Assembly (NCBI GenBank): GCA_041660065.1
Contig: JBAZXC010000002.1
Location: forward strand, 102,866 to 166,865
DNA from: Parcubacteria group bacterium
Lineage (GTDB): Bacteria > Patescibacteriota > Minisyncoccia > Moranbacterales > GCA-2747515
Length of the DNA: 64,000 nucleotides
Reading direction: 5' to 3'
Under the pieces are notes generated by a model. The model saw only the letters and a program-made list of their open reading frames with translations, was not told the origin of the DNA and searched no databases. Below, piece after piece: positions 1-64,000 of the stretch. A program made the position numbers and the translations under genes. The number at the start of each line of letters is the position of its first letter. Within the stretch, counting starts at the first letter, position 1.

Positions 1-3000
1 ATGTGACCTTCATTGAGCTGTGTGCCCTTTGCCACGAGATCACCCTTCTTGACATTGATCGTTGAATTTGACGGTACATTGTATTTCTTTTGTTGCTTGC
101 GCTTGCCTTCTTTCTCGATCACGATCGTTACAGTTTTTCCGCCATCATCCTCAATATCGACAACTGCACCATCAATCTCGGAAATGATCGACTCGCCCTT
201 TGGCGTACGTGCTTCAAAGATCTCTTCTACACGAGGCAAACCTTGTGTAATATCAGATCCCGCAACACCACCAACGTGAAATGTACGCATCGTAAGTTGT
301 GTACCCGGTTCACCGATTGCCTGTGCTGCGACTGTCCCTACAGCCTGACCAAGTGCAACCAATCCCTTGCGACCGAGATCGACACCATAACACTTTTGAC
401 AAATACCTCGCAATGTCTTACATGATGTTGTCGTACGAATTTTGACCTTTTCGATGCCTGCTTTATCGATTTCCTGCGCTTGCTTTTTGTCGATCAAAAC
501 GCCTGACTCTACGATCACCTTATCCGTCTTTGGATGTTTGATCGCGCCAACCGATGTGCGTCCTTCTACACGTGATCCAAAATTGATACCGATGCGATCG
601 GAGTCTTGACGATAGACATATCCACCCACGCGATCACCACAGTTTTCTTCCGTGACAATCACATCTTGCGCAACATCCACGAGACGTCGTGTGAGATAAC
701 CGGCAGTTGCTGTACGAAGAGCCGTATCTGCCATACCTTTACGCGCACCATGCGTTGAGATGAAATACTCCAACACATCGAGACCTTCTTTGTATGAGCT
801 ACGTACCGGCAACTCCAATGTTTCACCTGTCGCGCCAGCCATAAGACCTTTCATACCGGTCATCTGTACGACAACGGATTCACTACCGCGAGCCTTGGAA
901 TACACCATGGAATATACAGGACCTTCTTTGTCCAATCCTGCACGCACAGCATCCGTAATGTCATCTTTTGCCTTGTTCCATGTATCGATCGTACGGTTCT
1001 TGCGTTCTTCGTTCGTGAGAAGTCCCATATCAAAGCTCTCTTTGATCCCTGCCACTTTTTGCTTTGCATCCTCAAGGATCGCTTTCTTCTCCACCGGCAC
1101 GACGAGATCATCCATGCCCCAACTGATACCGGAAAGTGTAACGCTCTTGAATCCCAGATTTTTGACGCGATCGATAAACGCTGCTGTTTCCTCTTGTCCG
1201 ACAGTGTCAAGCATCTTTCCAACAACATCTTTCAATTCTTTCTTTGTCATTTCTTGATTCAAAAAGCGCATCGATGCCGGCAAAATATCATTGAACATCC
1301 CGCGTCCGGCTGATGTCTTGTAGACTTTGCCCTTATAAAGAAGCGTGATCTCTGCATTGATCGCGATCGCTTCATTTTGATATGCCAAGATCGCCTCATC
1401 AATATTCGCAAAGATTTTTCCCTCACCCTTTGCGCCAGGTTTGATATGCGTGATGTAATAGATTCCCAACACAAGATCCAACGATGGTGTAGTGATCGGC
1501 TCTCCACTTGCAGGCTTGATCAAGTTTTTTGATGAAAGCATGATATTTGCGCTTTCCTCACGTGCCTTATCCGTAAGTGGCACATGTACTGCCATCTGAT
1601 CGCCATCAAAGTCTGCGTTGAATGCGGCACACACCATCGGATGCAACTGGATTGCTTTACCCTCGATCAATACCGGTTGGAATGATTGAATTGACAAACG
1701 GTGAAGGGTCGGCGCGCGGTTAAGCATCACATAATGGTGTGAGATAATATCATCCAAAATTTCATATGCCTCTTCCGTCTCATTGTCCACCATACGTCCT
1801 GCCGTACGCACATTGTGAGCGTACTCGCGTTCGATCAACTTGTTGATGATAAACGGTTTGAAAAGTTCCAATGCCATGCGTTTCGGCAGACCGGCCTGAT
1901 GCAACTTGAGTTGCGGACCAATCACGATAACGCTACGCCCTGAATAATCCACACGCTTACCCAAGAGATTCTGACGGAAACGTCCTTGTTTTCCTTTCAA
2001 TGAATCTGCGAGAGAACGAAGTGGACGTCGTTGTCCGGTTGATGCCGCAACAGATGCTTGTCCACGTCGTGCTGAATTATCAAAGAGTGCATCAACCGCC
2101 TCTTGCAACATACGCTTCTCATTACGTGTGATCACTTCCGGTGCACGCAATTCGAGCAATTTTTTCAGACGATTGTTACGGTTGATGATACGACGATAGA
2201 GATCATTGAGATCGGACGTTGCAAAACGTCCACCATCCAATGCAACCATCGGACGGAGATCCGGCGGGATCACAGGAATGATCGTCGGCAGCATCCATTC
2301 CAAATGAATATCTGCTTTTTTTATGCCCTGATAAAATTTGATCCGCTTGAGAAGTTTTTTCTTGAGAATGGAGTCCGCATCGTCGAGATGTTGCACGAGA
2401 CTTTTCATCATGTCATCCACATTCATATTCTTCAAGATTTTCTGCACAGCCTCCGCGCCAATTCCCGCAGTAAAAACTTGACCAAAACTCGTAGACAGAT
2501 TGAAATATTCCACCTCGCTCAAGATCTGATACAAAGCAAGAGATCGCAACGCATCACGTTTACTGCGATATTGTTTTTTGAGTTCTTGCATTCTCTCATC
2601 ATCACCGCTGGTTTTGATCTCCTTTTGCTTGTGCTTGAATTCACTCTCAAGATTTTCCATCGCTTTTTCACGCGCATCATCATCTACATCCGTCACGATA
2701 TATGATGAAAAGTAGATCACTTTTTCCAATGCCTGTGGGGAAAGTCCGAGAGCGAGACCAATCTTACTCGGCACACCGCGCAAAAACCAAATGTGTGATA
2801 CAGGCACAGCAAGCTGAATATGTCCCATGCGCTCACGACGAATGATCGAACGTGTTACTTCAACACCGCATTTGTCACATGTGATTCCTTTATAACGAAT
2901 ACGCTTGTATTTTCCACAATAACATTCCCAATCCTTTGACGGACCAAAAATGCGTTCACAAAACAAACCGTCCATTTCATAACGTTGTGTACGATAGTTG

Positions 3001-3110
3001 ATCGTTTCCGGTTTTGTGATCTCACCATGCGACCATCCGAGAATATTTTCCGGACTTGCGAGTCGGAGTCGGACGCTGTCGAAATCACTTACTTTTGTTG
3101 CATTTTCCAT
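1..3110 (-). CDS. rpoC: DNA-directed RNA polymerase subunit beta-prime (partial; C-terminus runs off the window start)
   Basis: Minus-strand translation from the ATG at 3108-3110 gives [85 protein letters not shown] (N-terminal Zn-finger). Downstream motifs include [14 protein letters not shown] (catalytic DxDGD). The frame is open to position 1 with no stop, which is why the ORF track does not list it. It sits immediately downstream of rpoB. Confidence 0.95.
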
Positions 3111-3146
3111 ATGTTTGATAAAGTTTAGATTTAATACATCGATGCA

Positions 3147-6100
3147 TTACTTCTCTTCTTTTTTTGCATCTTGTGCATCCTTCTCATCTGACTCGACTTT
3201 TTGTCCGATGAGTTCCACATCCAAACACAAACCCTTGAGTTCATTCACCAAAACATGGAATGACGCCGGAAGATTTGGACTCTTGATCTCTTCGCCCTTG
3301 ATGATTGCCTCATACGCCTTTGAACGTCCGAGTACATCATCAGATTTGATCGTCAACATTTCTTGCAATGTATGAGCGGCACCATAACCTTCCAATGCCC
3401 ATACCTCCATCTCTCCAAAACGCTGTCCACCAAACTGTGCTTTACCACCAAGCGGTTGTTGTGTGATCAATGAGTATGGTCCGATCGAGCGCATATGCAA
3501 CTTATCATCAACGAGATGATTCAACTTCATAATATACATCACACCGACAGTTGACTCATTATCAAACGGGCGTCCCGTCTTTCCATCGATCAAACCGATC
3601 TTTCCGCTTTCTGGAAGTCCCGCTGATTTAAGTTCTGCTTTGATATCTGCTTCAGATACACCGTCAAGCGCAGGTGTTGCTGCCGTGTAGCCATGCGCAC
3701 GTGCTGCCCATCCGAGATGCGTCTCCAAGATCTGACCGATATTCATACGACTTGCTACACCCAACGGATTCAAGATCACATCAACCGGTGTGCCGTCTGG
3801 CAAGTATGGCATATCCTCCACCGGTGCAATACGCGAGATCACACCCTTATTTCCATGACGCCCTGCGAGCTTGTCACCGACTGCGATTTTGCGCAATTGC
3901 GCAACAGAAATCTGAATTTGCTGGCTTACGCCTGTTGGCAAACGATCACCCTGATCTCGTGTAAATACTTTGATATCCACAACTTTTCCATGTTCACCAT
4001 GTGGTAAATACAGAGAAGAATCTTTTACATCACGGGATTTCTCACCAAAGATCGCACGAAGGAGACGTTCCTCTGCTGTGAGGTCACCCTCACCCTTTGG
4101 TGTGATCTTTCCGATCAAGATATCTCCCGATGACACTTCCGCTCCGATGCGCACGATGCCCGTCTCATCCAAGTTCTTCAGACGGTCTTCACCAATATTT
4201 GGGATATCACGTGTTACGATCTCAGGTCCGAGCTTTGTGTCACGCACATCCAATGAAAAATCTTCAATGTGGATCGAGCTATAACGGTCATCCTGCAATA
4301 CCTTTTCTGAAATGATGATCGCATCCTCAAAGTTAAATCCTTCCCATGGCACGAAAGCCACGAGCATATTTTGTCCGAGCGCAAGCTCACCATGATCAGT
4401 TGATGATCCGTCTGCGAGCAATTGCCCTTTCTTGATCACATCACCCTTGAGTACACGCGGCACCTGATTCATCGATGTAAACGCGTTGGACTTCATAAAT
4501 GTATGAAGCAAGTATTCTCTTTTATTTGTTTTTTTCTTCGCACCTGCCGGTGCTTCTTCTTCCACGACAATATGATTGCCATCCACAGAAATCACCTTTC
4601 CCGGGTTTTTTGCAATCACTGCCTGACCGGAATCCGCTGCCGCTTTGTCTTCGATACCTGTTCCCACAAGCGGTGCTTCCGGTTTGACACACGACACAGC
4701 CTGACGTTGCATGTTCGAGCCCATAAGTGCACGGTTTGCATCATCATGCTCCAAGAAAGGAATAAGTGCTGTCGCCACAGAAATACACTGCTTTGGTGAC
4801 ACGTCAATATATTCAACACTTGTCACACTTACCATATCCGGCTGACCGCTGACACGCGCTTCTACCATCTTTTCCACGATGTTGCGATGCTCATCAAGTA
4901 CTGTGCCACCATGTGCGATCGTCAATCGATCTTCTACAGTCGCATTGATATATTCGATTTTGTCCGTTACAAACGGCACGACATGGATCATGTCTTTTTT
5001 CTCTTTCGCGATCTTTTTTGCAAGAGTTTCATCGATCAATGTACCGATAGCACAATCACCGATTTTCTCCGTTAAAATACGACCGACAAGATCATCTGCA
5101 GTATTTGCGACTTCTTGCGCCACTTTCAAGTATGGTGTTTCGAGAAATCCATATTCATTGATCCGTGCATATGTCGCCAAATGTCCGACGAGTCCGATAT
5201 TCGGTCCTTCCGGTGTTTCTACAGGACAGATGCGTCCATAATGAGAATGATGCACATCACGCACTTCAAATCCCGCACGCTCACGCGTCAAACCACCGGG
5301 TCCAAGGGCACTTAAGCGACGCTTATGCTCCAACTCTGCAAGCGGATTTACCTGATCCATAAACTGCGACAACTGTGAGCTGGAAAAAAATTCTTTGATC
5401 GCAGCTGCAACCGGACGAGAATTGATGATCTGTCCCGGCACAACCGTATCCACATCACACGTACTCATGCGATCTTTGATATTGCGTGCCATACGCGCAA
5501 AACCGATACGCATTTTGTTTTGGATAAGTTCTCCCACACCACGCACGCGACGATTGCCCAAATGATCGATATCATCTGCCTGTGCTTGCGGATTATTGTT
5601 CATGCGAATGATCTCCTTGATAATGAGAACAAAGTCCTCCACATTTAAAATACGATTTTCTGGGTTATTTGCTCTATCAAGTTTCAATCGTTGGTTGAGA
5701 CGGTATCGTCCCACCGCACCAAAGTCATAACGATCAAAGTTAAAAAACATTGCATCAACCATTTGTTTTGCATTCTCTTCTGTTGCAAGGTCTCCCGGAC
5801 GTACGCGTTTATATACCTCCTTGTATCCCTCACCTTGCGATGTTGTAATATCTTTTGCAAGCGTTTCACCGATATGATCTACGTCGATCACTTCCACATC
5901 CTGTGCAAAAAGTGCACGAATCTGATCATTAGTACCATGCCCAAAAGCACGCAATAGCGCCGTCACCGGCAATTTGCGCTTACGATCGATCTTCACATAG
6001 ATCACACCATCACGATCTGTCTCAAGCTCCAACCATGCACCACGATTTGGAATGATTTTTGCACCAAAAAACTTACGGCCTTTGATGTATTCCATCGAAA

Positions 6101-6560
6101 AGAACACGCCGGGGGATCGGATGAGTTGTGATACGATCACACGCTCCACACCATTGATAATAAACGTTCCACGATCTGTCATGATCGGAAATTCTCCAAA
6201 GTAGATCTCTTGCTCCTTTACTTCCCCGGTCTTTTTGAACACAAGCTTTGCTGTTGCGCGAAGCGGTGCCTCATAAGAAATATTTTTTGCGCGCGACGTC
6301 AACTCGTCGTATTTGGATTCGTCCAAGAAGTAATTGGAAAGAGAAAGTTCCATTTCCTTTCCGGCAAAATCAACGATTGGATTTACTTCATCCAATAGCT
6401 CCTGCAATCCTTTTTCCAAAAACCATTCATACGAAGCCGTCTGTGCCTCGATAAGATTTGGCAATGACACAGCTAACTGTTTCTTGAAAAACTTTCGTTT
6501 TGCAAGAGACGAAGAGGCGCTGAATTTCCCCTTTACCTTCATTTTCTTGTTTTCAACCAT
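3147..6560 (-). CDS. rpoB: DNA-directed RNA polymerase subunit beta
   Basis: The 1151-aa ORF carries RpoB hallmarks (GFEVRDVHHSHYGRICPVETPEGPNIGLV, QRFGEMEVWALEGYGAAHTLQEMLT). The track start at 6602 is a TTG. An in-frame ATG at 6560 (MVENKKMKVKGKF...) follows a GGGAGG Shine-Dalgarno 7 nt upstream, so 6560 is the likely start. Confidence 0.96.
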   Translation of the reverse strand: MVENKKMKVKGKFSASSSLAKRKFFKKQLAVSLPNLIEAQTASYEWFLEKGLQELLDEVNPIVDFAGKEMELSLSNYFLDESKYDELTSRAKNISYEAPLRATAKLVFKKTGEVKEQEIYFGEFPIMTDRGTFIINGVERVIVSQLIRSPGVFFSMEYIKGRKFFGAKIIPNRGAWLELETDRDGVIYVKIDRKRKLPVTALLRAFGHGTNDQIRALFAQDVEVIDVDHIGETLAKDITTSQGEGYKEVYKRVRPGDLATEENAKQMVDAMFFNFDRYDFGAVGRYRLNQRLKLDRANNPENRILNVEDFVLIIKEIIRMNNNPQAQADDIDHLGNRRVRGVGELIQNKMRIGFARMARNIKDRMSTCDVDTVVPGQIINSRPVAAAIKEFFSSSQLSQFMDQVNPLAELEHKRRLSALGPGGLTRERAGFEVRDVHHSHYGRICPVETPEGPNIGLVGHLATYARINEYGFLETPYLKVAQEVANTADDLVGRILTEKIGDCAIGTLIDETLAKKIAKEKKDMIHVVPFVTDKIEYINATVEDRLTIAHGGTVLDEHRNIVEKMVEARVSGQPDMVSVTSVEYIDVSPKQCISVATALIPFLEHDDANRALMGSNMQRQAVSCVKPEAPLVGTGIEDKAAADSGQAVIAKNPGKVISVDGNHIVVEEEAPAGAKKKTNKREYLLHTFMKSNAFTSMNQVPRVLKGDVIKKGQLLADGSSTDHGELALGQNMLVAFVPWEGFNFEDAIIISEKVLQDDRYSSIHIEDFSLDVRDTKLGPEIVTRDIPNIGEDRLKNLDETGIVRIGAEVSSGDILIGKITPKGEGDLTAEERLLRAIFGEKSRDVKDSSLYLPHGEHGKVVDIKVFTRDQGDRLPTGVSQQIQISVAQLRKIAVGDKLAGRHGNKGVISRIAPVEDMPYLPDGTPVDVILNPLGVASRMNIGQILETHLGWAARAHGYTAATPALDGVSEADIKAELKSAGLPESGKIGLIDGKTGRPFDNESTVGVMYIMKLNHLVDDKLHMRSIGPYSLITQQPLGGKAQFGGQRFGEMEVWALEGYGAAHTLQEMLTIKSDDVLGRSKAYEAIIKGEEIKSPNLPASFHVLVNELKGLCLDVELIGQKVESDEKDAQDAKKEEK

Positions 6561-6767
6561 AAAAAGACCTCCCATCATCTCGGTATTCTTTACTTTGTTC
6601 AACGTCTTGAAAGTATAAGAAATACCTTTCTGATGGAGTTTTGAATGATTAACTATTTAATTGTCGCACAAAAATGTCCGATGTGATGCATCCAATTTGA
6701 CACGAAATTCCCTGTTTTCCAACAAAAAATTCGTACCATTAAAGTGGATTATTTTTCAGTACCATGA

Positions 6768-6796
6768 ATAATAGCAGGAAAAAAATATGTTGTCAA
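6768..6796 (-). promoter_or_regulatory. sigma70-like promoter upstream of rpoB (TTGACA, 17-nt spacer, TATTAT)
   Basis: Minus strand reads TTGACA acatatttttttcctgc TATTAT. It lies about 200 nt upstream of the rpoB start. Confidence 0.5.
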
Positions 6797-6867
6797 CTAT
6801 ATTTTTGGTTATCATTACCGCATAATTGAACGGGATCTGCCTACATTATGCACAACTTATCCACAGC

Positions 6868-6898
6868 AAGCAAAAACCCCCACAAATCGTGAGGGTTT
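6868..6898 (-). terminator. Hairpin plus T-run downstream of the thioredoxin-like gene
   Basis: Minus strand reads aaaccctcacgatttgtgggggttttt: a GC stem, then a T-run, 30 nt past the stop at 6928. Confidence 0.35.
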
Positions 6899-6927
6899 CT
6901 CGATTGTTTATAATCTCTGTGCAATTC

Positions 6928-8109
6928 TTATGCGCCACAATCTGCGGTTGTATTTGCGTTGGCTGCGGCAGCTGTGCCTGAACCGAATCCTGGTGCCGGT
7001 GCATCACTGGACATTTCTGTCTGACATGCTGCCGGTTGTGTATTGAATGCGGAGCAAATCGCTTTCATGAGACTTGCGCTATCACGACCGGATTGGATCA
7101 ATTCCCCATTGATCACAAGAGTCGGCGATCCTTGGACACCATATTTCTCATTATCCGCCTTTGAGATGTTGAACTGAGGAAACTGTCCACTCACCCATGA
7201 CGACTTATCATTGAACAATTCTGTAACTTTGAATGCTTTATCTGTTTGCGCCACGCACTGCGCCAAAAGCGTTTGATTGACCAATGCTGTCTGCATGCAT
7301 GCTTTTTCATCCTGTTTTTCCAAAAAGCATCCAAGATACGCATGAAATTTTTGCGGTTCTTTTTCCTGGATGCAATACTGACGCAATTCTTCCTTCACTT
7401 CTTTCTCACCATGCATTGCATAATCCACAAATTTGAATTTTGCATTGACAGTTGTGCCAAGAGCTTTCAACACCGGCAAAATGCCCTTCTCGATCTGCGT
7501 ACCATATGGGCAGTGACTCATCACAAAGATCTCAACTTCCGGTTTATCTGATTTTGTCTGCACTTCTGTAGTCTCAGTTGTTGTGGCATCCTCTTCCGCG
7601 CTCTTTTCTTCAAGTTGCTTTGTATCAACAAGCTGCGGAATAAACTTGGTCATATCTTTTGACATGTACGACGTCACTTCTTGACCCTCTACAGTAATGA
7701 TCATTTTATAGAGACCGCTTTCTTCTGTGATTTTACCGATCTCAACCTTTGTGCCTTCCGGAACCAGTTGACCGGTGATCATTTTCATCGCATTATCCCG
7801 AACTTCCTGCGCCACCTTTTCTTTTACAGGACGTTCTTCGCCGACGTTGTCACGTTTTTGCATTTGGAAATATGCAATAGCACCCACTGCCAGAACGACG
7901 ATCACAAGCCAAATAAAAATATTCTTTCCTCCTTGTATGCCACAGCACACATCACCGCATGTCTTTCCTTCGCATGAGCCTCCTTCGCATACACCATCCT
8001 TACATGTGCCACTCTCACACGTTCCTCCCTCGCATGAACCTTTTGCCTCCTCTTCCGGAGTTTTCTTTTCCTCTACCACTTCTTCTGTCTTTTTTTCCTC
8101 TGACATCAT
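6928..8109 (-). CDS. Membrane-anchored thioredoxin-fold (DsbA-like) protein with an N-terminal Cys-rich tail
   Basis: The N-terminus has CxGGxC/CxxGxC repeats (GSCEGGTCESGTCKDGVCEGGSCEGKTCGDVCCG). One TM helix follows (IFIWLVIVVLAVGAIAYF). The C-terminal domain has the SHCPYG CxxC motif typical of the thioredoxin/DsbA fold. Confidence 0.6.
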   Translation of the reverse strand: MMSEEKKTEEVVEEKKTPEEEAKGSCEGGTCESGTCKDGVCEGGSCEGKTCGDVCCGIQGGKNIFIWLVIVVLAVGAIAYFQMQKRDNVGEERPVKEKVAQEVRDNAMKMITGQLVPEGTKVEIGKITEESGLYKMIITVEGQEVTSYMSKDMTKFIPQLVDTKQLEEKSAEEDATTTETTEVQTKSDKPEVEIFVMSHCPYGTQIEKGILPVLKALGTTVNAKFKFVDYAMHGEKEVKEELRQYCIQEKEPQKFHAYLGCFLEKQDEKACMQTALVNQTLLAQCVAQTDKAFKVTELFNDKSSWVSGQFPQFNISKADNEKYGVQGSPTLVINGELIQSGRDSASLMKAICSAFNTQPAACQTEMSSDAPAPGFGSGTAAAANANTTADCGA

Positions 8110-8195
8110 TTTGTAATTACAAATTATATTATGTATTGATATATATTATATCATTTTCTTGATCATTCTCAAGAAAATAGGTTTCTCTCATCATA

Positions 8196-8486
8196 TCATG
8201 ACTGCGCATGACGCGCAAAATTGAGCGTCTTGATGATCGTTCGCGCAATTCGCGCTGTGGTGTACCCCTTGGGAATGTCCGCCACAAGCACAAAATCGTC
8301 CACATCTTCCACGACACGCTCATTGCGCATGAGAATGTCCTCGATCGCCGGAAAGAATTTTTCCAATAGATCATTGTCATCCACCCACTGCATGCGATCA
8401 AGATCCTGATCGTTGTCACGTAATACGAGCGCGACATCTTTTTCTTTCAATGATAATTCTATTTGCATACCCATGTGCCTTATCAA
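8196..8486 (-). CDS. Hypothetical acidic protein (96 aa)
   Basis: Tightly spaced ORF in a co-directional gene run. No recognisable motif. Confidence 0.35.
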   Translation of the reverse strand: MIRHMGMQIELSLKEKDVALVLRDNDQDLDRMQWVDDNDLLEKFFPAIEDILMRNERVVEDVDDFVLVADIPKGYTTARIARTIIKTLNFARHAQS

Positions 8487-8541
8487 AAATAATCACCCCT
8501 CTATTGTACTCATATAACACAAATACACAACAAAAACATTT

Positions 8542-9246
8542 CTACAGTTGGCTTGTGATATATTGCATTTCCATTTTTTCATCCCCATATGCAGAAAAAG
8601 TACTTTCAATAATGATTGGTCGCTCTTTCTGCTTCAGTGCACCGACAATCTCATTTTGACATGTTTCAAAAAGTGGCACATGCAACAACTCTGGGCCATA
8701 TCCGCTGATATGATACCCCACAATACGATCGCCGAATTGTGCATGTAATTCTTTTGCCAATTGCATTGACGGGTCATTGACAAAACAATGTTGCAGATCG
8801 ATCACAAGTCCAAAGGGATATCGATCCAGAAGAGACTGTACATCGTCAAGAGTTCTGAACGACTTTTTGCGATCATCCATATTCTCGATTGCCACGGGGA
8901 TTTTGTATTGACTGATAATATCCCATCGCTTCACCGCATCTGGATGAAAGACGACATATGTAGCAGAAAATCGCGCACTCAATTCTTCCAACTGTTTCAA
9001 TAATACATGTGACACGGCATCGTCATCATACGCAATTACAGGTGCATGAATGGAAATGTGATCGAATTGCATAATATGCGCATGTTCCCCCGCAGAAAGA
9101 AATTTTACATGTTCCTCTGTGTGACACATTAACTCAATCGCACGTGCACCGGTAGCACAAAAACGATCCACTAATTCTTTGGAAAATCGCTCATGACTAT
9201 TATTTTGCAATCGATAAAAAACCCCGCACGAAAAACCAATGACCAT
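8542..9246 (-). CDS. Xylose-isomerase-like TIM-barrel protein (AP endonuclease family 2 / sugar phosphate isomerase-epimerase superfamily)
   Basis: Motifs resemble the Nfo/xylose-isomerase-like fold: ISIHAP, VVFHPD, IENM, DLQHCF. Confidence 0.4.
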   Translation of the reverse strand: MVIGFSCGVFYRLQNNSHERFSKELVDRFCATGARAIELMCHTEEHVKFLSAGEHAHIMQFDHISIHAPVIAYDDDAVSHVLLKQLEELSARFSATYVVFHPDAVKRWDIISQYKIPVAIENMDDRKKSFRTLDDVQSLLDRYPFGLVIDLQHCFVNDPSMQLAKELHAQFGDRIVGYHISGYGPELLHVPLFETCQNEIVGALKQKERPIIIESTFSAYGDEKMEMQYITSQL

Positions 9247-9263
9247 ACTATATAAAAGTTATG

Positions 9264-9476
9264 TTATCTTTCATTCACGGTATACACGTCATCATCAAAT
9301 TCGATGAAAAAATGATGGCGTTCATGATCTTGAAAATATGCCGTTCCCTTATGTTTTGCATACCCAAAGATCGTGTTAAATTCATCCGTATCCAAATGAT
9401 TTTCCAAATAAAGCATCAGATCACTTGCGTCATCGTTCATGTGAATACGGCATCCGTGCAAAATACTTTCTTTCAT
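9264..9476 (-). CDS. Hypothetical small protein (70 aa)
   Basis: Fills the gap between flanking minus-strand genes. No motif recognised. Confidence 0.3.
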   Translation of the reverse strand: MKESILHGCRIHMNDDASDLMLYLENHLDTDEFNTIFGYAKHKGTAYFQDHERHHFFIEFDDDVYTVNER

Positions 9477-9497
9477 AATATTCTTTAAAATAATTAC

Positions 9498-10742
9498 TTA
9501 TGCCTCCTTTTTGCATTTTTCAACAATTTCTTCAACCGTCATAATAATGCTTTCAGATTCCGTACGACGACGCACTTCTACGCCACCCTGCTCAAGCGAC
9601 TTTTTGCTCACAACCACGCGATATGGACAACCGATTAGATCTGCATCTGCAAATTTTTCCCCGGCACGTACATTCCGATCATCATAAAGCACTTCTATGC
9701 CGGCAACGGTCAACCGGTCATAAATTTTTTGTGCTTGCTCATCTTGCTCTAGACTGACCAAATGCACAAGGAAAGGCGCAATGATATCAGGCCAGACGAG
9801 ACCTTTGTCATCTGCAAATAATTCCGTCACTACACCCATTACACGCGCAGGGCCAATGCCATAGGAACCCATGATCACCTTTTGTTTCGTGCCATCTTGT
9901 GTATCGTATGTGAGATCAAATGCATCACTGAATTTTGTACCAAGTGAAAAGATATTGCCCACCTCCGCCGCTTTTTTTTGCACAAGAGACTCTTTGCTCA
10001 CGCCAAGATCTGCCAATACCTCATCAGTGTATACTTCTTGATTGATCGCCATGTTCTTTTCTTCACTGACATAAATGATGTCTTCTCCGGCATCGCACAC
10101 TGTCTGGAATTCATGTGAATACTTGCTAAATGTGCCACCACCGGCAAATGTCAGATATGTGTGATCACCAATACCCACACGACGAAAGATATTGAGGTAT
10201 GCTTTTTTTGCATTTTCGTAGAACATTTCATGTTCTTTTTGATCAGGTGAAAAAGAATATGCGTCTTTCATAATAAATTCCCTCCCACGCATGATCCCAC
10301 TCTTCGCACGCGCCTCATTACGAAACTTCGTTTGAAATTGGTACACACTAAATGGAAGATTTTTGTACGACGACACATGATCTTTCATCATGGACGTTAA
10401 CACTTCCTCATGTGTAAATGCCAAGCCTACCTCTGTGCCATTTTTCAGTGACGTCTTAAACCAGTTGTCTACCACCTCATCACTCCACCGTCCAGTCGTG
10501 CCCCACACGTCTTTGCTCTGCAATGATGTCATAAATAATTCCTGACACCCGATTGCATCCATTTCTTCGCGGATGATACCGATGACTTTATTGAGAACAC
10601 GCAGCCCCAATGGGAGAAAGCTGTACGCGCCAGCCATTTCCTTGTGAATAAATCCTGCACGGATGAGTAGCTGAGCATTTTTACTCACTTCGTCTTGTGG
10701 TGCAAACTTTTGCGTCCTGGTAAATAATTGCGATTGTTTCAT
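9498..10742 (-). CDS. proS: Prolyl-tRNA synthetase, short form without the editing insertion
   Basis: Class II aaRS ProRS motifs are present (FTRTQK, AGAYSFLPLGLRVL, GYGIGPARVMG). The 414-aa length implies the INS editing domain is absent. Confidence 0.88.
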   Translation of the reverse strand: MKQSQLFTRTQKFAPQDEVSKNAQLLIRAGFIHKEMAGAYSFLPLGLRVLNKVIGIIREEMDAIGCQELFMTSLQSKDVWGTTGRWSDEVVDNWFKTSLKNGTEVGLAFTHEEVLTSMMKDHVSSYKNLPFSVYQFQTKFRNEARAKSGIMRGREFIMKDAYSFSPDQKEHEMFYENAKKAYLNIFRRVGIGDHTYLTFAGGGTFSKYSHEFQTVCDAGEDIIYVSEEKNMAINQEVYTDEVLADLGVSKESLVQKKAAEVGNIFSLGTKFSDAFDLTYDTQDGTKQKVIMGSYGIGPARVMGVVTELFADDKGLVWPDIIAPFLVHLVSLEQDEQAQKIYDRLTVAGIEVLYDDRNVRAGEKFADADLIGCPYRVVVSKKSLEQGGVEVRRRTESESIIMTVEEIVEKCKKEA

Positions 10743-10924
10743 AAAATTGACATTAAAAAAATAAAAGATCGTGAAAGTTAAAGAATTACCCTCACGGGGA
10801 TATAGTTGTATGCATTATAGAAAAAATGGGTATTGCAAAACATATCGTAATATTCATTACTTCATTGCTTCCATCATATTATCCAAACACCTTTTCGTCA
10901 AAGAAATCACAAGTAAACAAATAT

Positions 10925-12187
10925 TTATACTGTATGCAATTTTGTAATTTCTTTTTTGCAAAACAAAAACATGATCAATAAAATGATCGCAACGACCACC
11001 GGTAATATAAAAAAGTATTGAGGCTGATTGATAGTGAATAAAATACACCCAAAAACTACCATACGACCAACTACCGTCGGCACTTCACGCAAGATGATAA
11101 ATTCTTCTTCATTTTTATCTTTGACCGATTTGTAGATATAACTGAAATATGGCACAAGAAAAAATGTCATTGAGAACGCACCTACCAGCGTTAATACATA
11201 CGCCATGATTTGTCCGTGAGAGAAAATCCTACCAACAGACACAACAATGACACACAGTGCTGCAATGATAATAAGTTTATGCGGATCTTTATTTGCTTTC
11301 TTCCCTATAAAAAACAAAAATAGAATTCCACCAATTGACGACAAGCTCCCTACTATGCCAGGCACTGCTAATGACCCGATCATGATGTACACATAAATAC
11401 TCCAATACCAATGTGATTCTTCGATTACATTATCAAGTGACTCAAGAAAAAATAATTTCTTTCGTTTTTTTATTTTTGCAAAAGTCTCTTTCCAATGCAA
11501 TGATAATTTTGATTCATGACTTTTAATGCCGTGAAGTGGGATAAATGACAAGATGAGTCCCAAGATTGCAATGATAAATATCGGCCAAAACCCGACAAAA
11601 TAAACCATCACAACACTTATGAGCGGATTGAGTACTTGTAAAATTTTTGGTAAAGCAAAAAACGTTGCAAGATCGGTGCCCATTTTATCAAAATCTGTAT
11701 GTTTTACCAAAAGAATATTTAATGGCACCCAATAGATAAATGTTGCCATTCCGCCGACCATTGCCACAATGCCAAATGGCATATGCCAGTCTTGCATAAA
11801 ATACAAACTTACATAAAAAAGAATTTCCATCGGATAATAAAGTTGAAAAATACGCACCAATCCGATTTTTTGTATCAATGGTGAGATTACAAATAGAGTA
11901 AATAACAAACCAAATCCATGGAAGATTGCATAAAAAACAACGACATCTGTCAATGTATTGCCAATCGTCAATAAATACACCGGCACATAAATGCTCACAA
12001 AAGAAAGCGCAATTGATCGGATCGTGTGTGCAATATGGATGCGATAGATCTCTCGCTTGTCTTTTATGATTTTTTGGAAAATCAATTGTACTTCAAACAA
12101 ATTTTTTATCATTTCTAATTTTGAACTTCCAATATAATTTTCATTTATTTTCCATAAATTTTTTAAGCCCCTCAACTGTAATTTCAT
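10925..12187 (-). CDS. Polytopic membrane protein, possible MFS-like transporter
   Basis: About 12 predicted hydrophobic helices. The N-terminus overlaps the upstream gene by 47 nt, so the real start is probably the internal Met near 12112. Confidence 0.4.
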   Translation of the reverse strand: MKLQLRGLKNLWKINENYIGSSKLEMIKNLFEVQLIFQKIIKDKREIYRIHIAHTIRSIALSFVSIYVPVYLLTIGNTLTDVVVFYAIFHGFGLLFTLFVISPLIQKIGLVRIFQLYYPMEILFYVSLYFMQDWHMPFGIVAMVGGMATFIYWVPLNILLVKHTDFDKMGTDLATFFALPKILQVLNPLISVVMVYFVGFWPIFIIAILGLILSFIPLHGIKSHESKLSLHWKETFAKIKKRKKLFFLESLDNVIEESHWYWSIYVYIMIGSLAVPGIVGSLSSIGGILFLFFIGKKANKDPHKLIIIAALCVIVVSVGRIFSHGQIMAYVLTLVGAFSMTFFLVPYFSYIYKSVKDKNEEEFIILREVPTVVGRMVVFGCILFTINQPQYFFILPVVVAIILLIMFLFCKKEITKLHTV

Positions 12188-13142
12188 AACTTCTCACGAA
12201 AGAATCATCCACGTGCGCATAAAGTAATCCCTTCCCATTTTGTTGATCCATAAAATAACTGGCAAAGGTAATCGTTTTTGCTTGACTGTCCCTGATAAAA
12301 TAATTTGGAGAGATCCACTCAATTTTACCTTCTTCATAATTATAGATAAATAAACCTACAGAAAATTTTCCATATTTTACAAACGTCCCGTTTTTTCTAT
12401 CCACCTCTCTGCCATTCATAAACCCAAGACACTTCCCCTCTCCTACATCAATAAATTTTCTTGACATCAACGGACCTGGTGAAGCATGTCCACCAGCCCA
12501 TTCAATATTTTCTTTTTTAGGGTGAAAAACTGTTTTGCCAAATTTCCAATTTTTCCCCATGTCTTCCGCGATGACCGTTCTTATAGTCGAATACCAATAT
12601 CCTTTGCCATGATCACTCGATTCAACAAGATTATATCTAAATCCACGTTTATTCATCGGAGCAATCGACACTTCTTTTGCTCCACAGTTATTTTTTTCCA
12701 TCAAAACCGGTTGTGTCATTGTCAAATCACTCAGATCTGTCCCAAATGCATGCCCCAAGTGCACGACCGCATTTCCTGTTCGTTTATTAAATAAAGGGAT
12801 TGTAAAATAGACATGCAGTGTATTATTTGTCTCATCCGCCCAAATATCCGGATCTTCAAATCCGATAAAGTCTAGTCCTTTTTTATTGAGAGAGTTTATG
12901 ATTTCTTCTGTATTTTTCATGTACAGTTCACATGTGATCTCATAGATCCCTGCATCATTTTTTACTACTTTATACAAAGCACTTCTGTCAACATACCCTC
13001 GTTTTTCCACATCTCCCTCTCTGCTGACTACACATCTAATAATGCCTTCTTTCCAATCAAAATGTGAATTGAGAGTCAAAGCCATAATATGTTTAAACCT
13101 TCTATCAGATTTTATAGCTGTTTCTTTATTTTCTAAATACAT
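12141..13142 (-). CDS. Hypothetical protein, possible beta-propeller glycosidase-like (GH130/DUF377-like)
   Basis: FEDPDIW resembles the EDPR motif of GH130/GH43-type propellers. Weak similarity only. Confidence 0.3.
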   Translation of the reverse strand: MYLENKETAIKSDRRFKHIMALTLNSHFDWKEGIIRCVVSREGDVEKRGYVDRSALYKVVKNDAGIYEITCELYMKNTEEIINSLNKKGLDFIGFEDPDIWADETNNTLHVYFTIPLFNKRTGNAVVHLGHAFGTDLSDLTMTQPVLMEKNNCGAKEVSIAPMNKRGFRYNLVESSDHGKGYWYSTIRTVIAEDMGKNWKFGKTVFHPKKENIEWAGGHASPGPLMSRKFIDVGEGKCLGFMNGREVDRKNGTFVKYGKFSVGLFIYNYEEGKIEWISPNYFIRDSQAKTITFASYFMDQQNGKGLLYAHVDDSFVRSYEITVEGLKKFMENK

Positions 13143-13255
13143 TTTTTTATATACGCTTTAATATGCTTGTGCATTTACACATCCACACCGATTATATCAT
13201 AAATACAAAGAAAAGAGGCGACTACAATTATGTAATCCGCCTCTCTTGTTGAGAT

Positions 13256-14878
13256 TTATTGAATGGATGCCACCATCCAGCTGATCGCATTTGCGATCGC
13301 TTGTGCCGTGGCATGATTTGAATCTTCATGTACGGCATGTCCACTATGAATATGTTCTCTGCCAGGAATGGTATCGTGCGTCATTTTCAGTTGTACATAG
13401 ACATCACCAAGTGCTTCATCACCCTTTGTGACTTGCACCGGGCGCCAATATTCTTGCGAGATCGTATATTCTTGCAATTGTGGAAAAAATTCTTTTGCAA
13501 TGGCGACAACAGCATCAAATGCCGCACTCACAGGACCATTGCCGGTGCGCACGGCTGCTACTTTTTTACCGTGCAATGATGCGATGACGGATGCTGTTGG
13601 TATTGTACCCTTGCCACTCACAATTGTGGAACGATCGATCACAATGCTACATGGCACTTCCTTGATCACATCTGTTACAACTGCGACAACTTCTCGATCA
13701 CTCAAAGAAGTACCGCGCCGTCCTTCTGAGATACGCTTGATCTCTACCATGATCTCTGCAAGCTGCTCTTTTTTTACGACAAAACCAAGCTCTTTAAGTT
13801 TTGTCATAATGCCCTCCTTGCCGGAAAATTGTGTCACCACAGTCTTCACGCCGGTGTGTCCATATTTTTTTGGATCCCAACTATAATATGGGCTGACGGT
13901 TGTACCGTTTTGCTTTGCTTTTTCTTCAATGGCCTGATGCGTACCGGAACTGCAAATGCCATTTTGATCTCCCACCACAACCCAGTGTCGTGGCACAGGC
14001 ATGCCCAGACAGTTTGCGATCATGTGAACGATCTCCACAACAATTGCAGGATCGAAACGTATGTTATACCCACCAAAAATATCTTGGCGTGTATGCATGT
14101 TCATGATCACGGACTCAAATTTCGTCATACCGCTACGCTCACCCAGTCCATAAAATGTACCTTGCACTTCTGTGATACCATGTATAATTCCTTGCAAAGC
14201 ATTTGTCGTACTGTGATCACTATCATTGTGACAGTGACATGCAATACGCGCTTTATGAATGTTTGACACATGCGCAAATACATATGCGATGAAATCGCCA
14301 AACTCGTTGAGAATACGCAATCCGGTTGTGTCAGGCAAATTGACACTCGTTGCACCGGCAGTGATCACTGCTTCCACGATCTTGCAAATAAATTCTTTGC
14401 CCGCTCGCGCAGCATCTTCCGGCGAAAACTGCACATGGTGGAAACCAATACTTCTGGCATATCGCACCATATCAACTGCAGTGTCAATCACCCATTGTCG
14501 TTTTCCCTCCGGCGAATCACCATATTTCTCAGCATCGAATTGTGCGAGCATAAGCTCGTCACTTACCGGAATATAAATATGAACCATGTCACAACCGGCG
14601 ACTTTTACCGCATCAATATCTGCCTCCACAGCACGAGCCAGTCCTGAAAGAATAGGCTTATGATGTGTTTTTGTACCTCGCACAACGTCAACGATCTCTC
14701 GACATCGTTTTGGATTGCCTTTTGCACTGCCGGGAAAACCGATCTCGATGATGTCAATTCCGCCTTTCACCAACTTTCTCACATAGCGATCCTGGTCTGC
14801 AGGCGTGATCGCCCCACCGTCAACTTGCGCAGATTCACGTAGCGCCACATCATTCAACCAAATCTTCTTCTTTTCCAT
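13256..14878 (-). CDS. leuA: 2-isopropylmalate synthase / citramalate synthase family (HMGL-like DRE-TIM metallolyase)
   Basis: N-terminus is IWLNDVALRESAQ (compare LeuA IFDTTLRDGEQ). HCHNDSDHSTTNALQGI matches the LeuA HxH metal site, and a C-terminal LeuA-dimer-like region is present. The start at ATG 14878 (MEKKKIWLND) follows a GAGGAG SD; the track start at 14923 is a TTG extension. Confidence 0.8.
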   Translation of the reverse strand: MEKKKIWLNDVALRESAQVDGGAITPADQDRYVRKLVKGGIDIIEIGFPGSAKGNPKRCREIVDVVRGTKTHHKPILSGLARAVEADIDAVKVAGCDMVHIYIPVSDELMLAQFDAEKYGDSPEGKRQWVIDTAVDMVRYARSIGFHHVQFSPEDAARAGKEFICKIVEAVITAGATSVNLPDTTGLRILNEFGDFIAYVFAHVSNIHKARIACHCHNDSDHSTTNALQGIIHGITEVQGTFYGLGERSGMTKFESVIMNMHTRQDIFGGYNIRFDPAIVVEIVHMIANCLGMPVPRHWVVVGDQNGICSSGTHQAIEEKAKQNGTTVSPYYSWDPKKYGHTGVKTVVTQFSGKEGIMTKLKELGFVVKKEQLAEIMVEIKRISEGRRGTSLSDREVVAVVTDVIKEVPCSIVIDRSTIVSGKGTIPTASVIASLHGKKVAAVRTGNGPVSAAFDAVVAIAKEFFPQLQEYTISQEYWRPVQVTKGDEALGDVYVQLKMTHDTIPGREHIHSGHAVHEDSNHATAQAIANAISWMVASIQ

Positions 14879-14957
14879 CACTCTCTCCTCATCCTTTTTT
14901 GAATTTTTTGATCTTCTCTTCAACTGTTAATGAACCCATGAATTGACCCATGTAAAC

Positions 14958-14979
14958 AAAAAAACCTGACAGTGTCAGG
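14958..14979 (-). terminator. Attenuator / rho-independent terminator hairpin between the leucine-rich leader peptide and the leuA-like gene
   Basis: Minus strand reads cctgacactgtcagg followed by TTTTTTT (6-bp perfect stem plus a 7-nt T-run). Confidence 0.6.
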
Positions 14980-15016
14980 CAGTATCAATGTTTTGTCCTA
15001 TATTACTCGTAAAACA

Positions 15017-15088
15017 TTACCCAACACAAAAACCTTCCTCAACGAGGAGTAGCAGGGCTAGCAGGTTTTGTGCTGTATAGTGTTTCAT
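15017..15088 (-). CDS. Leucine-rich leader peptide (23 aa, MKHYTAQNLLALLLLVEEGFCVG) upstream of the leuA-like gene
   Basis: Six Leu codons fall within seven consecutive codons (CTG CTA GCC CTG CTA CTC CTC). The ATG lies 6 nt after a TACAAT -10 box. The terminator hairpin follows about 40 nt downstream. Confidence 0.5.
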   Translation of the reverse strand: MKHYTAQNLLALLLLVEEGFCVG

Positions 15089-15094
15089 GCCGTC

Positions 15095-15122
15095 ATTGTA
15101 ACAAAAGATGTTTTTTTGTCAA
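15095..15122 (-). promoter_or_regulatory. sigma70-like promoter (TTGACA, 16-nt spacer, TACAAT) driving the leader peptide and leuA-like gene
   Basis: Minus strand reads TTGACA aaaaaacatcttttgt TACAAT gacggc ATG. The -10 to ATG distance of 6 nt suggests a leaderless transcript. Confidence 0.5.
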
Positions 15123-15138
15123 ACAGCTAATAAAAAAT

Positions 15139-15687
15139 CTATGTGTTTTGTTGCTGCAAAAATTTCCTTAATTGTGCAATTGGTCTGATCTGGAGATATG
15201 TCTTTTCATAATCTTTTTCACTAAGTGACGCACGTGTCATTGTATACCCCGTGGGAATGAAAAAATGGTCCCAATCAAAACCGTTTTTCCCTGCCGGTTT
15301 TTTGGCAATTTCTCCCACTAATTTTTTTTCAAATATTTTTAACGTCTTGCCATCATAATATCCGATCGCACATCGCGCTGTTGCTTTGCGACTTTTGCCG
15401 TTGAGTAAATCACAAATATTGTGAAATGGCATTTGATCAACAAAAAAACGAATGAACGGTCCAGGCAATTTCCCCAATGCCTCAAATTCCAACGACACAT
15501 CCTCCACGATCACAGGTTTCTTGATTTTTTGGTATGCCTGTCGAACCTTGTGCTCGATGATTTCTTTCAATCGCAAAGATTGGATCTCATCGAGATCGAT
15601 CTTTTCGTGATCGATCGGATGACCCAAAAATTTTGCCAGATAATCCGCCTTGTTTTGATTGCCTGTTACAAATACAATATTTTTCAT
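15139..15687 (-). CDS. rdgB: Non-canonical purine NTP pyrophosphatase (RdgB/Ham1/ITPase family)
   Basis: N-terminal IVFVTGNQNK matches the Ham1 signature. Length 182 aa. Confidence 0.85.
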   Translation of the reverse strand: MKNIVFVTGNQNKADYLAKFLGHPIDHEKIDLDEIQSLRLKEIIEHKVRQAYQKIKKPVIVEDVSLEFEALGKLPGPFIRFFVDQMPFHNICDLLNGKSRKATARCAIGYYDGKTLKIFEKKLVGEIAKKPAGKNGFDWDHFFIPTGYTMTRASLSEKDYEKTYLQIRPIAQLRKFLQQQNT

Positions 15688-15775
15688 ATGAGTTCTAATT
15701 TAAAAATATTTCCTATATAACCATTTTAATAAAAATGTCATTTTTTCTTTTATATAAAACATTTATTGAAAGCAA

Positions 15776-15857
15776 ATCTATGTCATCCTGAACTTGTTTC
15801 AGGATCTCGCGCTTATGGTTTATATAGATCCTGAAACAAGTTCAGGATGACATAGAT
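15776..15857. repeat. 32-bp perfect inverted repeat (atctatgtcatcctgaacttgtttcaggatct) with an 18-nt spacer, in the rdgB/smpB divergent intergenic region
   Basis: Arm 1 (15776-15807) is the exact reverse complement of arm 2 (15826-15857). Each arm also contains a nested palindrome (cctgaa...ttcagg). Confidence 0.9.
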
Positions 15858-15981
15858 ATCGATGAGTTCATGCGTCATCATAACAAATACATGATCGCGA
15901 TGCAAAACACTAAATCATTGACGAACATCTTTTTATCATTATGATAGATATACTCACGTTTCGTGATATAATACCAACATT

Positions 15982-16428
15982 ATGGCAGTGATCGCACTCA
16001 ATAAGCAAGCAAAATTCGATTATGAACTCATTGACCACTATGAGGCGGGTTTGGCATTGTTCGGTCATGAGGTCAAATCGATCAAAACGGGACACATTTC
16101 ACTCAAAGGCGCTTTTGTCACAGTAAAAGGTAGTGAGCTTTATCTCACCAATGCGATGATCCCTCTCTATAAACATGCAGCAAATATCAAAGAGTATGAT
16201 CCAAATCGGTCTCGTAAGCTCCTCGTCAAAAAGTCGGAAATCCGCTCGCTGATCGGCAAAAAACAACAGGCTGGCTTGACATTGGTACCGATTCGTGTTT
16301 ATACTAAGGGAAAGCTGATCAAGCTTGATTTTGCGCTTGCAAAAGGCAAGGCAAAATATGACAAGCGTCAGACGATCAAAAAACGTGAAACTGACCGCAA
16401 TATCACACGCGCATTGCGCAGAGGTTAA
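15982..16428 (+). CDS. smpB: SsrA-binding protein
   Basis: 148 aa with SmpB motifs (NKQAKFDYELIDHYEAGLALFGHEVKSIK, LLVKKSEI). Confidence 0.95.
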   Translation: MAVIALNKQAKFDYELIDHYEAGLALFGHEVKSIKTGHISLKGAFVTVKGSELYLTNAMIPLYKHAANIKEYDPNRSRKLLVKKSEIRSLIGKKQQAGLTLVPIRVYTKGKLIKLDFALAKGKAKYDKRQTIKKRETDRNITRALRRG

Positions 16429-16498
16429 AAAATATGAACATTGACAATCAAAAAGCAATCGCCGCATGCATCGCTTATAGACAAAGCGTTGCAAGCGG

Positions 16499-16920
16499 GG
16501 GGATGCTTTTAGCTTTCGACAGTTTGTCGTCTGCCGATATGCACGTCGGGCATGTATATTCACCCCGTAAAACTGGTATACACATTGATAAGTGCAAACT
16601 TCATCAACAAAGCAAAAGTAGCATTTGCTAACGCATTTGCTCCATCTTTTGCACCGTCTCTCGCGTAATAAACGCTTGAGCCATCACACAGTCGATATCT
16701 CATAGACTGATCGTGGTGTCATATTATGAGGTTCGTCACATTGGAGTATCATTGCTTCTTTATGACTAAATCTACAATGATAGATCATGGGATTTTTTGA
16801 TCACTTTATCGCCCGTGATCGAACATGTCGATTTGCATCGACACGAAAAGTGCTCTAAACGTGTAAGAAGTATTGTCGGATCAACAAATTTGGACGTGGG
16901 TGCAATTCCCACCATCTCCA
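16499..16920 (+). ncRNA. ssrA: tmRNA (transfer-messenger RNA, ssrA)
   Basis: Lies immediately downstream of smpB. The 5' end GGGGAUGCUUUUAGCUUUCGACAG resembles the canonical tmRNA 5' end. The 3' end has a T-arm-like GTGGG-tgcaatt-CCCAC, then CATCTCC, which pairs with the 5' GGGGAUG to form a 7-bp acceptor stem with a discriminator A; CCA is not encoded. An internal tag frame (gca aac ttc ... ccg tct ctc gcg taa taa) ends in LA plus a double stop. Confidence 0.72.
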
Positions 16921-17081
16921 CAAATTTAGTATATGAGACATGTAGACTTGTAGACCACTAGAAAAAAATCTACATATCTCATAACTTGAAGTACGATATG
17001 ACCTCATTTAAATATTTGGACACATTGTGCTAGTATATATATACTTTACAAACTTTTTACTTTTAACTTTACACTGAATTT

Positions 17082-17627
17082 ATGCGCAGACGATTCCGTA
17101 GAAAACCCAAGAGAACACCTCTCGTGCCACATATGCGTGCCAATGAAAAGATCTTTGCTGATCCGATCGTTTTGATCGATCACAACGATGAATTCATCGG
17201 CGAAATCCCTCTTTCGCAAGCACGTGCCCTGGCAGAAAGTTCCGGCCTTGATCTCGTGGAGGTATCACCCAAAGCAAATCCTCCCGTATGTAAAATTCTC
17301 GATTACGGCAAATTTCAGTATGCCCAAACCAAACAGTTCCGCCAAAGCAAGTCCCAACAAAAAGTCGTTACCACAAAAGGCGTGCGTATCGGTATTCGTA
17401 CAGACACACATGACCTGAGCTTTAAAAAAAGCCAAACGGAAAAATTCCTCACCAAAGGCAATAAAGTGAAAATCGAGATCGTACTCCGCGGACGAGAAAA
17501 AGCCCACCAAGACCTCGCGAGAGAAAACATGCAAAACTTTATCAAATCACTGGAAGTGCCATTTCGTACAGAAGAAGAAATTAAACGTTTCCCCGGTGGT
17601 TTTAATACGATCATCGCCCCGGAATAG
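17082..17627 (+). CDS. infC: Translation initiation factor IF-3
   Basis: Conserved IF3 core (NEKIFADPIVLIDHNDEFIGEIPLSQARALAESSGLDLVEVSPKANPPVCKILDYGKFQYAQ). The start may instead be the internal ATG at 17131 (MRANEK) or a non-canonical codon, as is typical for infC. Confidence 0.88.
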   Translation: MRRRFRRKPKRTPLVPHMRANEKIFADPIVLIDHNDEFIGEIPLSQARALAESSGLDLVEVSPKANPPVCKILDYGKFQYAQTKQFRQSKSQQKVVTTKGVRIGIRTDTHDLSFKKSQTEKFLTKGNKVKIEIVLRGREKAHQDLARENMQNFIKSLEVPFRTEEEIKRFPGGFNTIIAPE

Positions 17628-17737
17628 ATATTTGACAAAAAATCCAAATTACTATAAAATCTTTTAATAGTCACTGATTTTTATTCAGCAGAAGCCGGAA
17701 GAGGCATTTTGCACTATATTTTATTAGAAAAAACACT

Positions 17738-17932
17738 ATGCCGAAGATGAAAACCAATAAAGCGTTGAAGAAAAAGTTCTCTGTATCAAAGAACAAAAAA
17801 GTAACCCGCCGTTCAACAGGACAAAATCACTTTAACGCAAAAGAATCCGGAAACACAACTCGTAGCAAGAGAAGTGATAAACGTCTTTTTAAGACAGATG
17901 AAAAAAACGTCCTCAAAGCGTTAATAAACTAA
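17738..17932 (+). CDS. rpmI: 50S ribosomal protein L35
   Basis: MPKMKTNKALKKKF..., 64 aa and basic. Sits in an infC-rpmI-rplT arrangement. Confidence 0.9.
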   Translation: MPKMKTNKALKKKFSVSKNKKVTRRSTGQNHFNAKESGNTTRSKRSDKRLFKTDEKNVLKALIN

Positions 17933-17965
17933 ACTTTATAAACTTTTAACTTTAAACTGAGTCGT

Positions 17966-18310
17966 ATGGCTAGAGTAAAACGAGGTGTTGCCGCCAACAA
18001 ACGAAGAAAAAATCTTCTCAAACTTGCAAAAGGATTCCGATGGCGTCGTAAGTCACATTATGTTGTTGCAAAGCAAGCAGTGATCAAAGCCGGCATCTAC
18101 AAATATCGCGATCGTCGCACAAAAAAGCGCACGATGCGCAATCTATGGATTGTCCGTCTCAATAACGCATTACGAATCAATGAATTGAGATACTCCATAT
18201 TCATCAACCTGATGAAAAAGAAAAATATCATTCTTGACCGTAAAGTACTCTCCCAACTTGCAATGGAAAACCCCGCAGTATTTACACAGTTTGTACAATC
18301 GATCAAATAA
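17966..18310 (+). CDS. rplT: 50S ribosomal protein L20
   Basis: MARVKRGVAANKRRKNLLKLAKGFRWRRK is a classic L20 N-terminus. Confidence 0.95.
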   Translation: MARVKRGVAANKRRKNLLKLAKGFRWRRKSHYVVAKQAVIKAGIYKYRDRRTKKRTMRNLWIVRLNNALRINELRYSIFINLMKKKNIILDRKVLSQLAMENPAVFTQFVQSIK

Positions 18311-18323
18311 GATTTCCATTTAG

Positions 18324-18349
18324 AAAAACCGCTTTCGAGCGGTTTTTTT
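18324..18349 (+). terminator. Rho-independent terminator after rplT
   Basis: aaaaaccgctttcgagcggttttttt: stem accgct/agcggt with a ttcg loop, then a T-run. Confidence 0.75.
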
Positions 18350-18427
18350 GTATGAAACTATATAAACCATCACGGAAATGGCAAATGGTCGTATATAGAA
18401 AAATATGAGAATAACGAGACCGCACAC

Positions 18428-18456
18428 TTGACTAAAATATAATGATGTGCTAAACT
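18428..18456 (+). promoter_or_regulatory. Putative promoter (TTGACT, 17-nt spacer, TAAACT) for the downstream small ORF
   Basis: TTGACT aaaatataatgatgtgc TAAACT, about 60 nt upstream of a GGAGGA-preceded ATG. Confidence 0.35.
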
Positions 18457-18513
18457 CCTAACCTAGTGAGAGGATTTCTTTTTACATATCAAATCTGAAC
18501 AAGTGGAGGAAGG

Positions 18514-18840
18514 ATGAACGTATCCATAGAAACGGAGCGAAAAACGGGATTGACCGTGTCCGAGCTTCGTGCAAGGCTAAATGTATCTCCAGATCACTTA
18601 CACGCCAATGAACTTGGCGTCATTTTTGTACAGTACGGTGATACGATCGCAGAACTAACATTGATCAATATGCTCGGAGAAAAAAACGCCAGCGTGCGGT
18701 TTGTGGCATATTGTCAATTAGTACGTGCGCATCGTTTATCACAAAACGCACACGATGCGTTGAAAAAATTTTGTTCCGCAAAAGAAAACTTTGACCTCAT
18801 TACAGAAGCAAAGGAACGCTTCTGGCTTCACGTAAACTAA
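18514..18840 (+). CDS. Hypothetical protein (108 aa)
   Basis: Strong SD (aagtGGAGGAaggATG). A hairpin terminator follows directly. No motif recognised. Confidence 0.55.
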   Translation: MNVSIETERKTGLTVSELRARLNVSPDHLHANELGVIFVQYGDTIAELTLINMLGEKNASVRFVAYCQLVRAHRLSQNAHDALKKFCSAKENFDLITEAKERFWLHVN

Positions 18841-18865
18841 TGTGAAGACCGCTTACAAAAGAAAC

Positions 18866-18910
18866 AGCCTCTCGTCACAACATGATGAGAGGCTGATTTT
18901 TATTATTTTT
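18866..18910 (+). terminator. Rho-independent terminator (9-bp stem cagcctctc/gagaggctg plus T-run); likely bidirectional
   Basis: cagcctctcgtcacaacatgatgagaggctg followed by atttttattattttttt. The reverse strand is also T-rich after the stem. Confidence 0.7.
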
Positions 18911-19090
18911 TTGTGTGTTTTGCGATCGTGTCCCTTGTCAATCGAATAAGTGCATGAAAAGGCAACCAGAGCCACAGTGTGCGCTCCAGCCATTTACCGA
19001 TGATCTGGTTGATATTTGTATATTGTGGATTTGCCATGTGTAAAATATAAAAGCCAAGAATATATAGCTTTTATTATATCACAGAATTCA

Positions 19091-19999
19091 TTACTGCTGT
19101 ATGTCCTGCGCTGTGCGATTACGTTTTTTGACCAATCGCACGATTACTTCTCCGAGCGATACAATATAAAGAAATACCACAATGCCTGCTGATACGAGAA
19201 ACCCTATTCTTATCGCCCCACTTTGGAAATCCGTACCAATTGCCAACACATGTACAACAACGAGCGCAAAAACGGCAACATGCAAAAAATGCAATCCTCT
19301 CCACAGTTTCTGTGGCAACTTTGCACGTAATAATGATGTGATGATCAAAATGATCATTATATACAACGCGATGATGCCCCATGCAATTGCATGCACATTG
19401 ATCACATCGGGATTTGCTGTAAATGGCACCAAAACCTCTATAAGTGACAAGTGTACAAATGTATCAAACATGAGCACAAGTCCATGCACGAAAATAAAGG
19501 CAAGAGCAAGAAATGAAAAATAGATATGCATATCGAGCTTGTAAATCGGCGCGACAAATCTTTTGAGAAATGGATTGCGAAATGACAGACCAAAAAAGGT
19601 CACTAGCCACAAGAGCACATAGGCCACAATGCCCGTTGCACGAGAAAAATACCATGAGATTGGTGCTCTCTCTGCTGTTGTGTCTGGAACCGTTTCTGCA
19701 AATTGAGTCACCAGCGGATCAGACGCATCGAGCGGATTAGTCCCATTAAGCACCTCCACACCATCAAAAAATCCATCATCATCCGTATCCGGATCATTGC
19801 TATCTGTGCCAAAAATTTGCACCTCTCCCTTATCGGTCAGTGCATCAAGGTCAGTATCAACGATTGGCTCTGTTCCATAATCTACCTTTTCTTGTGCATA
19901 TACAGACCCTGCGATCATCATACTCAAAAAGAACACTACACTAACGCACAATATTTTGTTGTATATCTTCTGTTGCATATATCGTATTATTTTTATCAA
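19091..19999 (-). CDS. Secreted/membrane protein: signal peptide, TSP type-3-like Ca-binding motif, and a C-terminal ferric-reductase-like (MsrQ/YedZ-type) bis-heme transmembrane domain
   Basis: Signal peptide LCVSVVFFLSMMIAGSVYA. DSNDPDTDDDGFFDGVE fits the DxDxDGxxD pattern. TM helices carry His pairs (H-x13-H: HIYFSFLALAFIFVH; HFLHVAVFALVVVH) typical of the FRD heme-b fold. The start overlaps apbE by 59 nt, so the real start may be the Met at about 19978. Confidence 0.55.
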   Translation of the reverse strand: MIKIIRYMQQKIYNKILCVSVVFFLSMMIAGSVYAQEKVDYGTEPIVDTDLDALTDKGEVQIFGTDSNDPDTDDDGFFDGVEVLNGTNPLDASDPLVTQFAETVPDTTAERAPISWYFSRATGIVAYVLLWLVTFFGLSFRNPFLKRFVAPIYKLDMHIYFSFLALAFIFVHGLVLMFDTFVHLSLIEVLVPFTANPDVINVHAIAWGIIALYIMIILIITSLLRAKLPQKLWRGLHFLHVAVFALVVVHVLAIGTDFQSGAIRIGFLVSAGIVVFLYIVSLGEVIVRLVKKRNRTAQDIQQ

Positions 20000-20909
20000 T
20001 AATGATCGCTTTGATGTGATGATCCTGTGCGTATTGCATGCCTTTATCCATGCCCATCAAAAATATCGTTTTTGCCCATACATCCGCCATCTCCACCGAT
20101 CGCGCAATCACCGTAACAGTAGAGAGATCGAACGCTGACATTCCTTCATTTTTTGGATCGATCAAGTGATGTCTTTTTTGATCTCCGATGATCCATTGTC
20201 TGCGCGTCACACCAGACGTTGCAAGTCCCTCTCCATCCACACACAGCGATATTTGTGCATCCTTAAGCCCTTCTATGCCAACGTACCATGATTTTTCCGC
20301 AACATCCTTGCCTTCTACCCACATATCCCCTCCTGCATCGATGATATAACCTTCGCAACGTCCGCGCAAAAATGAACGTGCCTGATCGACCACCCATCCT
20401 TTTACAATACCAGACAGATCGATCTTTTGGTGTATGAGAATCATCGACGCCTCCTTATTGACCACAATATCTCCTGTGATCATTTGTCTGTCGCGATGCG
20501 AGATATTCACATTCTGTGATTTTTTGTGATCAAGCTTATCTATGTAAAAATCATGGTCATAACCCGATTGGATAAGTGCATCATAGATCCGCGGATCAAA
20601 ATATCCTCCCGTTCTGTCATGATAGTATATTGCCCGCTCCACCACATCAATGAATTCTTCCGACACCTGCACATATGCACCCACATGGTTATTTACGAAA
20701 GACAATTCGCTCGCCACGCGAAACCTGCTGAATATCTGTTCCATTTTTTTAAAAAACACTTCGATATTTTCCATGATGTGCGTGATCTCCTCCTTTCCCA
20801 ATTCTTCACTGACGATATCAATTACCACATCCGTACCCATCGCTTTGAATGATCCACTCCAGCGCTCGTTATTTTTCATATACATCAACAATGCCATTAC
20901 GATCATCAT
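19941..20909 (-). CDS. apbE: FAD:protein FMN transferase (flavin transferase ApbE family)
   Basis: Motifs MGTDVVIDI, IDAGGDMWVEG, LATSGVTRRQW and HHLIDPKNEG match the ApbE family. Confidence 0.8.
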   Translation of the reverse strand: MMIVMALLMYMKNNERWSGSFKAMGTDVVIDIVSEELGKEEITHIMENIEVFFKKMEQIFSRFRVASELSFVNNHVGAYVQVSEEFIDVVERAIYYHDRTGGYFDPRIYDALIQSGYDHDFYIDKLDHKKSQNVNISHRDRQMITGDIVVNKEASMILIHQKIDLSGIVKGWVVDQARSFLRGRCEGYIIDAGGDMWVEGKDVAEKSWYVGIEGLKDAQISLCVDGEGLATSGVTRRQWIIGDQKRHHLIDPKNEGMSAFDLSTVTVIARSVEMADVWAKTIFLMGMDKGMQYAQDHHIKAIIIDKNNTIYATEDIQQNIVR

Positions 20910-21246
20910 CCTTTACAATAAAATGGTCATTTATGCTGGGATATTGATCTGTATCATCAAAAATACCATCGCCATCCGTATCAGCTTGTGTTGTGGTAAC
21001 GATTTCTTTTGACACCGTTTCGCTTACAGTCACTATTTCTGTAACAACTGTTTCTTTTGTAACAGCATCGTCAGATCGTTTCTCATCGTCCTCCTCATCC
21101 TCATATTCTTCCTGGTCATCTTCTTCATTCTCCTGTGCAACAACGCGCTGTGCGAAAGAACTATACATAACAACAAAAAAAACAAGGCTCAATACAAGTG
21201 ACATAATTACAGCTATTTTTTTGGATAAATGTTTCATAATATACAC
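20869..21246 (-). CDS. Secreted acidic protein with a TSP3/EF-hand-like Ca-binding motif
   Basis: Signal peptide, then a poly-acidic tract (QENEEDDQEEYEDEEDDEK), then DTDGDGIFDDTD. Confidence 0.5.
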   Translation of the reverse strand: MYIMKHLSKKIAVIMSLVLSLVFFVVMYSSFAQRVVAQENEEDDQEEYEDEEDDEKRSDDAVTKETVVTEIVTVSETVSKEIVTTTQADTDGDGIFDDTDQYPSINDHFIVKDDDRNGIVDVYEK

Positions 21247-21256
21247 AATGAAAAAA

Positions 21257-21601
21257 TTATGACGTTTTCGTTTTTTTTGTCGCTTTTGGTGTTGTTGTGA
21301 CAGTCGGTGTCACAATCCTTTGTGGAGTAACTGTTGTCGTAGTGGTTTGTTGTGTCACCTGTTCCGTTGGTACGTGTGCTGATTTTTGCAATACTATATC
21401 CCTCTCTTTGGCAAAATCCCGTTGTGCGGTTACAATATCACTCTGCATCAATTGATCCATATAATCTTTGATATCACTGTATGTTTTGAGATTTTTTTGT
21501 TGTTCATAATGCACACGAAAACCCAAAACAGCTGCAAGTGTAGCAAATACGCTTGCAAAGAATATCGCGATCTTCAATGGAACATTTTGCATTTTCATCA
21601 T
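21257..21601 (-). CDS. Membrane-anchored hypothetical protein with a Thr-rich low-complexity tail
   Basis: N-terminal TM (IAIFFASVFATLAAVLGF). C-terminus is TTTTTVTPQRIVTPTVTTTPKATKKTKTS. Confidence 0.45.
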   Translation of the reverse strand: MMKMQNVPLKIAIFFASVFATLAAVLGFRVHYEQQKNLKTYSDIKDYMDQLMQSDIVTAQRDFAKERDIVLQKSAHVPTEQVTQQTTTTTVTPQRIVTPTVTTTPKATKKTKTS

Positions 21602-21615
21602 AAATTAACAGCTTA

Positions 21616-22098
21616 TTATATTAGCGCATACAATGCGATACCGGCAGCAACCGACACGTTGAGCGATTTCTTTTGTCCATACATTGGAATATCGATCATC
21701 ACATCACATCGTGCCAATGTTTCTTCATCGATACCAACAGGTTCATTGCCAAGCACAAGCGCGATATTCCCGACAGGTTTATATGAACGAAAATCAATAC
21801 TCCGCTCTCCTTGTTCCAGCGCAACGATCGTCACAGATCCTTTTTTCAATTCTGTCGCAACATCCGCAAAATCGTGATGTTGTGACCATGACACATATTC
21901 ATTCGCACCCAGCGCCGTTTTGATGATCATACGCTCAGGCTTGGTTGTGTAAATCCGTGTGCCGTCCGGCGGTGCAGGCGTATATCCCGTGAGATAAATA
22001 TGATCCACACCAGCACCGTCTGCCGTACGAAAAATCGCCCCGACATTATATGCAGACCGGACATTATGTAATACCAGATAAAATTTTTTTTCTTTCAT
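21616..22098 (-). CDS. SpoU/TrmH-family RNA 2'-O-methyltransferase (TrmL-like)
   Basis: 160 aa. SPOUT-class signatures present: NVGAIFRTADGAGV, LVLGNEPVGI and the C-terminal knot region SLNVSVAAGIALY. Confidence 0.75.
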   Translation of the reverse strand: MKEKKFYLVLHNVRSAYNVGAIFRTADGAGVDHIYLTGYTPAPPDGTRIYTTKPERMIIKTALGANEYVSWSQHHDFADVATELKKGSVTIVALEQGERSIDFRSYKPVGNIALVLGNEPVGIDEETLARCDVMIDIPMYGQKKSLNVSVAAGIALYALI

Positions 22099-22116
22099 AC
22101 GTTATCAAAAAACCTT

Positions 22117-22659
22117 TTAAATGTGCATCTTTTTGAGATCTCTGCGCAACTCTTTATATCGCGGGATCGTCTGTGCCACAAGTATCCAAAATTGCTTAGA
22201 ATGATTCATTTCCCACAAGTGACACATCTCATGCACTATTACATAATCGCGCAAATCATCAGATACACACATCAGTTTACAATTAAAACTCAATGTACCG
22301 TCAGAGCTGCAGCTACCCCATCGCGTCTTTTGATGTCTGATATGTATTTTTGTATATACATATTTATAGTGTGTATTGAAATATGCTAATCGCTCTTCAA
22401 TGATTGGTCGCAAAACTTTTTTCATATGTTTCACAACACATGGATCAACAGTGACATTTTTATGTTTTGTCGTGATATTTTTTCTGATCCATTGTACATT
22501 GCGCGCGATCAAATCTTTCACCATCACCGTCGTACACGCACGTGGCACAGATACCACAAGTGATCCATCATGATGCGTGATAAATCTTACATGTTTTTGG
22601 CGTGATCGCCGCTTGATCGTAAAAGGGATTTTTTTATTATCAACAATAATATGCTCCAT
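22117..22659 (-). CDS. YgjP-like (DUF45) predicted metal-dependent hydrolase with an HExxH motif
   Basis: HEMCHLWEMNHSKQFW matches the DUF45/M48-like zinc-hydrolase signature. Confidence 0.65.
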   Translation of the reverse strand: MEHIIVDNKKIPFTIKRRSRQKHVRFITHHDGSLVVSVPRACTTVMVKDLIARNVQWIRKNITTKHKNVTVDPCVVKHMKKVLRPIIEERLAYFNTHYKYVYTKIHIRHQKTRWGSCSSDGTLSFNCKLMCVSDDLRDYVIVHEMCHLWEMNHSKQFWILVAQTIPRYKELRRDLKKMHI

Positions 22660-22675
22660 GTAAAAAATTTATTAT

Positions 22676-24535
22676 TCAAGACTTCACTATTTTTGTGATC
22701 TGTTTTATGATCGCCTCTATAGATAATCCGGCATCCGTAAGTACCTCTTCACGAGATCCGTGTGTCAAAAAAACATCCGGCAAACCCATATTATGCACAC
22801 GCACATCAATGCCCTGTGCCAATACGCATTCATTTACAGCGCTTCCCGCTCCGCCCATTACAGCATTATCTTCCACCGTTACAATGTGGCGATGCGTCTT
22901 GCATAATCTCTTGATCACTTGTGTATCCAATGGCTTGACGAATCGCATATTTACGAGTGTTGCATCCATTGTCTCCGCAACGACCATACACCGATCCACC
23001 ATTGCGCCAAATGCAAGGATCACCACATTTTTTCCTTTACGCAATACCATCGCTTTGCCTAAAACGATCTCACTAGTATTTCCTTTTAATTGTTCTTGAC
23101 CACTGCATCGTGGATAGCGCACTGCACTCGGGCCGACGTGGTCATATGCAAATTGCAACATCTTTTTACTCTCCTCCAAATCTGCCGGCGCAAGGATGAC
23201 CATGTTTGGTATGCATCGCAAAAACGACAGATCAAAACTGCCTGCGTGTGTCGCACCATCCGGACCCACAATGCCGGCCCGATCGATCGCAAACATCACA
23301 TCGAGATTTTGCAAAGCAACATCGTGAATGAGCTGATCGTATGCGCGTTGCAAAAATGTTGAGTAGATTGCTACTACCGGTTTAACACCACCTGTCGCAA
23401 GTCCGGCGGCAAATGTCACAGCATGTTGTTCTGCAATACCCACATCATGATGACGCTCCGAATATTTTTGATGGAATTCTTTGAGACCGGAACCCTCCAG
23501 CATTGCCGGCGTGATCGCATGAAGCCTTTTGTCCTTCTTTGCCGCCTCACAAACCCACTGCGCAAACACATCGGTATATGTTTTATTTTTTTTCTTTTGA
23601 TCGCTCTTTTCTCCGGTTTGCGGATCGAACGGTCCCACAGCGTGCAACGACGTGCGATCATTCTTTGCATGGATATATCCTTTTCCCTTCGTTGTTACAA
23701 TATGCAGAAAGCGCGGTCCTTTGATGTCTTTGAGATTATGCAACACCTCAGCAAGCGTTTTGACATCATGTCCATCAATTGGTCCGAAATACAAAAATCC
23801 CAATTCTTCAAAAAGCGTCCCCGGCGTCAGCATGCCTTTCGCATAAAGTTCCGTTTTGCGCGCAAGCTCGTGGATCGTTGGAGATTTGCGCGAGAGAAGG
23901 TCTTTGCTTTCCTTGCGCAAACGCTGAAATCGCCGCGATGAAATAAGCCGTGTTAAATATTTGTGCATTGCGCCTACATTTGGTGAGATCGACATTTTAT
24001 TATCATTGAGAACCACCAACACGTCCGCCATTACATCACCCGCATGATTGAGCGCCTCAAATGCCATACCACCCGTAAGCGCACCATCCCCGATCACGGC
24101 AATATGTTTTTCTTTTTTATCCTTTGACGCAAGTGCCATACCAACCGCCGCACTGATTGATGTTGTAGAGTGTCCCACACCAAAAGCATCATGATCACTC
24201 TCTTCTCTTTTGGGAAATGGCGAGAGTCCATCCTTCTGACGGATCGTGCACAGATAATCTTTGCGTCCCGTAAGGATCTTGTGTGGATATGCCTGATGAC
24301 CCACATCCCAGATAATTTTATCTCGCGGTGAATTGAACACGTGGTGCAAAGCAACCGTTAATTCCACAACACCAAGATTGGAACCAAAATGCCCACCCGT
24401 ACGTGCTACAGATTCAATGAGAAAATCACGCACTTCATCACACAAGATACACAGTTGTTCATGTGTGAGTTTTTGTACGTCCCCCGGACCATTGATCTTA
24501 TGCAGAATTTTATATTTTTCCGAACTTTGAGACAT
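22676..24535 (-). CDS. dxs: 1-deoxy-D-xylulose-5-phosphate synthase
   Basis: DXS N-terminus MSQSSEKYKILHKINGPGDVQKL, plus a TPP motif (GDGALTGGMAFEALNHAG) and a transketolase-like C-terminus. The start is the ATG at 24535. The track's 59-aa N-terminal extension (to 24712) overlaps the sufS promoter and start and is rejected. Confidence 0.95.
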   Translation of the reverse strand: MSQSSEKYKILHKINGPGDVQKLTHEQLCILCDEVRDFLIESVARTGGHFGSNLGVVELTVALHHVFNSPRDKIIWDVGHQAYPHKILTGRKDYLCTIRQKDGLSPFPKREESDHDAFGVGHSTTSISAAVGMALASKDKKEKHIAVIGDGALTGGMAFEALNHAGDVMADVLVVLNDNKMSISPNVGAMHKYLTRLISSRRFQRLRKESKDLLSRKSPTIHELARKTELYAKGMLTPGTLFEELGFLYFGPIDGHDVKTLAEVLHNLKDIKGPRFLHIVTTKGKGYIHAKNDRTSLHAVGPFDPQTGEKSDQKKKNKTYTDVFAQWVCEAAKKDKRLHAITPAMLEGSGLKEFHQKYSERHHDVGIAEQHAVTFAAGLATGGVKPVVAIYSTFLQRAYDQLIHDVALQNLDVMFAIDRAGIVGPDGATHAGSFDLSFLRCIPNMVILAPADLEESKKMLQFAYDHVGPSAVRYPRCSGQEQLKGNTSEIVLGKAMVLRKGKNVVILAFGAMVDRCMVVAETMDATLVNMRFVKPLDTQVIKRLCKTHRHIVTVEDNAVMGGAGSAVNECVLAQGIDVRVHNMGLPDVFLTHGSREEVLTDAGLSIEAIIKQITKIVKS

Positions 24536-24566
24536 ATGCGCTATTTTAACACAATTTGAAAATCTT

Positions 24567-24595
24567 TTGACATTTTTCAACACATAAAATACAGT
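24567..24595 (+). promoter_or_regulatory. Promoter for sufS (TTGACA, 17-nt spacer, TACAGT) placed for a leaderless transcript
   Basis: TTGACA tttttcaacacataaaa TACAGT acaagat ATG. Only 7 nt separate the -10 from the start codon. Confidence 0.45.
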
Positions 24596-24602
24596 ACAAG
24601 AT

Positions 24603-25829
24603 ATGAATACAATAGCAAAAAAGGAGGATTTCCCTATTTTTACACAAAACCCACAACTTGTATACCTCGACTCCGCCGCGACAGCATTGACGCCACAGAT
24701 CGTCATCGACAAATTGTGCGAATATTACACTACATACAACGCCAATATTGCACGCGGTCTTTATGCGATTAGCACGCGTGCAACGATTGAATTTGAAGCG
24801 TCACGACAAGTTGTTGCTCAATTTATCAATGCACGCGAAAATGAGATCGTTTTTACTTCCGGCACCACGATGAGTCTCAATATGATCGCATATGGGTTAG
24901 CCGATACGATCACAGCGCAAAACAATATCGTTACGACCGCCATGGAGCATCATGCGAATTTTATCCCATGGCAACAACTCTGCGAAAGAACAGGTGCCCA
25001 ATTTCGTGTTGCCACGATCACAGAAGACGGAGAGATTGATCAAAATCATCTACTAGACCTCATTGACGCCGATACGTCCGTTGTTGCATTGACCCATGTA
25101 TCCAATGTTCTCGGAACGATCAATCCGATCAAGGAGATCATCGCAAAAATCCGAACAAAAAAACCTGACACACTGATTGTCATCGATGCCGCACAGTCGA
25201 TCGCACACTTACCGATCGATGTTGCTGATATTGATTGTGATTTCCTCGCTTTTTCCATGCATAAAGTTTTTGGCCCGACTGGTGTCGGCATCCTCTATGG
25301 CAAAAAGAGCTCCCTCGAAAAACTCCGACCCGTTTTTACCGGTGGCGACATGATCGAAAGCGTGTCCACTTGCACCACAACATTTCGCGAACTCCCGCAT
25401 CGATTAGAAGCCGGTACACCACATATTGCCGGCGTGATCGCAACCAAAACCGCACTTGACTATCTCTCACGCATTGGTTATCAAGCAATTCGTGCACATG
25501 AAGAAGATCTCCTTGCATATTGTATCTCGCAATTGAAAGAACATTTCGGAGAGACAATTACAATTATCGGACCAAAAGAGATCGAAAAACGTTCCGGGCT
25601 TATCAGTTTTACGTTTGGCAATTTCCACCCGCACGACATCGCCACGATCCTTGATGACAGCGCCTCTGTCGCGATTCGTGCCGGACAACACTGCACGATG
25701 CCACTCCACATCGAAACCCTCCACATCAACGCTACCGCTCGCGCGAGCTTCTCTATTTACAACACCAGAGAGGACATCGACGCTCTTATCACCGGCCTCA
25801 AAAATGTTTCCGATACACTGTCAAAATAA
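24603..25829 (+). CDS. sufS: Cysteine desulfurase (class V aminotransferase, SufS/NifS-like)
   Basis: 408 aa. PLP-lysine region SMHKVFGPTGVGILY. Followed by sufU and sufT homologues. Confidence 0.85.
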   Translation: MNTIAKKEDFPIFTQNPQLVYLDSAATALTPQIVIDKLCEYYTTYNANIARGLYAISTRATIEFEASRQVVAQFINARENEIVFTSGTTMSLNMIAYGLADTITAQNNIVTTAMEHHANFIPWQQLCERTGAQFRVATITEDGEIDQNHLLDLIDADTSVVALTHVSNVLGTINPIKEIIAKIRTKKPDTLIVIDAAQSIAHLPIDVADIDCDFLAFSMHKVFGPTGVGILYGKKSSLEKLRPVFTGGDMIESVSTCTTTFRELPHRLEAGTPHIAGVIATKTALDYLSRIGYQAIRAHEEDLLAYCISQLKEHFGETITIIGPKEIEKRSGLISFTFGNFHPHDIATILDDSASVAIRAGQHCTMPLHIETLHINATARASFSIYNTREDIDALITGLKNVSDTLSK

Positions 25830-25891
25830 TACTTCCTATGACCATTTTTCTTTTCCTACCACCTACAACCTAACTCTTACCACCTATTTAT

Positions 25892-26269
25892 ATGAACATT
25901 TACCAAGAAAAAATTCTCGACCATTACCACAATCCGCGCAACGCCGGCACGATTGACGCACCTACACATAAATGTTGTGCCGACAATCCTACATGCGGAG
26001 ATAAGATCTGTGTCACACTCATGATCGATGACGATCATATCACTGATGTAAAATTTACCGGTGACGGTTGCGCCATCTCTCAAGCGGCAGCGTCACTTGT
26101 CACAGAAAAGATCAGTGGCAATACAGTTGTAAACGCACTAAAACTCACACGCAATGATATTACAGAGATGCTTGGCGTAGAGATCGGCATCGGTCGCATT
26201 AAATGTGCTCTCCTCGGCATCGAAACCATTCAAAAAGCCATTCAATGCGGACAGGTCGATAAAAACTAA
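25892..26269 (+). CDS. sufU: Fe-S cluster assembly scaffold (SufU/IscU-like, NifU N-terminal domain)
   Basis: Conserved Cys ligands in GDKICVTLMID, FTGDGCAISQAAASL and RIKCALLG. Confidence 0.75.
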   Translation: MNIYQEKILDHYHNPRNAGTIDAPTHKCCADNPTCGDKICVTLMIDDDHITDVKFTGDGCAISQAAASLVTEKISGNTVVNALKLTRNDITEMLGVEIGIGRIKCALLGIETIQKAIQCGQVDKN

Positions 26270-26315
26270 ACCGTTCGTCATTTTTTCTAAAAAACCCAAG
26301 ATTCTATAACATCTT

Positions 26316-26615
26316 ATGTACATCGACAAAGACTTATTACAAAAACTACACACCGTTATCGATCCGGAGCTCAACATCCCCATCACCGACATGGGACTGA
26401 TCTATGGCATCAAACAAGTTGACGATACTGTCCACGTCACCATGACACTCACAACGATCGGCTGTCCGCTCTATGACGTGATCCATGACGAGATCGTGCG
26501 CACACTCACCACAGACCCTTCGATCAAAGACGTGCAAATTGAACTCACATTTGATCCCCCATGGACACCGGACATGATGACCGACGCCACTAAAATGGAA
26601 ATTGGATTTTTGTAG
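26316..26615 (+). CDS. sufT: DUF59 / SufT-like Fe-S assembly protein (MIP18 family)
   Basis: IDPELNIPITDMGLIYGI...TLTTIGCPL is characteristic of DUF59. Confidence 0.7.
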   Translation: MYIDKDLLQKLHTVIDPELNIPITDMGLIYGIKQVDDTVHVTMTLTTIGCPLYDVIHDEIVRTLTTDPSIKDVQIELTFDPPWTPDMMTDATKMEIGFL

Positions 26616-26637
26616 CATTTACTTTTTATGCCAAAAA

Positions 26638-26661
26638 CAAAAAAATTGTCATTCCTGCGAA
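26638..26661. repeat. 24-bp palindromic element gtcattcctgcgaaggcaggaatc (stem attcctgc/gcaggaat); likely a bidirectional terminator and the left copy of a pair flanking the GIY-YIG gene
   Basis: 8-bp perfect stem with a gaag loop. A-rich upstream and T-rich downstream on both strands. A near-identical copy sits at 27145-27168. Confidence 0.8.
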
Positions 26662-26678
26662 GGCAGGAATCTTTACAT

Positions 26679-26948
26679 TTACAAAGTTTCATATAGATCC
26701 TTCCAATGCGGGTTTTCTTTCTCAATCAAATTGATTTTCCAATCTCTTTTCCATTTTTTTAATTGCTTTTCACGCACCAGCGCAGAGTGAACATCAGTCG
26801 TTTGTTCAAAATACATCAACCTATGCACAAAATATTTCTGCGTGAATCCGTCTGCTATATTATTTTTGTGCTCCCACACTCTTTTTTGAAGATTGGATGT
26901 TACGCCAATATACAATACACCGTTTTTCTTGCTTGCTAAAATATACAC
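26679..26948 (-). CDS. GIY-YIG nuclease superfamily protein (UPF0213/YhbQ-like)
   Basis: YILASKKNGVLYIGVTSNLQKRVWEHK is a classic GIY-YIG motif. GTG start; the frame is closed by a stop 3 codons upstream. Confidence 0.8.
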   Translation of the reverse strand: MYILASKKNGVLYIGVTSNLQKRVWEHKNNIADGFTQKYFVHRLMYFEQTTDVHSALVREKQLKKWKRDWKINLIEKENPHWKDLYETL

Positions 26949-26956
26949 GAAATATT

Positions 26957-27116
26957 ATACCATCCTCAACTAACCACTTCTCATAAGTCGCAGTAAAATC
27001 TTGCGCAAAAACTGGAGAAAAAATACGAAGCATATCTGGATATATGTAGTATTTTTTATCCTGTTTTTGCCAAGATTTTCAAGACTTGGTGGGGAGTGGT
27101 TAGTTGAGGATGGTAT
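26957..27116. repeat. 21-bp perfect inverted repeat (ataccatcctcaactaaccac / gtggttagttgaggatggtat) bracketing a 118-bp segment just upstream of the GIY-YIG start
   Basis: Exact reverse-complement arms at 26957-26977 and 27096-27116. Confidence 0.9.
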
Positions 27117-27144
27117 TACTTCATTTTTTTGATATGAAAGAAAG

Positions 27145-27168
27145 ATTCCTGCCTGCGCAGGAATGACG
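27145..27168. repeat. Second copy (inverted orientation) of the 24-bp palindromic element: gattcctgcctgcgcaggaatgac
   Basis: Its reverse complement gtcattcctgcgcaggcaggaatc differs from the 26638-26661 copy only in the loop. Confidence 0.8.
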
Positions 27169-27204
27169 CGTAGAGGGTTTGCTTATATCTTTTCTAAATC
27201 CCTA

Positions 27205-27330
27205 CTGTGTCGGATTTCACTGGGTTTGCCCTGTGAAATTACTTCATACCGACCGAGTCGGATTTAACTGGGTTTACCCTGTTAAATTACTTTGTACCAA
27301 CTGCGTTGGATTTAACAGGGTCAACCCATT
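27205..27330. repeat. About 2.6 tandem copies of a 48-bp repeat overlapping the 3' end of ispG
   Basis: Unit A (27205-27252) and unit B (27253-27300) share 40 of 48 positions. A partial third unit runs 27301-27330. This repeat generates the spurious plus ORF 27179-27589 with VGFHWVCPVKLL/VGFNWVYPVKLL repeats. Confidence 0.85.
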
Positions 27331-28540
27331 TCCCTTTTTCTTTGATCAGTGCAACCAATGCATCAATTGCGTCTTCCTCCGGAAGATTTCTTTGTACCAC
27401 TTCTTTGCCATAGTACAAACTGATCTTACCTGGTGCGCCACCGACATAGCCAAAATCTGCATCCGCCATTTCACCCGGGCCGTTGACGATGCACCCCATC
27501 ACGGCGATCTTTACACCGGTCAGATGTCCCAGTTTTTGCTTGATCTTTTTTGTCACGGATGCAATGTCAAAAAGTGTGCGACCGCATGATGGGCAGGAAA
27601 TAAATTCTGCTTTGGAAATACGTCGTTTTGTCGCTTGCAGAATCGTAAAACATACAGGGATCTCATCCTCTGGTGGCTCTGTGAGAGAGACGCGCAACGT
27701 ATCACCGATTCCCTCCAAGAGAAGCGTGCCGATCCCAATCGTTGATTTGGCACGTCCATCCTCTTCGCTCCCCGCTTCCGTCACACCGAGATGGATTGGG
27801 TAATCCATATTTTCCTCATCCATTTTATGCGCAAGTAATCTGTTTGCCTCGATCATTGCCGTCGGGTCAGATGCTTTGATCGCGACGACGATATTGTGAT
27901 AATCATTTTTCTGAAACACACGCAGATATTCCATCACGCTTTCCACAAGCCCATAAGGCGTATTGCCATACTTGCCCAACACGCGTCCGGAAAGCGACCC
28001 CCAATTCGCGCCAATGCGAATCGGTTTTTGTGTCTTTTTCAATTCAGCGATAAATGGTTTTAGTCCCTCCTCAATCCTCTCCAACTCTTGTTGATATTCT
28101 CTATCAGTCAAAATTTTGTCACCACTACCACGACTGTCCAACAAATTTCCCGGATTCAATCGGATTTTATCTGCATATATAAGCGCTTCAAACGCCGCCG
28201 CTTTGTCAAAGTGAATATCCGCAACGATCGGCACGGTGCAATGATGCTTTTTTTGCAAAATATCTTTGATCTCTTTGAGCGCGTGCACATGTTTGACCGT
28301 CGGCGTCGTGATCCGCACCAGCTCCGATCCGGCATCCACGCATCGCATAATTTGCGCAACTGTCGCCGCAATATCAAGCGTGTCCGTATTGGTCATTGTT
28401 TGTACGCGAATTGGATGATCACCTCCAATGCCTACATTTCCCACCATCACAACGCGTGTCTTACGTCTCGGTAATAATGCTGCAAATTGATCTGTGTTAT
28501 TCATAAGCGCCTCATTTAATAAATTACCTTCGTTTGACAA
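27287..28540 (-). CDS. ispG: 4-hydroxy-3-methylbut-2-en-1-yl diphosphate synthase (IspG/GcpE)
   Basis: 417 aa. N-terminal TIM-barrel region (RRKTRVVMVGNVGIGGDHPIRVQTMTNT) and a C-terminal [4Fe-4S] Cys cluster (ISCPSCGRT...GCIVNGPGE). Confidence 0.95.
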   Translation of the reverse strand: MSNEGNLLNEALMNNTDQFAALLPRRKTRVVMVGNVGIGGDHPIRVQTMTNTDTLDIAATVAQIMRCVDAGSELVRITTPTVKHVHALKEIKDILQKKHHCTVPIVADIHFDKAAAFEALIYADKIRLNPGNLLDSRGSGDKILTDREYQQELERIEEGLKPFIAELKKTQKPIRIGANWGSLSGRVLGKYGNTPYGLVESVMEYLRVFQKNDYHNIVVAIKASDPTAMIEANRLLAHKMDEENMDYPIHLGVTEAGSEEDGRAKSTIGIGTLLLEGIGDTLRVSLTEPPEDEIPVCFTILQATKRRISKAEFISCPSCGRTLFDIASVTKKIKQKLGHLTGVKIAVMGCIVNGPGEMADADFGYVGGAPGKISLYYGKEVVQRNLPEEDAIDALVALIKEKGKWVDPVKSNAVGTK

Positions 28541-28610
28541 ACACCATGTGAAATACTACCGTAAATATACAGCGACACATAGAGCTCGTCAATTACATAT
28601 ATTTTGTCAC

Positions 28611-29432
28611 ATGAAGAATATCTCGATCATAAAAATTGGTGGCAGTATAATCACAGACAAAAGTTCTCACAAACTCATTGTGCATCGTGAGTTACTTCAT
28701 GATATTGCAAAAGAATTGCATCAGTATCTTCTAAAAAAGCCACGCACAGAATTGATCATCATTCATGGCGCCGGTGGTCCCGGACACCATATCGCGCACC
28801 AACATGGTCTCGCCGACGGCACACTCCACGACCCTGTGAAAATCCGTGCTGTTTGTGACACACGTCTCGTAAACCAAAAATTGAACACGGAAATATGTGA
28901 GATATTGTTGCAAAATGATATTCCCGTCATCCCGGCGCATACGGGCACATTGATCACACAAAAAAACAAAGAAATTGTTTCCTGCGATCTTTCGATCCTA
29001 CAATCAATTTTAGGATCAAACTGCATCCCGGTTCTTTACGGCGAAATGGTCCATGATGCCGTACTGGAATATTCGGTCTGCTCCGGAGACACAAGTGCGG
29101 CATATCTTGCACAACATTTGCCTGTAGAAAAAATATTTTTTGCGACAGATGTGGATGGCATTTTTGATAGGGATCCGCACAAATTTCCGGAAGCACAATT
29201 GATACCAAACATCTCCTTGCATGACATATATAATGATACGTCACTCTCGATCGAAAGATCACACAATACTGACGTTACCGGCGGACTACGAGGAAAACTT
29301 TCTGTATTTCAATCATTTGCTGATCACGCACACACGCTCAAAGAAATCATTATTTTCAATGGCACCGATCCAAAGAAATACCATGATGTTTTGACTGGAA
29401 CCGCAACAATTTCTACACGAATTACTTTATAA
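28611..29432 (+). CDS. Isopentenyl phosphate kinase (amino-acid kinase family)
   Basis: Motifs IIKIGGSIITDK, IIHGAGGPGHHIA, FATDVDGIF, DVTGGL and FNGTDPKK parallel archaeal IPK (ILKLGGSILSDK / VHGGGAFGH / YATDVDGV / DVTGGM / FNGNKANN). Start at ATG 28611; the track's upstream extension overlaps the ispG start. Confidence 0.78.
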   Translation: MKNISIIKIGGSIITDKSSHKLIVHRELLHDIAKELHQYLLKKPRTELIIIHGAGGPGHHIAHQHGLADGTLHDPVKIRAVCDTRLVNQKLNTEICEILLQNDIPVIPAHTGTLITQKNKEIVSCDLSILQSILGSNCIPVLYGEMVHDAVLEYSVCSGDTSAAYLAQHLPVEKIFFATDVDGIFDRDPHKFPEAQLIPNISLHDIYNDTSLSIERSHNTDVTGGLRGKLSVFQSFADHAHTLKEIIIFNGTDPKKYHDVLTGTATISTRITL

Positions 29433-29469
29433 AAAATAGAGACACGCCAATATGGCATGCCTCTCCTTC

Positions 29470-29928
29470 TCATTTTTCTTCATCCAAAAATATTTCGAGC
29501 GATGGACGTGTCTCTATACGGACAAAGCTCTTTTGCGATATAAGGTCAGCACAAGAGCACCAGCCATAATGCACAACTTCAGGATCCCGCGGAACTGACG
29601 TGAACTCCCTGTCACAATAACCCCATGCCACATGGGCACACACACCCGGAACGAGCATCAGCAGATTTGGACTAATGAATAATCCGGAGATTTGTTCAAA
29701 AGAACATCCTGTGATCTCTTCATCCACCATGCGCCTGATCGTGTCACAGCATGTTTCCCCCCTTTCAATGGTTTCCAATGGAAAAGATATCATACCCGCC
29801 TCTTTCCCGATCATTGGTTTAGCAACCAATTCTCGAATCGTATAGATCCGCCCTGTTCCATTGGCAACTAAAATCAGACCGATGCCTCTCACTATTTTTT
29901 CGCATATTTTCATATCGTGAGCCTCCAT
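29470..29928 (-). CDS. Possible NUDIX-family hydrolase
   Basis: Degenerate Nudix box GKEAGMISFPLETIERGETCCDTIRRMVDEEITG (G-x5-E-x7-R..DEE..G pattern). Confidence 0.4.
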   Translation of the reverse strand: MEAHDMKICEKIVRGIGLILVANGTGRIYTIRELVAKPMIGKEAGMISFPLETIERGETCCDTIRRMVDEEITGCSFEQISGLFISPNLLMLVPGVCAHVAWGYCDREFTSVPRDPEVVHYGWCSCADLISQKSFVRIETRPSLEIFLDEEK

Positions 29929-30080
29929 TTATCACAATATATATACGCACACCCTTACTGCGCCTCAAAAAGAACGTAAGTCACATAGTAACATTTACTC
30001 AATAACGTGTCAATTGTGCAGTGCACCATTTCATATAATGATGGTATAATGTTCCTGTAATCACAAAAATAAACTCTCTT

Positions 30081-31169
30081 ATGCAAAATCATTATGTTGT
30101 CATCATGGCAGGAGGGTCCGGCACACGCCTCTGGCCGCTTTCACGCAAAGACAACCCCAAACAATTTCAAAACCTCACCAGCGAAGACCGCACGCTCCTC
30201 CAAGAAACCTATGATCGCATCTCCCCGCTCGCAGATGATCTCGAGCACATTTTTGTCGCAACTACGCAAAATTACGAAAACATCGTCAAAGAACAACTGC
30301 CGGATCTGCCTCCACAAAACATTATCCTCGAACCCTGCGGACGTGACACCGCACCGGCAATCGCTTTTGCCACACAGATCATTTACAAAAAAGATCCCGA
30401 CGCAGTGATCACTACGACGCCATCAGACCACGCGATCAAAAATCCCGGCGCATATCTTTGCACCGTACAAACAGCATTTGCCGTGATCGCCGACCATCCG
30501 GAAAAATTCGGCCTCATCGGCATCACGCCGACAGAGCCGAGTACAGAACTAGGCTATATTCAGATGGGCACAGAACTGGAAAATTCATATAAAAAAAGAG
30601 TTTTTGAAGCTGTCGCATTCAAAGAAAAACCGGACGTAAAGACCGCAGAAAAATACCTCAACAACTGGTCATATTTGTGGAATGCCGCCTATTTTGTTTT
30701 CAAAGCGGATACATTTCTCCGCATGGTCCAAAAATTCACACCACACATCCATGACGCTCTCACGCAGATTGACGCAACCGATGATGCCGATGCGATCCAT
30801 AGCCTTTATTGCGGCCTCCCCAAAGAACCGATCGATACCGTCATCCTAGAGCAACTCTCCGCAAAGGATCGCTTCGTTGTCCCTGCAGATCTGGAATGGA
30901 GTGACGTGGGCAATTGGCGTACGTTGCATGATTTCCACCGCTGTGACAATGGACAAAAAAGCGTTACCAGAGGTAAAGTTGTCGAGATCAACTCACACAA
31001 TTGTTTGGTATTTGGACACCCTACCAAAACCATTGCCACGCTCGGACTCAATGACATCGTTGTGATCGACACTGATGATGCGATCTTGATCACGCACAGA
31101 GATCAAGCCCACGAGGTCAAAAAGATCATCGATCATCTCAAAGATCAAGAGATGGATCACTTGTTATAG
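30081..31169 (+). CDS. Mannose-1-phosphate guanylyltransferase (nucleotidyltransferase plus C-terminal beta-helix)
   Basis: N-terminal VVIMAGGSGTRLWPLSR is a sugar-nucleotidyltransferase signature. 362 aa, typical of ManC/CpsB. Confidence 0.8.
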   Translation: MQNHYVVIMAGGSGTRLWPLSRKDNPKQFQNLTSEDRTLLQETYDRISPLADDLEHIFVATTQNYENIVKEQLPDLPPQNIILEPCGRDTAPAIAFATQIIYKKDPDAVITTTPSDHAIKNPGAYLCTVQTAFAVIADHPEKFGLIGITPTEPSTELGYIQMGTELENSYKKRVFEAVAFKEKPDVKTAEKYLNNWSYLWNAAYFVFKADTFLRMVQKFTPHIHDALTQIDATDDADAIHSLYCGLPKEPIDTVILEQLSAKDRFVVPADLEWSDVGNWRTLHDFHRCDNGQKSVTRGKVVEINSHNCLVFGHPTKTIATLGLNDIVVIDTDDAILITHRDQAHEVKKIIDHLKDQEMDHLL

Positions 31170-31188
31170 ATATAAGAAAATCAAAACA

Positions 31189-31215
31189 ACACTCACATGA
31201 TCGTGAGTGTTTTTT
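31189..31215 (+). terminator. Rho-independent terminator after the guanylyltransferase gene; bidirectional
   Basis: acactcac atgatc gtgagtgt (8-bp stem) followed by ttttt. Confidence 0.7.
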
Positions 31216-31218
31216 GAT

Positions 31219-31668
31219 CTAAACATTCTTTGTAAACGCAACGCCATAAATTTTTATCTCCTCACCGCACAGCCAGTCATATGTTGTCCGTGAATCCATG
31301 GATTGTCTGCGGTCGCCATTTTCCAACCATACATCTTTGCGTCCCTCCACCCAATAGCAATCCCCTTCTTTTTTTGTGATTTTTTTGATATACGCACCAT
31401 CGCACTTTTCGTCCGTGCATTCAAATGCGATCACATCCCCGACAAAAAAAGTACTTGCCGGCACAACATCAACAAGCGTACGATCATAAAAACCATACGA
31501 CTCCATCGAATGTCCCTCTACTTGAAATGTCTGTGTTTTCATGAAATCATACCGCTCATTGCCGATATTCTCATTGTCATACGGCACATATTCCGCCGCA
31601 CTTGCGATCGCACCAATTGGCGCAAAAACGCTAAGAAACAACATAAAAACTGCACTATAATAATACAT
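31219..31668 (-). CDS. Signal peptidase I-like (S26 family) protein
   Basis: N-terminal TM. GHSMESY resembles the GDSMxP catalytic Ser box. GDVIAF is also present. Confidence 0.5.
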   Translation of the reverse strand: MYYYSAVFMLFLSVFAPIGAIASAAEYVPYDNENIGNERYDFMKTQTFQVEGHSMESYGFYDRTLVDVVPASTFFVGDVIAFECTDEKCDGAYIKKITKKEGDCYWVEGRKDVWLENGDRRQSMDSRTTYDWLCGEEIKIYGVAFTKNV

Positions 31669-31908
31669 ATTTCACCCGTTATAGTCTTAAATTCCTGTTT
31701 CATTCGATCAAAAAATCGAACCATATACTATAGCACACTTTTGGTTTTTTGTCAAATATTTGCTTGGCATCCTCCGGGGTGTGCCAAAATACCATCTAAA
31801 ATACCTACGTCTTGATAATCTCATGGGGCCATGTTACAATTCGCGTCACGCGAGATTGTCAAGGATTCTTTAATAACTCACAAATATTTACACAAGAAGG
31901 AGCGAACC

Positions 31909-32307
31909 ATGATTACAGTATTAGGATATGTTCTTGCAATTATATGGATTGTGATCAAAGTCTGTGCAATTATATGTTTAGGAGTGATTCTATTTGACAA
32001 AGATCTCTATACGTCTATTTCCGATAATCCTCCATGGCAAATCTTGACACGATTAAAGGAAATCCGAGAAGGAACGAGTTGCTTTAATAGCAGAACCCAC
32101 TATCTCCTTCTCGAAATTTTTCGCGTATTTTTACTTTCTTCAATGATCTTTCTCCTCGTACCAACGGTAATTAATTTGTTCGAAGATGGCATCCACCCGA
32201 TGGATCCTGAACTCGTGATAACGGTCTGTTGTTGTATCGGCACGGCAATGATAATATGCCTAAGTTGCTATCTATATAGCTTTGCCACTTACGCGATCAA
32301 AAGATAG
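31909..32307 (+). CDS. Hypothetical membrane protein (about 132 aa, 4 TM)
   Basis: ATG at 31909 is preceded by an AAGGAG SD. The track's upstream extension is less likely. Confidence 0.5.
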   Translation: MITVLGYVLAIIWIVIKVCAIICLGVILFDKDLYTSISDNPPWQILTRLKEIREGTSCFNSRTHYLLLEIFRVFLLSSMIFLLVPTVINLFEDGIHPMDPELVITVCCCIGTAMIICLSCYLYSFATYAIKR

Positions 32308-32337
32308 CATCCAACTATTTTATTGATTCAATGCTTA

Positions 32338-32377
32338 AAAAAGGACTGCACAAAATCTATTGTGACAGTCCTTTTTC
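32338..32377 (+). terminator. Bidirectional rho-independent terminator
   Basis: ggactgcaca...tgtgacagtcc long stem followed by ttttt. Lies between convergent genes. Confidence 0.6.
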
Positions 32378-32402
32378 ATCTCCCAGATGATACTCTGCTA
32401 AT

Positions 32403-33338
32403 CTAAAAATCAATTTCAAGCGCAATAAAACGTTTTTTATATTCTTCAAAAATACGCGGTCCGTGCGGTTTGGGTAAAAAGACGAGAAATTGATCAGAAA
32501 AGAGGATAATACCCCCTTTGTATTGGGTTTTTGGATTATTTTTGATCTTTTGTTCTTGGATCTTCTTGAGTCGCATTTCCATACCGCGATCACCAAAGAT
32601 CAATTCCAGAAGCCGTCTGATGCTTTTTGTCACGATCGTATCTTTGACCGCCGTATCATAATATTTTTCCTGCATAAAATGTGGCTTGTATGAACGGATC
32701 CATTGATTTTGCATACAAAAATCTGCAAAAAAACCCAGATCAAAAACGGGAAAGATGTAGGAATATTCATGCGCAGCAAAAAGATCCTTGGTGGGCACGA
32801 CGAGCGATTGCGTTGTGATGTGATAGTTGAGACACGCGCGATCGTTAACCTGTGCATCATGCCGGCGAAATCCGCACGCATGTGCCAGTATTGTGATAAA
32901 AAAACGTCCCGTCCAAATATGACCGTGCTTATAGGCAATAAGGAGATCAAGGTCGCTTTCTTTTTCGCAATGGTTATAAGAGAGACGCCCTGTCACACAG
33001 ATCATGCGCACAAAAGGGCTCATACACAAAATTCTCACGATCTTTTCCACGCGCTTTTTCTTCTGCAAACTAATGATCGCTCTTGTACGGCGCACATCCA
33101 CGAGCGTTTCGCGACCGTGCAAAAAATAGAACCCGTTTTTTTCTCCCACATACTGACGAACTTCCTTTGTGCGCAATGCTTCAAAGACATCCGCAAGCGT
33201 CCACATATCATCCGTATGATCTGCGCTGCACCTGATCAAATCCTTCCACACCTCAAAGGCAGTCAACGGCCGATCCAATACATCATAGTATGTGATCGTT
33301 GCCAAGATATTCTTATGAATTATATGATCCACATGCAT
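32403..33338 (-). CDS. Hypothetical protein, possible Pol-beta-like nucleotidyltransferase fold
   Basis: VTGRLSYNHCEKESDLDLLI resembles the G[SG]...DxD minimal NTase motif. Otherwise unassigned. Confidence 0.3.
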   Translation of the reverse strand: MHVDHIIHKNILATITYYDVLDRPLTAFEVWKDLIRCSADHTDDMWTLADVFEALRTKEVRQYVGEKNGFYFLHGRETLVDVRRTRAIISLQKKKRVEKIVRILCMSPFVRMICVTGRLSYNHCEKESDLDLLIAYKHGHIWTGRFFITILAHACGFRRHDAQVNDRACLNYHITTQSLVVPTKDLFAAHEYSYIFPVFDLGFFADFCMQNQWIRSYKPHFMQEKYYDTAVKDTIVTKSIRRLLELIFGDRGMEMRLKKIQEQKIKNNPKTQYKGGIILFSDQFLVFLPKPHGPRIFEEYKKRFIALEIDF

Positions 33339-33400
33339 GACTTACTGCTAAAAAATCCTCTCACCCACACGCCTGACAAATACACGACCGTAAATTATTT

Positions 33401-36244
33401 TTACATGAATTTTGCCGTAGGACTTTTTTTATTTTTCTTTAATTTTTCCGGCACGCCGGCGTAGATCAACTCTCCTCCACTCTGCCCACCATCCGGACCA
33501 AGTTCGATCACCCAATCAGAATGTTTGATCACATCAAGATTGTGCTCCACGACCAATACTGTATTGCCTTTGTCCACCAATCCATCCAACATGCGCAATA
33601 ATTTTTTCGTGTCATCGAAATGCAATCCTGTCGTCGGCTCATCCAAAATATATAATGTCCTTCCCGTGGATTTGCGTGCAAGCTCTGTCGCCAACTTAAT
33701 GCGCTGTGCCTCTCCGCCGGAAAGATTAGTCGCACTCTGTCCGAGATGAATATATCCCAAACCAACCTTCTTCATCGCAGAGAGTTTTTCTTTGATGAGT
33801 GCGTGACTCTTGAAAAATTCATATGCATAATCAACGCTCATATCAAGGACGTCAGCGATCGTCACACCATTGTACTCCACCTCCAATATGCGACTATGAT
33901 AACGCTTGCCACCACATGCCTCACACGGCACATACATATCCGGCAAGAGATGCATCTCCACCTTGACAGAGCCATCTCCCTTACATACCTCACACCGACC
34001 ACCACGCATATTGAAACTGAAATGACTTGCTTCGAGACTTTTTTCTTTTGCACTATCTGTACCGGCAAAAAGATCTCTGACATGGGTGAACACGCCCGTA
34101 TACGTCGCTGTGTTTGATCGTGGCGTACGACCGATCGGATTTTGATCAATTGTGATCACTTTGTTTACATGTTGTAGCCCAACGATTTTTTTATATCGTC
34201 CCGGCTCAACGGTTGAGCGATGGAATTTTTGAGCAAGAATTCTCGAGAGTATCTTGTGTACAAGAGTTGACTTTCCACTACCGGACACACCACACACCGT
34301 GACAAACATTCCCAACGGAAAAGCCACGGTAATATCGCGCAAGTTATGTTCACTCGCCCCGACAACGACAACCTCCTTACCGTTTCCTTTTCGCTTTTTC
34401 TTTGTTTCTGCAACAGTCAATTTCCCAGAAATATATTTTGCCGTTGTCGTTTTTGCCTGCAACATTTTTTGCAACGTCCCGGAGAAAACAAGTTTTCCCC
34501 CTTCTTCCCCGGCGCCAGGTCCCATATCAACGATCCAATCAGCTTGTTTCATGACGTCCGCATCATGCTCCACGATGATAAGTGTATTGTGTGCTGCCTG
34601 CAATCGTTTCATTGCCCGAAGGAGTCGTGCTGTATCGCGACTATGTAATCCCGCTGTCGGTTCATCCAACACATAGATCACACCCGTGAGATCTGACTTG
34701 ATCTGCACCGCCAAACGAATACGTTGTGCTTCACCACCTGAAAGCGTATTACTTGAACGCGACAGCGTGAGATATTCCACACCGACATCGCACAATGCAC
34801 GTGCACGCGTATGCATCTCGGAAACCAGTGTATCCACGGTGATCTTTTCTTCACGTGAAAAACTACCTCCATCGCCGATGTGCTCGATAGCATCGAGAAA
34901 ATCACACAGCGACAATGAGACCAGATCATTGATCGTACGTTCATTGACCGTCACGGCCAGATATTCTTTTTTCAAACGCTTCCCTTCACACGAAAAGCAC
35001 ACGCGTTCCACCATATAGCGCTCCAATTCTCTACGCATATACTCTGATTTTGTATTTCTATATCGCTCTTCTAAATCGGCAATGATTCCTTTGAAATCAC
35101 CTTCATTTTTTGCATTTGGCACGCCATAAAAAATCACTGCAAGATGTGACTTTGAGATTTTCTTTACCGGTTCAGATAATGAAAAATGATATTTTTTAGC
35201 GATGCTTTCCAAACTTTTTTTATGCTTGCTGTATGCGGTATTTTTTCCGCCGGATTTACTCCATATATGGATTGCACCCTCTTCAATTGACAGCTCATCA
35301 TTTGGGATCAGCAACGTCGGATCGATCTCATTTTTGATGCCCAGTCCATCACACTCAGGACATGCGCCATCGGGATTATTGAAAGAAAAACATCGTGGCG
35401 TAATCTCTGAAAGACGAAAACCGGATTCCTTACAGTAATAGTCACGAGAATATTCTTCATCCACCGCATCATCATATGACACAATACATAGTCCCCCGGA
35501 AAGTTTCATCGCCGTTTCGATCGAATCCATAAGACACTCGCGATCCAACTCGCTTATTTTATGTTCAAAACGATCGATCACAATATCAATATCCACAGAA
35601 ACGGCATCACTCACGATCATTTCCGCCTCTATGACCGACATAATTTTGTGATTGAATCGCACACGAGGATATCCGTCTTTTTTGATCGACTGCAACACCT
35701 CCTTATTATTTTTTTTATCTGTATTTACCGGAGACAGAATTGTGATCAATTTTCCCTGTGCGGTCTTCATGATTTTGATCGCGATGTCACGCACACTTTT
35801 TCGTTTGAGCGGACGCCCCGTTGTCGGACAATGCGGTACACCGACAGACGCAAAGAGAATACGCAGATAATCATAGATCTCCGTCATCGTTCCGACTGTT
35901 GAGCGGATACTTTTGCTGACGCTTTTTTGATCGATCGCAATTGCCGGTGAAATATTTTCTATGCGATCCACATCAGGCTTGGTCATGACACCCATCACAC
36001 TGCGAGCGTGTGTTGAGAGACTCTCCATAAATCGCCGATTACTCTCCGCATAGATCACATCAAATGCCAGAGAGCTTTTCCCGGAGCCGGACAGTCCGGT
36101 CACAACCGTCATCTTGTTGCGCGGAATATGAACGGAAACATTTTTCAAATTATTGACACGCGCATTATGTATAAAAATTTTATTTGGATCTGACGTTTGT
36201 TTTCTGTCAGGCATTTTTTTCTTACATGATCGTAATGGACTCAT
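33401..36244 (-). CDS. uvrA: Excinuclease ABC subunit A
   Basis: 947 aa with two ABC ATPase modules (VVTGLSGSGKSSLAFD and TVCGVSGSGKSTL), Zn-finger CxxC pairs and LSGGEAQRI signature motifs. Confidence 0.97.
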   Translation of the reverse strand: MSPLRSCKKKMPDRKQTSDPNKIFIHNARVNNLKNVSVHIPRNKMTVVTGLSGSGKSSLAFDVIYAESNRRFMESLSTHARSVMGVMTKPDVDRIENISPAIAIDQKSVSKSIRSTVGTMTEIYDYLRILFASVGVPHCPTTGRPLKRKSVRDIAIKIMKTAQGKLITILSPVNTDKKNNKEVLQSIKKDGYPRVRFNHKIMSVIEAEMIVSDAVSVDIDIVIDRFEHKISELDRECLMDSIETAMKLSGGLCIVSYDDAVDEEYSRDYYCKESGFRLSEITPRCFSFNNPDGACPECDGLGIKNEIDPTLLIPNDELSIEEGAIHIWSKSGGKNTAYSKHKKSLESIAKKYHFSLSEPVKKISKSHLAVIFYGVPNAKNEGDFKGIIADLEERYRNTKSEYMRRELERYMVERVCFSCEGKRLKKEYLAVTVNERTINDLVSLSLCDFLDAIEHIGDGGSFSREEKITVDTLVSEMHTRARALCDVGVEYLTLSRSSNTLSGGEAQRIRLAVQIKSDLTGVIYVLDEPTAGLHSRDTARLLRAMKRLQAAHNTLIIVEHDADVMKQADWIVDMGPGAGEEGGKLVFSGTLQKMLQAKTTTAKYISGKLTVAETKKKRKGNGKEVVVVGASEHNLRDITVAFPLGMFVTVCGVSGSGKSTLVHKILSRILAQKFHRSTVEPGRYKKIVGLQHVNKVITIDQNPIGRTPRSNTATYTGVFTHVRDLFAGTDSAKEKSLEASHFSFNMRGGRCEVCKGDGSVKVEMHLLPDMYVPCEACGGKRYHSRILEVEYNGVTIADVLDMSVDYAYEFFKSHALIKEKLSAMKKVGLGYIHLGQSATNLSGGEAQRIKLATELARKSTGRTLYILDEPTTGLHFDDTKKLLRMLDGLVDKGNTVLVVEHNLDVIKHSDWVIELGPDGGQSGGELIYAGVPEKLKKNKKSPTAKFM

Positions 36245-36451
36245 AGGTTGATATTATATTTAAGATAGAACAGCATTAGTTACCAATTTTAGACCATTTT
36301 TGCCCTATGGTCAAGAGAAAGGTCAAAACCCAAAAAAATCCACCGAATATTCCGTCGCAACCCCGACAGTTCATCCGCATCACATATTGCCACGCACTAG
36401 AGCGTGGTAATATGTGGCTATGTTTATACGAGAAAATCAAAATAAATAAAA

Positions 36452-36475
36452 AACCCTGAGATGCGTCTCAGAGTT
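36452..36475 (-). terminator. Rho-independent terminator ending the ATPase/giant-protein operon
   Basis: Minus strand has stem ctgaga/tctcag with loop cgca, followed by ttttttatttatttt. Confidence 0.6.
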
Positions 36476-36501
36476 TTGAATTTTGTTTAAAAAAGAAAAA
36501 A

Positions 36502-38985
36502 TTATTTCCAAAAATGTTCCGCTGGCGATTGCGGTGACGGTTGTACGAATACAGAACGCGCAGCTACTTCTCTCTCAATAATGTCGCGATCGCGACCATA
36601 TTTGAGTCGTGATAATTCTTTGATCGGGTCAACGATGTCCGGATTACCTTCTGTCGGAAGGGGTGCTTTCATATTGAACGGTGCCGTTGAAATATTATTG
36701 AGAAGCAATCGCGCAAAATAATTATAATTATCCACATTGATCAGATCCTGCGCAGTAAAGACCGGCGCAAACTGTTTTTCGAGAAATTCTGCATCCTCTG
36801 CACCGACGCGCAATACTGCCAACGAGCCCACGTTACCAAAAACCGCCTTGGAAATGCCCTCAGACAATTGTCCGATAAACTGATGTGCAATGATAAGTGC
36901 GAGCCGATATTTACGCGCCTCAGACAAAATTTGTGCAATTGAATCCGTCGTTACATTCTGAAACTCATCGATATACAAATAAAAATCTTTTCGATCTTTT
37001 TCCGGCATGTCCACACGACCCAATGCCGCCATCAATAGCTTTCCCACGATCACCATACCAAGCAAATGACTGTTTGTCTCACCAATTTTTCCTTTAGATA
37101 GATTGATCAGCAGGATCTTTTTTGTATCCATGATATTGCGAAAATCCAACGTGCTTTTTTGCTGAGAGATGATCGGACGCATCATGTCATTGGAAAGAAA
37201 TGGCGTGAGCTTTGATGTAATATATGGCACCATATTTGCGAGAGCGGCTTCACCGCCGGCTTTTTCCGCTTCATTCATCCAAAAATCTTTGACTACCATA
37301 TTGCGACAACGCGACAATTTCATGCGACGGAAATTTTCATCAGCCAAAACTTTCGGGATTTCCATAAGCGTTGACCCCGACTCCGGATCGTCCATGATCA
37401 GAAGCATGGCATTGCGCATGTACTGTTCAAACATCGGGCCGCCGGTTGCTTTGAGATCATAGAGCTTATCAAAGATATTGATGATCTCATTGATCACAAA
37501 TGTTTTTTCTTCCGGCTTATTGTATTCCAACATATTCAAACCGAAAGGACGTTCTGTATCCGATGGATCAAAATACACCACATCCTCTGCCCGCTCTTTT
37601 GGTACAGCAGTCAGGATATCCTCGATCGCCTCTCCATGCGGATCCACAAAGCACAATCCGTGTCCATTGCGCACATCCTGCTTTGCCATTTCTTGCAACA
37701 ATGTTGATTTACCGGTACCCGTTTGTCCAATCACATAAAGATGGCGACGGCGATCATTTTGTGACAGATAAATGTCCGTATTGACACCGCGATAATCATT
37801 CCATCCCAAATACACACCTTCTTTCGGCACATCGGTTGGTGGTGGCGCACTCCCTGCTTTGAGCCATTTGATCTTTGGCGTTTCTGTTGTCGATATAGGA
37901 AAATGGAAAACGCTCGCAATTTCTTCCACACCCAAAATTACACTCGCATCCTCATCAAATGCACGAAAAATATAGTTGAATGCTTGTTTTTTTGTTCTTG
38001 TGCCGAAACGTTTGATCAAAAAATGATTCACACCGGGATTTTCAAACTGCGAAAAAGCATTTTCCATATGCGACAAAATTTCCTCCGCACGCTCCTGCGT
38101 GCCTGCAGAAGCCACGAGACGAATGTTGGCAAGAAACGCTGCTTTTGATGTTTTTGATTCAATTGCCTTGACCAACTCCTGCTCTTCCGGCGTCAGTTGC
38201 ACTCGCTTATCCATTGCATGTTGTTCAGAAACTTTTTTTGTTCCAAAGGCTTTCCCTGCTTCTTTGAAGACTTCCCCGGCAATGCTCCTATTTACATCTT
38301 TCAGTTGCTTTCCTTGTTGCATTTCATGTGCAAATTTACGCCCTTTTGCACGCCACCCAGATCCAACATCATGCAGAACAATCTGAATACTTGCACCTTC
38401 ATCATGCGAATTTAATTTACTAAACGCCGTCGTAATTTCACTGAGCGGATCCTTCTCCATACGCTCATATGTACGAACCGGCAATGCGCTATGCCTCTTC
38501 AACGACACAACGCCCATCGCTGTTTTTGATCCCGGCGTAAATATTGTATAGTCCTCCACTTTCTCGATCGATGAATCAGAAAAATAACTATGCACTTGTT
38601 TTTCAAGAGAAGATCGATATTTTTTTGGCACAGAAATGTAAAAAAATATTTCTTCTTTTCCTGCAGGATTTGCGATCTCAAGAGTGATCGTCGGTTTGCC
38701 ATACACAAAAGCCCTCCATGAGATCTTTTTATCTTTTAATTGCGCAAGGGAAATAAGAAGCTGTTCCATCACGCCGATTTCTTCTTTCCACATCTCCGGA
38801 TTTTGCCGACCTTTTTCATTGCGGTGTCTATTTTGTGCAACGCGAATCACTTCCAGATCTTCATTCATTGATCTGTTCACAATAATTCGATACCCAAAGA
38901 TACTTCTGAGCACTAAAAATGCTCCCGTAATCACACTGACCACCGCAGACATGCCAATCAAAACAATAAATATAAGACCAAACAT
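36502..38985 (-). CDS. FtsK/HerA/VirD4/VirB4-superfamily P-loop ATPase with an N-terminal TM segment (putative conjugation- or T4SS-type ATPase)
   Basis: N-terminal hydrophobic segment. Walker A HLYVIGQTGTGKSTLL followed by FVDPHGE. Walker B YLYIDEFQNV. C-terminal LALIIAHQFIGQL. This architecture resembles T4CP/VirB4/TcpA-like ATPases. Confidence 0.6.
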   Translation of the reverse strand: MFGLIFIVLIGMSAVVSVITGAFLVLRSIFGYRIIVNRSMNEDLEVIRVAQNRHRNEKGRQNPEMWKEEIGVMEQLLISLAQLKDKKISWRAFVYGKPTITLEIANPAGKEEIFFYISVPKKYRSSLEKQVHSYFSDSSIEKVEDYTIFTPGSKTAMGVVSLKRHSALPVRTYERMEKDPLSEITTAFSKLNSHDEGASIQIVLHDVGSGWRAKGRKFAHEMQQGKQLKDVNRSIAGEVFKEAGKAFGTKKVSEQHAMDKRVQLTPEEQELVKAIESKTSKAAFLANIRLVASAGTQERAEEILSHMENAFSQFENPGVNHFLIKRFGTRTKKQAFNYIFRAFDEDASVILGVEEIASVFHFPISTTETPKIKWLKAGSAPPPTDVPKEGVYLGWNDYRGVNTDIYLSQNDRRRHLYVIGQTGTGKSTLLQEMAKQDVRNGHGLCFVDPHGEAIEDILTAVPKERAEDVVYFDPSDTERPFGLNMLEYNKPEEKTFVINEIINIFDKLYDLKATGGPMFEQYMRNAMLLIMDDPESGSTLMEIPKVLADENFRRMKLSRCRNMVVKDFWMNEAEKAGGEAALANMVPYITSKLTPFLSNDMMRPIISQQKSTLDFRNIMDTKKILLINLSKGKIGETNSHLLGMVIVGKLLMAALGRVDMPEKDRKDFYLYIDEFQNVTTDSIAQILSEARKYRLALIIAHQFIGQLSEGISKAVFGNVGSLAVLRVGAEDAEFLEKQFAPVFTAQDLINVDNYNYFARLLLNNISTAPFNMKAPLPTEGNPDIVDPIKELSRLKYGRDRDIIEREVAARSVFVQPSPQSPAEHFWK

Positions 38986-39013
38986 AAAAATCGATTGTTG
39001 TACTTAAAAACAA

Positions 39014-39451
39014 TTATTGTTCAATGAACCCCTTTGCAATAAGTGCTTGATAAAACTCTTCGGCGCGCATCCGATCATGCAATTGATCCAAAACATAATA
39101 ATCCTCCACCCGTTGTGCCACCTTTACCGCATGTGCCACACCTTTTGTCATTGCCAAATCCATGAGATGCGATATTTGCGACTCACGATCTGCAATTTGA
39201 TGCAATGCGCTTGCATCTTGCGTTATTGTGTCATCATCATGTTGATGCGATTGCGATTGTACTTGTGACAAAATCTGCGTGTACACTGTATCATTTTGCG
39301 CACGCGTTTTTTCCCGTGCATTCTCTTGTACGGGTTCTTGCTCTTCTTGAGCGTGCGATCCTTTTGCATCTTGCACGCCAAAACGGCGCTCCAGACTGAC
39401 AAATTCTGGATTGAGTTTTTCACCACTTGGCGGATTTTGTTGATCTGGCAT
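39014..39451 (-). CDS. Hypothetical acidic protein (145 aa), operon partner of the ATPase
   Basis: 28-nt gap to the downstream ATPase and 23-nt gap to the upstream gene. No motif recognised. Confidence 0.45.
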   Translation of the reverse strand: MPDQQNPPSGEKLNPEFVSLERRFGVQDAKGSHAQEEQEPVQENAREKTRAQNDTVYTQILSQVQSQSHQHDDDTITQDASALHQIADRESQISHLMDLAMTKGVAHAVKVAQRVEDYYVLDQLHDRMRAEEFYQALIAKGFIEQ

Positions 39452-39474
39452 ATTTCTAACTATTCATGATTGAC

Positions 39475-39798
39475 TTATGTTGTGGCTGTTTCCGTAATGT
39501 GTTTTTTGAGATCGGCAATTGCCTCTGCAATGATACTGTCATAATCCGTGAGTTTCTCGCGCAAAAATGTTTCGATCGCGTTTGGATCGATATTCTCAAT
39601 ATTTTCCATCAAATCTTCAAATTGTTTGCGATCAGAATCGCTCAGCTTGGTATAGGCGTCCACTAAAACACGCTTGATTACCGATTCCGTCATACGTTCA
39701 ATAAGACGTTCTTGTCTATCCGCATCCAAATCGGTAAAACCAAATTCTTGTGCGATCACTTGTTGAATTGTTTGTGGTTGTTGAATATCCTGTGTCAT
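39475..39798 (-). CDS. Hypothetical acidic helical protein (107 aa)
   Basis: Co-directional with the cluster, 26 nt downstream of giant protein A. Confidence 0.45.
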   Translation of the reverse strand: MTQDIQQPQTIQQVIAQEFGFTDLDADRQERLIERMTESVIKRVLVDAYTKLSDSDRKQFEDLMENIENIDPNAIETFLREKLTDYDSIIAEAIADLKKHITETATT

Positions 39799-39824
39799 AA
39801 TTTTGTTTTAATTAATTGTCTTTA

Positions 39825-42800
39825 TTATAACTTAAACTCTTGTGGAGGAAAAATTGCATCAGTTTTATGCATCGCTTCTGCGCGTGCCGCAATACGCGTA
39901 AAATATGATTGCACCGTAGCATCTTTCCCTGGCGAACCGACTTCATCACCGAATGTTTGTTTTGCTCGTTCAACTATGCCGGCAAGTCGTGTCTGCATAT
40001 TTGGCTCAACACTGCCCTCCGTTAAAAAAAGATCCAATTTTGTCCCGGCAATATTTTTGATCTGCGCCAATGAATCCAATCCAAATGTTTTTTGAATTTT
40101 TGCGCCAACCATAGTATTCATAAATTCCTTTTGATCGAAATCTGGTCGTTCTCGCAAAATGTTCATGATTTCTATGTCATCCATTTTTGCATATGCTTCA
40201 ACACTTTCTGAAACCGCATGCTCGCCACCATCAACCACTTTTTCCTTCAAAATGTCATGCATATCACCACCCTTGCCACTGAGATAACTTTCCATATGCG
40301 TATTCAAATTCCGCATTGCAATTCTTTGCTGAGTATGATCAGAAAATCCACTCAAATCTCTCTTATAGCCGTCCGCCATCTTGCGCGCCGCATCCTCATC
40401 GATACCTCGTCCCATCAATTCTTTGGTAATATCATCCGCCGATGACTCCGGAGTAAATGTAAATGCTGAAGTCATGACACGATCACCTTCTTTAGGAACA
40501 AAATCATCAGCATTTGGCGAACGTCGCACAACATTTTCCTCTGCGTTACCTGTAGCAGTCCCTTCCTTAACCTCAGCTCCTTCATTATGGATTTCGGAAG
40601 TAGGAGCGATTGGTATTTCTTCAGAAGCTACCGGCATCTGCTCGATCGTTTGTCCTTGAAAATCAATCTCATGGGAACGCAACACATCCTCAACGGTTTT
40701 ATTGTAAAAATCAGCATGATTTTCTTTGGCAAGGTTGATCAAGTACTGATCCATTGGCGTCTGCATGCCACCATTTGCATGCATGAGCTCATCAACATAC
40801 TTATCAGCCGAAACTGTGGCAAAAAATTTATATTGATCATTATCCATGCCAAAGATCTTTTGGATATCTTCTTTTGTATTCACATCTTTGACCACTTCTG
40901 CATTTGAAACGTCTTGCTCAACCGCATGCGGTGCTTCCGTTTGAATATTTGCTTCTTCTGGTACAACGTGCGAACTTCCCGCAAGCTCAACATCCGGTTT
41001 GATATCGCCGAGGTTGTGGAGATCAAGTTTAATTTTTGTGCCAGGTTGTATGTGATCAATGTCAACTCCCGGATGTGCCTCTCTATACTCATTTGCCAAC
41101 ACAACCGCACGCGCCCTTGCCCACTCATGCACATTTTCATATTTTGCCGGATCCCATCCCATCTTTCCTTCAGTCAAAATCGTATGATTGTCCCCATTCT
41201 CGAGAAATTCTCGTATTGTTTTGATCACACTGGAACCCGCTTTAACAGTCAAAACCCCGGCAACACCCTCAGGATCAACAACGATTCCCTTGAGATCGTG
41301 CCACGACTCATTTTTCATCAGATCCTCATTTTGTGGAGTGGGCGCCTCACGATTATCGTCTACCGACTGTACATTTTCATTCTGAACTGCGTTTTGTTCT
41401 GCCATTGACGTATCAGCAGGGTCTGCAGGTATATTTGGTTGTTCCCCGAGAGATGTAAAAGTGTCACCAACAGGCGTTTGATCCGGCGCCACACCTTTGA
41501 TAAGATCATCCAGAGAATCTCGATCAACACTTTGCCCGATGGACTCTTGTGCGTTCTGCACGGCATTCTCCGCAATCTGTGCATCGTCTATGCTATGCAA
41601 TACGGATTGCACTTCTTCCGGATTGATATCTTTTAGCTCTTGCGCAAGCAATGGCTTCCCGAGATTATCCAAAAATTCTTTGTCCGGTGCATGAACGACA
41701 GCATCATGTGACGCAATGTCATTTATGCCATGCGTATCACCACCCATCAGCATAAAAACACTCCCGCCGGCAATCGCGCCCGTGATCAATCCCGCCAATC
41801 GTGCATTGCGCGTGATCGCTTCTTTTCTCTTCACATCTCCCACGATGTTCTTGTAATCAAAATCCATCAAGTGGAGAAATTGTTCTTCTTCGGTCATATT
41901 TTCAAATGCTTTCTTTTCTGTTGCCTTTTCTTTCGTCAGACGATTACTTTGCCATTTTTCTACAAGTTTTGTCGTGCCCATGCCTACTGCCACACCCGCC
42001 CCGATCGGTGCCAAAAACTTTCCCAAAGCAGCAACGCCCTTCAATGTCGACATCGTCGTTTCGCCGGCCCCAAACTTCATTGCAACTTTTGGAGCCATCT
42101 GAAGCATTGTGCGGACACTACCAGAGATCACGCCAAGCCCCACCGATCCTATCGCAAGCGCCTTCTGCACAGTCTTATTGCTCGCCCATCGTGCAATTGG
42201 TGAAAGATACTTTCCCATTGCCGATACATTCTCCGCCTTGATCTTTGTGCGTTGCTCTTGCAAGAGAACACTTTCATTCAAACGACCCTCTGCAATATCC
42301 TGTCGCACCGTTTTTTGATCTTCCGGAGAAAGATTTTGATAATTCTCTGTGAGAAATTGATCTAATTTTTTGCACGCAGATTCATATTCATCACGAAATA
42401 TTTGTAATTCTTTTTGTGCTTCTGTATCATCATGTCCCAATGCAAATTTGCGCAGTTTTGCCAGTGATGCATTGACAGAAATATCTTTACGCATGTATAT
42501 TTCACGCTTTTGCGCAATATCCACACGCAATTGTTCAAGCACTTCATTTTTGATTTCTGCTGTTTTGGCACCATGCGCTTCTGCACGCCTATTGACTTCA
42601 CGGTCAAACTTTTCTTCTTCAGTCATATCTGTATCGCGGGATCCTTCTGCTCTTTCACTTGCATTTTTAACTTCGTCACGCCTGTTAACCTCGCGATCAA
42701 ATTTTTCCTCCTCATGCATGTCTGTATCACGAGATGAACTCTCTCTATTTTCCGCATCTTTACGTCTATTGACTTCACGATCAAATTTTTCTTCTTCATT

Positions 42801-43523
42801 CAAATCTGTATCACGCGATGTTCTTTCACCTGCGTTCACACCGGATCCATTCTCTGGCCCCTCTGCTTTACTGCCATCATCACCTTGTGTCGATGCACTA
42901 TTTTCCAGTAATGTCGCTATAGATGCAATTTTTTCAGCTTCTTCAATATCCTGTGTCAAGACTTTTGCATCTTTTTCATATTTTTCCAATTTCTTTTTTT
43001 CTCCATCAAATTTACCCTGCGCAATATCACTTGCGTCAAATTGTTTTTTACTTTCATAATTTTCACCCGCATCGACTATGCCACGCAACCGTGTAATTTC
43101 CTTCTGCAATTCTTGCAATTCTTCTTTTTTGCCACTAATATTTTCTCCTTTGCGCGCGTTGATATATTCGCGCAATGCATCCTGATCGATATCATGAAAC
43201 GTCCCATCGGCATATTTTGCTTTTTCTGCCAAAAGTTTTTCTCTCTTCTTCTGGTATTTTTCCACATCACTTGCTTTTGCGACAATTTCTCCCGCCGAAT
43301 CACTTGTTGCATGCAAAGCACTTTCTCTACCGGAAATTTTTACATCAATAAGGGCAATCTCTTGATCAATCTCCTGAGAAATTTTTTTTTGATCTCGATT
43401 GCCATTTTTTAGAAACTGTGCAACCTTTTCTGCAGACGCCCCATGCAAAACAGATGCAAAATGTTTTTGGTTTTTTACTAATTCATTTGATTCTGCTACT
43501 GGTTTCATTTTTTCAATATTCAT
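39825..43523 (-). CDS. Giant repeat-containing membrane-associated protein A (1232 aa)
   Basis: N-terminal coiled-coil-like KE-rich region. Three tandem 28-31-aa repeats (SRDTD[LM]xEEEKFDREVNRR...). A central cluster of Gly/Ala-rich hydrophobic helices. An acidic linker. A C-terminal module shared with the upstream paralogue (TVKAGSSVI...VDIDHIQPGTKIKLD; C-terminus KQTFGDEVGSPGKDATVQSYFTRIAARAE). Confidence 0.7.
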   Translation of the reverse strand: MNIEKMKPVAESNELVKNQKHFASVLHGASAEKVAQFLKNGNRDQKKISQEIDQEIALIDVKISGRESALHATSDSAGEIVAKASDVEKYQKKREKLLAEKAKYADGTFHDIDQDALREYINARKGENISGKKEELQELQKEITRLRGIVDAGENYESKKQFDASDIAQGKFDGEKKKLEKYEKDAKVLTQDIEEAEKIASIATLLENSASTQGDDGSKAEGPENGSGVNAGERTSRDTDLNEEEKFDREVNRRKDAENRESSSRDTDMHEEEKFDREVNRRDEVKNASERAEGSRDTDMTEEEKFDREVNRRAEAHGAKTAEIKNEVLEQLRVDIAQKREIYMRKDISVNASLAKLRKFALGHDDTEAQKELQIFRDEYESACKKLDQFLTENYQNLSPEDQKTVRQDIAEGRLNESVLLQEQRTKIKAENVSAMGKYLSPIARWASNKTVQKALAIGSVGLGVISGSVRTMLQMAPKVAMKFGAGETTMSTLKGVAALGKFLAPIGAGVAVGMGTTKLVEKWQSNRLTKEKATEKKAFENMTEEEQFLHLMDFDYKNIVGDVKRKEAITRNARLAGLITGAIAGGSVFMLMGGDTHGINDIASHDAVVHAPDKEFLDNLGKPLLAQELKDINPEEVQSVLHSIDDAQIAENAVQNAQESIGQSVDRDSLDDLIKGVAPDQTPVGDTFTSLGEQPNIPADPADTSMAEQNAVQNENVQSVDDNREAPTPQNEDLMKNESWHDLKGIVVDPEGVAGVLTVKAGSSVIKTIREFLENGDNHTILTEGKMGWDPAKYENVHEWARARAVVLANEYREAHPGVDIDHIQPGTKIKLDLHNLGDIKPDVELAGSSHVVPEEANIQTEAPHAVEQDVSNAEVVKDVNTKEDIQKIFGMDNDQYKFFATVSADKYVDELMHANGGMQTPMDQYLINLAKENHADFYNKTVEDVLRSHEIDFQGQTIEQMPVASEEIPIAPTSEIHNEGAEVKEGTATGNAEENVVRRSPNADDFVPKEGDRVMTSAFTFTPESSADDITKELMGRGIDEDAARKMADGYKRDLSGFSDHTQQRIAMRNLNTHMESYLSGKGGDMHDILKEKVVDGGEHAVSESVEAYAKMDDIEIMNILRERPDFDQKEFMNTMVGAKIQKTFGLDSLAQIKNIAGTKLDLFLTEGSVEPNMQTRLAGIVERAKQTFGDEVGSPGKDATVQSYFTRIAARAEAMHKTDAIFPPQEFKL
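42572..42830. repeat. Three tandem copies of an approximately 90-bp coding repeat inside giant protein A
   Basis: DNA units ...cgatcaaa(c/t)ttttc(t/c)tc(t/c)tca...atctgtatc(g/a)cg(g/a)ga... recur three times, encoding the SRDTDxxEEEKFDREVNRR repeats. Confidence 0.8.
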
Positions 43524-43619
43524 ATTAAATTTTGATTTTCCCTTACGCTTATATTGGTCATTATACTACATTTTATATTGTTCACCTAAAAAACACCCGC
43601 CAATTGCTTTTCACGCTCT

Positions 43620-45686
43620 CTACACTGTTTTTTCTAGTGCATTGTCCTGTAACAAACCCTCTCGCAATGCCACGCGAAAGAGATAATGCGCGACCTTTGT
43701 CTGTGTGTGAGGCGCACCAACGTGTCCGTATGTTTTTTCTGTGTGAGCAATGAGATCACGCAGACGCTTTTGCACTTCATTTTGATCATTTTGCGCCAAA
43801 AAATCGTGCACATTTGCCTGTGAGATCCGTTTAACAAATTGCTGTCGTTCTTGCATCGGTGCATTTTGCAATTCATCCGGTGCAAAAATTTCCATGATCC
43901 GATCAAAAACAATTTTTTTCATCTCCGCACCTTTTTGCGCATCAGACGTGATCTCTTGGATCTTTAGCAATTCTGCTTGCGGCGACATCGTGAGGTTTTC
44001 TTGCGTACCATTATCAAAATTTTTAATTTTTTCTCCTTGATCGCCTACATTGCCATGATCTGTCGCCAAAGATGCTCCTTCTGTCACATCAGTTTCATGC
44101 GCATCATATTCAGAAATTGTCTTGCCTTTTTCTTTTTCATATTGTCCACGTTTTGCGAATGTGATGTTGTCAATATGTACATTGTCAAATCCGCCATCCT
44201 GTGGTGCAAAAGAAAAGTCGATTGTTGTCCCCGGCTGTACATGATCCAAATCAACTTTTTTGCCTCCGCTTTTCTTTTTTAGATCTTTTGCATACTGCTG
44301 TGCGATGCGGTGAGCCATCTGTTCCGGCGTTTTATCAGAACCTTCCAACAGCTCAGGATGTGCATCCAAATGATTGCGCAATGATCCCTCAATACTACTC
44401 TTTGGCTCAACGGTAATAGAGAACGACTGTCCTGATTGATAAGGGTTTTCATTTGCAACGCTACCCTGCGTTTGTGTTTCGATTTTTTCCGGCTGCGCAT
44501 TCTTTGCGTCCTCAACATATTCCTGCACGAGTTTTTGTACATCTCCTTCCTGCATATGCACAGCACCGCCGATGCGATCATCCCTCTGTTCTATGGTCTG
44601 CGTGTCAAAATTGATCTGTTTTTCTTGTTTGTGTCCATCTGCCATGCCGTGAATAATGCCTGCAACTACGAGAGTTGCAAAAAGCACGCGTTTTGTGTAT
44701 CGTGGAAGCTTTATATATTGTGCAGAAAAGTTTTTGACGATTGTAAAAATTTTACCTTTACTTTTTTTTGCTCGTGCATCCGTGATCGCATCATACACCG
44801 CGATGCCTTCATAGGACTCTCCCAACATCATGTCAACTTCTCGCGACCGTCGATCTTCTCCATAGCCTTGCGAAGTAATATATTTACTATGAATCTCATT
44901 GTATGCATGTCTCGCTTTTTGGTATTCAGCATAGAAAATGCCCACGCTACCATCGTTCTTTTTTTGATCTTCACCCTGCAAGGAATTTGCGTTACGCCCA
45001 TCTTTTGCAGGATCAACGTGATCAGTTTGCATAAAAAACTCCTTAACCCTATCCCATGCCGTTTCATATTCAACCTTTTTTTTCGCGTATAGCTCTCTTG
45101 CCTGAACCATTTTCTTTTTCATTTCTTCTACATCAGCCTCTCTGACAATTTCTGGTACCACGATCTCCTGGACAAGAAATGATTTTCCTTTTCCTTTCAC
45201 TATATCATCCAATCGTTCCGCCTGAATTTTTTTAAGAATCACATTGATTTGCGCCTCGTTAATAATGCCGTGTTCTTCCCGCAAGTTTTGTCGCACTTGT
45301 TCAAAAAATTCTGCTCGTGCGCTGACATTTTCAATAGGAATTTCTTTAAAATCACGGATATATTGCGGGACAACTTGCGTCAAAATATGTCCATCGCGAG
45401 ATCTCATGTCCGCATCATACCCCGCAGCAACATTACTACCATCCTCATTTTTTCGATCAAAGTCCAAACGTTGTGCAATAATAGATTCAATTTCTTTTTC
45501 TTCATCTTTTGTAAGATTTTCCCGCACAACAAGACCGGAAACCGCGTCATGAATGACTGTACGTTCTCCCTCTTGATCAACGTGATCCTGTGATTGTATT
45601 TCTTGTTTTATGTGCTCGACGAGACTGGCAACTTTTCTAATAACGTCATCGCTGAGCATTTCTCCATTACCATGATGATCATGCAT
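43620..45686 (-). CDS. Giant membrane-associated protein B (688 aa), paralogue of protein A
   Basis: One TM (RVLFATLVVAGIIHGMA). Shares with protein A a TVxxxSSI...VDLDHVQPGTTIDF module and a C-terminal EKTYGHVGAPHTQTKVAHYLFRVALREG motif. Otherwise low complexity. Confidence 0.65.
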   Translation of the reverse strand: MHDHHGNGEMLSDDVIRKVASLVEHIKQEIQSQDHVDQEGERTVIHDAVSGLVVRENLTKDEEKEIESIIAQRLDFDRKNEDGSNVAAGYDADMRSRDGHILTQVVPQYIRDFKEIPIENVSARAEFFEQVRQNLREEHGIINEAQINVILKKIQAERLDDIVKGKGKSFLVQEIVVPEIVREADVEEMKKKMVQARELYAKKKVEYETAWDRVKEFFMQTDHVDPAKDGRNANSLQGEDQKKNDGSVGIFYAEYQKARHAYNEIHSKYITSQGYGEDRRSREVDMMLGESYEGIAVYDAITDARAKKSKGKIFTIVKNFSAQYIKLPRYTKRVLFATLVVAGIIHGMADGHKQEKQINFDTQTIEQRDDRIGGAVHMQEGDVQKLVQEYVEDAKNAQPEKIETQTQGSVANENPYQSGQSFSITVEPKSSIEGSLRNHLDAHPELLEGSDKTPEQMAHRIAQQYAKDLKKKSGGKKVDLDHVQPGTTIDFSFAPQDGGFDNVHIDNITFAKRGQYEKEKGKTISEYDAHETDVTEGASLATDHGNVGDQGEKIKNFDNGTQENLTMSPQAELLKIQEITSDAQKGAEMKKIVFDRIMEIFAPDELQNAPMQERQQFVKRISQANVHDFLAQNDQNEVQKRLRDLIAHTEKTYGHVGAPHTQTKVAHYLFRVALREGLLQDNALEKTV

Positions 45687-45733
45687 ATCCCATCATTTTA
45701 TTCACTGTATTATCATTATTTTTGTTCCTCACC

Positions 45734-45742
45734 ATTATACCA
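45734..45742 (-). promoter_or_regulatory. Extended -10 element (TGgTATAAT) upstream of giant protein B; candidate operon promoter
   Basis: Minus strand reads gatgTGgTATAATgg, about 47 nt upstream of the ATG at 45686. Confidence 0.45.
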
Positions 45743-45826
45743 CATCATAAAAACACATAACATTCTCCCGACAAAAACTATTCACCTATCATTACAGTTA
45801 CGAGATCTTTCATCATCAAAACATCT

Positions 45827-47458
45827 ATGTCAATTTGTGTTATAATGAAGAATATTATTCACCCCAAAACCATCATGACATATGCTAGCCACAAAAAAAT
45901 ACACTACATCCTTCTTACCTTGATCATTTTGCTCGGATTTTTTGTTCGTATCTACCACATTGATTCCGTGCCAAGTGGCATCTATCCGGATGAAGCAAAT
46001 AACGGCACAAATGCCTTTGATGCCCAGCGGACAAATATTTACCCGTGGTTTTACCCCGACAATAACGGACGCGAGGGATTGTTTATTAATCTCATTGCAA
46101 TTCTTTTTAAATTGTTTGGCGTAAATATTATTACATTCAAACTGCCGGCAATCATCATGGGAACATTGACGGTGATCGGCGTGTATTTTCTCTCGCGTGA
46201 ATTATTTATCTCTCGACCGCGTCTTGCGCTCATTGCCGCCTATTTGACTGCTATAAGCTATTGGGCGGTGAATTTTTCTCGCATTTGCTTCCGCGCCAAC
46301 ATGATGGTGCCGATTCTCGTTTTTCTTTTTTATTTCCTTTTTAAAGCCCTGCGCACGCGCAAGCCCCTCCATTTTGCCATCGCCGGCGCTTTGTGCGGAC
46401 TGGGATTTCACACCTACATTGCCTATCGCATCACTCCGGCGCTTGTTCTTGTCCTTTTTGTATTATTTGCGATCCAACAAGGTTTTTCCCATTTTATCAA
46501 AAGATATTGGAAAGGGCTGTTGCTATTTTTTGTCAGTGCATTCCTCGTATTTGCCCCAATGGGTTATACCTATTACACACATCCGGAATACCTCACATCC
46601 CGCACTGGCGATATATCGGTTTTTGCAGTGAAAGATGCCCCCCTTACACAAACACTTACATACACGATCACTCTTTCTCTTTTAAAATACAACGTAGCGG
46701 GTGACAACAATTGGCGCCATAATTTTCCACCGTACCCGTTATTGGAACCATGCGTTGGATTAATGTTTCTCGGCGGACTCATAACGTCGATTGGGCTCTT
46801 TTTCCTTTACCTCTTTCGCCGCTATCGTTTCAATGTGCGCAATCGTACTTTTGTTGTGCATGGATTTCTCCTTGCGTGGTTTGTCGGATTTCTCGCACCA
46901 GAGTTTCTCACCACGGAAGGATTGCCTCATGCACTGCGATCCATTGGCACAATTCCTGTGGTATTTATCTTTGCAGCATTTTTTATCACCATTCTTCTCG
47001 AACGCTCACAAAAACATTCGCACCTCTTATTCGTAGCCGCATCAGTCATGACAGTTACACTCCTTATTTACTCTGGTTTTTTTGACATGATCAAATATCA
47101 TGTGTTTTGGGCAACAAACGTCAACCAAGCGTACGCATTCAACAAAAATCTCACTGATATGGGAAGATTTGCTCATGATTTGCCCCAAAGTGAGGTGCAA
47201 ATCTACATTGTCGCCGGACACATGGATCTCTTGCCGGTCAAAATGCTCACCACAGACCGCACAGACACGCGTTACGTCTACGAAAACGACCTTGCGCAAA
47301 TCGACACTACGCAGCCATTCATTCTCCTTTTGCCATATGAAAATATCTCTGTTATCGATTATGTTGCAAAACGTAGTGATGTAGTGATAGAAAAAATTCA
47401 AAAACCTCTCAATAGTTCATTTGTAATGGTCACGTCAATTAATAATCAAAAACTATGA
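45827..47458 (+). CDS. GT-C fold membrane glycosyltransferase (ArnT/PMT-like, GT39/GT83 family)
   Basis: About 12 TM helices. N-terminal loop motif SVPSGIYPDEANNGTNA is typical of ArnT/PMT_2. The start is more likely the ATG at 45874 (MTYASHKK), because a TATAAT box overlaps the track start. Confidence 0.7.
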   Translation: MSICVIMKNIIHPKTIMTYASHKKIHYILLTLIILLGFFVRIYHIDSVPSGIYPDEANNGTNAFDAQRTNIYPWFYPDNNGREGLFINLIAILFKLFGVNIITFKLPAIIMGTLTVIGVYFLSRELFISRPRLALIAAYLTAISYWAVNFSRICFRANMMVPILVFLFYFLFKALRTRKPLHFAIAGALCGLGFHTYIAYRITPALVLVLFVLFAIQQGFSHFIKRYWKGLLLFFVSAFLVFAPMGYTYYTHPEYLTSRTGDISVFAVKDAPLTQTLTYTITLSLLKYNVAGDNNWRHNFPPYPLLEPCVGLMFLGGLITSIGLFFLYLFRRYRFNVRNRTFVVHGFLLAWFVGFLAPEFLTTEGLPHALRSIGTIPVVFIFAAFFITILLERSQKHSHLLFVAASVMTVTLLIYSGFFDMIKYHVFWATNVNQAYAFNKNLTDMGRFAHDLPQSEVQIYIVAGHMDLLPVKMLTTDRTDTRYVYENDLAQIDTTQPFILLLPYENISVIDYVAKRSDVVIEKIQKPLNSSFVMVTSINNQKL

Positions 47459-49257
47459 TCAGAAAAAACTACATCTTCATTATCATTGGAATTATGCTCT
47501 TTATGGGCATCACTTCTTTTCTTCTTGCTTGGAATGATTCGTTGACATTTGACGAGGTTGCGCATATTCCCGCAGGATACAGCTATGTTGTGTTACATGA
47601 TTATCGCCTCAATCCCGAGCATCCACCCCTCGCCAAGATACTCACTGGTCTCATGCTCCTCCCTCTGCATCCACACTTTGATACTACGCAGGACTTCTGG
47701 ACAGAAACTCACGGCACCGGCGAATACGGACAATGGGATGCCGGACGCTATTTATTGCACCATGCAAACAACGACACCGACAAAATTGTTTTTTTTGCAC
47801 GCATGCCCTTTATCGTCCTTGCCCTTGCTTTTGGATTGTTCCTCTTCTATTGGGGCAAGAGAACTGGTGGCATCATCACTGGTCTTTTTGCTCTCATTTT
47901 ATACGCATTTGACCCAAACATCCTCGGACACGATCATCTTGTGACGACAGATCTTGCCATTGCCATTGCCATGAGCATCGCATTTTTTTATTTTTTGCAA
48001 TTTCTCAAAAACCCCACCTGGAAAAATGCTCTGTACGGAGGTATCGCCCTTGGCATTGCACAAATTACAAAATTCAGTGCGATCCTCCTCATCCCATTCT
48101 TTGGACTACTTCTCGTGATTTATCCCTTGCTCATAATCCTCCCCAAAGAACAAAAGCGTCACAAGATATTTGGCTCCTATCTACTCAAAGGGATATTTGC
48201 CATGTTCATAATGCTTGCAGTAATGTATGCAACATATTTACCCGTCACGTATAAGATGCCATCTGATGTCCTCCCCACGATTGCCGCTGTCAAAGGCCAG
48301 CCGAACAAATACCCGCGCGATAAATATCTCATCGCCTTCATTAATAAAACCAATCAAAGCACTCTTACCAGACCAATTGCGACGTACACCCAAGGGATTA
48401 TGCAAGTATTTAATCGCGTCGATGATGGAAATGTTTCGTATTTTATGGGCACCGTATCAAGCAATGCATCTGTGTGGTATTTTCCTTTTGTTTTTATTGC
48501 AAAGCAAACCCTCGCACACTTATTCTTTTACATTGTCGCTCTCATTCTTGGACTGCTCCTCATCGTCCATTCAGTACAACGTGTTTTTACGCAAAAATTC
48601 GCACACTCACTCCACGCCTGCCGTCGTTTTTGTATACGCAGATTTCATGAGATTGCTCTTGGAGCATTTGTTGTTTTTTACGGTTATATTTCCATAACCG
48701 GCAATCTCACCATTGGCTTTCGCCATCTCTTTCCCATAATGCCCCTTCTTTACATCCTCACAGCACGCACACTGATCAATTCATACACCAAACTTCATAA
48801 TCATTTCTGGCAAAAGATCGTACGTGGAATATTTGTCGGCATTATTCTCGTTCTTGCGACACTTACCATTAGCGCTTATCCCTATTATATTTCCTATTTC
48901 AATGAACTTTTTGGCGGACCAAAAAACGGATTCCATTATGTTACGGATTCCAATGCCGATTGGGGACAAGATCTTAAGCGTCTTAAAAAATATCTCGACG
49001 CGCATCCGGAAATCGACAAGATTCGCATTGATTATTTTGGCGGTGACAATGTCACTAATCGCATTGGCGATAAATATATCATGTGGTGGGATAGCAAACG
49101 ACCGATCGAACCGGGCTACTACGCGATTTCCACGCTCCTCTTACAAGAGTCTCTCTATCGTACTGATCGCTCCTATGATGACACCTACCGCTGGACAGAA
49201 AAGCTCACACCATTTGATCACGTTGGCACATCCATTATTCTATACAAAGTTGAATAA
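47455..49257 (+). CDS. GT-C fold membrane glycosyltransferase (PMT family, dolichyl-phosphate-mannose mannosyltransferase-like)
   Basis: FDEVAHIPAGYSY and EHPPLAKIL motifs (PMT DE..H / HPPL signature). Multiple TM helices. Overlaps the upstream gene by 4 nt (ATGA). Confidence 0.7.
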   Translation: MIRKNYIFIIIGIMLFMGITSFLLAWNDSLTFDEVAHIPAGYSYVVLHDYRLNPEHPPLAKILTGLMLLPLHPHFDTTQDFWTETHGTGEYGQWDAGRYLLHHANNDTDKIVFFARMPFIVLALAFGLFLFYWGKRTGGIITGLFALILYAFDPNILGHDHLVTTDLAIAIAMSIAFFYFLQFLKNPTWKNALYGGIALGIAQITKFSAILLIPFFGLLLVIYPLLIILPKEQKRHKIFGSYLLKGIFAMFIMLAVMYATYLPVTYKMPSDVLPTIAAVKGQPNKYPRDKYLIAFINKTNQSTLTRPIATYTQGIMQVFNRVDDGNVSYFMGTVSSNASVWYFPFVFIAKQTLAHLFFYIVALILGLLLIVHSVQRVFTQKFAHSLHACRRFCIRRFHEIALGAFVVFYGYISITGNLTIGFRHLFPIMPLLYILTARTLINSYTKLHNHFWQKIVRGIFVGIILVLATLTISAYPYYISYFNELFGGPKNGFHYVTDSNADWGQDLKRLKKYLDAHPEIDKIRIDYFGGDNVTNRIGDKYIMWWDSKRPIEPGYYAISTLLLQESLYRTDRSYDDTYRWTEKLTPFDHVGTSIILYKVE

Positions 49258-49299
49258 AATCATTCACGAATTTGTTTGATATTTTTTCCAAAAAACTTT

Positions 49300-50241
49300 T
49301 TAATCATGTGCATCATTGATCTTCTCTTCCTTTATTTCCAAGGCTTCTTTTTGCTCCTTCTCTTTTTCACCAGTATCCTCTTGAATTTCCACACCATCTT
49401 TAAATTTATAAAAAATTTTTCCCGCAAAGCGTAAATCAACATATTCCAAATCATTGCGTGCAACCGGCAAAGCAACTTTGTGTGCAAAAAGTTTCGCCGT
49501 ATCCAGCGTATCCTTTGTCGCACTTTCCAACGATGCGAGAATTTGCCATGACTCATCAGTGACAAACCGTATCTCTCGCGACCCTCGTACATCAATAAAA
49601 TATGGCTGAACAATGCCAACATTAAGCGTGTAAATCAACTCTTTTCCCAAATATGCAATAGTATCAAGATCTTTTTGTAAAATCACACACTGCCCAATAT
49701 CAACATGATCTCGCGCCTTGTCCACGACAACAAAATGATCATTTTGTTGAATAAGCGCAGAATTCATATCCACAGATCGCACAACACAACCGTCTGCAAG
49801 TTCATAACATGCCCCCTCCTCACTGCCAATGCACCACACCGAAAATAATGCATATTCTTCCACCGAAATGACAATCGTGTCCGGAAAAACCTTTTTTATA
49901 ACAACGCTTTTAATTCGTTGATCCTCGGAAATTTTTTTTATAATGTCAGATGTATTTAGAAAAAAGTAATTGTTTCTTTTGATACGTCCGAAAATTTCCC
50001 CTGCAATTGTATCCTGTGTGCCATTGATAATATTCTGCGCATCTGTGCGATGTGATCCCTCCACAGCAATATGTGAAATCTCAGTAACAGGAGAATAAAA
50101 AAGCACATACCCAACACTGCATACAAAAATGATAACCATTAAAACAAAAAACCATTTTTTTGGATTTTTTTCTTTTTTTGCTGTTTCCTTTTTTTCACGA
50201 CTGCTTCTGACCACCTTGCTATTTTGTTTTCGCACGATCAT
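49300..50241 (-). CDS. ftsQ: Cell division protein FtsQ/DivIB-like (POTRA domain)
   Basis: Basic N-terminus, single TM (WFFVLMVIIFVCSVGYVLF), then a POTRA-like beta-rich region. Confidence 0.6.
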   Translation of the reverse strand: MIVRKQNSKVVRSSREKKETAKKEKNPKKWFFVLMVIIFVCSVGYVLFYSPVTEISHIAVEGSHRTDAQNIINGTQDTIAGEIFGRIKRNNYFFLNTSDIIKKISEDQRIKSVVIKKVFPDTIVISVEEYALFSVWCIGSEEGACYELADGCVVRSVDMNSALIQQNDHFVVVDKARDHVDIGQCVILQKDLDTIAYLGKELIYTLNVGIVQPYFIDVRGSREIRFVTDESWQILASLESATKDTLDTAKLFAHKVALPVARNDLEYVDLRFAGKIFYKFKDGVEIQEDTGEKEKEQKEALEIKEEKINDAHD

Positions 50242-50244
50242 AGA

Positions 50245-51144
50245 TTATGTAATATGAATCAAAAGATCCTCAATCGCCAATTGTTTATTGACATTTGTAT
50301 CCTGTAGCAAAACAAGGACTGATTCAACTCGCTGTGCAATCTTCAATAAGTGAAATTTTTTTGTTTGCAGTGCTGCCAAACGCACACGATAAATCCACGC
50401 ATAAAAAAAACAGGAGAGATACTTTTCATCTTTCTTTGACAACTCCGTAGCCAACTGCATTCTTTCCACCAATGACATCCGACTCAGCGTGCGCAATTGA
50501 TCTCGCGCAAAAGAAATGATTTCTACAAACTCTGGATCATCTTGCAACCGATATGCATATCCGGGACGCCCTTGTGCATCATCAACACATTGTTGATCAA
50601 ACCCCTGTGCATGGAAATCAGGATCATTCACAAGAGAAAAATGCACGACAAAACATCGTGAAACAATTGTTTCGAGCAACTGATCAGGACGATGCGCGAC
50701 AAGAATGATAAAACGATTTTTTTGCGGTTCTTCCAATGTTTTTAATAACGCATTTTGCGCAGAGATCGTCATACGCTCCGCATCATCAATGATCAACACT
50801 TTGGCTTTTTGATCTGGGGCAAGTGCAAAAGAACGTCTCGCAGAAAATAACTGGTCAAGTGAAATGTCTTTATATACCATTTTTCCTTTTTTTTCTTCAA
50901 CAATTGGCGCAATCGTGACAAGATCGCTATGTGCTACATCACAAATCATCCAGCCTTCATTAGTTTCGCCACCGATGAGCTTCTGCGCGAAACTGCGTGC
51001 AATCGTCATTTTCCCCACATGTTCAGGACCGCAAAACAAAAAACTATGATGCATTTTTTTCTTATGTAAAAAAGCATTAAGTAACTGTAATTGTGGATGA
51101 TGTCCGATAATTGATTTTTTATTCACATTGTACATATTGATCAA
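50245..51144 (-). CDS. holB: DNA polymerase III delta-prime subunit
   Basis: AAA+ clamp-loader fold: HHSFLFCGPEHVGKMTIARSFAQKL, FIILVAHRPDQLLETIVSRC (SRC motif). Confidence 0.75.
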   Translation of the reverse strand: MINMYNVNKKSIIGHHPQLQLLNAFLHKKKMHHSFLFCGPEHVGKMTIARSFAQKLIGGETNEGWMICDVAHSDLVTIAPIVEEKKGKMVYKDISLDQLFSARRSFALAPDQKAKVLIIDDAERMTISAQNALLKTLEEPQKNRFIILVAHRPDQLLETIVSRCFVVHFSLVNDPDFHAQGFDQQCVDDAQGRPGYAYRLQDDPEFVEIISFARDQLRTLSRMSLVERMQLATELSKKDEKYLSCFFYAWIYRVRLAALQTKKFHLLKIAQRVESVLVLLQDTNVNKQLAIEDLLIHIT

Positions 51145-52282
51145 TTATTTTTTGAAAATTTTTACGGAAATTGTGGCAGGAAAATTCATTTGCTTTTGCG
51201 ATCATTGTCGCACGATCATATCGTCCCTCCCGCTCTAAAAATCGCCGTACGCCATCTGCCATCATTTCAACTGTTGGCGCATCAAAAAGCTCGCCTGTTT
51301 TTCCATTTTCCACGATCTCACATGCACCGCCTCTGCCGAGAGCAATCACGGGAATACCGGCGGACAGTGCCTCCACACACACAATCCCAAAATCATCTTC
51401 TGCGGGAAAAAGCATCGCCCGTGCGCCGGCAATATATGACCATTTTTTTTCATCATCTACCCAACCGACAATTGTCACAGTCGGACCGGCAAGATTTTCC
51501 AGGTATTTTCGATCACTACCGTCCCCGATCACCATAAGTGGCAATTGCAGTTTATTACATGTTTCGATCGCCAATGCAACATTCTTACAACGCGAAAGTC
51601 GCGAAACGATAAGAAAATATTTTTCTTCCTGCTTGTGCTCTTTTATTTCTTCTCCACTTAGAGCAGATTTAACACCCGGATAAACCACATCTGCACTGCG
51701 TCGATAATATTTTGCAATTCTCTTTTGCGTATAAACTGAATTCGCTACAAGTACATCCGGCCGCTGTGCCGCTTGATGATCCCATACACGTAAATATGAC
51801 AAAAATAATCTCGCAAAAAAACCGTTCTTTTTATCAAGCATTTTACGCAAATAATATTCATTTTCATCCCACACATATCGCATCGGCGAATGGATGTACG
51901 CAATATGTTTTGTATTGAGCCGCGTCACGATACCTTTACTCCATGCACCGGAACTGGATATGATCACATCATAATCACGCAAATCAAATGTTTCCACAGC
52001 CGTTCCATAAAACGGCAACAACCACCGATGGTGCGCCCGAATCCAGCGTGGCCATTCCTGTAGGAAACTCGTGCGCACTCTTTCCGGTGGAAAGATCTCT
52101 GCCATACACGCACTGTCGTACAAAAGCGTATAAATCGGTGCGCTGGGAAACATCGCCGCAATATCACACAGTACCTTTTCCGCCCCTCCCCGATATAAGA
52201 GAAAATCATGCACAATCGCAACTCTTAGCTCAGACCGTTGTTGACTTAGTGTTTCTTTTGTAGTACAATTCCCCATTGTCAT
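51119..52282 (-). CDS. Glycosyltransferase family 4 (GT-B)
   Basis: The EDFGIVCVEALSAGIPVIA motif (E-x7-E) is typical of GT4. Confidence 0.75.
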   Translation of the reverse strand: MTMGNCTTKETLSQQRSELRVAIVHDFLLYRGGAEKVLCDIAAMFPSAPIYTLLYDSACMAEIFPPERVRTSFLQEWPRWIRAHHRWLLPFYGTAVETFDLRDYDVIISSSGAWSKGIVTRLNTKHIAYIHSPMRYVWDENEYYLRKMLDKKNGFFARLFLSYLRVWDHQAAQRPDVLVANSVYTQKRIAKYYRRSADVVYPGVKSALSGEEIKEHKQEEKYFLIVSRLSRCKNVALAIETCNKLQLPLMVIGDGSDRKYLENLAGPTVTIVGWVDDEKKWSYIAGARAMLFPAEDDFGIVCVEALSAGIPVIALGRGGACEIVENGKTGELFDAPTVEMMADGVRRFLEREGRYDRATMIAKANEFSCHNFRKNFQKIIDQYVQCE

Positions 52283-52335
52283 AGTATATTTTTATAATAC
52301 GTTCATTTTACCACCTTTACAAACGGAGGCAACCA

Positions 52336-52713
52336 ATGCGCAACGAACGCGGACGTTACTTTACCAAAACCGGTCGCAGACTTCTTGTGATAATGTTGGC
52401 AGTGCTTATCGGTATTTTTTTGTGGCAATCAAAAAAAGAAACTCCCTCTAGGCAAGTGCACGCACTTCTCACACTGAAAGATTGCGCCCCTCCTCATGAG
52501 GGAATCACGTTTCACGAAAACATGGTCACCGTCAATAAGACGATCATATTTTGCAATTGTATCGCGGAATGGGAAAAAATTCCTGTACATACCATGATCA
52601 TTCTCGCAAATGGCACAACCATCTTACCGATCGAGGAAAGCTCCACAGCAGCGGTTTTTCCGACATCATTGCACCATATTGCAAAAGAAAACTGGCATAT
52701 TATCGCCAAATAA
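52336..52713 (+). CDS. Hypothetical membrane-anchored protein (125 aa)
   Basis: GGAGG SD present. N-terminal TM helix. A terminator follows. Confidence 0.45.
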   Translation: MRNERGRYFTKTGRRLLVIMLAVLIGIFLWQSKKETPSRQVHALLTLKDCAPPHEGITFHENMVTVNKTIIFCNCIAEWEKIPVHTMIILANGTTILPIEESSTAAVFPTSLHHIAKENWHIIAK

Positions 52714-52736
52714 ATCGTGTTCACACAAAGCCACTT

Positions 52737-52787
52737 CATACAGATTAACACATCTGCAAAGTGGCTTTTATTTTTGGTGCCCACCTA
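52737..52787 (+). terminator. Bidirectional terminator (10-bp stem aaagccactt/aagtggcttt plus T-run)
   Basis: Lies between convergent genes. The large loop contains a secondary hairpin. Confidence 0.5.
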
Positions 52788-53945
52788 TTTTCGCAAAAGC
52801 ATCTTTGCCACCAAGCGCGCGCAACGTTCCCATGTGAAACGTTTGATATTTTCATATCCATGCGCAATCGCAGATTCGCGCACATCGTGATTCGCGAGAA
52901 GTGCATATGTTTTTTCTGCGATATCCGTAGCGCTGAGAGGATCAACCAAAAGCGCACTATCTCCCGCAACCTCTCGCAAAGAAGAATTATTTGATGTAAC
53001 CACCGGCACACCAACTTGTTGCGCTTCCAATACCGGCAAACCAAAGCCCTCATAAAGAGATGGAAAAACAAAAACCGCCGCATTGCGCAATAATGCCCAT
53101 TTTTCATCCACACTGATGAAACCCGTCAGAACAATATCATCTTTAAAAGGATGGCTCATGATCTCCTCTTGGATTCTTTCAAAACCAAAACCACCCTTAC
53201 CCACCAAAACCAATTTATGCGAAAGAAGGAAGTGCCTGCGCAAAATTTCATACGCTTTCAGGATTTGTATAATATTCTTTCGCTCTTCCAATCGTCCAAT
53301 AAATATAATGAATCCCTTCTCTTGCAAATGATATTTATGCAAAACTGTCGCTGTAAGCTCTTGTTGTTCCGGTGGCGCAACATTCATCCCTTCATAGGCT
53401 ACGCGCACCTTTTCTTTTTTAACCTGATAGATACGCACGAGGTCGCGCTTGGTATTGTTTGACACGCAAACAATGTTACGCGCCCACTTGCAAGAATTTT
53501 TGATCCCACGACGCATAGACACTTGCTCATAACGTGAATATGCTTCAGGATTGATTTCAAACTCCAACCCATGGACAACGACGGTAGTTTTCTTTGGATG
53601 GATCGGTGGTGCAATGTGTCCCGGCACAAGGAGATGTGTCGGCCGATGGATGAGAAGTGCCAACGATAATCGCACATACGTCCAAAAACGTGGCGACCAC
53701 AATTCTTTGACGCGCCATGTTTTTGGTAGAGAAAAATCAATATTTTCTCTCGTGCCACGACGAAGATAGAGTGTCACATGCTCTTGTCCCAATGGCACAC
53801 GTAAATATTTGATCAGTTGATAGGAATATTCTTCTATACCGGTCCTTTCATGAAGAAATGCCCGCGATGCATCAATAGCAATTTTATTCATAATATGGGC
53901 GATCAATAGTTCGTCACTTGATAATAAATGGGTCGCATTTATCAA
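52785..53945 (-). CDS. Glycosyltransferase family 4 (GT-B)
   Basis: C-terminal FGLPVLEAQQVGVPVVTSNNSSLREVAGDSALLVDP matches the GT4 signature. Confidence 0.75.
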   Translation of the reverse strand: MINATHLLSSDELLIAHIMNKIAIDASRAFLHERTGIEEYSYQLIKYLRVPLGQEHVTLYLRRGTRENIDFSLPKTWRVKELWSPRFWTYVRLSLALLIHRPTHLLVPGHIAPPIHPKKTTVVVHGLEFEINPEAYSRYEQVSMRRGIKNSCKWARNIVCVSNNTKRDLVRIYQVKKEKVRVAYEGMNVAPPEQQELTATVLHKYHLQEKGFIIFIGRLEERKNIIQILKAYEILRRHFLLSHKLVLVGKGGFGFERIQEEIMSHPFKDDIVLTGFISVDEKWALLRNAAVFVFPSLYEGFGLPVLEAQQVGVPVVTSNNSSLREVAGDSALLVDPLSATDIAEKTYALLANHDVRESAIAHGYENIKRFTWERCARLVAKMLLRK

Positions 53946-53986
53946 TCCACTTGTCTATTGATCCAAATATCTACATGTCTAATAAA

Positions 53987-55006
53987 TTATCTCCTCGTTG
54001 TTGCAAGGATCGTTTTCTTATAAATATCGAGATTGTCCAATACCTTGCCTGTACCACGCACGACACAACGAAGAGGATCGTCCGCCACATAGCACGGCAC
54101 GCCGATCGTCTTGGTGATCAATTGATCCAAGTTTTTGAGAAGTGCGCCTCCACCGGACAATACTGTCCCCTTATCCATAATATCTGCTGACAATTCCGGT
54201 GGCGTATCTTGCAAAACTTTCTTTACCGCATTGATCACCTCACGCAACTCATCTTGCAATGCTTCCGTTACTTCGTTGGATGTGATCGTGATCGTCTTTG
54301 GCAATCCGCCCATCAGATCTCGTCCGCGAATATCCATGCGTTCTTCTTTGACTTGTTGCATCGCACTACCGATCTGAATTTTGATCTCCTCTGCCATCTG
54401 TTCACCAATCGCCAATGAGTATTTGCGCTTGATATAATCCGAGATTGCCTGATCGAATTTGTTACCACCCACGCGCGCACTATGCGACGCCACCACGCCA
54501 CCCAATGAGATCACAGCGATCTCACTCGTACCACCACCGACGTTGATGATCATATTTCCCTGTGCCGTATGGATCTTGATCCCCGCACCGATCATGGCAA
54601 GGATTGGCTCCTTCACCACATATGCCCTTTTGGCACCTGCCTTTTCCGCCGCATCCACTACCGCGCGCCGTTCTGTTGATGTAATGCCTGCCGGGATCGA
54701 GATCATCACTTCTGGTCGCACAAGAAAAAATCGTCCTGTCACCTTTTTGATGAAGTATTTGAGCATTGCCTCGGTCACCCGATAATCCGCGATCACACCA
54801 TCCCGCAACGGCTTGTACGCCGTGATTGTGTCCGGCGTGCGTCCCAGCATCTCTTTCGCCTCATTGCCCACAGCCAACACTCTATTATCGATCATCGACA
54901 CAGCAACAACCGACGGTTCATCCACTACCACACCGCGCTTCGGCACAAAAACAAGCGTATTCGCCGTTCCGAGATCAATCCCAATTTTTCGCACGATCAT
55001 ACTCAT
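53987..55006 (-). CDS. mreB: Rod shape-determining protein MreB
   Basis: IGIDLGTANTLVFVPKRGVVVDEPSVVAV is an actin-fold MreB signature. 339 aa. Confidence 0.95.
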   Translation of the reverse strand: MSMIVRKIGIDLGTANTLVFVPKRGVVVDEPSVVAVSMIDNRVLAVGNEAKEMLGRTPDTITAYKPLRDGVIADYRVTEAMLKYFIKKVTGRFFLVRPEVMISIPAGITSTERRAVVDAAEKAGAKRAYVVKEPILAMIGAGIKIHTAQGNMIINVGGGTSEIAVISLGGVVASHSARVGGNKFDQAISDYIKRKYSLAIGEQMAEEIKIQIGSAMQQVKEERMDIRGRDLMGGLPKTITITSNEVTEALQDELREVINAVKKVLQDTPPELSADIMDKGTVLSGGGALLKNLDQLITKTIGVPCYVADDPLRCVVRGTGKVLDNLDIYKKTILATTRR

Positions 55007-55015
55007 AAATGCCTA

Positions 55016-55804
55016 TTATTTACCTGTAACTCTGTATATTCCATTATCCAACATTTTCTTCTTTCTGTCCATGATCGTGCGATGTTTTGCCCAAAAAGCT
55101 TTGTCTACTTCTTCCGCGCACACACCCAGACTGATAAAATTTCCCATCACCAAATTGAGCAGGTCGATGTTTTCTTCGATCACTTCTTCACGCGATTTCC
55201 CCTTTGTGATCGCTTGCGCCAATTCCCCCAACTCCTCGATCATGAGATTGAGACGAAACATCATGTCTTCATTATTTGTACCTTTCATCGCAAATTTATC
55301 ATGAAATTTTTGGATCGCGTCATAATACATGTGCATCCCACATGCATTCTTTTGGCGTAAATCGATGTAACGACCACTGCGATAATCCTCGATCGGCTCT
55401 CGTGTCGTTTGTGTGATCTTTTTCGGCAGTGCATCCAACGCAAACCATTTGATCTTATCGCACTTATCTGGCTCCATGTTTTTTGGCACGCCGGATATGA
55501 TGCATGCAATATAATTAAATGCAACCCAATGTTGTTTTTCTTTATGTATAATATGATCCGTATGCGGTAAATATCCCCACACATCGATCTCGATATTTAA
55601 TTCCTCCTTGATCTCACGCGTTATTGCATCGATTGCGTTCTCACCATGCTTTACACCGCCACCCGGTTTGGACCACCAACCGGATTCATTGCGCACATCT
55701 TTACCCCGTCGCATAAGAAGCGCCTCACCTTTTTCATTGAGGATCAGCACACCGCCACCCACGCCAATATAATCCACTGCTTTTTTACACGAACATTTTT
55801 TCAT
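55016..55804 (-). CDS. NUDIX hydrolase fused to a MazG-like nucleotide pyrophosphohydrolase domain
   Basis: Nudix box GGGVKHGENAIDAITREIKEELNIEI. The C-terminal EELGELAQAI...EENIDLL matches the MazG EExxE motifs. Confidence 0.7.
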   Translation of the reverse strand: MKKCSCKKAVDYIGVGGGVLILNEKGEALLMRRGKDVRNESGWWSKPGGGVKHGENAIDAITREIKEELNIEIDVWGYLPHTDHIIHKEKQHWVAFNYIACIISGVPKNMEPDKCDKIKWFALDALPKKITQTTREPIEDYRSGRYIDLRQKNACGMHMYYDAIQKFHDKFAMKGTNNEDMMFRLNLMIEELGELAQAITKGKSREEVIEENIDLLNLVMGNFISLGVCAEEVDKAFWAKHRTIMDRKKKMLDNGIYRVTGK

Positions 55805-55816
55805 AAAATTCTTTCA

Positions 55817-57121
55817 TTATTCTTCCACCAATGTTATGTCTGCACCGATACTGCGCAATCTTTCTTGCAAATTCTCATAACCACGACTGATCGAGTACAC
55901 ATCGCGCAAGATCGATTTTCCTTTTGCGCCAAGCATCGCGACAAGCATGATCGCTGCCGGTCGCAATGCCGGTGGCGATGTCAGATCGGCACCGTGAAAT
56001 TTCGTCGGACCAGTGATATCCACGCGATGTGAATCAATGAGTGTCGCATGTCCGCCGAGACGATTAAGTTCTGTAAAATATACTGCGCGATTTTCGTATA
56101 CCCAATCATGGATCAATGTCTTGCCTTTTGCCATCATGGCAATCGGCACAAAAAACGGCAAATTATCCATATTTAGTCCCGGAAACGGCAACGCATGGAT
56201 TTTGTCTTGTAATGCGGTAAGTTTTGATGGGATCATTTTGATATCCACCAGTTGTGTCCGCTTATTGTATGATCGATATTTTTTAAGTATTTCATATTGC
56301 TGCCCCATTTTTTCCAATTTCAATAACTCCAATTCCAAAAATTCGATCGGACATCGCTTAACGACAAGCTCACTTTTTGTTGTGATCGCAAGAGAGAGAA
56401 AGAACATCGCCTCAATTGGGTCTTCGCTAATTGTATATTCCACTTTTTTCTTGAGATTCTTTTTGCCATAGATCTCCAATGTCGATGTGCCGATGCCCAC
56501 GATTTTTACACCAAGTTCTTCCAAGAAAAAACACAGGTCTTGCACCATGTAATTCGATGTTGCCATTTTGATCGTTGTTTTGCCGGGAATTTGCGCCGCC
56601 GCCATGATCGCTGTTTCGGTCACAGTATCCCCTGACTCATAGAGCACATTGCTCTCTGCGGGATGCAAAACATCTATCGACATATCAAATCCGCATTTTT
56701 GCGACACGATCTCGATGCCATATTTTTCCAAGGCAAAAAGATGCGGACGAATTGTCCGTGCGCCAAGTTTGCATCCTCCGGCCTGCGGGATGAAATATTT
56801 TTTGTGTTGCCCGGCAAGTGCACTGATGAGCATGATCGCACTGCGCGTTCTTTCTGCCGCCTGCACATTGATCGTTTCCGGCGTTAATTTCTTTGCTGGT
56901 GTAAGCGTCAGTGTCGCACCGTTTTTTTCCACATGCATGCCAATACTTGTCAGCACTTCGATCCATCGATTCACTTCTTCGATCTGCGGCACATTTTTCA
57001 AAACAGTGACATCCTGATTGATCACTGAAGCGGCAAGAAGCGCCACTGCGGCATTTTTTGATCCATTGACACTGATCGACCCATGTAATTTCTTCCCGCC
57101 GTTGATCTCAAAATATTGCAT
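55817..57121 (-). CDS. murA: UDP-N-acetylglucosamine 1-carboxyvinyltransferase
   Basis: 434 aa with the EPT fold: MQYFEINGGKKLHGSISVNGSKNAAVALLAASV, and catalytic Cys region KLGARTIRPHL. Confidence 0.95.
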   Translation of the reverse strand: MQYFEINGGKKLHGSISVNGSKNAAVALLAASVINQDVTVLKNVPQIEEVNRWIEVLTSIGMHVEKNGATLTLTPAKKLTPETINVQAAERTRSAIMLISALAGQHKKYFIPQAGGCKLGARTIRPHLFALEKYGIEIVSQKCGFDMSIDVLHPAESNVLYESGDTVTETAIMAAAQIPGKTTIKMATSNYMVQDLCFFLEELGVKIVGIGTSTLEIYGKKNLKKKVEYTISEDPIEAMFFLSLAITTKSELVVKRCPIEFLELELLKLEKMGQQYEILKKYRSYNKRTQLVDIKMIPSKLTALQDKIHALPFPGLNMDNLPFFVPIAMMAKGKTLIHDWVYENRAVYFTELNRLGGHATLIDSHRVDITGPTKFHGADLTSPPALRPAAIMLVAMLGAKGKSILRDVYSISRGYENLQERLRSIGADITLVEE

Positions 57122-57264
57122 AAAATTCTCAAAATAATTACCCCCATATCTTCGTCAAGTATAGGGGAAACACCCTTTTTTTACAAGATAAATGACTTTT
57201 TCATTCTTGAATATTTTAAAAACCCCAATGAGAAAATCCTTTGTAACATTAGATTACGAATTTA

Positions 57265-57768
57265 CTACATTTTTAATGTCAAATGCACAGCATTATATTT
57301 TGGATCAGTTTTTGATTTCTCAACGTCCGTTATTTCATAATTTCTTGTCAAAAGCAATTTAAGCATTTCTTTTGACACATTATAAACTTTTACTGTTATA
57401 GATTCATATTTATTTTCTCTGGCAAATTGCTCATTTCGTTCAAAAAGCTTAACAGCGATTCCTTTGTTTCTATACTCTTCCAATACCCCCATGATCCACA
57501 GGTACAGAGAGTTGTTTTTCTCAAAAGAAATTGAATCACCAATAATTTGATCATTAACCTTTGCCACAAATATTTTTGGTTGTAAATTTTTTAATTTCTC
57601 CTGATATTGATCTAAAGAATATGGATCTTTCTCATACATACCTTTAAATATCTTGTCATTTACAAAAACAATTTGCTCAAGTTGATCAATGCCACACTCT
57701 GTTATTTCATATTTATTGGATCGCTCAATATTTGCACTTGGAAATTCTTCTCTCATAAAAAATGTCAT
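57265..57768 (-). CDS. GNAT family N-acetyltransferase
   Basis: Acetyl-CoA binding motif RNKGIAVKLF (R/Q-x-x-G-x-A/G). Confidence 0.8.
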   Translation of the reverse strand: MTFFMREEFPSANIERSNKYEITECGIDQLEQIVFVNDKIFKGMYEKDPYSLDQYQEKLKNLQPKIFVAKVNDQIIGDSISFEKNNSLYLWIMGVLEEYRNKGIAVKLFERNEQFARENKYESITVKVYNVSKEMLKLLLTRNYEITDVEKSKTDPKYNAVHLTLKM

Positions 57769-57984
57769 TAAATAAAATATACGAATACTTATTATATCGA
57801 CTTCAGTTTACACCTTATCATTAAAATACGAAATCTTCCACAATCTTTATAAATTATTAACCGTTTTTACAAGATAAAAAGCCATAAGCGAATTTTTATT
57901 GCGCGTATGGCTTGATAAATATTATTTCGTCAGAAAATGCCCTTTGTGACGAATAGATGTAAAGAAATGAACATCTCTTTTTTT

Positions 57985-58110
57985 ATTTTTCATAGAACTT
58001 GCGCGTTTGCGTACAGTTCGAGGCGCAATCGAGGAGCGGAGTAAGCTGTAGTATATGCTACTGCGTCGAGCACCGCAGATTGCAAACAAAGAAATGTGCC
58101 AAACGCGTAA
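57985..58110. other. GC-rich, helix-rich intergenic segment: candidate structured small RNA or regulatory element (unassigned)
   Basis: A 15-bp imperfect inverted repeat (gaacttgcgcgtttg ... caaacgcgtaagttc) encloses about 90 nt with several local hairpins (ctgcgtcgagcaccgcag; gtag...ctac). GC content is well above the flanks. No Rfam-type consensus recognised by eye. Confidence 0.25.
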
Positions 58111-58280
58111 GTTCTATACATTACAACGTTGTGTAATGATCATATATTCAATTGTCAAATGAACAAAAAATCGGGCTTGAGTTATAAATAACTCACCCGA
58201 ATTTTCATCTCGTAGCGTTGCCCAAAAGCAGACTACTCCATAAGTATAGCACGAAATCGTGACGAAGTCAATCATGCACT

Positions 58281-59567
58281 CTACAACCGATCTTTATAAT
58301 TCTCCGCCCAATATTTTACCTTATTGCCATATTGTTTGCACACAGTACGATTAATATTTGATCCGCAATAATAACGACGTGCCGCATCGTACTCCCCCTT
58401 TTCGCTTGATGCACCATCATTCGCGAGTTTGATCGCCATCGCCATCACGCCATCGGTGAGGCTCCATGGATTTGCCGGGCTGTTTCCGGTATAACTCTTG
58501 ATCTTGGATTCATATCCTACCCACGTTGTTGGCATGAATTGCGCCACGCCCATTGCTCCGCCAATCCCGTAACTGAGCGCACACGACACCTTCTGCTTTT
58601 TATAATCATAATCCAGATCTTTGCAAATACGCTTAAAGATCTCTAAATTTTTGTCACCCATCTTGCTTTGTTTATATGTACACCCGCCGGTAAATCGACC
58701 AAGATCTGTTTCCACCACAAGCATGCCAAGAATAAAGCTCTTACGCACACCCGTTTTTTTGCTTGCAAATTTTGCCGCTTCGACGATATCATCCGTGCTG
58801 AACGACTCGCCCAACAACGATGACAATTTTGACTCGACCGCAGAAAGCTTTGCGTTCAAATCCGCCAGTGTCGTATCTACCTTAACGATCTCTGTTTGCA
58901 CAGCGACGGATTGCGCCAAAAGATCTGATTCTTTTTCCTTATGCTCCTCTAAGAGCTTCTCTTTTTCGCTTTTGAGCGCGGCAAGTTCATTTTTTTTCTG
59001 CTCTTGCAAATCCTTTGTGGATTGCACCTGTTGCACCATCTCAACGATCTTTGAACGCAGTGACCCGAGATCATCGGTCTTTCCCATGAATCTCTGCATG
59101 CCATCATTATTTTCTATAACAGAAGAAAACGTGCGACCATTTTGCGCATAATATACATTGCGCATTGTCTCCGCCAATGATCGTTGATAAAGAAGAATCT
59201 GTCCATTCAATGACTGGATCTGTGCATCATGCCGATCAATATCCGCTTCTTTTGCTTCAATATCACTGATAACCATATCAATCGTACGCTTGGTTGCGCC
59301 AAGCGACTGTTGCACGACATTCAAATTTCCCTGCAAAGATGATTTTTGTGCTTCCACTTTTTCCACTTTATCCTCGTATTTTTCTTTTTTTTCTTCGTAT
59401 TCTTCTTGTTGTTCTTTTTCTTCTTCCGTCAATTCATCTTCTGAATCATCTGCATAGAGAACATTCCCATTGCACAAAAAAAGCCCCGCACATAAAATGC
59501 ACATCCAGATCAATAAATATATATTGCGCCTTCTTTGTCTTTTCATAGCATACCTATCATACCACAA
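58281..59567 (-). CDS. Secreted coiled-coil protein with a C-terminal lytic transglycosylase (SLT-like) domain
   Basis: Signal/TM, then an acidic KE-rich segment and a long coiled-coil. The C-terminus has GIGGAMGVAQFMPTTW (compare the SLT GLMQxMPxT motif). Confidence 0.6.
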   Translation of the reverse strand: MWYDRYAMKRQRRRNIYLLIWMCILCAGLFLCNGNVLYADDSEDELTEEEKEQQEEYEEKKEKYEDKVEKVEAQKSSLQGNLNVVQQSLGATKRTIDMVISDIEAKEADIDRHDAQIQSLNGQILLYQRSLAETMRNVYYAQNGRTFSSVIENNDGMQRFMGKTDDLGSLRSKIVEMVQQVQSTKDLQEQKKNELAALKSEKEKLLEEHKEKESDLLAQSVAVQTEIVKVDTTLADLNAKLSAVESKLSSLLGESFSTDDIVEAAKFASKKTGVRKSFILGMLVVETDLGRFTGGCTYKQSKMGDKNLEIFKRICKDLDYDYKKQKVSCALSYGIGGAMGVAQFMPTTWVGYESKIKSYTGNSPANPWSLTDGVMAMAIKLANDGASSEKGEYDAARRYYCGSNINRTVCKQYGNKVKYWAENYKDRL

Positions 59568-59629
59568 AATGCGCAGACAAAAAACCGACCCACAGGATCG
59601 GTTTTATGTACATCGAATGAAAAATACTG

Positions 59630-60289
59630 CTATTTTTCTTTTTTCTCTTCTTCTACCACCTTATCAGCCACACCTTCGATCTTTGAGACATCAGCATCCA
59701 CTTCCGTATTGAGGGATGCAAGCTCTTCCTCAGATCGCGGTTCAGAAACCATTGCAATGATTGTTTCCGGATCAGCCAATATGTGCACCTTATCACCAAG
59801 TGTGAGATCACCGACCGTGATATGATCGTCAAATGTTTTTAACGTCTCAAGATTTACCTCAATTTCATGTGGCAAATCTGCAGGCAGTGCGCGAACCTCT
59901 AGTTCATCGAGCGTCTTGACCAATGTGCCGCCCAATTCCTTTACTGCCGGTGCGATACCCACAAATACAAGCGACACACCTGTTTCAACTTCCTCTTTCA
60001 TATTGAGGACATACAAGTCGATATGTGTAAGCACGCCCGATACCGGATTGTTCTGATAGTCGTAAATCAACACATTGACCGGTTTTTTTTCTCCATCAAT
60101 TTCCAATGTTACCACTGTACTCATACCAGCCTGTGCAAACACGCGCGCAAACTCCACGCTATCGATCCATATACTCTGCGCTTTCACGCCATCGCCATAC
60201 ACCACTGCCGGAATATTTGTCCCAGCCTCCGCACGCATCTTTTTACCGGTCTGCTCACGTTTTTTTGCCTTCAATGTGATCTTTTCCAT
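59630..60289 (-). CDS. rplY: 50S ribosomal protein L25 / general stress protein Ctc
   Basis: MEKITLKAKKREQTGKKMRAEAGTNIPAVVYG is the L25 N-terminus. An acidic C-terminal extension gives the Ctc form. Confidence 0.85.
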   Translation of the reverse strand: MEKITLKAKKREQTGKKMRAEAGTNIPAVVYGDGVKAQSIWIDSVEFARVFAQAGMSTVVTLEIDGEKKPVNVLIYDYQNNPVSGVLTHIDLYVLNMKEEVETGVSLVFVGIAPAVKELGGTLVKTLDELEVRALPADLPHEIEVNLETLKTFDDHITVGDLTLGDKVHILADPETIIAMVSEPRSEEELASLNTEVDADVSKIEGVADKVVEEEKKEK

Positions 60290-60316
60290 ATCATGTAGAA
60301 ATAATTATTCTTAAAC

Positions 60317-60640
60317 TTAAAACATTTCACTCGTATATCCGTCAAATCGATTGAGATAATCATGTACAGCGATCACATCATTATCCGAAACCGTTTTTGC
60401 ATCAAAAAAACTTTTTGCCTCCAATGGTGTTGCGTCCGTCAGAACGCCAACCGTCATCATTCCCGTATCATTTTGCGATACAAAGATCATCGCCGCACCG
60501 GCGCATTTTGCGCATGAAATATGCAAGATTGTACGGTCTTCATCATGGCCAAGTGGCATATACGACAAATGATCGCGCGATGCTCCGCACACCGGACACT
60601 TTTGTGGAATTACACGGTCATGGTCTCGTGAAAAGTTCAT
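60317..60640 (-). CDS. Hypothetical zinc-ribbon protein (107 aa)
   Basis: CPVCG...CAKC are four Cys arranged as a Zn ribbon. Confidence 0.4.
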   Translation of the reverse strand: MNFSRDHDRVIPQKCPVCGASRDHLSYMPLGHDEDRTILHISCAKCAGAAMIFVSQNDTGMMTVGVLTDATPLEAKSFFDAKTVSDNDVIAVHDYLNRFDGYTSEMF

Positions 60641-60797
60641 ATAGGTTGTATGCTACTACAAAAAAGAAAAAATTGCAAGATAAACACTCTGCCACATCTC
60701 TCAGTCTTCATTATGACAAAGATCAGCACTTCGTCAAGCTGTGCATCCTGAACCGTGCTCTATACTCCACTCAAGGACAGTCTTCAATTCACTCTTT

Positions 60798-61538
60798 TTA
60801 TAAATGATCCCAAATAAACTGAAACCAGATACGATAGTTTTCAGCCAATTCTTTGTTTTTCATGACAAAGATCGTGCCTCCCTCTCCAAAGTTTCCCACG
60901 CCCACACTATTAAATGTAACCACATAATCACCGAATATATCACAAACGCCCGGCGTGGAATATTTTTTAGGTAAAATTTTATAGGCACCGCCAACCTTCC
61001 TGATCGCCTCGGGCATTTGTTCTTTCACCCGGTGATCAAAAATTGTACGGTACTTCACTTTTTTCTTTTTCATCTCTTTCTTGAAATTGTCGAGAAAATA
61101 ACTAGGGATATTTGGCGTAAACCATAGCGCCTTGGCTCCCAAAAAATCGACGGGCTCACCAACGCGCACCAAATCTCGCATATAATTTTTATACCCTTCC
61201 ACGCCTTTATAGATAAATGCGATTTCTTCTGTCGGTTTTTTGCCATACGCCTCTCTCAACTGTGGCAAGATCTTTTCTATCTCAGTTTCTTTTTCATGGA
61301 CAATTTCCAACAATTTGTCCGGATTGACGGCGCTATAGATATTTTCCCCTGCTTGAAAGATCTGAAAAACCAAACCTTTTTCAAGAAGACGATTCAGAGA
61401 ATCATAAATATTTCTCCGATGAACATTGCTTTTTTTGGCAATGTGAGAAACAGAGGATTTTCCCAGATGGATCAGGGCTTCATAGATCTTCGCTTCATTC
61501 GGAGAAAGTCCGATTTTTTCCAGACTATTTTCGTACAT
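60798..61538 (-). CDS. TrmB-family transcriptional regulator (winged HTH plus C-terminal effector domain)
   Basis: N-terminus LEKIGLSPNEAKIYEALIHLGKSSVSHIAKKSNVHRRNIYDSLNRLLEKGLV matches the TrmB HTH. Confidence 0.7.
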   Translation of the reverse strand: MYENSLEKIGLSPNEAKIYEALIHLGKSSVSHIAKKSNVHRRNIYDSLNRLLEKGLVFQIFQAGENIYSAVNPDKLLEIVHEKETEIEKILPQLREAYGKKPTEEIAFIYKGVEGYKNYMRDLVRVGEPVDFLGAKALWFTPNIPSYFLDNFKKEMKKKKVKYRTIFDHRVKEQMPEAIRKVGGAYKILPKKYSTPGVCDIFGDYVVTFNSVGVGNFGEGGTIFVMKNKELAENYRIWFQFIWDHL

Positions 61539-61563
61539 ACGTTTGACTAAATTATTATATGGT

Positions 61564-61595
61564 GATAGTTACCACCTCATGGGATAGTTGACCAC
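61564..61595. promoter_or_regulatory. Tandem direct repeats GATAGTTnACCAC in the divergent promoter region between the TrmB-like regulator and a membrane protein (candidate operator)
   Basis: gatagttaccac (61564-75) and gatagttgaccac (61583-95). TTGACT lies just upstream at about 61543-48. Confidence 0.3.
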
Positions 61596-61697
61596 TCTTT
61601 ATATATAAATAATAATAAACTTAGTGTTTCATGTCAACTAAACTGTTTCGATGTTTCACAAATCCCAAAAAGTGCCTGTCGGCAAAAGGAGGAAATT

Positions 61698-62240
61698 ATG
61701 TTCTTTCAGTCAATTCTATACATAGTCTTCATATCTATTGGATATTCCGCTCCAATTACGGAACCTGTTATCCTAATGTCAATGGGAATGCTACTCTTGG
61801 GAGTAGTATGTGCGTCCCTAATAATCCCATTTGGTGGTTTGGACAAAAAAACGGAACATATTTCTGAATCAGTGTTGCTATATGGTCCAATTTCTTTTAT
61901 CGGTTGGCACATTGGAAATACTGCTGCCTTTATAGGTCATGAGTTTGACCCAGCTATCCTTGGTTCAACTACGTTTGTTGCCATAATATTGCTGTCCTTT
62001 TGGAGAACTTCCTATCATAGTAGAGAATACCGATTCAGTAATTTTCTACCCATCAGCAACAAACTTCCGACTACAACAAAAGTTGTTGTTAGTCTAAGGA
62101 TTCGTAAGCTTTCTACCTTAGCCGATAAGATAGTCGTGGCTATAGCGGAAAATAATCCCCTACCAACAGATTTATTAAAAGAGGCGGGAGTTACAGAAAA
62201 AGAAATGGACGAGATGAAAAAAGAATTGTCTAACGAATAA
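61698..62240 (+). CDS. Hypothetical membrane protein (180 aa)
   Basis: Strong SD (aaAGGAGGaaattATG). 4-5 TM helices. A terminator follows. Confidence 0.55.
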   Translation: MFFQSILYIVFISIGYSAPITEPVILMSMGMLLLGVVCASLIIPFGGLDKKTEHISESVLLYGPISFIGWHIGNTAAFIGHEFDPAILGSTTFVAIILLSFWRTSYHSREYRFSNFLPISNKLPTTTKVVVSLRIRKLSTLADKIVVAIAENNPLPTDLLKEAGVTEKEMDEMKKELSNE

Positions 62241-62263
62241 CTCCTAACAAGGACGATTTACCA

Positions 62264-62308
62264 TAAGCCATGTGACTCCGCATATTCAGTTTCACATGGC
62301 TTTTTTAA
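62264..62308 (+). terminator. Rho-independent terminator (11-bp stem aagccatgtga/tcacatggctt plus T6)
   Basis: Sequence-evident hairpin followed by a T-run. Confidence 0.7.
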
Positions 62309-62440
62309 TCTTCGGAAATCCTCATGAAACAAAAAATGGTTTGCAATGACCATCCTTGCAAATACCGATACGTAGATTTGGAACTTTGTACTAAAATAAA
62401 TGCAATAATATTTTGAAAGAATATGAGTTGAACTGGATAT

Positions 62441-62470
62441 AAAAAAGCCACCATATACAATTTTGGTGGC
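62441..62470 (-). terminator. Rho-independent terminator (stem gccacca/tggtggc) for the minus-strand ORF ending at 62511
   Basis: A T-run follows the stem on the minus strand. Confidence 0.55.
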
Positions 62471-62510
62471 TATTATGCAATATACAAAATAAAAGCAATG
62501 AGGAAAATTA

Positions 62511-62846
62511 CTACTCTATGACCTCCACTTTTCGACGTCCTCTGGCCCTGCGAATCGTGCCTTCGACGAAATTTTCGCCAAATGTATCAGGAATTATTCC
62601 GCAGTAAAATCCATCCTCTAACCATATTTCAAAATGATCTTCTTGACCAGGGGGATCAGCACATACATCCTTACAGATACCTTCTGTAGGAAGGAAAATC
62701 GAGTCCTTGTGAGTTATGCGAACTTTTTTACCGATGAAAAATCTCATTTTTGTTTCTTTGCTGGAATTTGTCACTGGTCTATTCCTCCTTTGAAATAATT
62801 TAAGTAATTTATACAGACCGGCAAAAAAAATAATCAGCATTCTCAA
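62511..62846 (-). CDS. Hypothetical protein (probably the shorter 78-aa form starting at the internal Met)
   Basis: ORF only. AT-rich context. Flanked by terminators. Confidence 0.3.
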   Translation of the reverse strand: MRMLIIFFAGLYKLLKLFQRRNRPVTNSSKETKMRFFIGKKVRITHKDSIFLPTEGICKDVCADPPGQEDHFEIWLEDGFYCGIIPDTFGENFVEGTIRRARGRRKVEVIE

Positions 62847-63009
62847 TTATTTAACCGCCAGTTTGTGATTTATGTTGTAAATGAACCAACGAAATAGCAT
62901 AGCACAATTCTACAGTCTTGTCAAGTTCTGGCTTCACCTACTGAACAAACTTAGAACTTTTGATTGGATAGAATTTGAAATAACTTTAGCAAAATTAAAA
63001 TGTACTTTT

Positions 63010-63053
63010 TTTATAAAAATAAAAGCTACCCCTTGGAAATCCCATGGGGTAGC
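63010..63053 (-). terminator. Rho-independent terminator (8-bp stem gctacccc/ggggtagc plus T-run on the minus strand)
   Basis: Sequence-evident hairpin; downstream of the gene ending at 63080. Confidence 0.55.
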
Positions 63054-63079
63054 TCTGAACTCATTAATTAATTGATTTT

Positions 63080-63715
63080 TTAGGCGGCAGTTATCCTTAC
63101 AGGCAAGAATGTTCTTGAATTATCTTTAAACATTCTTACCACCTCCTTGAATAAAAAAAGATTTTTGCCTGTCTTCGGCAAATTATCTAAAGAGACTTTC
63201 AAATCGTCATCTTGAATCACGAGGACTTTTAGAATGCGCCTCCGCTTATCCTCTGAACGATCATTTACCATGACAACCCAGCATTTCTTTTCCTTAAATG
63301 GAAACCCAAGCGCCCTCTTGATTTCTCCGATAGAGCATTTCGCAGCAATGCGATCCCTAAAGGGAGCCAGAGCTGCGTAGGCGTATTCCTCAAAATCTAC
63401 AACGGGTTTCGCTCTTGCCGATCTAAAGACTACTCTCCAGAAAAGAAAACGATTGTCATATGCTTTCTTCAAAAAAACCGGACCTTCAATAGTCCGAAAA
63501 TGAAGAGCATCTGACCCTGACTTCCCTGGATTATCGTTTCTGGTGAAATACACCAGCTCAATATTTACTCGTCCGAAGTTACGCTTCGTGAGAAATAAGA
63601 AAATATCGATTGAGAAGTAAAACAGAAAGAATATAATGGCTGATGCCAGTCCAATGACAAACCTCCCGGGAAAAGCCACTAAGAAATCAGATATACTAGC
63701 CATATCACCCTCCAA
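63080..63715 (-). CDS. Hypothetical membrane-anchored protein (211 aa)
   Basis: N-terminal TM (FVIGLASAIIFFLFYFSIDIFLFL). No motif recognised. Confidence 0.4.
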   Translation of the reverse strand: MEGDMASISDFLVAFPGRFVIGLASAIIFFLFYFSIDIFLFLTKRNFGRVNIELVYFTRNDNPGKSGSDALHFRTIEGPVFLKKAYDNRFLFWRVVFRSARAKPVVDFEEYAYAALAPFRDRIAAKCSIGEIKRALGFPFKEKKCWVVMVNDRSEDKRRRILKVLVIQDDDLKVSLDNLPKTGKNLFLFKEVVRMFKDNSRTFLPVRITAA

Positions 63716-64000
63716 GTAATATTGGTTAATGGATCAATTATCATAGATTGTCAAAAAACTGCGATATTAAACAATAGCATTGTAATATTTATCAGTCAAC
63801 ATCAATCAATATCAAAAGGCGCTAATGAACCTTAAGGTTATGATGATCGTTTGGCAGGACAGCTTTCGAACTTTTGAGTGGCTTAAAGGTTTGCCAGATC
63901 CACCGACGATTATTAAGCAGATAGGTCAACTTTTAGAATTAATATAAAAAAAGCGCCGTACCAATAGGTCGTGCGCCTCATAGAAATTTTTGATGCTGAG

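Follow-up and report, generated by a model that had tools for sequence, protein, structure and literature searches.

How does a Patescibacterium, an organism with a tiny genome, decide when to transcribe a gene for a 2-isopropylmalate-synthase-like enzyme, and does the short stretch ahead of that gene sense leucine? The DNA analysed here is a 64-kb stretch of a Parcubacteria/Patescibacteria genome (hereafter the window), with the element in question located on its minus strand. A preliminary description had taken this element for a transcription attenuator of the leuL type, consisting of a strong promoter, an apparently leaderless mini-ORF rich in Leu codons, a hairpin followed by a T run and, finally, the Shine-Dalgarno (SD) sequence and ATG of the enzyme gene. 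When considered together, the sequence parts, their conservation, the covariation of the two antiterminator strands and the position of the Leu run make it very probable that the element is a ribosome-mediated leader-peptide transcription attenuator, which would sense charged tRNA-Leu and control the LeuA-family gene.

Architecture of the leader

The locus is made up of the following features, in the order in which they are transcribed.

15095-15122 (-): promoter of the sigma-70 type, with TTGACA at 15122-15117, a 16-nt spacer and TGtTACAAT at 15103-15095
15017-15088 (-): leader ORF of 23 codons plus TAA, encoding MKHYTAQNLLALLLLVEEGFCVG
15064-15076 (-): region 1, ACAGCACAAAACC, partner of region 2 and anti-antiterminator strand
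15044-15064 (-): regulatory Leu codons 9-15, CTG CTA GCC CTG CTA CTC CTC
15028-15047 (-): small hairpin within the ORF, CCUC-GUU-GAGG, then AGG and U5
15018-15034 (-): region 2, GGUUUUUGUGUUGGGUA, providing the 5' strand of the antiterminator with its 3' part (15027-15018)
14988-15017 (-): inner hairpin, AUGUUUU (15017-15011) paired with AAAACAU (14994-14988), stacking under the antiterminator helix
14972-14981 (-): region 3, UGCCUGACAC, the 3' strand of the antiterminator, overlapping the entire 5' arm of the terminator
14958-14980 (-): intrinsic terminator, GCCUGAC-ACU-GUCAGGU, -8.7 kcal/mol, plus U7
14927-14935 (-): conserved motif between terminator and SD, GTTCATTAA
13256-14894 (-): SD (GGATGAGGAGAGAG, 14894-14881) and LeuA-family gene, with ATG at 14878 and stop at 13256 (540 aa)

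All of the parts named in the preliminary description are thus present. The promoter agrees with the consensus at 11 of 12 positions, carries an extended -10 TG and represents the best promoter match within 14000-16000. Only six nucleotides (GACGGC) lie between its -10 box and the leader ATG at 15088; the same gap is found in eight leaders (that of the window and seven others), with gaps of 7-12 nt in six more, and a search for SD-like motifs upstream of the mini-ORFs yielded none in 22 of 22 leaders. The transcription start is predicted to be the A of the ATG or a position adjoining it and, since transcription would begin there, the spacing suggests that the leader peptide is read from a leaderless 5' AUG.

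Leucine accounts for six of the seven residues at codons 9-15, and no other mini-ORF of the window reaches six identical residues out of seven when ATG ORFs of 8-50 codons are considered on both strands. In the genes of the window, leucine is encoded by TTG (34%), CTT (23%), CTC (19%), TTA (10.5%), CTG (9.9%) and CTA (4.1%); in the leader, CTG, CTA and CTC occur twice each and the two commonest codons not at all, in keeping with the earlier remark that its CTA and CTC codons look rare. A scan of the window for further attenuators, based on mini-ORFs with at least five of seven identical or at least six of eight aromatic residues followed by a terminator, returned none; its only match besides the Leu leader (6928-7068) sits inside a gene and was discarded as a false positive.

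At the RNA level, the whole leader folds at -39.1 kcal/mol, compared with -29.7 kcal/mol for shuffled sequences (z = -2.6), and the minimum free energy structure of the free leader contains both the pairing of regions 1 and 2 and the terminator. The 1:2 pairing reaches -22.7 kcal/mol versus -12.5 kcal/mol in shuffles (p = 0.004), and that of regions 2 and 3 reaches -12.8 kcal/mol versus -8.3 kcal/mol (p = 0.024). The latter pairing is the alternative antiterminator, a 10-bp helix between GUGUUGGGUA (15027-15018) and UGCCUGACAC (14981-14972) that is stacked on the AUGUUUU:AAAACAU helix, with region 2 beginning 10 nt after the last Leu codon. The terminator hairpin starts 36 nt past the leader stop codon, close to the 40 nt or so given before, and comprises a 7-bp stem with four G-C pairs and a 3-nt loop (14980-14964), followed by T7 at 14964-14958. 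The small hairpin inside the ORF came up as terminator-like and is kept with altered sequence in two relatives, L002 (loop AUC) and L003 (CUCUU/AAGAG plus U5); possibly, it is an RNA polymerase pause signal that a translating ribosome would melt. The 70 nt beyond the terminator contain the motif GTT[CA]NTT[ATG]A in 10 of 22 leaders, where 0.013 would be expected.

These elements could work together as follows. When Leu-tRNA is plentiful, the ribosome would pass codons 9-15 and proceed to the stop codon, thereby covering region 2, so that the terminator (14980-14958) would form and transcription would end short of the gene. A shortage of Leu-tRNA would instead stall the ribosome on the CTG/CTA/CTC run, where it would cover or separate region 1, leaving region 2 free to pair with the emerging 5' arm of the terminator; the resulting antiterminator would allow the polymerase to read into the gene. 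If there is no translation at all, regions 1 and 2 would pair and the terminator would form, making OFF the default state. We infer the stalling, and with it a response in vivo, from this arrangement.

Conservation and folding of the proposed switch

Of 27 related loci, which differ in their flanking genes, 22 have a Leu-rich mini-ORF followed by a terminator 5' of the orthologous gene. These 22 loci, drawn from genome and metagenome collections and from exact-protein look-ups, provide 18 leaders that are not redundant, together with the second unit of L001. Exceptions are a weaker variant (L007) and a locus with no leader (L005), and L025, truncated by the end of its contig, shows the 3' part of the leader alone. 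Every leader examined has a terminator, individually obvious in each case, the stems having been set by hand, as the automatic finder missed those of L004 and L006; terminator covariation was not counted, because MAFFT did not align all terminator arms in one register. The Leu run is retained in relatives with other Leu codons (TTA, TTG, CTT), all six Leu codons being represented, and since the codons are swapped while the run is kept, its conservation lies at the amino-acid level. The length of the ORF is 23 codons in all five full-length members of the window clade, N-terminal substitutions notwithstanding. Leaders of this clade are nucleotide-identical across the ORF core while their enzymes are just 66% identical, which points to a constraint at the RNA level.

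The antiterminator has changed in a compensatory manner. In an unguided MAFFT alignment of 19 leaders, its two strands pair in 79% of cells, a value reached by none of 500 shuffles (shuffles: 68.5%), double changes occur at 10 of 10 pairs, and the covariation score of 0.37, likewise unmatched by any of 500 shuffles (shuffles: 0.23), compares with a maximum of 0.116 for slid registers. It should be borne in mind that p-values derived from shuffles overstate independence, because the leaders are phylogenetically related. An alignment-free comparison across leaders gives a mean of -16.8 kcal/mol for cognate 2:3 duplexes versus -10.7 kcal/mol for non-cognate ones (p = 6e-8), and of -15.0 versus -10.4 kcal/mol for the 1:2 duplexes (p = 3e-5). 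The leuL-type reading is supported by these data, and none of the refutation checks that were run speaks against it: an antiterminator can be drawn, region 1 pairs with region 2, and both mini-ORF and antiterminator are conserved in relatives.

The behaviour of the switch was modelled by masking the ribosome, that is, by folding only the RNA located 3' of it; folding with pairs that span the ribosome was rejected, as the 1:2 pairing then wrongly persisted with a ribosome on the last Leu codon. In the ribosome-masking model, 19 of 21 leaders have a terminator probability close to 0 with the A site on the Leu codons and turn the terminator ON beyond these codons. The probability first exceeds 0.5 between three codons before and four codons after the last Leu in 18 of these 19 switching leaders, and already six codons before it in L004. 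For instance, L023, whose ORF core is nucleotide-identical to that of the window, moves from 0.01 to 0.99. As for the window itself, with a ribosome stalled at the last Leu codon, the nascent RNA behind it folds best into the antiterminator, at -13.6 kcal/mol. At equilibrium, the terminator fold (-16.0 kcal/mol) is favoured over it by 2.4 kcal/mol, and the window copy, together with the identical first unit of L001, shows a terminator probability that never falls below 0.92, whatever the ribosome state; any switch there would therefore need to be kinetic. According to these models, the window copy would either need co-transcriptional kinetics for switching or else be a weak or 'tight' variant.

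Sister leaders occur in relatives as well. Ile-rich leaders are found 5' of citramalate synthase, which scores 714 bits for TIGR00977 (cut-off 450), and aromatic-rich leaders 5' of DAHP synthase (DAHPS) and prephenate dehydratase/dehydrogenase. A T-box-like string (GGTGGTACCGCG) 5' of DAHPS in L018 scores below the Rfam gathering score and was not retained.

The enzyme encoded downstream and the alternative explanations

The protein encoded downstream has LeuA-like domains, namely HMGL-like (PF00682), HCS_D2 (PF22617) and LeuA_dimer (PF08502). It falls below every curated LeuA cut-off, with 306.5 bits for the best NCBIfam LeuA model (NF002086, cut-off 532) and 290.9 for TIGR00973 (cut-off 598.7), displays LRESAQ where canonical enzymes have LRDGEQ, and belongs to a separate Patescibacteria clade with at least 43% identity, the next matches being about 34% identical. 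Four of its five top PDB matches are 2-isopropylmalate synthases (3eeg, 3rmj, 3ewb and 4ov4); the top match, 6e1j, was deposited under the name of 2-isopropylmalate synthase and is an enzyme which we take to be a plant methylthioalkylmalate synthase. All five outscore homocitrate and citramalate synthases.

When the window was searched by tblastn with LeuCD, LeuB, CimA and DAHPS of relatives, no leuB, leuCD, cimA or DAHPS gene was found within its 64 kb. The genes 3' of the LeuA-like gene are unrelated and encode a 333-aa protein, for which no family match was obtained even at E up to 1, and an MFS transporter. Among the relatives, the leader heads an operon of leuA-like, leuCD and leuB in L006 and L016, and in L004 the LeuA-like gene adjoins leuB and leuCD. 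The preliminary description had argued that the enzyme is a genuine leucine-pathway LeuA; this is supported by context, because relatives have the leuCD-leuB operon and keep citramalate synthase apart, under Ile control, although such context does not amount to proof for the window genome. The ultimate target of the switch in the window organism is less certain than the switch itself, given the absence of leuB, leuCD and cimA from the 64 kb, the score below the cut-offs and the LRESAQ motif.

The equilibrium model, which never opens the window terminator, could be taken to mean that the family is a real attenuator and the window copy a decayed or constitutively terminating relic, insulating or silencing an isolated LeuA-like gene no longer engaged in leucine synthesis; neither leuB nor leuCD is found in the 64 kb, and the genes downstream are unrelated. 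Nevertheless, all parts of the window copy are intact, including a consensus promoter, ATG, frame, six Leu codons, a 10-bp antiterminator and a strong SD, and its ORF core is shared with L023, which does switch in the model. The difference of 2.4 kcal/mol lies within model error, the decision being a kinetic one, and the enzyme gene is itself intact, its product being 84% identical to its nearest relative. Decay of the window copy is thus very unlikely, if still the most credible of the three alternatives weighed here.

Lower in probability comes a switch operating independently of translation, whether T-box-like, another riboswitch or a protein-binding attenuator, in which the ORF would be incidental. 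Both the pronounced structure of the leader and the nucleotide identity of its ORF core among diverged enzymes would suit such a device. However, no family in Rfam fits the window leader with an E value up to 10 or reaches its gathering score in any of 20 loci, and an incidental ORF does not agree with a Leu run that persists through synonymous codon changes, with an ATG fixed 6 nt from the -10 box and a preserved frame and length, or with the fit between the amino acid of the run and the downstream pathway in three types of leader. The last of these points also weighs against what is the least probable explanation of all, that the mini-ORF is a gene for a small hydrophobic protein, be it a membrane peptide or one resembling a type-I toxin, with its own promoter and terminator and no part in the control of the downstream gene. 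The ORF is indeed Leu-rich and hydrophobic, it has a strong promoter and terminator of its own, and the window terminator is predicted to form in all states, but the mini-ORF is always directly 5' of the LeuA-like gene while the other neighbours vary, and Ile-rich and aromatic-rich sister leaders precede genes of their cognate pathways. Moreover, the peptide outside the Leu run differs between clades (FCVG, RRVAVF, GGRF, SVVS) whereas the pairing with the terminator arm is conserved, and the LeuA-like gene has no separate strong promoter, the only candidate found being a 9/12 match at 14930-14903. Control of the LeuA-like gene through translation of the leader therefore remains the explanation that we favour.

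Known leaders and the place of the Patescibacteria element

A permissive Rfam search of the leader region (14700-15300, E up to 10) gave no match to Leu_leader (RF00512), RF01743 or a T-box and yielded chance-level matches alone (MicC, E = 0.63; STnc310, E = 0.8). At gathering score, the tmRNA was the sole match in the window, and no leader family or T-box was found in the window or in 20 related loci. The element nonetheless resembles several known systems. It shares with leuL of Escherichia coli and Salmonella (RF00512) a leader ORF with a run of Leu codons including rare ones, the 1:2, 2:3 and 3:4 pairings, a terminator before leuA and the sensing logic; the rare Leu codon of E. coli leuL is CUA. 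The E. coli leader is led by an SD, has four Leu codons and serves the leuABCD unit, whereas the leader described here has no SD, six Leu codons and a single LeuA-like gene, and there is no homology of sequence or structure as judged from the missing Rfam match at E up to 10. The leu/phe leader of Lactococcus lactis (RF01743) likewise attenuates a leu operon by means of a leader peptide, and does so in a low-GC bacterium, but is SD-led, and its covariance model does not match the window leader. The ilv-leu T-box of Bacillus also senses tRNA-Leu charging and also chooses between terminator and antiterminator 5' of leucine genes; however, it binds the uncharged tRNA directly by RNA-RNA contacts and without translation, no T-box model matches here, and about 125 nt of leader are too few to accommodate a T-box.

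Actinobacteria, going by the title of Neshat et al. 2014 as cited in PMC8079986, reportedly possess sibling leaders for other amino acids, including an aromatic one. Leaderless Leu leader peptides in front of leuA have been described in Streptomyces and Corynebacterium (PMC8079986, PMC5784534), so that the leaderless arrangement pointed out before, predicted here from the 6-nt gap and the missing SD, is not unprecedented. These actinobacterial leaders (S. lividans LeuL1, MRFGLLLLSCRGEGL; C. diphtheriae, MNRANLLLLRRGGSQA; C. glutamicum) have, as here, a Leu run directly 5' of leuA. According to PMC8079986, they have no typical Rho-independent terminator, in contrast to the canonical hairpin and U7 of the window, they belong to another phylum with a different GC content, and neither their peptides nor their RNA can be aligned with the window leader. 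Searching the literature for work on leader peptides, attenuation, leaderless mRNAs or isopropylmalate synthase in CPR, Patescibacteria or Parcubacteria brought up nothing relevant, which, coverage being incomplete, is weak evidence of novelty. The mechanism is a textbook one, and what may be new is its occurrence in Patescibacteria, for which no earlier report was found.

The element thus teaches no new principle. Its significance lies in direct sequence evidence, with covariation, that Patescibacteria control amino-acid biosynthetic genes by sensing tRNA charging, in a group usually described as devoid of such pathways and as having little regulation, and it offers a compact system in which leaderless translation and the coupling of transcription to translation could be tested in this radiation. 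It also permits annotation by regulation, as the amino acid of the leader labels the divergent DRE-TIM enzymes, Leu marking the LeuA-like clade and Ile the citramalate synthase, and a covariance model built from these leaders would improve CPR annotation, because none of them is in Rfam. Taken together with the sister leaders, it seems fairly probable that Patescibacteria (CPR) own a whole set of leaderless attenuators, with Leu runs ahead of LeuA-like genes, Ile runs ahead of citramalate synthase, Phe/Tyr/Trp runs ahead of DAHP synthase and the prephenate enzymes and, perhaps, an Asn run. If this is true, reduced and largely uncultured organisms would regulate the few amino-acid steps that they retain through the sensing of tRNA charging, leaderless initiation and tight transcription-translation coupling would serve the control of amino-acid pathways, and, in genomes resembling that of the window, a stand-alone, leucine-controlled LeuA-like enzyme whose active-site motif is altered (LRESAQ) may have a role different from complete leucine synthesis.

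Anatomy and probable leaderless start of the leucine leader

On the minus strand upstream of the LeuA-like gene, the promoter, mini-ORF, hairpin with T tract and SD/ATG of the preliminary description were all found as it had claimed:

15122-15117, minus strand: -35 box TTGACA, with a 16-nt spacer to the -10 region
15103-15095, minus strand: extended -10 element TGtTACAAT (promoter with 11/12 matches plus TG)
15088-15017, minus strand: leader ORF of 23 codons, MKHYTAQNLLALLLLVEEGFCVG*, with its ATG at 15088, six nt past the -10 box
14980-14964, minus strand: terminator hairpin GCCTGAC-ACT-GTCAGGT, beginning 36 nt past the leader stop codon
14964-14958, minus strand: T7 tract directly after the hairpin
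14894-14881, minus strand: SD GGATGAGGAGAGAG of the LeuA-like gene
14878-13256, minus strand: LeuA-family gene, 540 aa, with its ATG at 14878

This promoter is the best match within 14000-16000, and the leader is the sole mini-ORF in the 64 kb with at least six of seven identical residues (ATG ORFs of 8-50 codons, both strands). Codons 9-15 read CTG CTA GCC CTG CTA CTC CTC, which confirms Leu at six of seven consecutive positions, and the earlier remark on rare-looking codons is borne out: the 43 long ORFs of the window write Leu as TTG (34%), CTT (23%), CTC (19%), TTA (10.5%), CTG (9.9%) and CTA (4.1%), and the leader uses CTG, CTA and CTC twice each and neither of the two commonest codons, TTG and CTT. 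Ten of the 22 leaders carry a further motif, GTTC(T/G/A)TTAA, 6-30 nt past their terminator, where chance predicts 0.013 per 70 nt; they are the window leader (motif at 14927-14935, minus strand) and those of the related loci L001 (second unit), L002, L003, L010, L017, L018, L023, L026 and L027. The motif may base-pair with the SD region (UUCUUU:AAAGGA) or form a piece of a weak internal promoter; the promoter scan places a weak promoter-like TTAACA-16-AAAAAT at 14930-14903, overlapping it.

Transcription usually starts about 7 nt after the -10 box. With exactly 6 nt between this box and the ATG in the window, L001, L002, L003, L010, L023, L026 and L027, the A of the leader ATG would be +1; the gap is 7-12 nt in six further leaders with strong promoters. 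None of the 22 mini-ORFs is preceded by an SD-like motif, in contrast to the strong SD of the LeuA-like gene. Spacing and lack of an SD thus favor the leaderless mRNA suggested earlier. Such an arrangement is not unprecedented: Streptomyces lividans has a leaderless Leu leader peptide, LeuL1 (MRFGLLLLSCRGEGL), before leuA, and Corynebacterium diphtheriae has a Leu leader before leuA and a leaderless ilvB leader (PMC8079986, PMC5784534).

Conservation and sister leaders

The comparison covered 27 related loci (13 from genomes, 9 from metagenomes and 5 from exact-protein look-ups), 5 of which duplicate another locus. A leader, taken as an ATG mini-ORF in which 4 or more of 7 codons are Leu (nearly all have 5-6), lies before the orthologue in 19 of the first 22 loci, and also in L023, L026 and L027, so that the mini-ORF is conserved in 22/27 related loci, or 23/28 sequences counting the window; the non-redundant related leaders number 18, plus a second unit in L001. 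The leader of L007 is a weaker variant (NLLNLQSSLSLLAS), L005 has no Leu leader upstream of its LeuA-like gene, and L025 retains the 3' half, the contig end removing the rest. Because the flanking genes vary, the mini-ORF can be said to travel with the LeuA-like gene. The peptides share the motif (Q/K)NLLxLLLL and differ outside the Leu run (FCVG, RRVAVF, GGRF, SVVS). All six Leu codons spell this run in different lineages, so that it is the amino acids that are conserved here, and this speaks for translation of the ORF. It has 23 codons throughout the window clade (window, L001, L002, L003, L023), and codons 5-23 are nucleotide-identical between the window and L023 (stop codons TAA and TAG, respectively), although the enzymes share only 66% identity, which indicates that coding and RNA-structure constraints overlap in the ORF. 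The closest relative, L001 (enzyme 84% identical), carries two tandem leader ORF plus terminator units at L001:2662-2890, with the LeuA-like gene starting at 3001; the core of the first is identical to the window's leader, and the folding model predicts switching for the second, which encodes MKHHFVQKLHKWLPLLLSVCFCVE.

The same architecture (promoter abutting the ATG, amino-acid run, strand complementary to the terminator arm, terminator) occurs in the fetched loci with other amino-acid runs, each matching the downstream pathway, and this match supports the run as the sensed signal. In L011 (MASLQYNISIISIIIIIRYCPS) and L008 (MNLFQSAKIISIIEIIIIDDHFCAL) an Ile leader is found before the gene for citramalate synthase (714 bits with TIGR00977, cut-off 450), and aromatic leaders, MDKIMQKTFFYFYFWFFPRKSVFCYFS in L011 and similar ones in L009, L010, L012, L013 and L015, come before genes for DAHP synthase or prephenate dehydratase/dehydrogenase:

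L011:574-642, L008:1012-1089, L009:1416-1517, L012:1429-1530, L018:6-56: Ile-rich leader ORFs with terminators
L011:5005-5088, L010:4730-4822, L012:4746-4898, L009:5692-5784: Phe/Tyr/Trp-rich leaders with terminators
L015:5149-5247, L013:4771-4842, L005:6302-6391, L008:4663-4764: Phe/Tyr/Trp-rich leaders with terminators, further loci

The Ile-rich leaders of L009 and L012 precede a 115-139-aa gene without assigned function, and genes after aromatic leaders include DAHP synthase (L011, L012) and prephenate dehydratase/dehydrogenase (L009); the L011 aromatic leader has its ATG 6 nt past the -10 box and allows a 12-bp antiterminator. The mini-ORF at L008:5479-5559, MKRYCAQMNNNNNNWLKTGFFSCVKK, has six Asn codons in a row; a terminator but no long ORF comes after it, and tRNA-Pro(GGG) lies at 6003-6073; L008:4600-6800 holds two leader-like units and no gene. 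Upstream of DAHP synthase, L018:3650-3880 contains a strong terminator and the string GGTGGTACCGCG, which resembles a T-box, the Rfam T-box model staying below its gathering score there.

Alternative structures and ribosome position

A pairing mutually exclusive with the terminator can be drawn in the window, as attenuation requires: region 2 pairs with the terminator 5' arm (region 3) as GUGUUGGGUA (15027-15018) with UGCCUGACAC (14981-14972), and AUGUUUU (15017-15011) with AAAACAU (14994-14988) stacks on this helix. For the nascent RNA downstream of a ribosome stalled on the last Leu codon, before the terminator 3' arm has been made, the antiterminator is the MFE fold (-13.6 kcal/mol); the free leader folds into a long hairpin of region 1 ACAGCACAAAACC with region 2 GGUUUUUGUGUUG, plus the terminator. 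Regions 1-4 differ completely in sequence between lineages, with the pairings kept (2:3 pairs include CGGGUGGC/GCCACCC, GGAAGG/CCUUUC, GUGGUUAGU/ACUAGCCAC and GUGCUGGG/CCCGGCAU). In an unguided MAFFT alignment of 19 leaders, 79% of the cells of the 10-pair antiterminator helix are paired, compared with 68.5% in shuffles (0/500 as high), 10/10 pairs change on both sides, and covariation reaches 0.37, a score that falls to 0.23 in shuffles and to no more than 0.116 when the register is slid. Tests that need no alignment gave p <= 0.078 for the 2:3 duplex against shuffles in 22/22 leaders (p < 0.05 in 20; window p = 0.024), cognate against non-cognate means of -16.8 and -10.7 kcal/mol for 2:3 (p = 6e-8) and of -15.0 and -10.4 for 1:2 (p = 3e-5), and a window 1:2 duplex of -22.7 against -12.5 in shuffles (p = 0.004); these p-values overstate independence, since the leaders are phylogenetically related, and the wholly different helix sequences between clades are the stronger argument.

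With the ribosome modelled as masking the RNA to a point 12 nt 3' of the first A-site nucleotide, and Boltzmann folding restricted to the RNA beyond it, P(terminator) is ~0 with the A site on Leu-run codons in 19/21 leaders. For 18 of the 19 the value first passes 0.5 somewhere from 3 codons before to 4 codons after the final Leu (6 codons before in L004), and it is 0.77-1.0 when the stop codon is reached; about half of the leaders also form the terminator when untranslated, via 1:2 pairing. The window copy and the identical L001 first unit are the two exceptions: P(terminator) stays >=0.92 there in every state, since region 2 can pair elsewhere and the fold with the terminator (-16.0 kcal/mol) is more stable than the antiterminator fold (-13.6), by a 2.4 kcal/mol gap within energy-model error. 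L023, with the window's ORF core and a shorter spacer, switches from 0.01 to 0.99. The window copy thus has every part and the right geometry, but in thermodynamic terms it would switch only kinetically, the antiterminator forming first, or alternatively may be a tight, low-read-through variant. Across the family, this geometry, together with the conserved mini-ORF and covarying antiterminator, supports the leuL-type attenuation originally proposed.

Transcription would start at the leader ATG, with 70S initiation on the 5' AUG, and polymerase may pause within the ORF at a CCUC-GUU-GAGG hairpin with U5 (15047-15028), which is terminator-like in the terminator scan and kept with changed sequence in L002 and L003. 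At low Leu-tRNA, the ribosome would stall on the CTG/CTA/CTC run, leaving region 2 free for the antiterminator and hence read-through, and a ribosome at the stop codon would cover region 2 and permit the terminator, as would 1:2 pairing when translation does not occur.

Enzyme context, rival readings and meaning

The LeuA-like clade comprises about 50 cluster representatives, nearly all labelled Patescibacteria, at >=43% identity, its nearest outside matches being canonical LeuA at about 34%. The window protein has HMGL-like, HCS_D2 and LeuA_dimer domains; 2-isopropylmalate synthases make up 4/5 of its best solved relatives, all five of which outscore homocitrate and citramalate synthases, and the top one, 6e1j, is deposited as 2-isopropylmalate synthase and is a plant methylthioalkylmalate synthase. 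Canonical DRE-TIM synthases have LRDGEQ where this protein and its clade have LRESAQ, the metal-ligand Asp being replaced by a Glu (E15) that is >=90% conserved among 27 clade members.

14834-14851: LRESAQ, codons 10-15 of the LeuA-like gene (alignment A1, of its clade)
12141-13142 and 10925-12187, minus strand: 333-aa gene and MFS transporter gene, ORFs overlapping by 47 nt

Upstream lies a Ham1-type NTP pyrophosphatase gene, and downstream of the LeuA-like gene follow the 333-aa protein (no family match even at E up to 1), the MFS transporter and ProRS. No terminator was detected after the LeuA-like gene, and the 333-aa and MFS genes, missing from L002 and from the other non-duplicate relatives compared, may be co-transcribed with it and thus may be under leucine control. 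The Leu leader stands at the head of an operon of leuA-like, fused leuCD and leuB genes in L006 and L016; those genes are adjacent in L004. This linkage and the pathway match of the sister leaders support the clade as a leucine-branch enzyme, separate from the paralogue under Ile control, citramalate synthase (23% identity). The context in relatives thus favors the earlier claim of a genuine LeuA, against which stand a best score of 306 bits (cut-off 532), the protein falling well short of every curated NCBIfam LeuA cut-off, and the lack of detectable leuB, leuCD or cimA within the 64-kb window. Nearby, smpB (15982-16428, plus strand) is directly followed by the tmRNA gene (16499-16923, plus strand; Rfam RF00023, 118 bits), and the SmpB, tmRNA, Ham1 neighbourhood recurs in L001, L002 and L023. 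In L023:1205-6744 the Leu leader and LeuA-like gene lie amid proline genes, proB-like (AA_kinase + PUA), proA-like (Aldedh) and proC-like (P5CR), with ProRS adjoining; some amino-acid biosynthesis is therefore retained in that lineage.

A free-standing gene for a hydrophobic peptide is hard to reconcile with the constant linkage to the LeuA-like gene, with peptide tails that are not conserved and with the sister leaders. A translation-independent riboswitch or T-box is rejected, as neither the window nor 20 related loci gave a T-box or Leu-leader match at Rfam gathering score, the Leu run is kept as amino acids across differing codons and the leader is too short for a T-box. The equilibrium model of the window copy, and the absence of leuB and leuCD in the 64 kb, would suit a decayed, constitutively terminating copy, which is nevertheless unlikely, given that every part is intact.

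The window leader is of the same functional type as the leuL/trpL attenuators and in its predicted leaderless start resembles actinobacterial leaders, which, unlike it, are reported to lack a canonical terminator. Membership in Rfam RF00512 or RF01743 was rejected, there being no covariance-model match. No literature linking CPR or Patescibacteria to leader-peptide attenuation was found, which, given incomplete coverage, is weak evidence that it was previously unreported there. The leader introduces no new principle. Its value is for annotating the divergent enzymes and for the light it sheds on regulation, on leaderless translation and on the biosynthesis that Patescibacteria retain.

What the first reader, a model, noticed from the sequence alone, without database searches (positions are those of the whole stretch)
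19091..21601. ApbE flavin-transferase operon with a ferric-reductase-like bis-heme membrane protein and two secreted proteins bearing TSP3-type Ca-binding motifs
Four tightly packed and partly overlapping minus-strand genes: a Thr-rich membrane protein; a secreted poly-acidic protein with DTDGDGIFDDTD; ApbE; and a protein combining signal peptide, DSNDPDTDDDGFFDGVE and an FRD/MsrQ-like 6-TM domain with H-x13-H and H-x12-H heme ligands. ApbE-linked extracytosolic electron-transfer modules are known, but I could not find the usual FMN-binding domain or a [ST]GA[ST] flavinylation site in the neighbours. The flavinylation target and electron acceptor of this module are therefore unknown. The fusion of a TSP3 calcium-binding region to an FRD domain is unusual.
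Basis: partly seen in the sequence, partly recalled or inferred. Interest (0 to 1): 0.65.

Follow-up and report, generated by a model that had tools for sequence, protein, structure and literature searches.

The report
Membrane reductase operon with flavin leash
A tiny-genome Parcubacteria bacterium carries a conserved gene set for passing electrons across its membrane, and the "missing" flavin carrier is probably the small Thr-rich membrane protein, whose last four residues look like a cut-down flavin-attachment tag.

Summary
Four packed minus-strand genes encode: a single-pass Thr-rich protein (A); a secreted poly-acidic protein with two Ca-loop motifs (B); ApbE; and a TSP3-plus-ferric-reductase-domain (FRD) protein whose four heme-ligand histidines are invariant in 77 homologues.

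The module is not a one-off. ApbE sits next to this FRD type in 40 of 41 loci with enough flank. An A-type gene is present in 36 of them, and the five exceptions carry variant or frameshifted A genes.

- Every A-type protein ends in [S/T]-x-x-Ser-COOH (window: T-K-T-S). Across 39 distinct tails, Ser at -1 and S/T at -4 are invariant. The series runs from TKTS through SKAS, SRGS and SGGS to the canonical SGAS-COOH in cultured Amycolatopsis sp. AA4. This is the likely, non-canonical flavinylation site.
- None of these ApbEs can carry a signal peptide, although the tail is predicted to lie outside the cell.

Best reading: a NOX/MsrQ-like transmembrane reductase whose outer acceptor is an FMN tethered to a disordered "leash". 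It is a new variant of the known MsrQ-like flavinylation systems. All evidence is computational. The final electron acceptor (possibly ferric iron) is inferred only.

The parts
21257..21601 (-). Gene A. A 114-aa single-pass membrane protein: short basic N-terminus, TM helix at about aa 11-28, a helical stretch, a Thr/Pro-rich low-complexity tail, and the conserved C-terminus ...KKTKTS. Proposed flavinylated 'leash' subunit.
   Evidence: ORF. No Pfam or NCBIfam family. Annotated 'hypothetical protein WC819_03120'. Orthologues sit in the same position in all CPR-type loci. In L006, L117 and L150 the same TM plus tail is fused behind a cytosolic FNR-like NAD(P)H module.
21260..21271 (-). The last four codons of gene A, Thr-Lys-Thr-Ser, immediately before the stop. 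Candidate non-canonical ApbE flavinylation tag, [S/T]-x-x-Ser-COOH.
   Evidence: In 39 distinct tails, position -1 is Ser in 100% and position -4 is S/T in 100%. The pattern is enriched near FRD genes: 61 of 1213 nearby same-strand ORFs against 6 of 2479 elsewhere. In the window it is unique to gene A apart from one 57-aa ORF taken to be spurious. Codons vary while the residues are kept. Amycolatopsis sp. AA4 has the canonical SGAS-COOH.
20869..21246 (-). Gene B. A 125-aa secreted protein: signal peptide, poly-Glu/Asp tract, a Thr/Val-rich stretch, and a C-terminal module with two EF-hand/TSP3-like Ca loops.
   Evidence: ORF. Nineteen orthologues align. No Pfam family in any of them. Only 9 database relatives, all 'hypothetical'. 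The AF2 model is mostly disordered, pLDDT 58.9.
20872..20982 (-). Conserved C-terminal module of B (aa 89-125): DTDGDGIFDDTD...P...IVKDDDRNGIVDVYEK.
   Evidence: Invariant or nearly invariant positions: D89, D91, D93, G94, D100, P103, D113, N117, G118, I119, D121. The module occurs only where the FRD carries the TSP3 insert.
19941..20909 (-). ApbE-family FAD:protein FMN transferase. Likely start is the ATG at 20879. No signal peptide or lipobox.
   Evidence: Pfam ApbE 169 bits. Best solved relatives are T. maritima TM1553 (1vrm) and Listeria FmnB (7esa). In the printed alignment the query's ATSG, R-x-x and HH-x-x-DP stretches align with FmnB's; my count of that alignment, which is not a computed residue map, places FmnB's catalytic His and Arg there. 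In about 14 CPR-type clusters the whole stop-to-'AMGT' region is only 13-35 aa and has no hydrophobic stretch.
19091..19999 (-). TSP3-FRD protein, 302 aa from the TTG start; the ATG at 19978 is more likely. N-terminal signal/TM0 helix, extracytoplasmic TSP3 Ca-binding insert, and five further TM helices carrying two b-heme sites.
   Evidence: Pfam Ferric_reduct plus TSP3_bac. AF2 model pLDDT 81.5 with helices at 2-30, 114-138, 151-178, 202-223, 230-254 and 262-301. Best fold matches are SpNOX, STEAP1/2 and NOX5.
19715..19864 (-). TSP3-type Ca-binding insert (aa 46-95) between TM0 and the FRD core: DTDLDALTDKGE and DTDDDGFFDGVE loops.
   Evidence: Pfam TSP3_bac with 2 stretches. Invariant D48, D50, D52, D56, G58, E59, D71, T72, D73, D75, D79, G80, E82. 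Superposes on the Bap B-domain Ca motifs (7c7u/7c7r) at 0.6-0.9 A rmsd.
19130..19660 (-). FRD core (aa 114-290). Heme ligands: His158 (19526-19528), His172 (19484-19486), His237 (19289-19291), His250 (19250-19252). Subfamily-specific outer-loop G255-T256-D257 (19229-19237).
   Evidence: The four His are 100% conserved in 77 distinct homologues. G255 is 100% conserved, D257 97%, and T256 is S/T in 91%. Coordinates.
18903..19037 (-). Conserved 44-aa ORF immediately downstream of FRD. Possible fifth gene of the operon in this sub-lineage only.
   Evidence: Nearly identical products in L001 and L004. No Pfam family. Not found in more distant clusters.
18865..18895 (.). 13-bp-stem hairpin between the convergent genes. 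Probable end of the minus-strand transcription unit.
   Evidence: Terminator-like scan. A consensus match only.

Best explanation
The locus encodes a NOX/MsrQ-like transmembrane electron-transfer module whose flavin carrier is a membrane-tethered, disordered 'leash' rather than a folded FMN-binding domain.

Shown:
- The FRD protein has the fold and the four invariant His ligands of a bis-heme b cytochrome, with NOX-type H-x13-H / H-x12-H spacing.
- ApbE is a complete family member whose HH-x-x-DP and R-x-x stretches align with Listeria FmnB's.
- ApbE, the FRD and an A-type protein form a conserved triad in CPR bacteria and in high-GC Gram-positives.
- In relatives, a cytosolic NAD(P)H module is fused to the FRD C-terminus (L008/P0017), fused to the A N-terminus (L006, L117, L150), or encoded alongside as NuoF-like plus ferredoxin (Amycolatopsis). 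The window has no such module.

Inferred:
- Electrons enter from a cytosolic donor, cross via the inner and outer hemes, and are taken up by an FMN that ApbE has phospho-ester-linked to the C-terminal Ser of protein A. The motif is T-K-T-S-COOH, a relaxed terminal version of [S/T]-G-A-[S/T].
- A's TM helix docks on the FRD. Its 50-200-residue Ser/Thr/Pro tail lets the flavin swing between the outer heme and an external acceptor.
- Because ApbE has no signal peptide, flavinylation most likely occurs in the cytosol, on the last-made end of A, before the unstructured tail is translocated.
- The secreted poly-acidic protein B and the TSP3 insert of the FRD co-occur. They probably form a Ca-dependent extracellular scaffold or cation trap.
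- The most likely substrate is Fe(III) or another metal cation, for assimilation.
For: FRD identity:
- Pfam hit above cut-off.
- Four His invariant in 77 sequences.
- AF2 model pLDDT 81.5, with best fold hits SpNOX, STEAP and NOX5.

ApbE identity: 169 bits. Its ATSG, R-x-x and HH-x-x-DP stretches align with FmnB's in the printed alignment.

Triad synteny: of 41 distinct loci with at least 2.5 kb upstream, 40 have ApbE and 36 have an A-type gene. The exceptions are Cys-variant tails, a frameshifted A, or a missed call.

Tail motif:
- In 39 distinct tails, -1 is Ser and -4 is S/T in 100%, inside otherwise hypervariable low-complexity sequence.
- Enrichment near FRD genes is 61/1213 against 6/2479.
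- The terminal Ser uses TCN and AGC codons, so selection acts on the peptide.
- The motif series TKTS/TKKS, SKAS/SRAS/SRGS/SKGS, SGGS, SGAS-COOH (Amycolatopsis sp. AA4) merges into the canonical ApbE motif with identical spacing.

Precedent:
- Engineered 7-residue flavin-tags work best at protein termini, D-to-A has only a minor effect, and G-to-A or A-to-V still give about 50% flavinylation (PMC12052999).
- FMN_red substrates carry sites on an unstructured C-terminal extension (PMC11334425).
- Cytosolic ApbEs exist.
- Orphan apbE genomes imply unidentified substrates (PMC8238504).

Topology: FNR-A fusions place A's N-terminus in the cytosol.

Acceptor hint:
- B and its high-GC counterpart B' are poly-Asp/Glu, often His-rich.
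- suf and Fe-S genes lie nearby in the window, L001-L005, L007 and L008.
- MsrQ-like clusters were previously linked to iron uptake.
Against: - The window motif T-K-T-S lacks the Gly-Ala core and the upstream Asp of the defined motif, so recognition by ApbE is unproven.
- ApbE is cytosolic while the tail is predicted to be extracytoplasmic. Pre-export flavinylation has no precedent that I know of.
- The basic C-terminus could instead be a docking or retention signal.
- No ApbE alignment column distinguishes clusters with Gly at -3 from those with Lys/Arg at -3, so there is no co-evolution signal. Power is low, with only 5 Gly-type sequences.
- No complex modelling was possible.
- B is absent from some high-GC clusters, including Amycolatopsis.
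- suf linkage is not general.
- Heme supply in CPR bacteria is unclear (my own knowledge, not tested here).
- The whole genome could not be searched for other ApbE substrates.
Confidence: 0.5

Rival explanations
1. ApbE acts only on the cytosolic side. It either supplies or attaches flavin at the cytosolic face of the FRD (for example near the conserved S/T221), or it acts as an FAD-handling enzyme. The conserved C-terminus of A then has another role: a basic peptide that docks on the FRD outer loop (G-T-D) or on acidic protein B, or a sorting or retention signal.
For: None of about 20 CPR-type ApbEs, nor the high-GC ones, can have a signal peptide. S/T at FRD position 221, at the cytosolic end of TM3, is conserved in 99% of sequences. 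The tail end is Lys/Arg-rich while B is poly-acidic and the FRD loop has an invariant Asp257. Some ApbE-family proteins also hydrolyse FAD (PMC4767422).
Against: S/T221 is also present in E. coli MsrQ (from my own recollection of that sequence, not checked with a tool), which would make it a general family feature. No other cytosolic Ser/Thr is conserved in A or the FRD. This reading does not explain why the tail motif grades into the canonical SGAS-COOH with the same spacing. Both classes of ApbE still transfer FMN to protein substrates.
Confidence: 0.2
2. The real ApbE substrate is a canonical FMN_bind, NqrC or RnfG-type protein encoded elsewhere in the genome. A and B are structural accessories of the cytochrome.
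For: Only 64 kb of a contig of at least 307 kb could be inspected. The window motif is far from D-x-x-[ST]-G-A-[ST].
Against: ApbE is adjacent to this FRD in 40 of 41 loci across distant phyla. No canonical motif occurs in the window or in the cluster genes of the CPR-type loci. Flavinylation components are reported as strikingly under-represented in CPR bacteria (PMC8238504). The Amycolatopsis cluster has no FMN_bind gene but does have A with SGAS-COOH.
Confidence: 0.15
3. It is an MsrQ-MsrP-type system that repairs oxidised methionines in envelope proteins. The FRD acts as MsrQ.
For: Several database sources name relatives 'methionine sulfoxide reductase heme-binding subunit' or 'YedZ'.
Against: No MsrP or molybdoenzyme gene lies in any of the clusters examined. 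The protein has two heme sites with NOX spacing and groups by fold with SpNOX. Relatives carry NAD(P)H-binding modules.
Confidence: 0.03

Closest known systems
'MsrQ-like' flavinylation-associated gene clusters (Meheust et al. 2021, eLife, PMC8238504; Huang et al. 2024, mSystems, PMC11334425)
   Same: An ApbE gene lies next to a PF01794 six-helix, two-heme membrane protein. Relatives carry a C-terminal PF00175 NAD-binding domain or a NuoF-like partner. The proposed role is transmembrane electron transfer to an extracytosolic flavin, possibly for iron reduction.
   Different: Described clusters typically include an FMN_bind (PF04205) gene or fusion, and were selected for a signal peptide on ApbE or the substrate. 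Here there is no FMN_bind and no canonical motif, ApbE lacks a signal peptide, and the partner is a single-pass disordered protein with a terminal [S/T]-x-x-S tag. The CPR form adds a TSP3 insert and protein B. CPR bacteria were reported as under-represented.
Bacterial and eukaryotic NADPH oxidases and ferric reductases (SpNOX, NOX5, NOX2, STEAP)
   Same: Best structural matches. Identical H-x13-H / H-x12-H ligand spacing. Relatives L008/P0017 have the fused FNR-like dehydrogenase domain.
   Different: The window protein has no dehydrogenase domain. Its loop A carries a Ca-binding TSP3 insert. It is coupled to ApbE and a putative covalent FMN carrier on the outside.
Listeria-type extracellular electron transfer (FmnB/ApbE, PplA, Ndh2, EetAB) (PMC9973259)
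   Same: A monoderm cell uses ApbE-attached FMN on a surface-tethered protein as the last membrane-proximal carrier towards external acceptors.
   Different: FmnB is an extracytosolic lipoprotein that needs FAD export. PplA has folded FMN_bind domains with canonical motifs. Membrane crossing uses quinone/Ndh2 and not a bis-heme FRD.
Engineered 'Flavin-tag' (Tong et al. 2021, reviewed in PMC12052999) and the natural FMN_red C-terminal-extension substrates (PMC11334425)
   Same: Short unstructured terminal peptides are sufficient ApbE substrates, and tags work best at a terminus.
   Different: Those tags keep the D-x-x-[ST]-G-A-[ST] motif. The tag here ends exactly at the C-terminus and usually has Lys/Arg and a small residue in place of Gly-Ala.
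Cytosolic ApbE of Klebsiella pneumoniae, which flavinylates a soluble fumarate reductase (cited in PMC12052999)
   Same: An ApbE without a signal peptide that works in the cytosol.
   Different: Its substrate is a cytosolic enzyme with an FMN_bind domain. Here the neighbours are membrane or secreted proteins.

Membership tests
Ferric reductase domain (FRD) superfamily / Pfam PF01794 | Profile match above the curated cut-off | tested here: met
   34.1 bits against a cut-off of 28, covering residues 122-247 over the whole profile.
Ferric reductase domain (FRD) superfamily / Pfam PF01794 | Two His pairs on two helices (H-x13-H and H-x12-H) as bis-heme ligands, conserved in homologues | tested here: met
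   H158, H172, H237 and H250 are invariant in 18 and in 77 distinct sequences.
Ferric reductase domain (FRD) superfamily / Pfam PF01794 | Six-helix fold resembling solved NOX/STEAP transmembrane domains | tested here: met
   AF2 model pLDDT 81.5 with six helices. Top Foldseek PDB hits are SpNOX 8qta/8qt6/8qq7 (probability 1.00, E about 0.02), STEAP1/2 and NOX5. The E-values are weak.
Ferric reductase domain (FRD) superfamily / Pfam PF01794 | Actual binding of two b hemes | not testable with these tools
   Needs spectroscopy of the purified protein.
NADPH oxidase (NOX) proper | C-terminal FAD/NADPH dehydrogenase domain fused to the FRD | tested here: not met
   The window protein ends 12 residues after the last helix, with no PF00175 or PF08022 match. 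The domain is present in relatives P0017/L008.
ApbE FAD:protein FMN transferase (PF02424) | Full-length profile match | tested here: met
   169.1 bits, profile positions 1-266 of 266. The NCBIfam equivalog PRK10461 scores only 66.9 bits against a cut-off of 498, so this is not an E. coli-type orthologue.
ApbE FAD:protein FMN transferase (PF02424) | Catalytic His (Vc His257 / FmnB His273) and FAD/Mg-binding motifs | tested here: inconclusive
   The printed alignment to FmnB 7esa shows ATSG, R-x-x and HH-x-x-DP aligned, and DAGGD is present. The match to FmnB His273 and Arg262 comes from my own count of chain positions plus an assumed offset of about 20 residues. It was read by eye from the alignment, with no computed residue map and no structure check.
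ApbE FAD:protein FMN transferase (PF02424) | N-terminal signal peptide or lipobox (typical of extracytosolic ApbEs, not strictly defining) | tested here: not met
   The stop-to-'AMGT' region is 13-35 aa with no hydrophobic stretch in about 14 CPR-type clusters. The same holds for the high-GC relatives inspected.
MsrQ-like flavinylation-associated cluster (operational definition of PMC8238504) | A PF01794 gene within five genes of an ApbE or FMN-bind gene | tested here: met
   The two genes are adjacent and overlapping.
MsrQ-like flavinylation-associated cluster (operational definition of PMC8238504) | A signal peptide or lipidation site on ApbE, FMN_bind, DUF2271 or DUF3570 in the cluster | tested here: not met
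   ApbE has none, and no FMN_bind, DUF2271 or DUF3570 gene is present. The definition was read.
Canonical ApbE substrate | D-x-x-[S/T]-G-A-[S/T] motif | tested here: not met
   Absent from A, B, the FRD and the whole window. 'DFQSGAI' in the FRD is not conserved. A carries T-K-T-S-COOH: same spacing, but Gly-Ala and Asp are missing. The relative in Amycolatopsis carries S-G-A-S-COOH.
Canonical ApbE substrate | Covalent FMN demonstrated on the Ser/Thr | not testable with these tools
   Needs co-expression, UV-fluorescence SDS-PAGE and mass spectrometry.
Bacterial TSP3 repeat (PF18884) | Profile match above cut-off | tested here: met
   For the FRD protein: 30.5 bits against a cut-off of 25, 2 stretches, with a 0.6-0.9 A fit to the Bap Ca motifs. 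For protein B it is NOT met: no hit at E<=0.01 in any of 19 orthologues, only EF-hand-like D-x-D-x-[DN]-G loops.

The most novel reading that the evidence does not exclude
Protein A is a natural 'flavin-tag' and a new class of ApbE substrate. It has no folded domain, and its FMN is attached to the very last residue, within an [S/T]-x-x-Ser-COOH motif. A cytosolic ApbE flavinylates it before the tail is exported. This would remove the need for FAD export. It would yield a tethered, mobile flavin that shuttles electrons from a bis-heme cytochrome through the cell wall of monoderm bacteria, both CPR and Actinobacteria. It would also overturn the working rule that extracytosolic flavinylation needs a secreted ApbE and the D-x-x-[ST]-G-A-[ST] motif.
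Probability: 0.35. Interest if true: 0.8.

Novelty: new variant of a known kind. Interest (0 to 1): 0.68.

Why it matters
ApbE-dependent flavinylation is treated as the main way bacteria wire redox chemistry outside the cytosol. About 4% of surveyed apbE genomes still have no known substrate, and CPR bacteria were reported to almost lack the system (PMC8238504).

This locus, with about 40 related loci, points to an overlooked substrate class. It would have been missed for three reasons:
- The substrate has no domain.
- It has no canonical motif.
- Its ApbE has no signal peptide.

If the reading is right:
- Flavin-based extracytosolic electron transfer extends to ultra-small episymbiotic bacteria and to many Actinobacteria.
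- The recognition rules of ApbE are redefined, which matters for the flavin-tag labelling technology.
- It raises the possibility that a protein tail is flavinylated in the cytosol and then translocated.

The canonical-looking version (SGAS-COOH) sits in a cultured, genetically accessible genus, Amycolatopsis sp. AA4. The idea can therefore be tested at once.

Tried and rejected
- 'TDFQSGAIR' in the FRD outer loop looked like a near-miss flavinylation motif. It is not conserved in homologues (DFQDGIT, DTSTPIM, DSGEWWM), so it is rejected as chance.
- I tested a programmed frameshift or fusion of B to ApbE as a route for exporting ApbE. The two genes are cleanly separated in L006, L011 and L013, and the gene order differs in high-GC loci. 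Rejected.
- An apparent A-ApbE fusion in L164 (464 aa) is a frame error. The A frame ends ...TSGGS*.
- suf/Fe-S gene linkage as a general functional clue: found only in the window's close relatives and in L007/L008. Kept as a weak hint only.
- Co-evolution between ApbE columns and tail type (Gly against Lys/Arg at -3): no discriminating column. Inconclusive, with only 5 Gly-type sequences.
- The AF2 model of protein B is low-confidence (pLDDT 58.9) and uninformative beyond showing disorder.
- The profile search of 1.84 billion representatives with the full TSP3-FRD alignment was swamped by giant multi-TSP3 proteins. It shows at least 29 full-length single-stretch representatives among the top 150, but gives no clean family size.
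- The first genome scan used TSP3 patterns and returned mostly unrelated TSP3 proteins. The first FRD-core alignment was too divergent for the metagenome scan.
- Regex hits to [ST]GA[ST] in high-GC loci are compositional noise.
- Word-based homologue searches for A and B gave only 5 and 9 relatives.
- The MsrQ-like sheet of the eLife supplement was truncated in the held copy.

Full report
**1. What is in the window**

Between 19091 and 21601 the minus strand carries four tightly packed ORFs.
- A: 21257-21601, 114 aa.
- B: 20869-21246, 125 aa.
- ApbE: 19941-20909, 322 aa. The ATG at 20879 is the more likely start.
- FRD: 19091-19999, 302 aa from a TTG. The ATG at 19978 is more likely.

Pfam assigns ApbE (169 bits), Ferric_reduct (34.1 bits, cut-off 28) and TSP3_bac (30.5 bits, cut-off 25). 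It finds nothing credible for A or B, and NCBIfam adds nothing.

The organism is a Parcubacteria-group MAG. A 100%-identical protein lies on a 307-kb NCBI contig, and gene A is 'hypothetical protein WC819_03120'. Upstream on the same strand lie SpoU methylase, a YgjP-like protein and Dxs. Downstream are a conserved 44-aa ORF and a strong hairpin.

**2. The cytochrome**

- His158/His172 (x13) and His237/His250 (x12) are invariant in 18 aligned sequences, including actinobacterial ones. They are also invariant in 77 distinct homologues collected later.
- An AF2 model (pLDDT 81.5) shows an N-terminal signal/TM0 helix, a loop carrying the TSP3 insert, and five more helices.
- Its best solved neighbours are SpNOX, STEAP1/2 and NOX5. 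The TSP3 piece superposes on the Ca motifs of the Bap B domain.
- Charge distribution and the signal-like N-terminus put the TSP3 insert outside the cell and the short C-terminus inside. This is the NOX topology without the dehydrogenase domain.
- A subfamily-specific G255-(T/S)256-D257 motif follows the outer-heme histidine.

**3. The module is conserved well beyond this genome**

Look-ups of homologues gave the same A-B-ApbE-FRD order at 60-85% identity (L001-L005) and at 35-40% identity (L006-L008). A genome scan added L009-L013. A metagenome scan with the FRD core added 74 loci. HMMs built from the cluster proteins classified the neighbours.

Among 41 distinct loci with at least 2.5 kb upstream:
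- 40 have ApbE within 4 kb.
- 36 have an A-type gene.
- The five exceptions with ApbE carry Cys-containing tail variants (L107, L113, L150), a frame error (L164) or a missed call (L154).

The low-GC (CPR-type) loci all have TSP3 on the FRD and the two-loop module on B. The high-GC loci have neither. Their order is often ApbE-B'-A'-FRD, with a poly-Asp/His B'. The core is therefore ApbE + FRD + A. B and TSP3 are a co-varying, CPR-specific addition.

**4. The electron-input side varies**

- L008/P0017 fuse an FNR-like NAD-binding domain to the FRD C-terminus.
- L006, L117 and L150 fuse an FNR-like module to the N-terminus of A.
- Amycolatopsis sp. AA4 encodes NuoF-like plus ferredoxin genes next to the FRD.
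- The window has no such module in the operon, nor among the larger ORFs I scanned across its 64 kb. Its donor is unknown.

The FNR-A fusions fix A's N-terminus in the cytosol. With a single TM helix, its tail lies outside.

**5. The candidate flavinylation site**

No canonical D-x-x-[ST]-G-A-[ST] exists in the four proteins or in the window. The FRD's 'DFQSGAI' is not conserved.

Every A-type protein, however, ends in a fixed pattern.
- In 16 distinct CPR tails, -4 is always Thr and -1 is always Ser. Position -3 is mostly Lys/Arg.
- In 23 distinct tails from other loci, -4 is Ser/Thr, -3 is Lys/Arg/Gly/His, -2 is Gly/Ala/Ser/Thr/Ile, and -1 is always Ser.
- The preceding 50-200 residues are hypervariable Ser/Thr/Pro/Ala/Gly.
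- The pattern occurs in 61 of 1213 same-strand ORFs near FRD genes, against 6 of 2479 elsewhere. In the window it occurs in gene A and in one other ORF of 375, a 57-aa ORF that I take to be spurious.
- Codons differ while residues are kept. The terminal Ser uses TCA/TCT/TCC/TCG and AGC. The gene that follows A also differs between lineages. The constraint is therefore on the peptide and not on a ribosome-binding site.
- The tetrapeptides form a series: TKTS, TKKS, TKSS, TRTS, TTVS, then SKAS, SRAS, SRGS, SKGS, SRSS, then SGGS, then SGAS-COOH in Amycolatopsis sp. AA4.
- The last member is the canonical ApbE motif core, and the spacing between the first S/T and the terminal Ser is the same throughout.

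Published work shows that ApbE modifies short unstructured tags, best at termini. It also shows that D-to-A has little effect and that G-to-A or A-to-V still give about half-flavinylation (PMC12052999). FMN_red substrates carry sites on disordered C-terminal extensions (PMC11334425). The 2021 survey explicitly left orphan ApbEs unexplained.

I conclude that A is the most likely flavinylation target, with FMN on the terminal Ser. This is inference, not demonstration.

**6. The unexplained point: ApbE is cytosolic**

In about 14 CPR-type clusters the entire in-frame region between the upstream stop codon and the conserved 'AMGT' start of the domain is 13-35 residues. It contains no hydrophobic stretch. 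The remaining CPR-type ApbEs, read by eye in the same call, and the high-GC ApbEs that could be read also start directly at the domain.

The 2021 survey removed ApbEs without signal peptides. That explains why this system was not described.

Two readings remain:
- (a) ApbE modifies the C-terminus of A in the cytosol, where FAD is available, before the unstructured tail is translocated. A terminal tag on a disordered tail is what such a route would need.
- (b) ApbE works on the cytosolic face, and the tail motif does something else.

I favour (a) because of the motif series, but it has no precedent that I know of.

**7. Protein B and the acceptor**

B has a signal peptide, a poly-acidic tract and a 40-residue module with two EF-hand-like loops: D-x-D-x-D-G...D, then D-x-x-x-N-G-I-x-D-x-x-E. 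It matches no Pfam family, has few database relatives and is predicted to be largely disordered.

Its module co-occurs strictly with the FRD's TSP3 insert, which suggests a Ca-mediated contact or a shared partner. Acidic, often His-rich, B/B' proteins would bind metal cations. Together with the earlier link of MsrQ-like clusters to iron uptake, and the Fe-S and MEP genes beside the window's operon, this makes Fe(III) reduction the most plausible activity. I put that at no more than about one in three. Superoxide formation or reduction of a host-derived acceptor cannot be excluded.

**8. Comparison with known systems, and novelty**

The locus works like the 'MsrQ-like' flavinylation-associated systems and like NOX-type oxidoreductases. 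It fails two parts of the operational definition of the former: there is no signal peptide on a flavinylation component and no FMN_bind gene. It lacks the dehydrogenase domain of the latter.

I found no paper in the held library that links ApbE to Patescibacteria or describes a terminal-tag substrate of this kind. I rate it a new variant of a known kind.

It is the conserved terminal tag on A combined with a signal-peptide-less ApbE.

**9. Limits**

- Everything is sequence-based.
- No multimer modelling, whole-genome scan or experiment was possible.
- ORF calls in high-GC metagenome contigs are approximate.
- MAG labels such as 'KSB1' and 'Bdellovibrionales' are given as the records state them.

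Noticed in passing
window 18903-19037 (-): A conserved 44-aa ORF (MANPQYTNINQIIGKWLERTLWLWLPFHALIRLTRDTIAKHTKK) lies directly downstream of the FRD gene. Its product is nearly identical in L001 and L004, although the neighbouring proteins are only 60-85% identical. It has no Pfam family. It may be a small membrane subunit or a regulator specific to this sub-lineage.
   Followed up: partly
window 19919-19999 (-): The public annotation starts the FRD gene at Met27 (276 aa). That removes the N-terminal signal/TM0 helix, which all longer homologues keep. The ATG at 19978 (Met8) or the TTG at 19999 fits better.
   Followed up: partly
window 16499-16923 (+): A tmRNA gene (Rfam 118 bits; ARAGORN tag peptide ANFINKAKVAFANAFAPSFAPSLA) lies immediately after smpB (15982-16428).
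   Followed up: yes
window 22676-28540: The operon sits among Fe-S-related and MEP-pathway genes: dxs (22676-24712, -), sufS-like Aminotran_5 (24603-25829, +), NifU_N/sufU (25892-26269, +) and ispG/GcpE (27287-28540, -). Similar suf or ferredoxin neighbours occur at L007 and L008 but not in most other loci.
   Followed up: partly
window 45827-49257 (+): Two adjacent PMT_2 (protein O-mannosyltransferase-like) membrane proteins. They could glycosylate Ser/Thr-rich surface tails such as that of protein A. No link was tested.
   Followed up: no
window 36502-45686 (-): Two large ORFs without any Pfam match (39825-43523, 1232 aa; 43620-45686, 688 aa) lie beside a TrwB/VirD4-like and HerA-like ATPase (36502-38985). 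This may be a secretion or conjugation-type apparatus.
   Followed up: no
L091 1983-3482 and 3585-3806: In one CPR-type locus the same C-terminal tag appears on two further proteins just upstream of the cluster: a 499-aa Big_7/fn3 surface protein ending ...GTTKKS, and a 73-aa single-pass protein ending ...STTKVS. This suggests the tag is portable.
   Followed up: partly
L106, L107, L113, L150 (tails of A-type genes): A sub-group of high-GC loci replaces the terminal Ser pattern with Cys-containing ends (...CTGSKCP, ...CVGSRCH, ...ASKSC). The [S/T]-[K/R] pair is kept, two residues from the C-terminus. The meaning is unknown; a disulfide or a metal site is possible.
   Followed up: no
L163 (Amycolatopsis sp. 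AA4, CP024894.1, 6468299-6478862): A cultured actinomycete carries the minimal version of the system: A (92 aa, ...TGSGAS), ApbE, FRD (187 aa), a NuoF-like protein and a ferredoxin. No B protein or FMN_bind gene was called in the cluster. This is a ready experimental model.
   Followed up: partly

Follow-up and report, generated by a model that had tools for sequence, protein, structure and literature searches.

Based on homology, site conservation, covariation, synteny and an insertion read directly from the sequences, we propose that the 64,000-nt stretch of a Parcubacteria group genome analysed here (the window) encodes an Ssn/NTS module, in which a single-domain GIY-YIG nuclease gene is flanked on each side by an oriented copy of the hairpin presumed to be its cognate site (probability about 0.85). 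The pattern is real but of a kind already known, since the Ssn family, its target hairpin NTS (CGTCATTCCCGCGMAVGCGGGAATCYRG) and the NTS-ssnA-NTS layout were described in 2025 (Chenal et al., Nat Commun; PMC11893778), and the window adds a member to this module rather than a concept. New here are a T:A stem variant that falls outside the published motif, an insertion of ~164 nt, duplicated cassettes in a relative MAG (E19) whose ends lie 3-5 nt outside the hairpins, and a gene-less hairpin doublet at 15780-15852. These data place Ssn/NTS in a very small CPR-type genome and in a minimal form with a single gene and two sites. The role of a nuclease whose own flanks are the only targets visible in the genome (within 64 kb) can be addressed cleanly in such a system.

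The cassette and its nuclease gene

The features discussed below are as follows, in window coordinates.

15780..15852, no strand: gene-less hairpin doublet, possibly related; two identical GTCATCCTGAACTTGTTTCAGGATC hairpins, 20 nt apart, z -15
26643..26644, plus strand: predicted Ssn cut, ~4 nt 5' of GTC and outside the cassette; placed by analogy, ±2 nt
26647..26674, plus strand: NTS-like Ssn-related hairpin downstream of ssn, T-GTC-ATTCCTGC-GAAG-GCAGGAAT-C-TTT
26679..26948, minus strand: ssn ORF, single-domain GIY-YIG nuclease (PF01541), 89 codons from GTG 26948 plus stop
26955..27118, no strand: near-perfect palindromic insertion of ~164 nt with 27-nt terminal inverted repeats (ATACCATCCTCAACTAACCACT…) and TAA on both sides
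27119..27124, minus strand: orphaned ancestral ssn start (ATG AAG), running directly into TAA (27118-27116)
27141..27168, minus strand: NTS-like Ssn-related hairpin upstream of ssn, C-GTC-ATTCCTGC-GCAG-GCAGGAAT-C-TTT
27171..27172, minus strand: predicted Ssn cut, ~4 nt 5' of GTC and outside the cassette; placed by analogy, ±2 nt

The cassette is bounded by a 27-nt inverted repeat (arms 26648-26674 and 27141-27167) that is complementary at 26 of 27 positions, the sole mismatch being at loop position 2, which bears out an earlier note on this DNA in which the two elements were said to differ only in the hairpin loop. The 24-mers quoted there are exact, and lie at 26648-26671 on the plus strand (GTCATTCCTGCGAAGGCAGGAATC) and 27144-27167 on the minus strand (GTCATTCCTGCGCAGGCAGGAATC), both arms extending past them to 27 nt (…CTTT). 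Its coordinates were wrong by 10 nt at the left end and by 1 nt at the right, and the bounded segment is therefore 520 bp rather than 531. The repeat pair is not a chance occurrence, as had been claimed: with up to three mismatches allowed, the 24-mer has exactly two matches in the 64 kb against 0.00 expected (100 dinucleotide shuffles), and the looser pattern ATTCCTGC-N4-GCAGGAAT again returns just those two in the window. Each element forms an 8-bp stem with a 4-nt loop (-7.7 kcal/mol folded as DNA; z -5.2 and -3.4) and retains the GTC, the stem and the 3' C. The 'forward' reading of the downstream hairpin runs along the plus strand, the antisense strand of ssn, and that of the upstream hairpin along the minus strand, which is the sense strand. 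The hairpins lie 4 nt after the ssn stop and 192 nt before its GTG (28 nt discounting the insertion), so that at least one element is found within 500 bp on both the 5' and the 3' side of the gene, the SRM layout.

These oriented repeats delimit a discrete cassette, and its sole gene is a small GIY-YIG nuclease between sufT (PF01883) and ispG (PF04551), all as first described. The only credible ORF between the repeats encodes 89 aa, or about 93 aa before the insertion, with a GIY-YIG domain (PF01541, E 3.2e-14) at residues 2-73 and no other domain found; this fits the single-domain, <150-aa size of the family (SsnA has 94 aa). Ssn membership has been set at E < 1e-10 to Neisseria SsnA (PMC11893778), and with the 94-aa N. 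gonorrhoeae ortholog as reference in place of the N. meningitidis protein, the window protein lies well within this threshold (50% identity and 76% positives over 86 aa, gapless, E 1e-32). The designation 'YhbQ-type' given to it earlier does not hold, as E. coli YhbQ is only 21% identical (E 4e-5); both are small stand-alone GIY-YIG domains of ~100 aa, but the C-terminal Ssn motif REKQLKKWKRxWK…NPxWxDL is missing from YhbQ/UPF0213. Residues Y2, Y13 and E60, equivalent to the catalytic Tyr6, Tyr17 and Glu64, are invariant in an 11-sequence alignment, the gonococcal ortholog has Y6/Y17/E64 exactly at the positions mutated in PMC11893778, and Y, Y, R, H and E are invariant among the aligned Ssn homologs. 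On sequence grounds the window gene is assigned to the Ssn family, for which cd10448 (GIY-YIG_unchar_3) is the expected top CDD model, and not to the YhbQ type. A PDB sequence search with the window protein matched only the UvrC N-terminus (E 0.002) and found no solved Ssn structure, NCBIfam holds no specific model (far-sub-threshold, uninformative matches to a group I intron endonuclease and a DEDD exonuclease), and an exact-sequence look-up of the 89-aa product returned no record.

Judged by their sequence, the window repeats belong to the NTS/dRS3 hairpin as variant forms. Neither the strict NTS consensus nor the degenerate SRM motif, as published, has a match in the window (0 matches): both fail at a compensated C:G→T:A pair, where V and B do not allow T and A, and the strict consensus is also missed because a TTT tail stands in place of YRG. 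The T:A variant accounts for 54 of 121 elements adjoining close homologs and, among the closest of them, is roughly as frequent as the canonical form; the published SRM motif is therefore too narrow, rather than the window element foreign, and published genome-wide counts of SRM are probably too low. Changes to the palindrome that preserve the hairpin abolish activity of the Neisseria enzyme (PMC11893778) and, given the motif mismatch, cognate recognition is therefore assumed here.

The N. meningitidis enzyme SsnA binds the NTS hairpin as ssDNA only, with a nanomolar Kd, cleaves upstream of the site and does not cut dsDNA; the GTC triplet 5' of the palindrome and the C directly 3' are critical for cleavage and binding, and the cut lies 3 nt 5' of the 28-nt NTS, per oligo design (PMC11893778). 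By analogy with this enzyme we infer ssDNA cleavage, the cut positions and a cellular role for the window module. The protein would ignore duplex DNA and RNA and would bind the hairpin provided that the GTCATTCC… strand is in single-stranded form, candidate occasions being incoming transforming DNA, replication or repair intermediates and extruded cruciforms. The bound strand would then be cut ~4 nt 5' of GTC. Because the hairpins are arranged forward/reverse, one cleavable site would lie on each strand, and both predicted cuts would fall just outside the cassette.

Conservation of the hairpins and of their locus

The same hairpin is found within 250 bp of the gene at 51 of 80 homologous loci from many phyla and on both sides at 36, of which 24 share the forward-upstream/reverse-downstream orientation of the window; at most other loci, variant hairpins occupy the equivalent positions. 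Its density is 3.07/kb near the gene and 0.071/kb in distal flanks, a 43-fold difference. GTC and the 3' C are ~99% conserved (122 elements), and the 3' tail across the family is CCAG, with no T enrichment. Nearly all stem cells (99.7%) pair and six of the eight pairs show compensatory (double) changes among 119 distinct elements, giving a covariation score of 0.272 compared with 0.112 in shuffles and <=0.099 with slid partners (0/500 shuffles reach the observed value). The hairpin is thus maintained by selection, and its sequence as well as its fold is conserved across phyla.

This conservation bears on a second suggestion of the earlier note, that the elements are terminator hairpins or a REP-like module. 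Three of four strand readings do score as terminator-like in a simple scan of this AT-rich genome, and the elements are placed between the convergent sufT and ssn in one case and after ispG in the other. However, the CCAG tail of the family and the conservation of sequence across phyla argue against a generic terminator, as do the GTC and 3' C, which are irrelevant to termination, the enrichment around the gene, and the nanomolar binding of the NTS site by the Neisseria enzyme; within the window the 24-mer has two copies and occurs at no other gene end. We consider it highly improbable that the hairpins act chiefly as intrinsic terminators in both directions, or as insulators, at sufT, ssn and ispG, with an incidental link to the GIY-YIG gene. 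The comparison with REP elements is conceptually closer, the same hairpin being the multi-copy NTS/dRS3 of Neisseria, and NTS/SRM is a dispersed multi-copy repeat in Neisseria, Wolbachia and Rickettsia genomes. Here, beyond the two flanking elements, no dispersed copies were found in the 64 kb or in the distal flanks of the Moraniibacteriota loci.

In two Moraniibacteriota loci, L001 and L002, the cassette occupies this ispG-sufT junction and is oriented as in the window, and the synteny ispG-NTS-ssn-NTS-sufT-sufU-sufS is common to L002, L001 and two metagenome contigs apparently identical to the latter (L083 and L084). Relatives with the gene at this locus therefore have the repeats as well. 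The core 24-mer of the downstream hairpin is the same as the NTS copies in L001 and L002, the upstream hairpin is orthologous to 2943-2969 of these loci with one loop difference, and the NTS cores across the Moraniibacteriota loci are 24/24 identical or differ by a compensated pair only. Ssn is 85-88% identical to its syntenic orthologs, compared with 62-79% for the neighbouring proteins, and codon position 2 of ssn is 97-98% identical, whereas 4-fold sites are 43-45% identical in ssn and 15-47% in the neighbours. The higher conservation of Ssn prompted us to consider recent lateral replacement of the cassette among Moraniibacteriota, which was rejected as 4-fold sites in ssn have diverged like those of ispG and sufT.

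A comparably related contig, L086, has a different gene at the junction and no cassette; a presence/absence polymorphism therefore exists, but it is old. The proposal that the cassette was inserted between sufT and ispG is compatible with this contig, though not as a recent event given the junction shared with L001 and L002 and the saturated 4-fold sites, and a target-site duplication, which had been suggested as a check, was not seen: the 20 nt beyond either end have no direct k-mer of >=4 nt in common. By these comparisons the cassette is an old resident of the ispG-sufT junction in this lineage, probably Candidatus Moraniibacteriota, and not a recent insertion. Selection on the protein and its sites has kept the module there, it has given rise to no repeat family within the 64 kb, and the non-coding hairpins have been under strong purifying selection over a span that saturated synonymous sites.

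Possible mobility and the interrupted start codon

With regard to the criteria for insertion sequences, the cassette has terminal inverted repeats (the 27-nt arms) around a single nuclease gene and lacks a target-site duplication. No recognised transposase (DDE, HUH, Ser or Tyr) is encoded in it, the GIY-YIG nuclease being the sole ORF, and homologs are absent from phages in INPHARED, with one partial match in IMG/VR, which gives no support for a phage vehicle. An IS-like layout was remarked on in PMC11893778, where evidence for mobility was not presented. Elsewhere, MAG E19 contains duplicated cassettes (L012 and L019) that are 96% identical over 357 nt only, homology being lost 3-5 nt outside GTC, and for L016 and L044, as for L006 compared with L016, homology is confined to the hairpin-ssn-hairpin unit; MAG binning errors are possible. 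The window's own cassette was not seen in other genomic contexts, and the E19 pair shows no target-site duplication. The point at which homology of the E19 duplicates ends coincides with the cut position of the Neisseria enzyme.

These cassette-limited duplications are a first, still thin, line of sequence evidence for the IS-like hypothesis, to which the cassette-less L086 junction and the loss of between-phyla homology 0-9 nt outside GTC can be added. In its strong form, an active autonomous IS-like transposon that recently entered the sufT-ispG junction and has the 27-nt repeats as its terminal inverted repeats, we regard it as very unlikely: locus and orientation are shared with L001 and L002 at saturated synonymous divergence, the cassette is single-copy in the window and lacks both a target-site duplication and phage homologs beyond the partial match, and, to our knowledge, no strand-transfer chemistry is known for hydrolytic GIY-YIG nucleases such as this one. 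The inverted arrangement also puts the cleavable sites on opposite strands, and single-strand excision of the IS200/IS605 type would therefore fail. A free-standing GIY-YIG homing endonuclease that cuts the empty sufT-ispG allele and is copied into it by repair would account for the polymorphism at the junction, yet is barely credible for a protein that consists of one 89-94-aa domain, lacks a DNA-binding extension and any intron or intein context, and has no INPHARED homologs; its conserved recognition sites are part of the element's own termini rather than of an empty target, and its characterised homolog SsnA leaves dsDNA uncut (PMC11893778).

More tentatively, and on balance doubtful, the hairpin-ssn-hairpin unit could be, or descend from, a new type of mobile element whose own GIY-YIG nuclease sets its ends by cutting ssDNA. 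Such an element would be cut on opposite strands just outside each hairpin and would make no target-site duplication, gene-less doublets like that at 15780-15852 would be non-autonomous REPIN/NIME-like derivatives, and the variable ispG-sufT cargo would be a by-product of recombination promoted at the hairpin sites. The doublet, whose hairpins are arranged forward/reverse like those of the ssn cassette, is found between smpB and an ITPase-like gene, and its design (GTCAT-stem-CTTGN-stem-ATC) is shared with hairpins flanking the ssn homologs L012/L019, L011, L046 and L074.

The window copy of ssn is further distinguished by the ~164-nt palindrome (-75.9 kcal/mol, z -12.6), which sits between codons 2 and 3 of the ancestral frame and is lacking from L001 and L002 at exactly that point. 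The gene begins ATG AAA CAG/CAA TAT TGT GTA TAT (MKQYCVYIL) in these loci and ATG AAG TAA…[insertion]…TAT TTC GTG TAT ATT in the window, where the native ATG is lost and the remaining start, GTG 26948, has no usable Shine-Dalgarno. The insertion has severed the ORF from its ATG, and expression, if any, has to begin at this GTG. Neither the window nor the 88 loci retrieved nor the viral contigs yielded a further copy of the palindrome, which therefore cannot be called a MITE family. A sub-threshold Rfam match to MIR1435, a plant miRNA (46.6 bits, gathering threshold 94), was rejected as reflecting a generic long AT-rich hairpin.

These changes raise the question of whether ssn is a fresh pseudogene, disabled by the insertion, with the flanking hairpins as relics that lack a working partner. 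The ancestral start now reads ATG AAG TAA, the ORF is preceded by two in-frame stops, GTG is the sole start on offer, and no gene is called between sufT and ispG in a public assembly 100% identical to the window (L089), the gene caller having passed over the ORF. However, the 89 codons past the insertion are intact, all conserved residues are kept, including the first strand V/M-Y-I-L, with the loss of ~4 poorly conserved N-terminal residues, and the insertion end provides a TATAAT 5 nt ahead of the GTG. We consider loss of function a serious possibility, although an unlikely one, and the identity of the module as Ssn/NTS would be unaffected by it.

Relationship to known repeat-nuclease systems

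The window module resembles the published Ssn/NTS system (PMC11893778) in its ~90-aa single-domain GIY-YIG protein, with the Y/Y/E catalytic positions and half of its residues identical to gonococcal SsnA, and in the oriented GTC-hairpin-C element on both sides of the gene. It differs in its CPR/Patescibacteria-type host, a group not named in PMC11893778, in the compensated T:A pair and TTT tail that let its hairpin escape the published motif, and in the start codon displaced by a palindromic insertion. Nor has the repeat expanded here, the two copies in 64 kb contrasting with 10 NTS/dRS3 copies in 3.3 kb around gonococcal ssnA.

Similarities extend to REP/REPIN-RAYT systems, in which an IS200/IS605-like HUH enzyme is involved. 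In both, a single-copy nuclease gene is flanked by an inverted hairpin repeat recognised as ssDNA (a recognition inferred for the window), repeat doublets occur elsewhere, and target-site duplications are absent. However, the enzyme here has a GIY-YIG fold and not HUH/Y1, its cleavage would be hydrolytic with no covalent intermediate known, and dissemination of repeats by Ssn is hypothetical.

The dRS3 repeats of Neisseria have the form ATTCCC-N8-GGGAAT, and NIMEs are intergenic mosaic elements. Although the copy number in the window is very low compared with these, its hairpins have the palindrome core ATTCCYGC…GCRGGAAT in common with them, short or variable DNA is enclosed by inverted pairs in both cases, and the 15780-15852 doublet together with the variable ispG-sufT cargo resembles the behaviour of NIMEs and minimal mobile elements.

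Identity of the ssn cassette

The hairpin–ssn–hairpin cassette in the window belongs to a system already described by Chenal et al. 2025 (PMC11893778); its pattern is real and non-random, and adds a member to that system. One credible ORF (ssn) lies between the two hairpins. The cassette has sufS, sufU and sufT at one end and ispG at the other, with sufT and ispG being the neighbours named in the earlier note.

26648–26671, forward strand: NTS-like element downstream of ssn (24-mer, exact sequence match)
26679–26948, reverse strand: ssn ORF, 89 aa (Pfam GIY-YIG, E 3.2e-14)
26955–27118: palindromic insertion of ~164 nt after the second codon of ssn (by comparison with loci L001 and L002)
27144–27167, reverse strand: NTS-like element upstream of ssn (24-mer, exact sequence match)

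Both 24-mers were found exactly as previously quoted, at positions that replace the original 26638–61 and 27145–68. The full repeat is 27 nt long (…CTTT), 26/27 complementary with the one difference at loop position 2, so that the bounded segment measures 520 bp rather than the 531 bp first reported. Each element folds into an 8-bp stem with a 4-nt loop, and its direction is set by the non-palindromic flanks (GTC… and …CTTT); read forward, the upstream copy lies on the sense strand of ssn and the downstream copy on the antisense strand. Allowing up to 3 mismatches, the 24-mer has 2 matches in the 64-kb window versus none in 100 dinucleotide shuffles, and ATTCCTGC-N4-GCAGGAAT occurs just twice in the window.

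For SsnA, a 94-aa protein with a single GIY-YIG domain (CDD cd10448), homology has been defined by E < 1e-10 (PMC11893778). The window protein passes this threshold in a gapless alignment to the 94-aa gonococcal ortholog (50% identity, E 1e-32), and its Y2, Y13 and E60 align as equivalents of catalytic residues; the gonococcal protein has Y6, Y17 and E64 at the positions mutated in PMC11893778. Since identity to E. coli YhbQ is 21% (E 4e-5), the initial designation as YhbQ-type is not the best label. The gonococcal locus (NZ_CP119140.1, 1880778–1884044) came from a plasmid collection, the record being a 2.17-Mb N. gonorrhoeae chromosome deposited as 'plasmid', and its ssnA region holds 10 copies of the NTS within 3.3 kb, most of them arranged in forward/reverse pairs with a spacing of 75–150 nt.

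Conserved hairpins beside ssn homologs

A protein search with one genome per species returned 383 relatives, of which the best 80 loci (55–87% protein identity to the window protein) represent Patescibacteria, Pseudomonadota, Planctomycetota, Nitrospirota, Acidobacteriota, Chloroflexota, Bacteroidota and one halobacterial MAG. In most of these 80 loci the homolog is adjoined by the hairpin of the window, GTCATTCCYGC-N4-GCRGGAATC, whose core resembles the Neisseria dRS3 repeat. With up to 3 mismatches, it lies within 250 bp of the gene at 51/80 loci and on both sides at 36/80, 24 of the latter having the forward-upstream/reverse-downstream arrangement of the window. Close to the gene there are 3.07 hairpins per kb, compared with 0.071 per kb over the other 367 kb of flanking sequence. 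Of the 29 loci that seem to lack the hairpin, most have a variant in the corresponding positions (e.g. GTCAT-CCCGGG-CTTGA-CCCGGG-ATC). The published degenerate-motif scan placed a flanking 'Ssn-related motif' (SRM) at 71% of homologs, and on both sides at 42% (PMC11893778).

In a set of 119 distinct elements, pairing holds in 99.7% of stem cells and double changes occur in 6/8 stem pairs (ATACC/GGTAT, ATCCC/GGGAT, GTTCC/GGAAC and others), a covariation that shuffles and slid registers came nowhere near. GTC and the 3′ C are ~99% conserved in the 122 elements of the 80 loci. In the published 28-nt NTS (CGTCATTCCCGCGMAVGCGGGAATCYRG, with dRS3 inside), the GTC triplet is most important for cleavage by SsnA and the C after the palindrome for its binding (PMC11893778). 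The 4-nt loop of these 122 elements is not free, following G-N-A-N (G first in 116/122, A third in 122/122), although loop identity is reported to be dispensable for cleavage (PMC11893778).

The window elements escape both the strict NTS consensus and the published SRM motif (0 matches): their sixth stem pair is T:A, not C:G, and their tail reads TTT against the consensus YRG. The SRM misses them because its V and B codes exclude the bases of a T:A pair. As T:A is about as common as C:G at this position beside the closest homologs (54 versus 57, mixed pairs being rare), and given the stem pairing and covariation, the mismatch is a limit of the motif and not evidence against homology.

History of the ispG–sufT junction

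Two Moraniibacteriota loci, L001 (complete genome CP175956.1) and L002, share the order ispG, NTS, ssn, NTS, sufT, sufU, sufS in the orientation of the window, and two metagenome contigs (L083/L084) give the same coordinates-independent match values as L001. Four-fold degenerate sites of ssn are 43–45% identical between the window and L001/L002, within the 15–47% seen for ispG, sufT, sufU and sufS, which means that the cassette diverged together with its neighbours. Codon position 2 of ssn is 97–98% identical in the same comparison, Ssn protein identity (85–88%) exceeds that of ispG (79%) and sufS/U/T (62–72%), and the NTS cores are 24/24 identical except for the downstream copy of L001, in which a compensated T:A→A:T pair and one loop base have changed. 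The codon and protein comparisons speak for vertical descent. Purifying selection thus acts on protein and hairpin sites alike, and the cassette did not arrive recently.

In L086, a contig of comparable relatedness (ispG C-terminal half 85% identical, sufT 73%), the junction holds neither ssn nor NTS, and the extra ORFs between ispG and the cassette differ between L001 and L002.

L001, 1827–2835: two ORFs (178 + 153 aa) on the ispG side of the cassette
L002, 1959–2822: ORF of 288 aa on the ispG side of the cassette
L086, 737–1315: ORF of 192 aa in place of the cassette

These ORFs are mutually unrelated, which makes the junction a variable spot.

The ~164-nt insertion, absent at the orthologous L001/L002 loci, is palindromic almost throughout (−75.9 kcal/mol, z −12.6). 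It ends in 27-nt terminal inverted repeats and has TAA on either side; searches of the window, the fetched loci and viral contigs revealed no second copy. The ancestral ATG AAG (27124–27119) now reads directly into TAA, two stops lie upstream of the ORF in its own frame, and GTG 26948 is the earliest start that could be used, which costs only ~4 poorly conserved residues and retains the V/M-Y-I-L strand. This GTG has no good Shine-Dalgarno sequence, and TATAAT from the insertion end lies 5 nt upstream of it. In a public contig that matches 5.8 kb of the window at 100% identity, no gene was called in the sufT–ispG interval. Ssn thus may or may not be functional in this strain; we consider a fresh pseudogene rather unlikely.

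At the cassette edges, three tandem 48-nt units (27191–27334), every one of which contains a small hairpin, adjoin the upstream NTS; the other two match the first at 79% and 60% identity. The third unit encodes the final ~11 codons of ispG and its stop, and this tail does not align with relatives. Two independent short-read assemblies of the same organism (ENA and JGI; window 25674–26630) break off at 26630 and 26629, which is 18 nt short of the NTS and could reflect a repeat-induced assembly break or strain heterogeneity at this edge.

Predicted cleavage, mobility and related systems

Homology, site conservation and covariation, association with the gene, orientation bias, synteny and selection are direct observations, whereas the activity of the window module is predicted by analogy with Neisseria. 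Binding of SsnA to the NTS is limited to ssDNA and to the forward strand, and the cut falls a few nucleotides upstream (PMC11893778). The window Ssn would likewise bind its hairpin on single-stranded DNA and cut the hairpin-bearing strand ~4 nt 5′ of GTC.

26643/26644 (±2 nt), forward strand: predicted Ssn cut
27172/27171 (±2 nt), reverse strand: predicted Ssn cut

The inverted sites would offer one cleavable site per strand when single-stranded, with both predicted cuts just outside the cassette. To our knowledge, the sole experimentally supported role of the Ssn family is restriction or modulation of incoming ssDNA in Neisseria.

The NTS-ssnA-NTS arrangement has been described as insertion-sequence-like and compared with REP/RAYT (PMC11893778). 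Insertion between sufT and ispG, as the earlier note proposed, agrees with the cassette-free junction of L086, but a recent insertion sequence is contradicted by the shared synteny and synonymous saturation relative to L001/L002, the opposite-strand geometry of the sites, and the lack of a transposase within the window cassette or of the suggested target-site duplication around it. Terminators would explain the hairpin shape and positions, but not the conserved GTC and 3′ C, the family-wide CCAG tail without T-runs or the sequence identity across phyla. A GIY-YIG homing endonuclease is at odds with the missing DNA-binding domain and with recognition sites inside the element.

Three pairs of loci from single MAGs bear on mobility. 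In Moraniibacteriota E19, L012 and L019 (both 2944–3300) share 96% identity limited to 357 nt of hairpin–ssn–hairpin, from 3 nt before the upstream GTC to 5 nt beyond the downstream GTC, with unrelated flanks and no target-site duplication. In another MAG, L016 (2890–3366) and L044 (2889–3620) have the cassette and ~55 nt on each side in common; these extensions look partly inverted-repeated (TTACGTG…TTTTGCA), and within L044 the 3′ part of ssn is duplicated in tandem together with its hairpin. The third pair, L002 and L004, is only ~75% identical at the nucleotide level over the gene. Where nucleotide homology between genomes and phyla extends as far as the hairpins, it ends 0–9 nt outside GTC. 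Such cassette-limited homology, seen in few cases and dependent on MAG binning, is consistent with unit ends at the expected nuclease cuts. A second hairpin type occurs elsewhere in the window.

15780–15852, inverted: gene-less hairpin doublet between an ITPase-like gene and smpB

Its two hairpins, identical and 25 nt long (GTCATCCTGAACTTGTTTCAGGATC), are separated by 20 nt and have no ssn beside them; they share the GTCAT-stem-CTTGN-stem-ATC design of the hairpins found next to some ssn homologs. It is rather unlikely, though conceivable, that the cassette is a mobile element delimited by its nuclease, with doublets as non-autonomous forms. The doublet is reminiscent of REPINs and of Neisseria NIMEs and could be an element of that kind or else a cassette relic. 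The variable ORFs between ispG and sufT recall the 'minimal mobile element' sites of Neisseria, which are likewise variable and are bracketed by dRS3.
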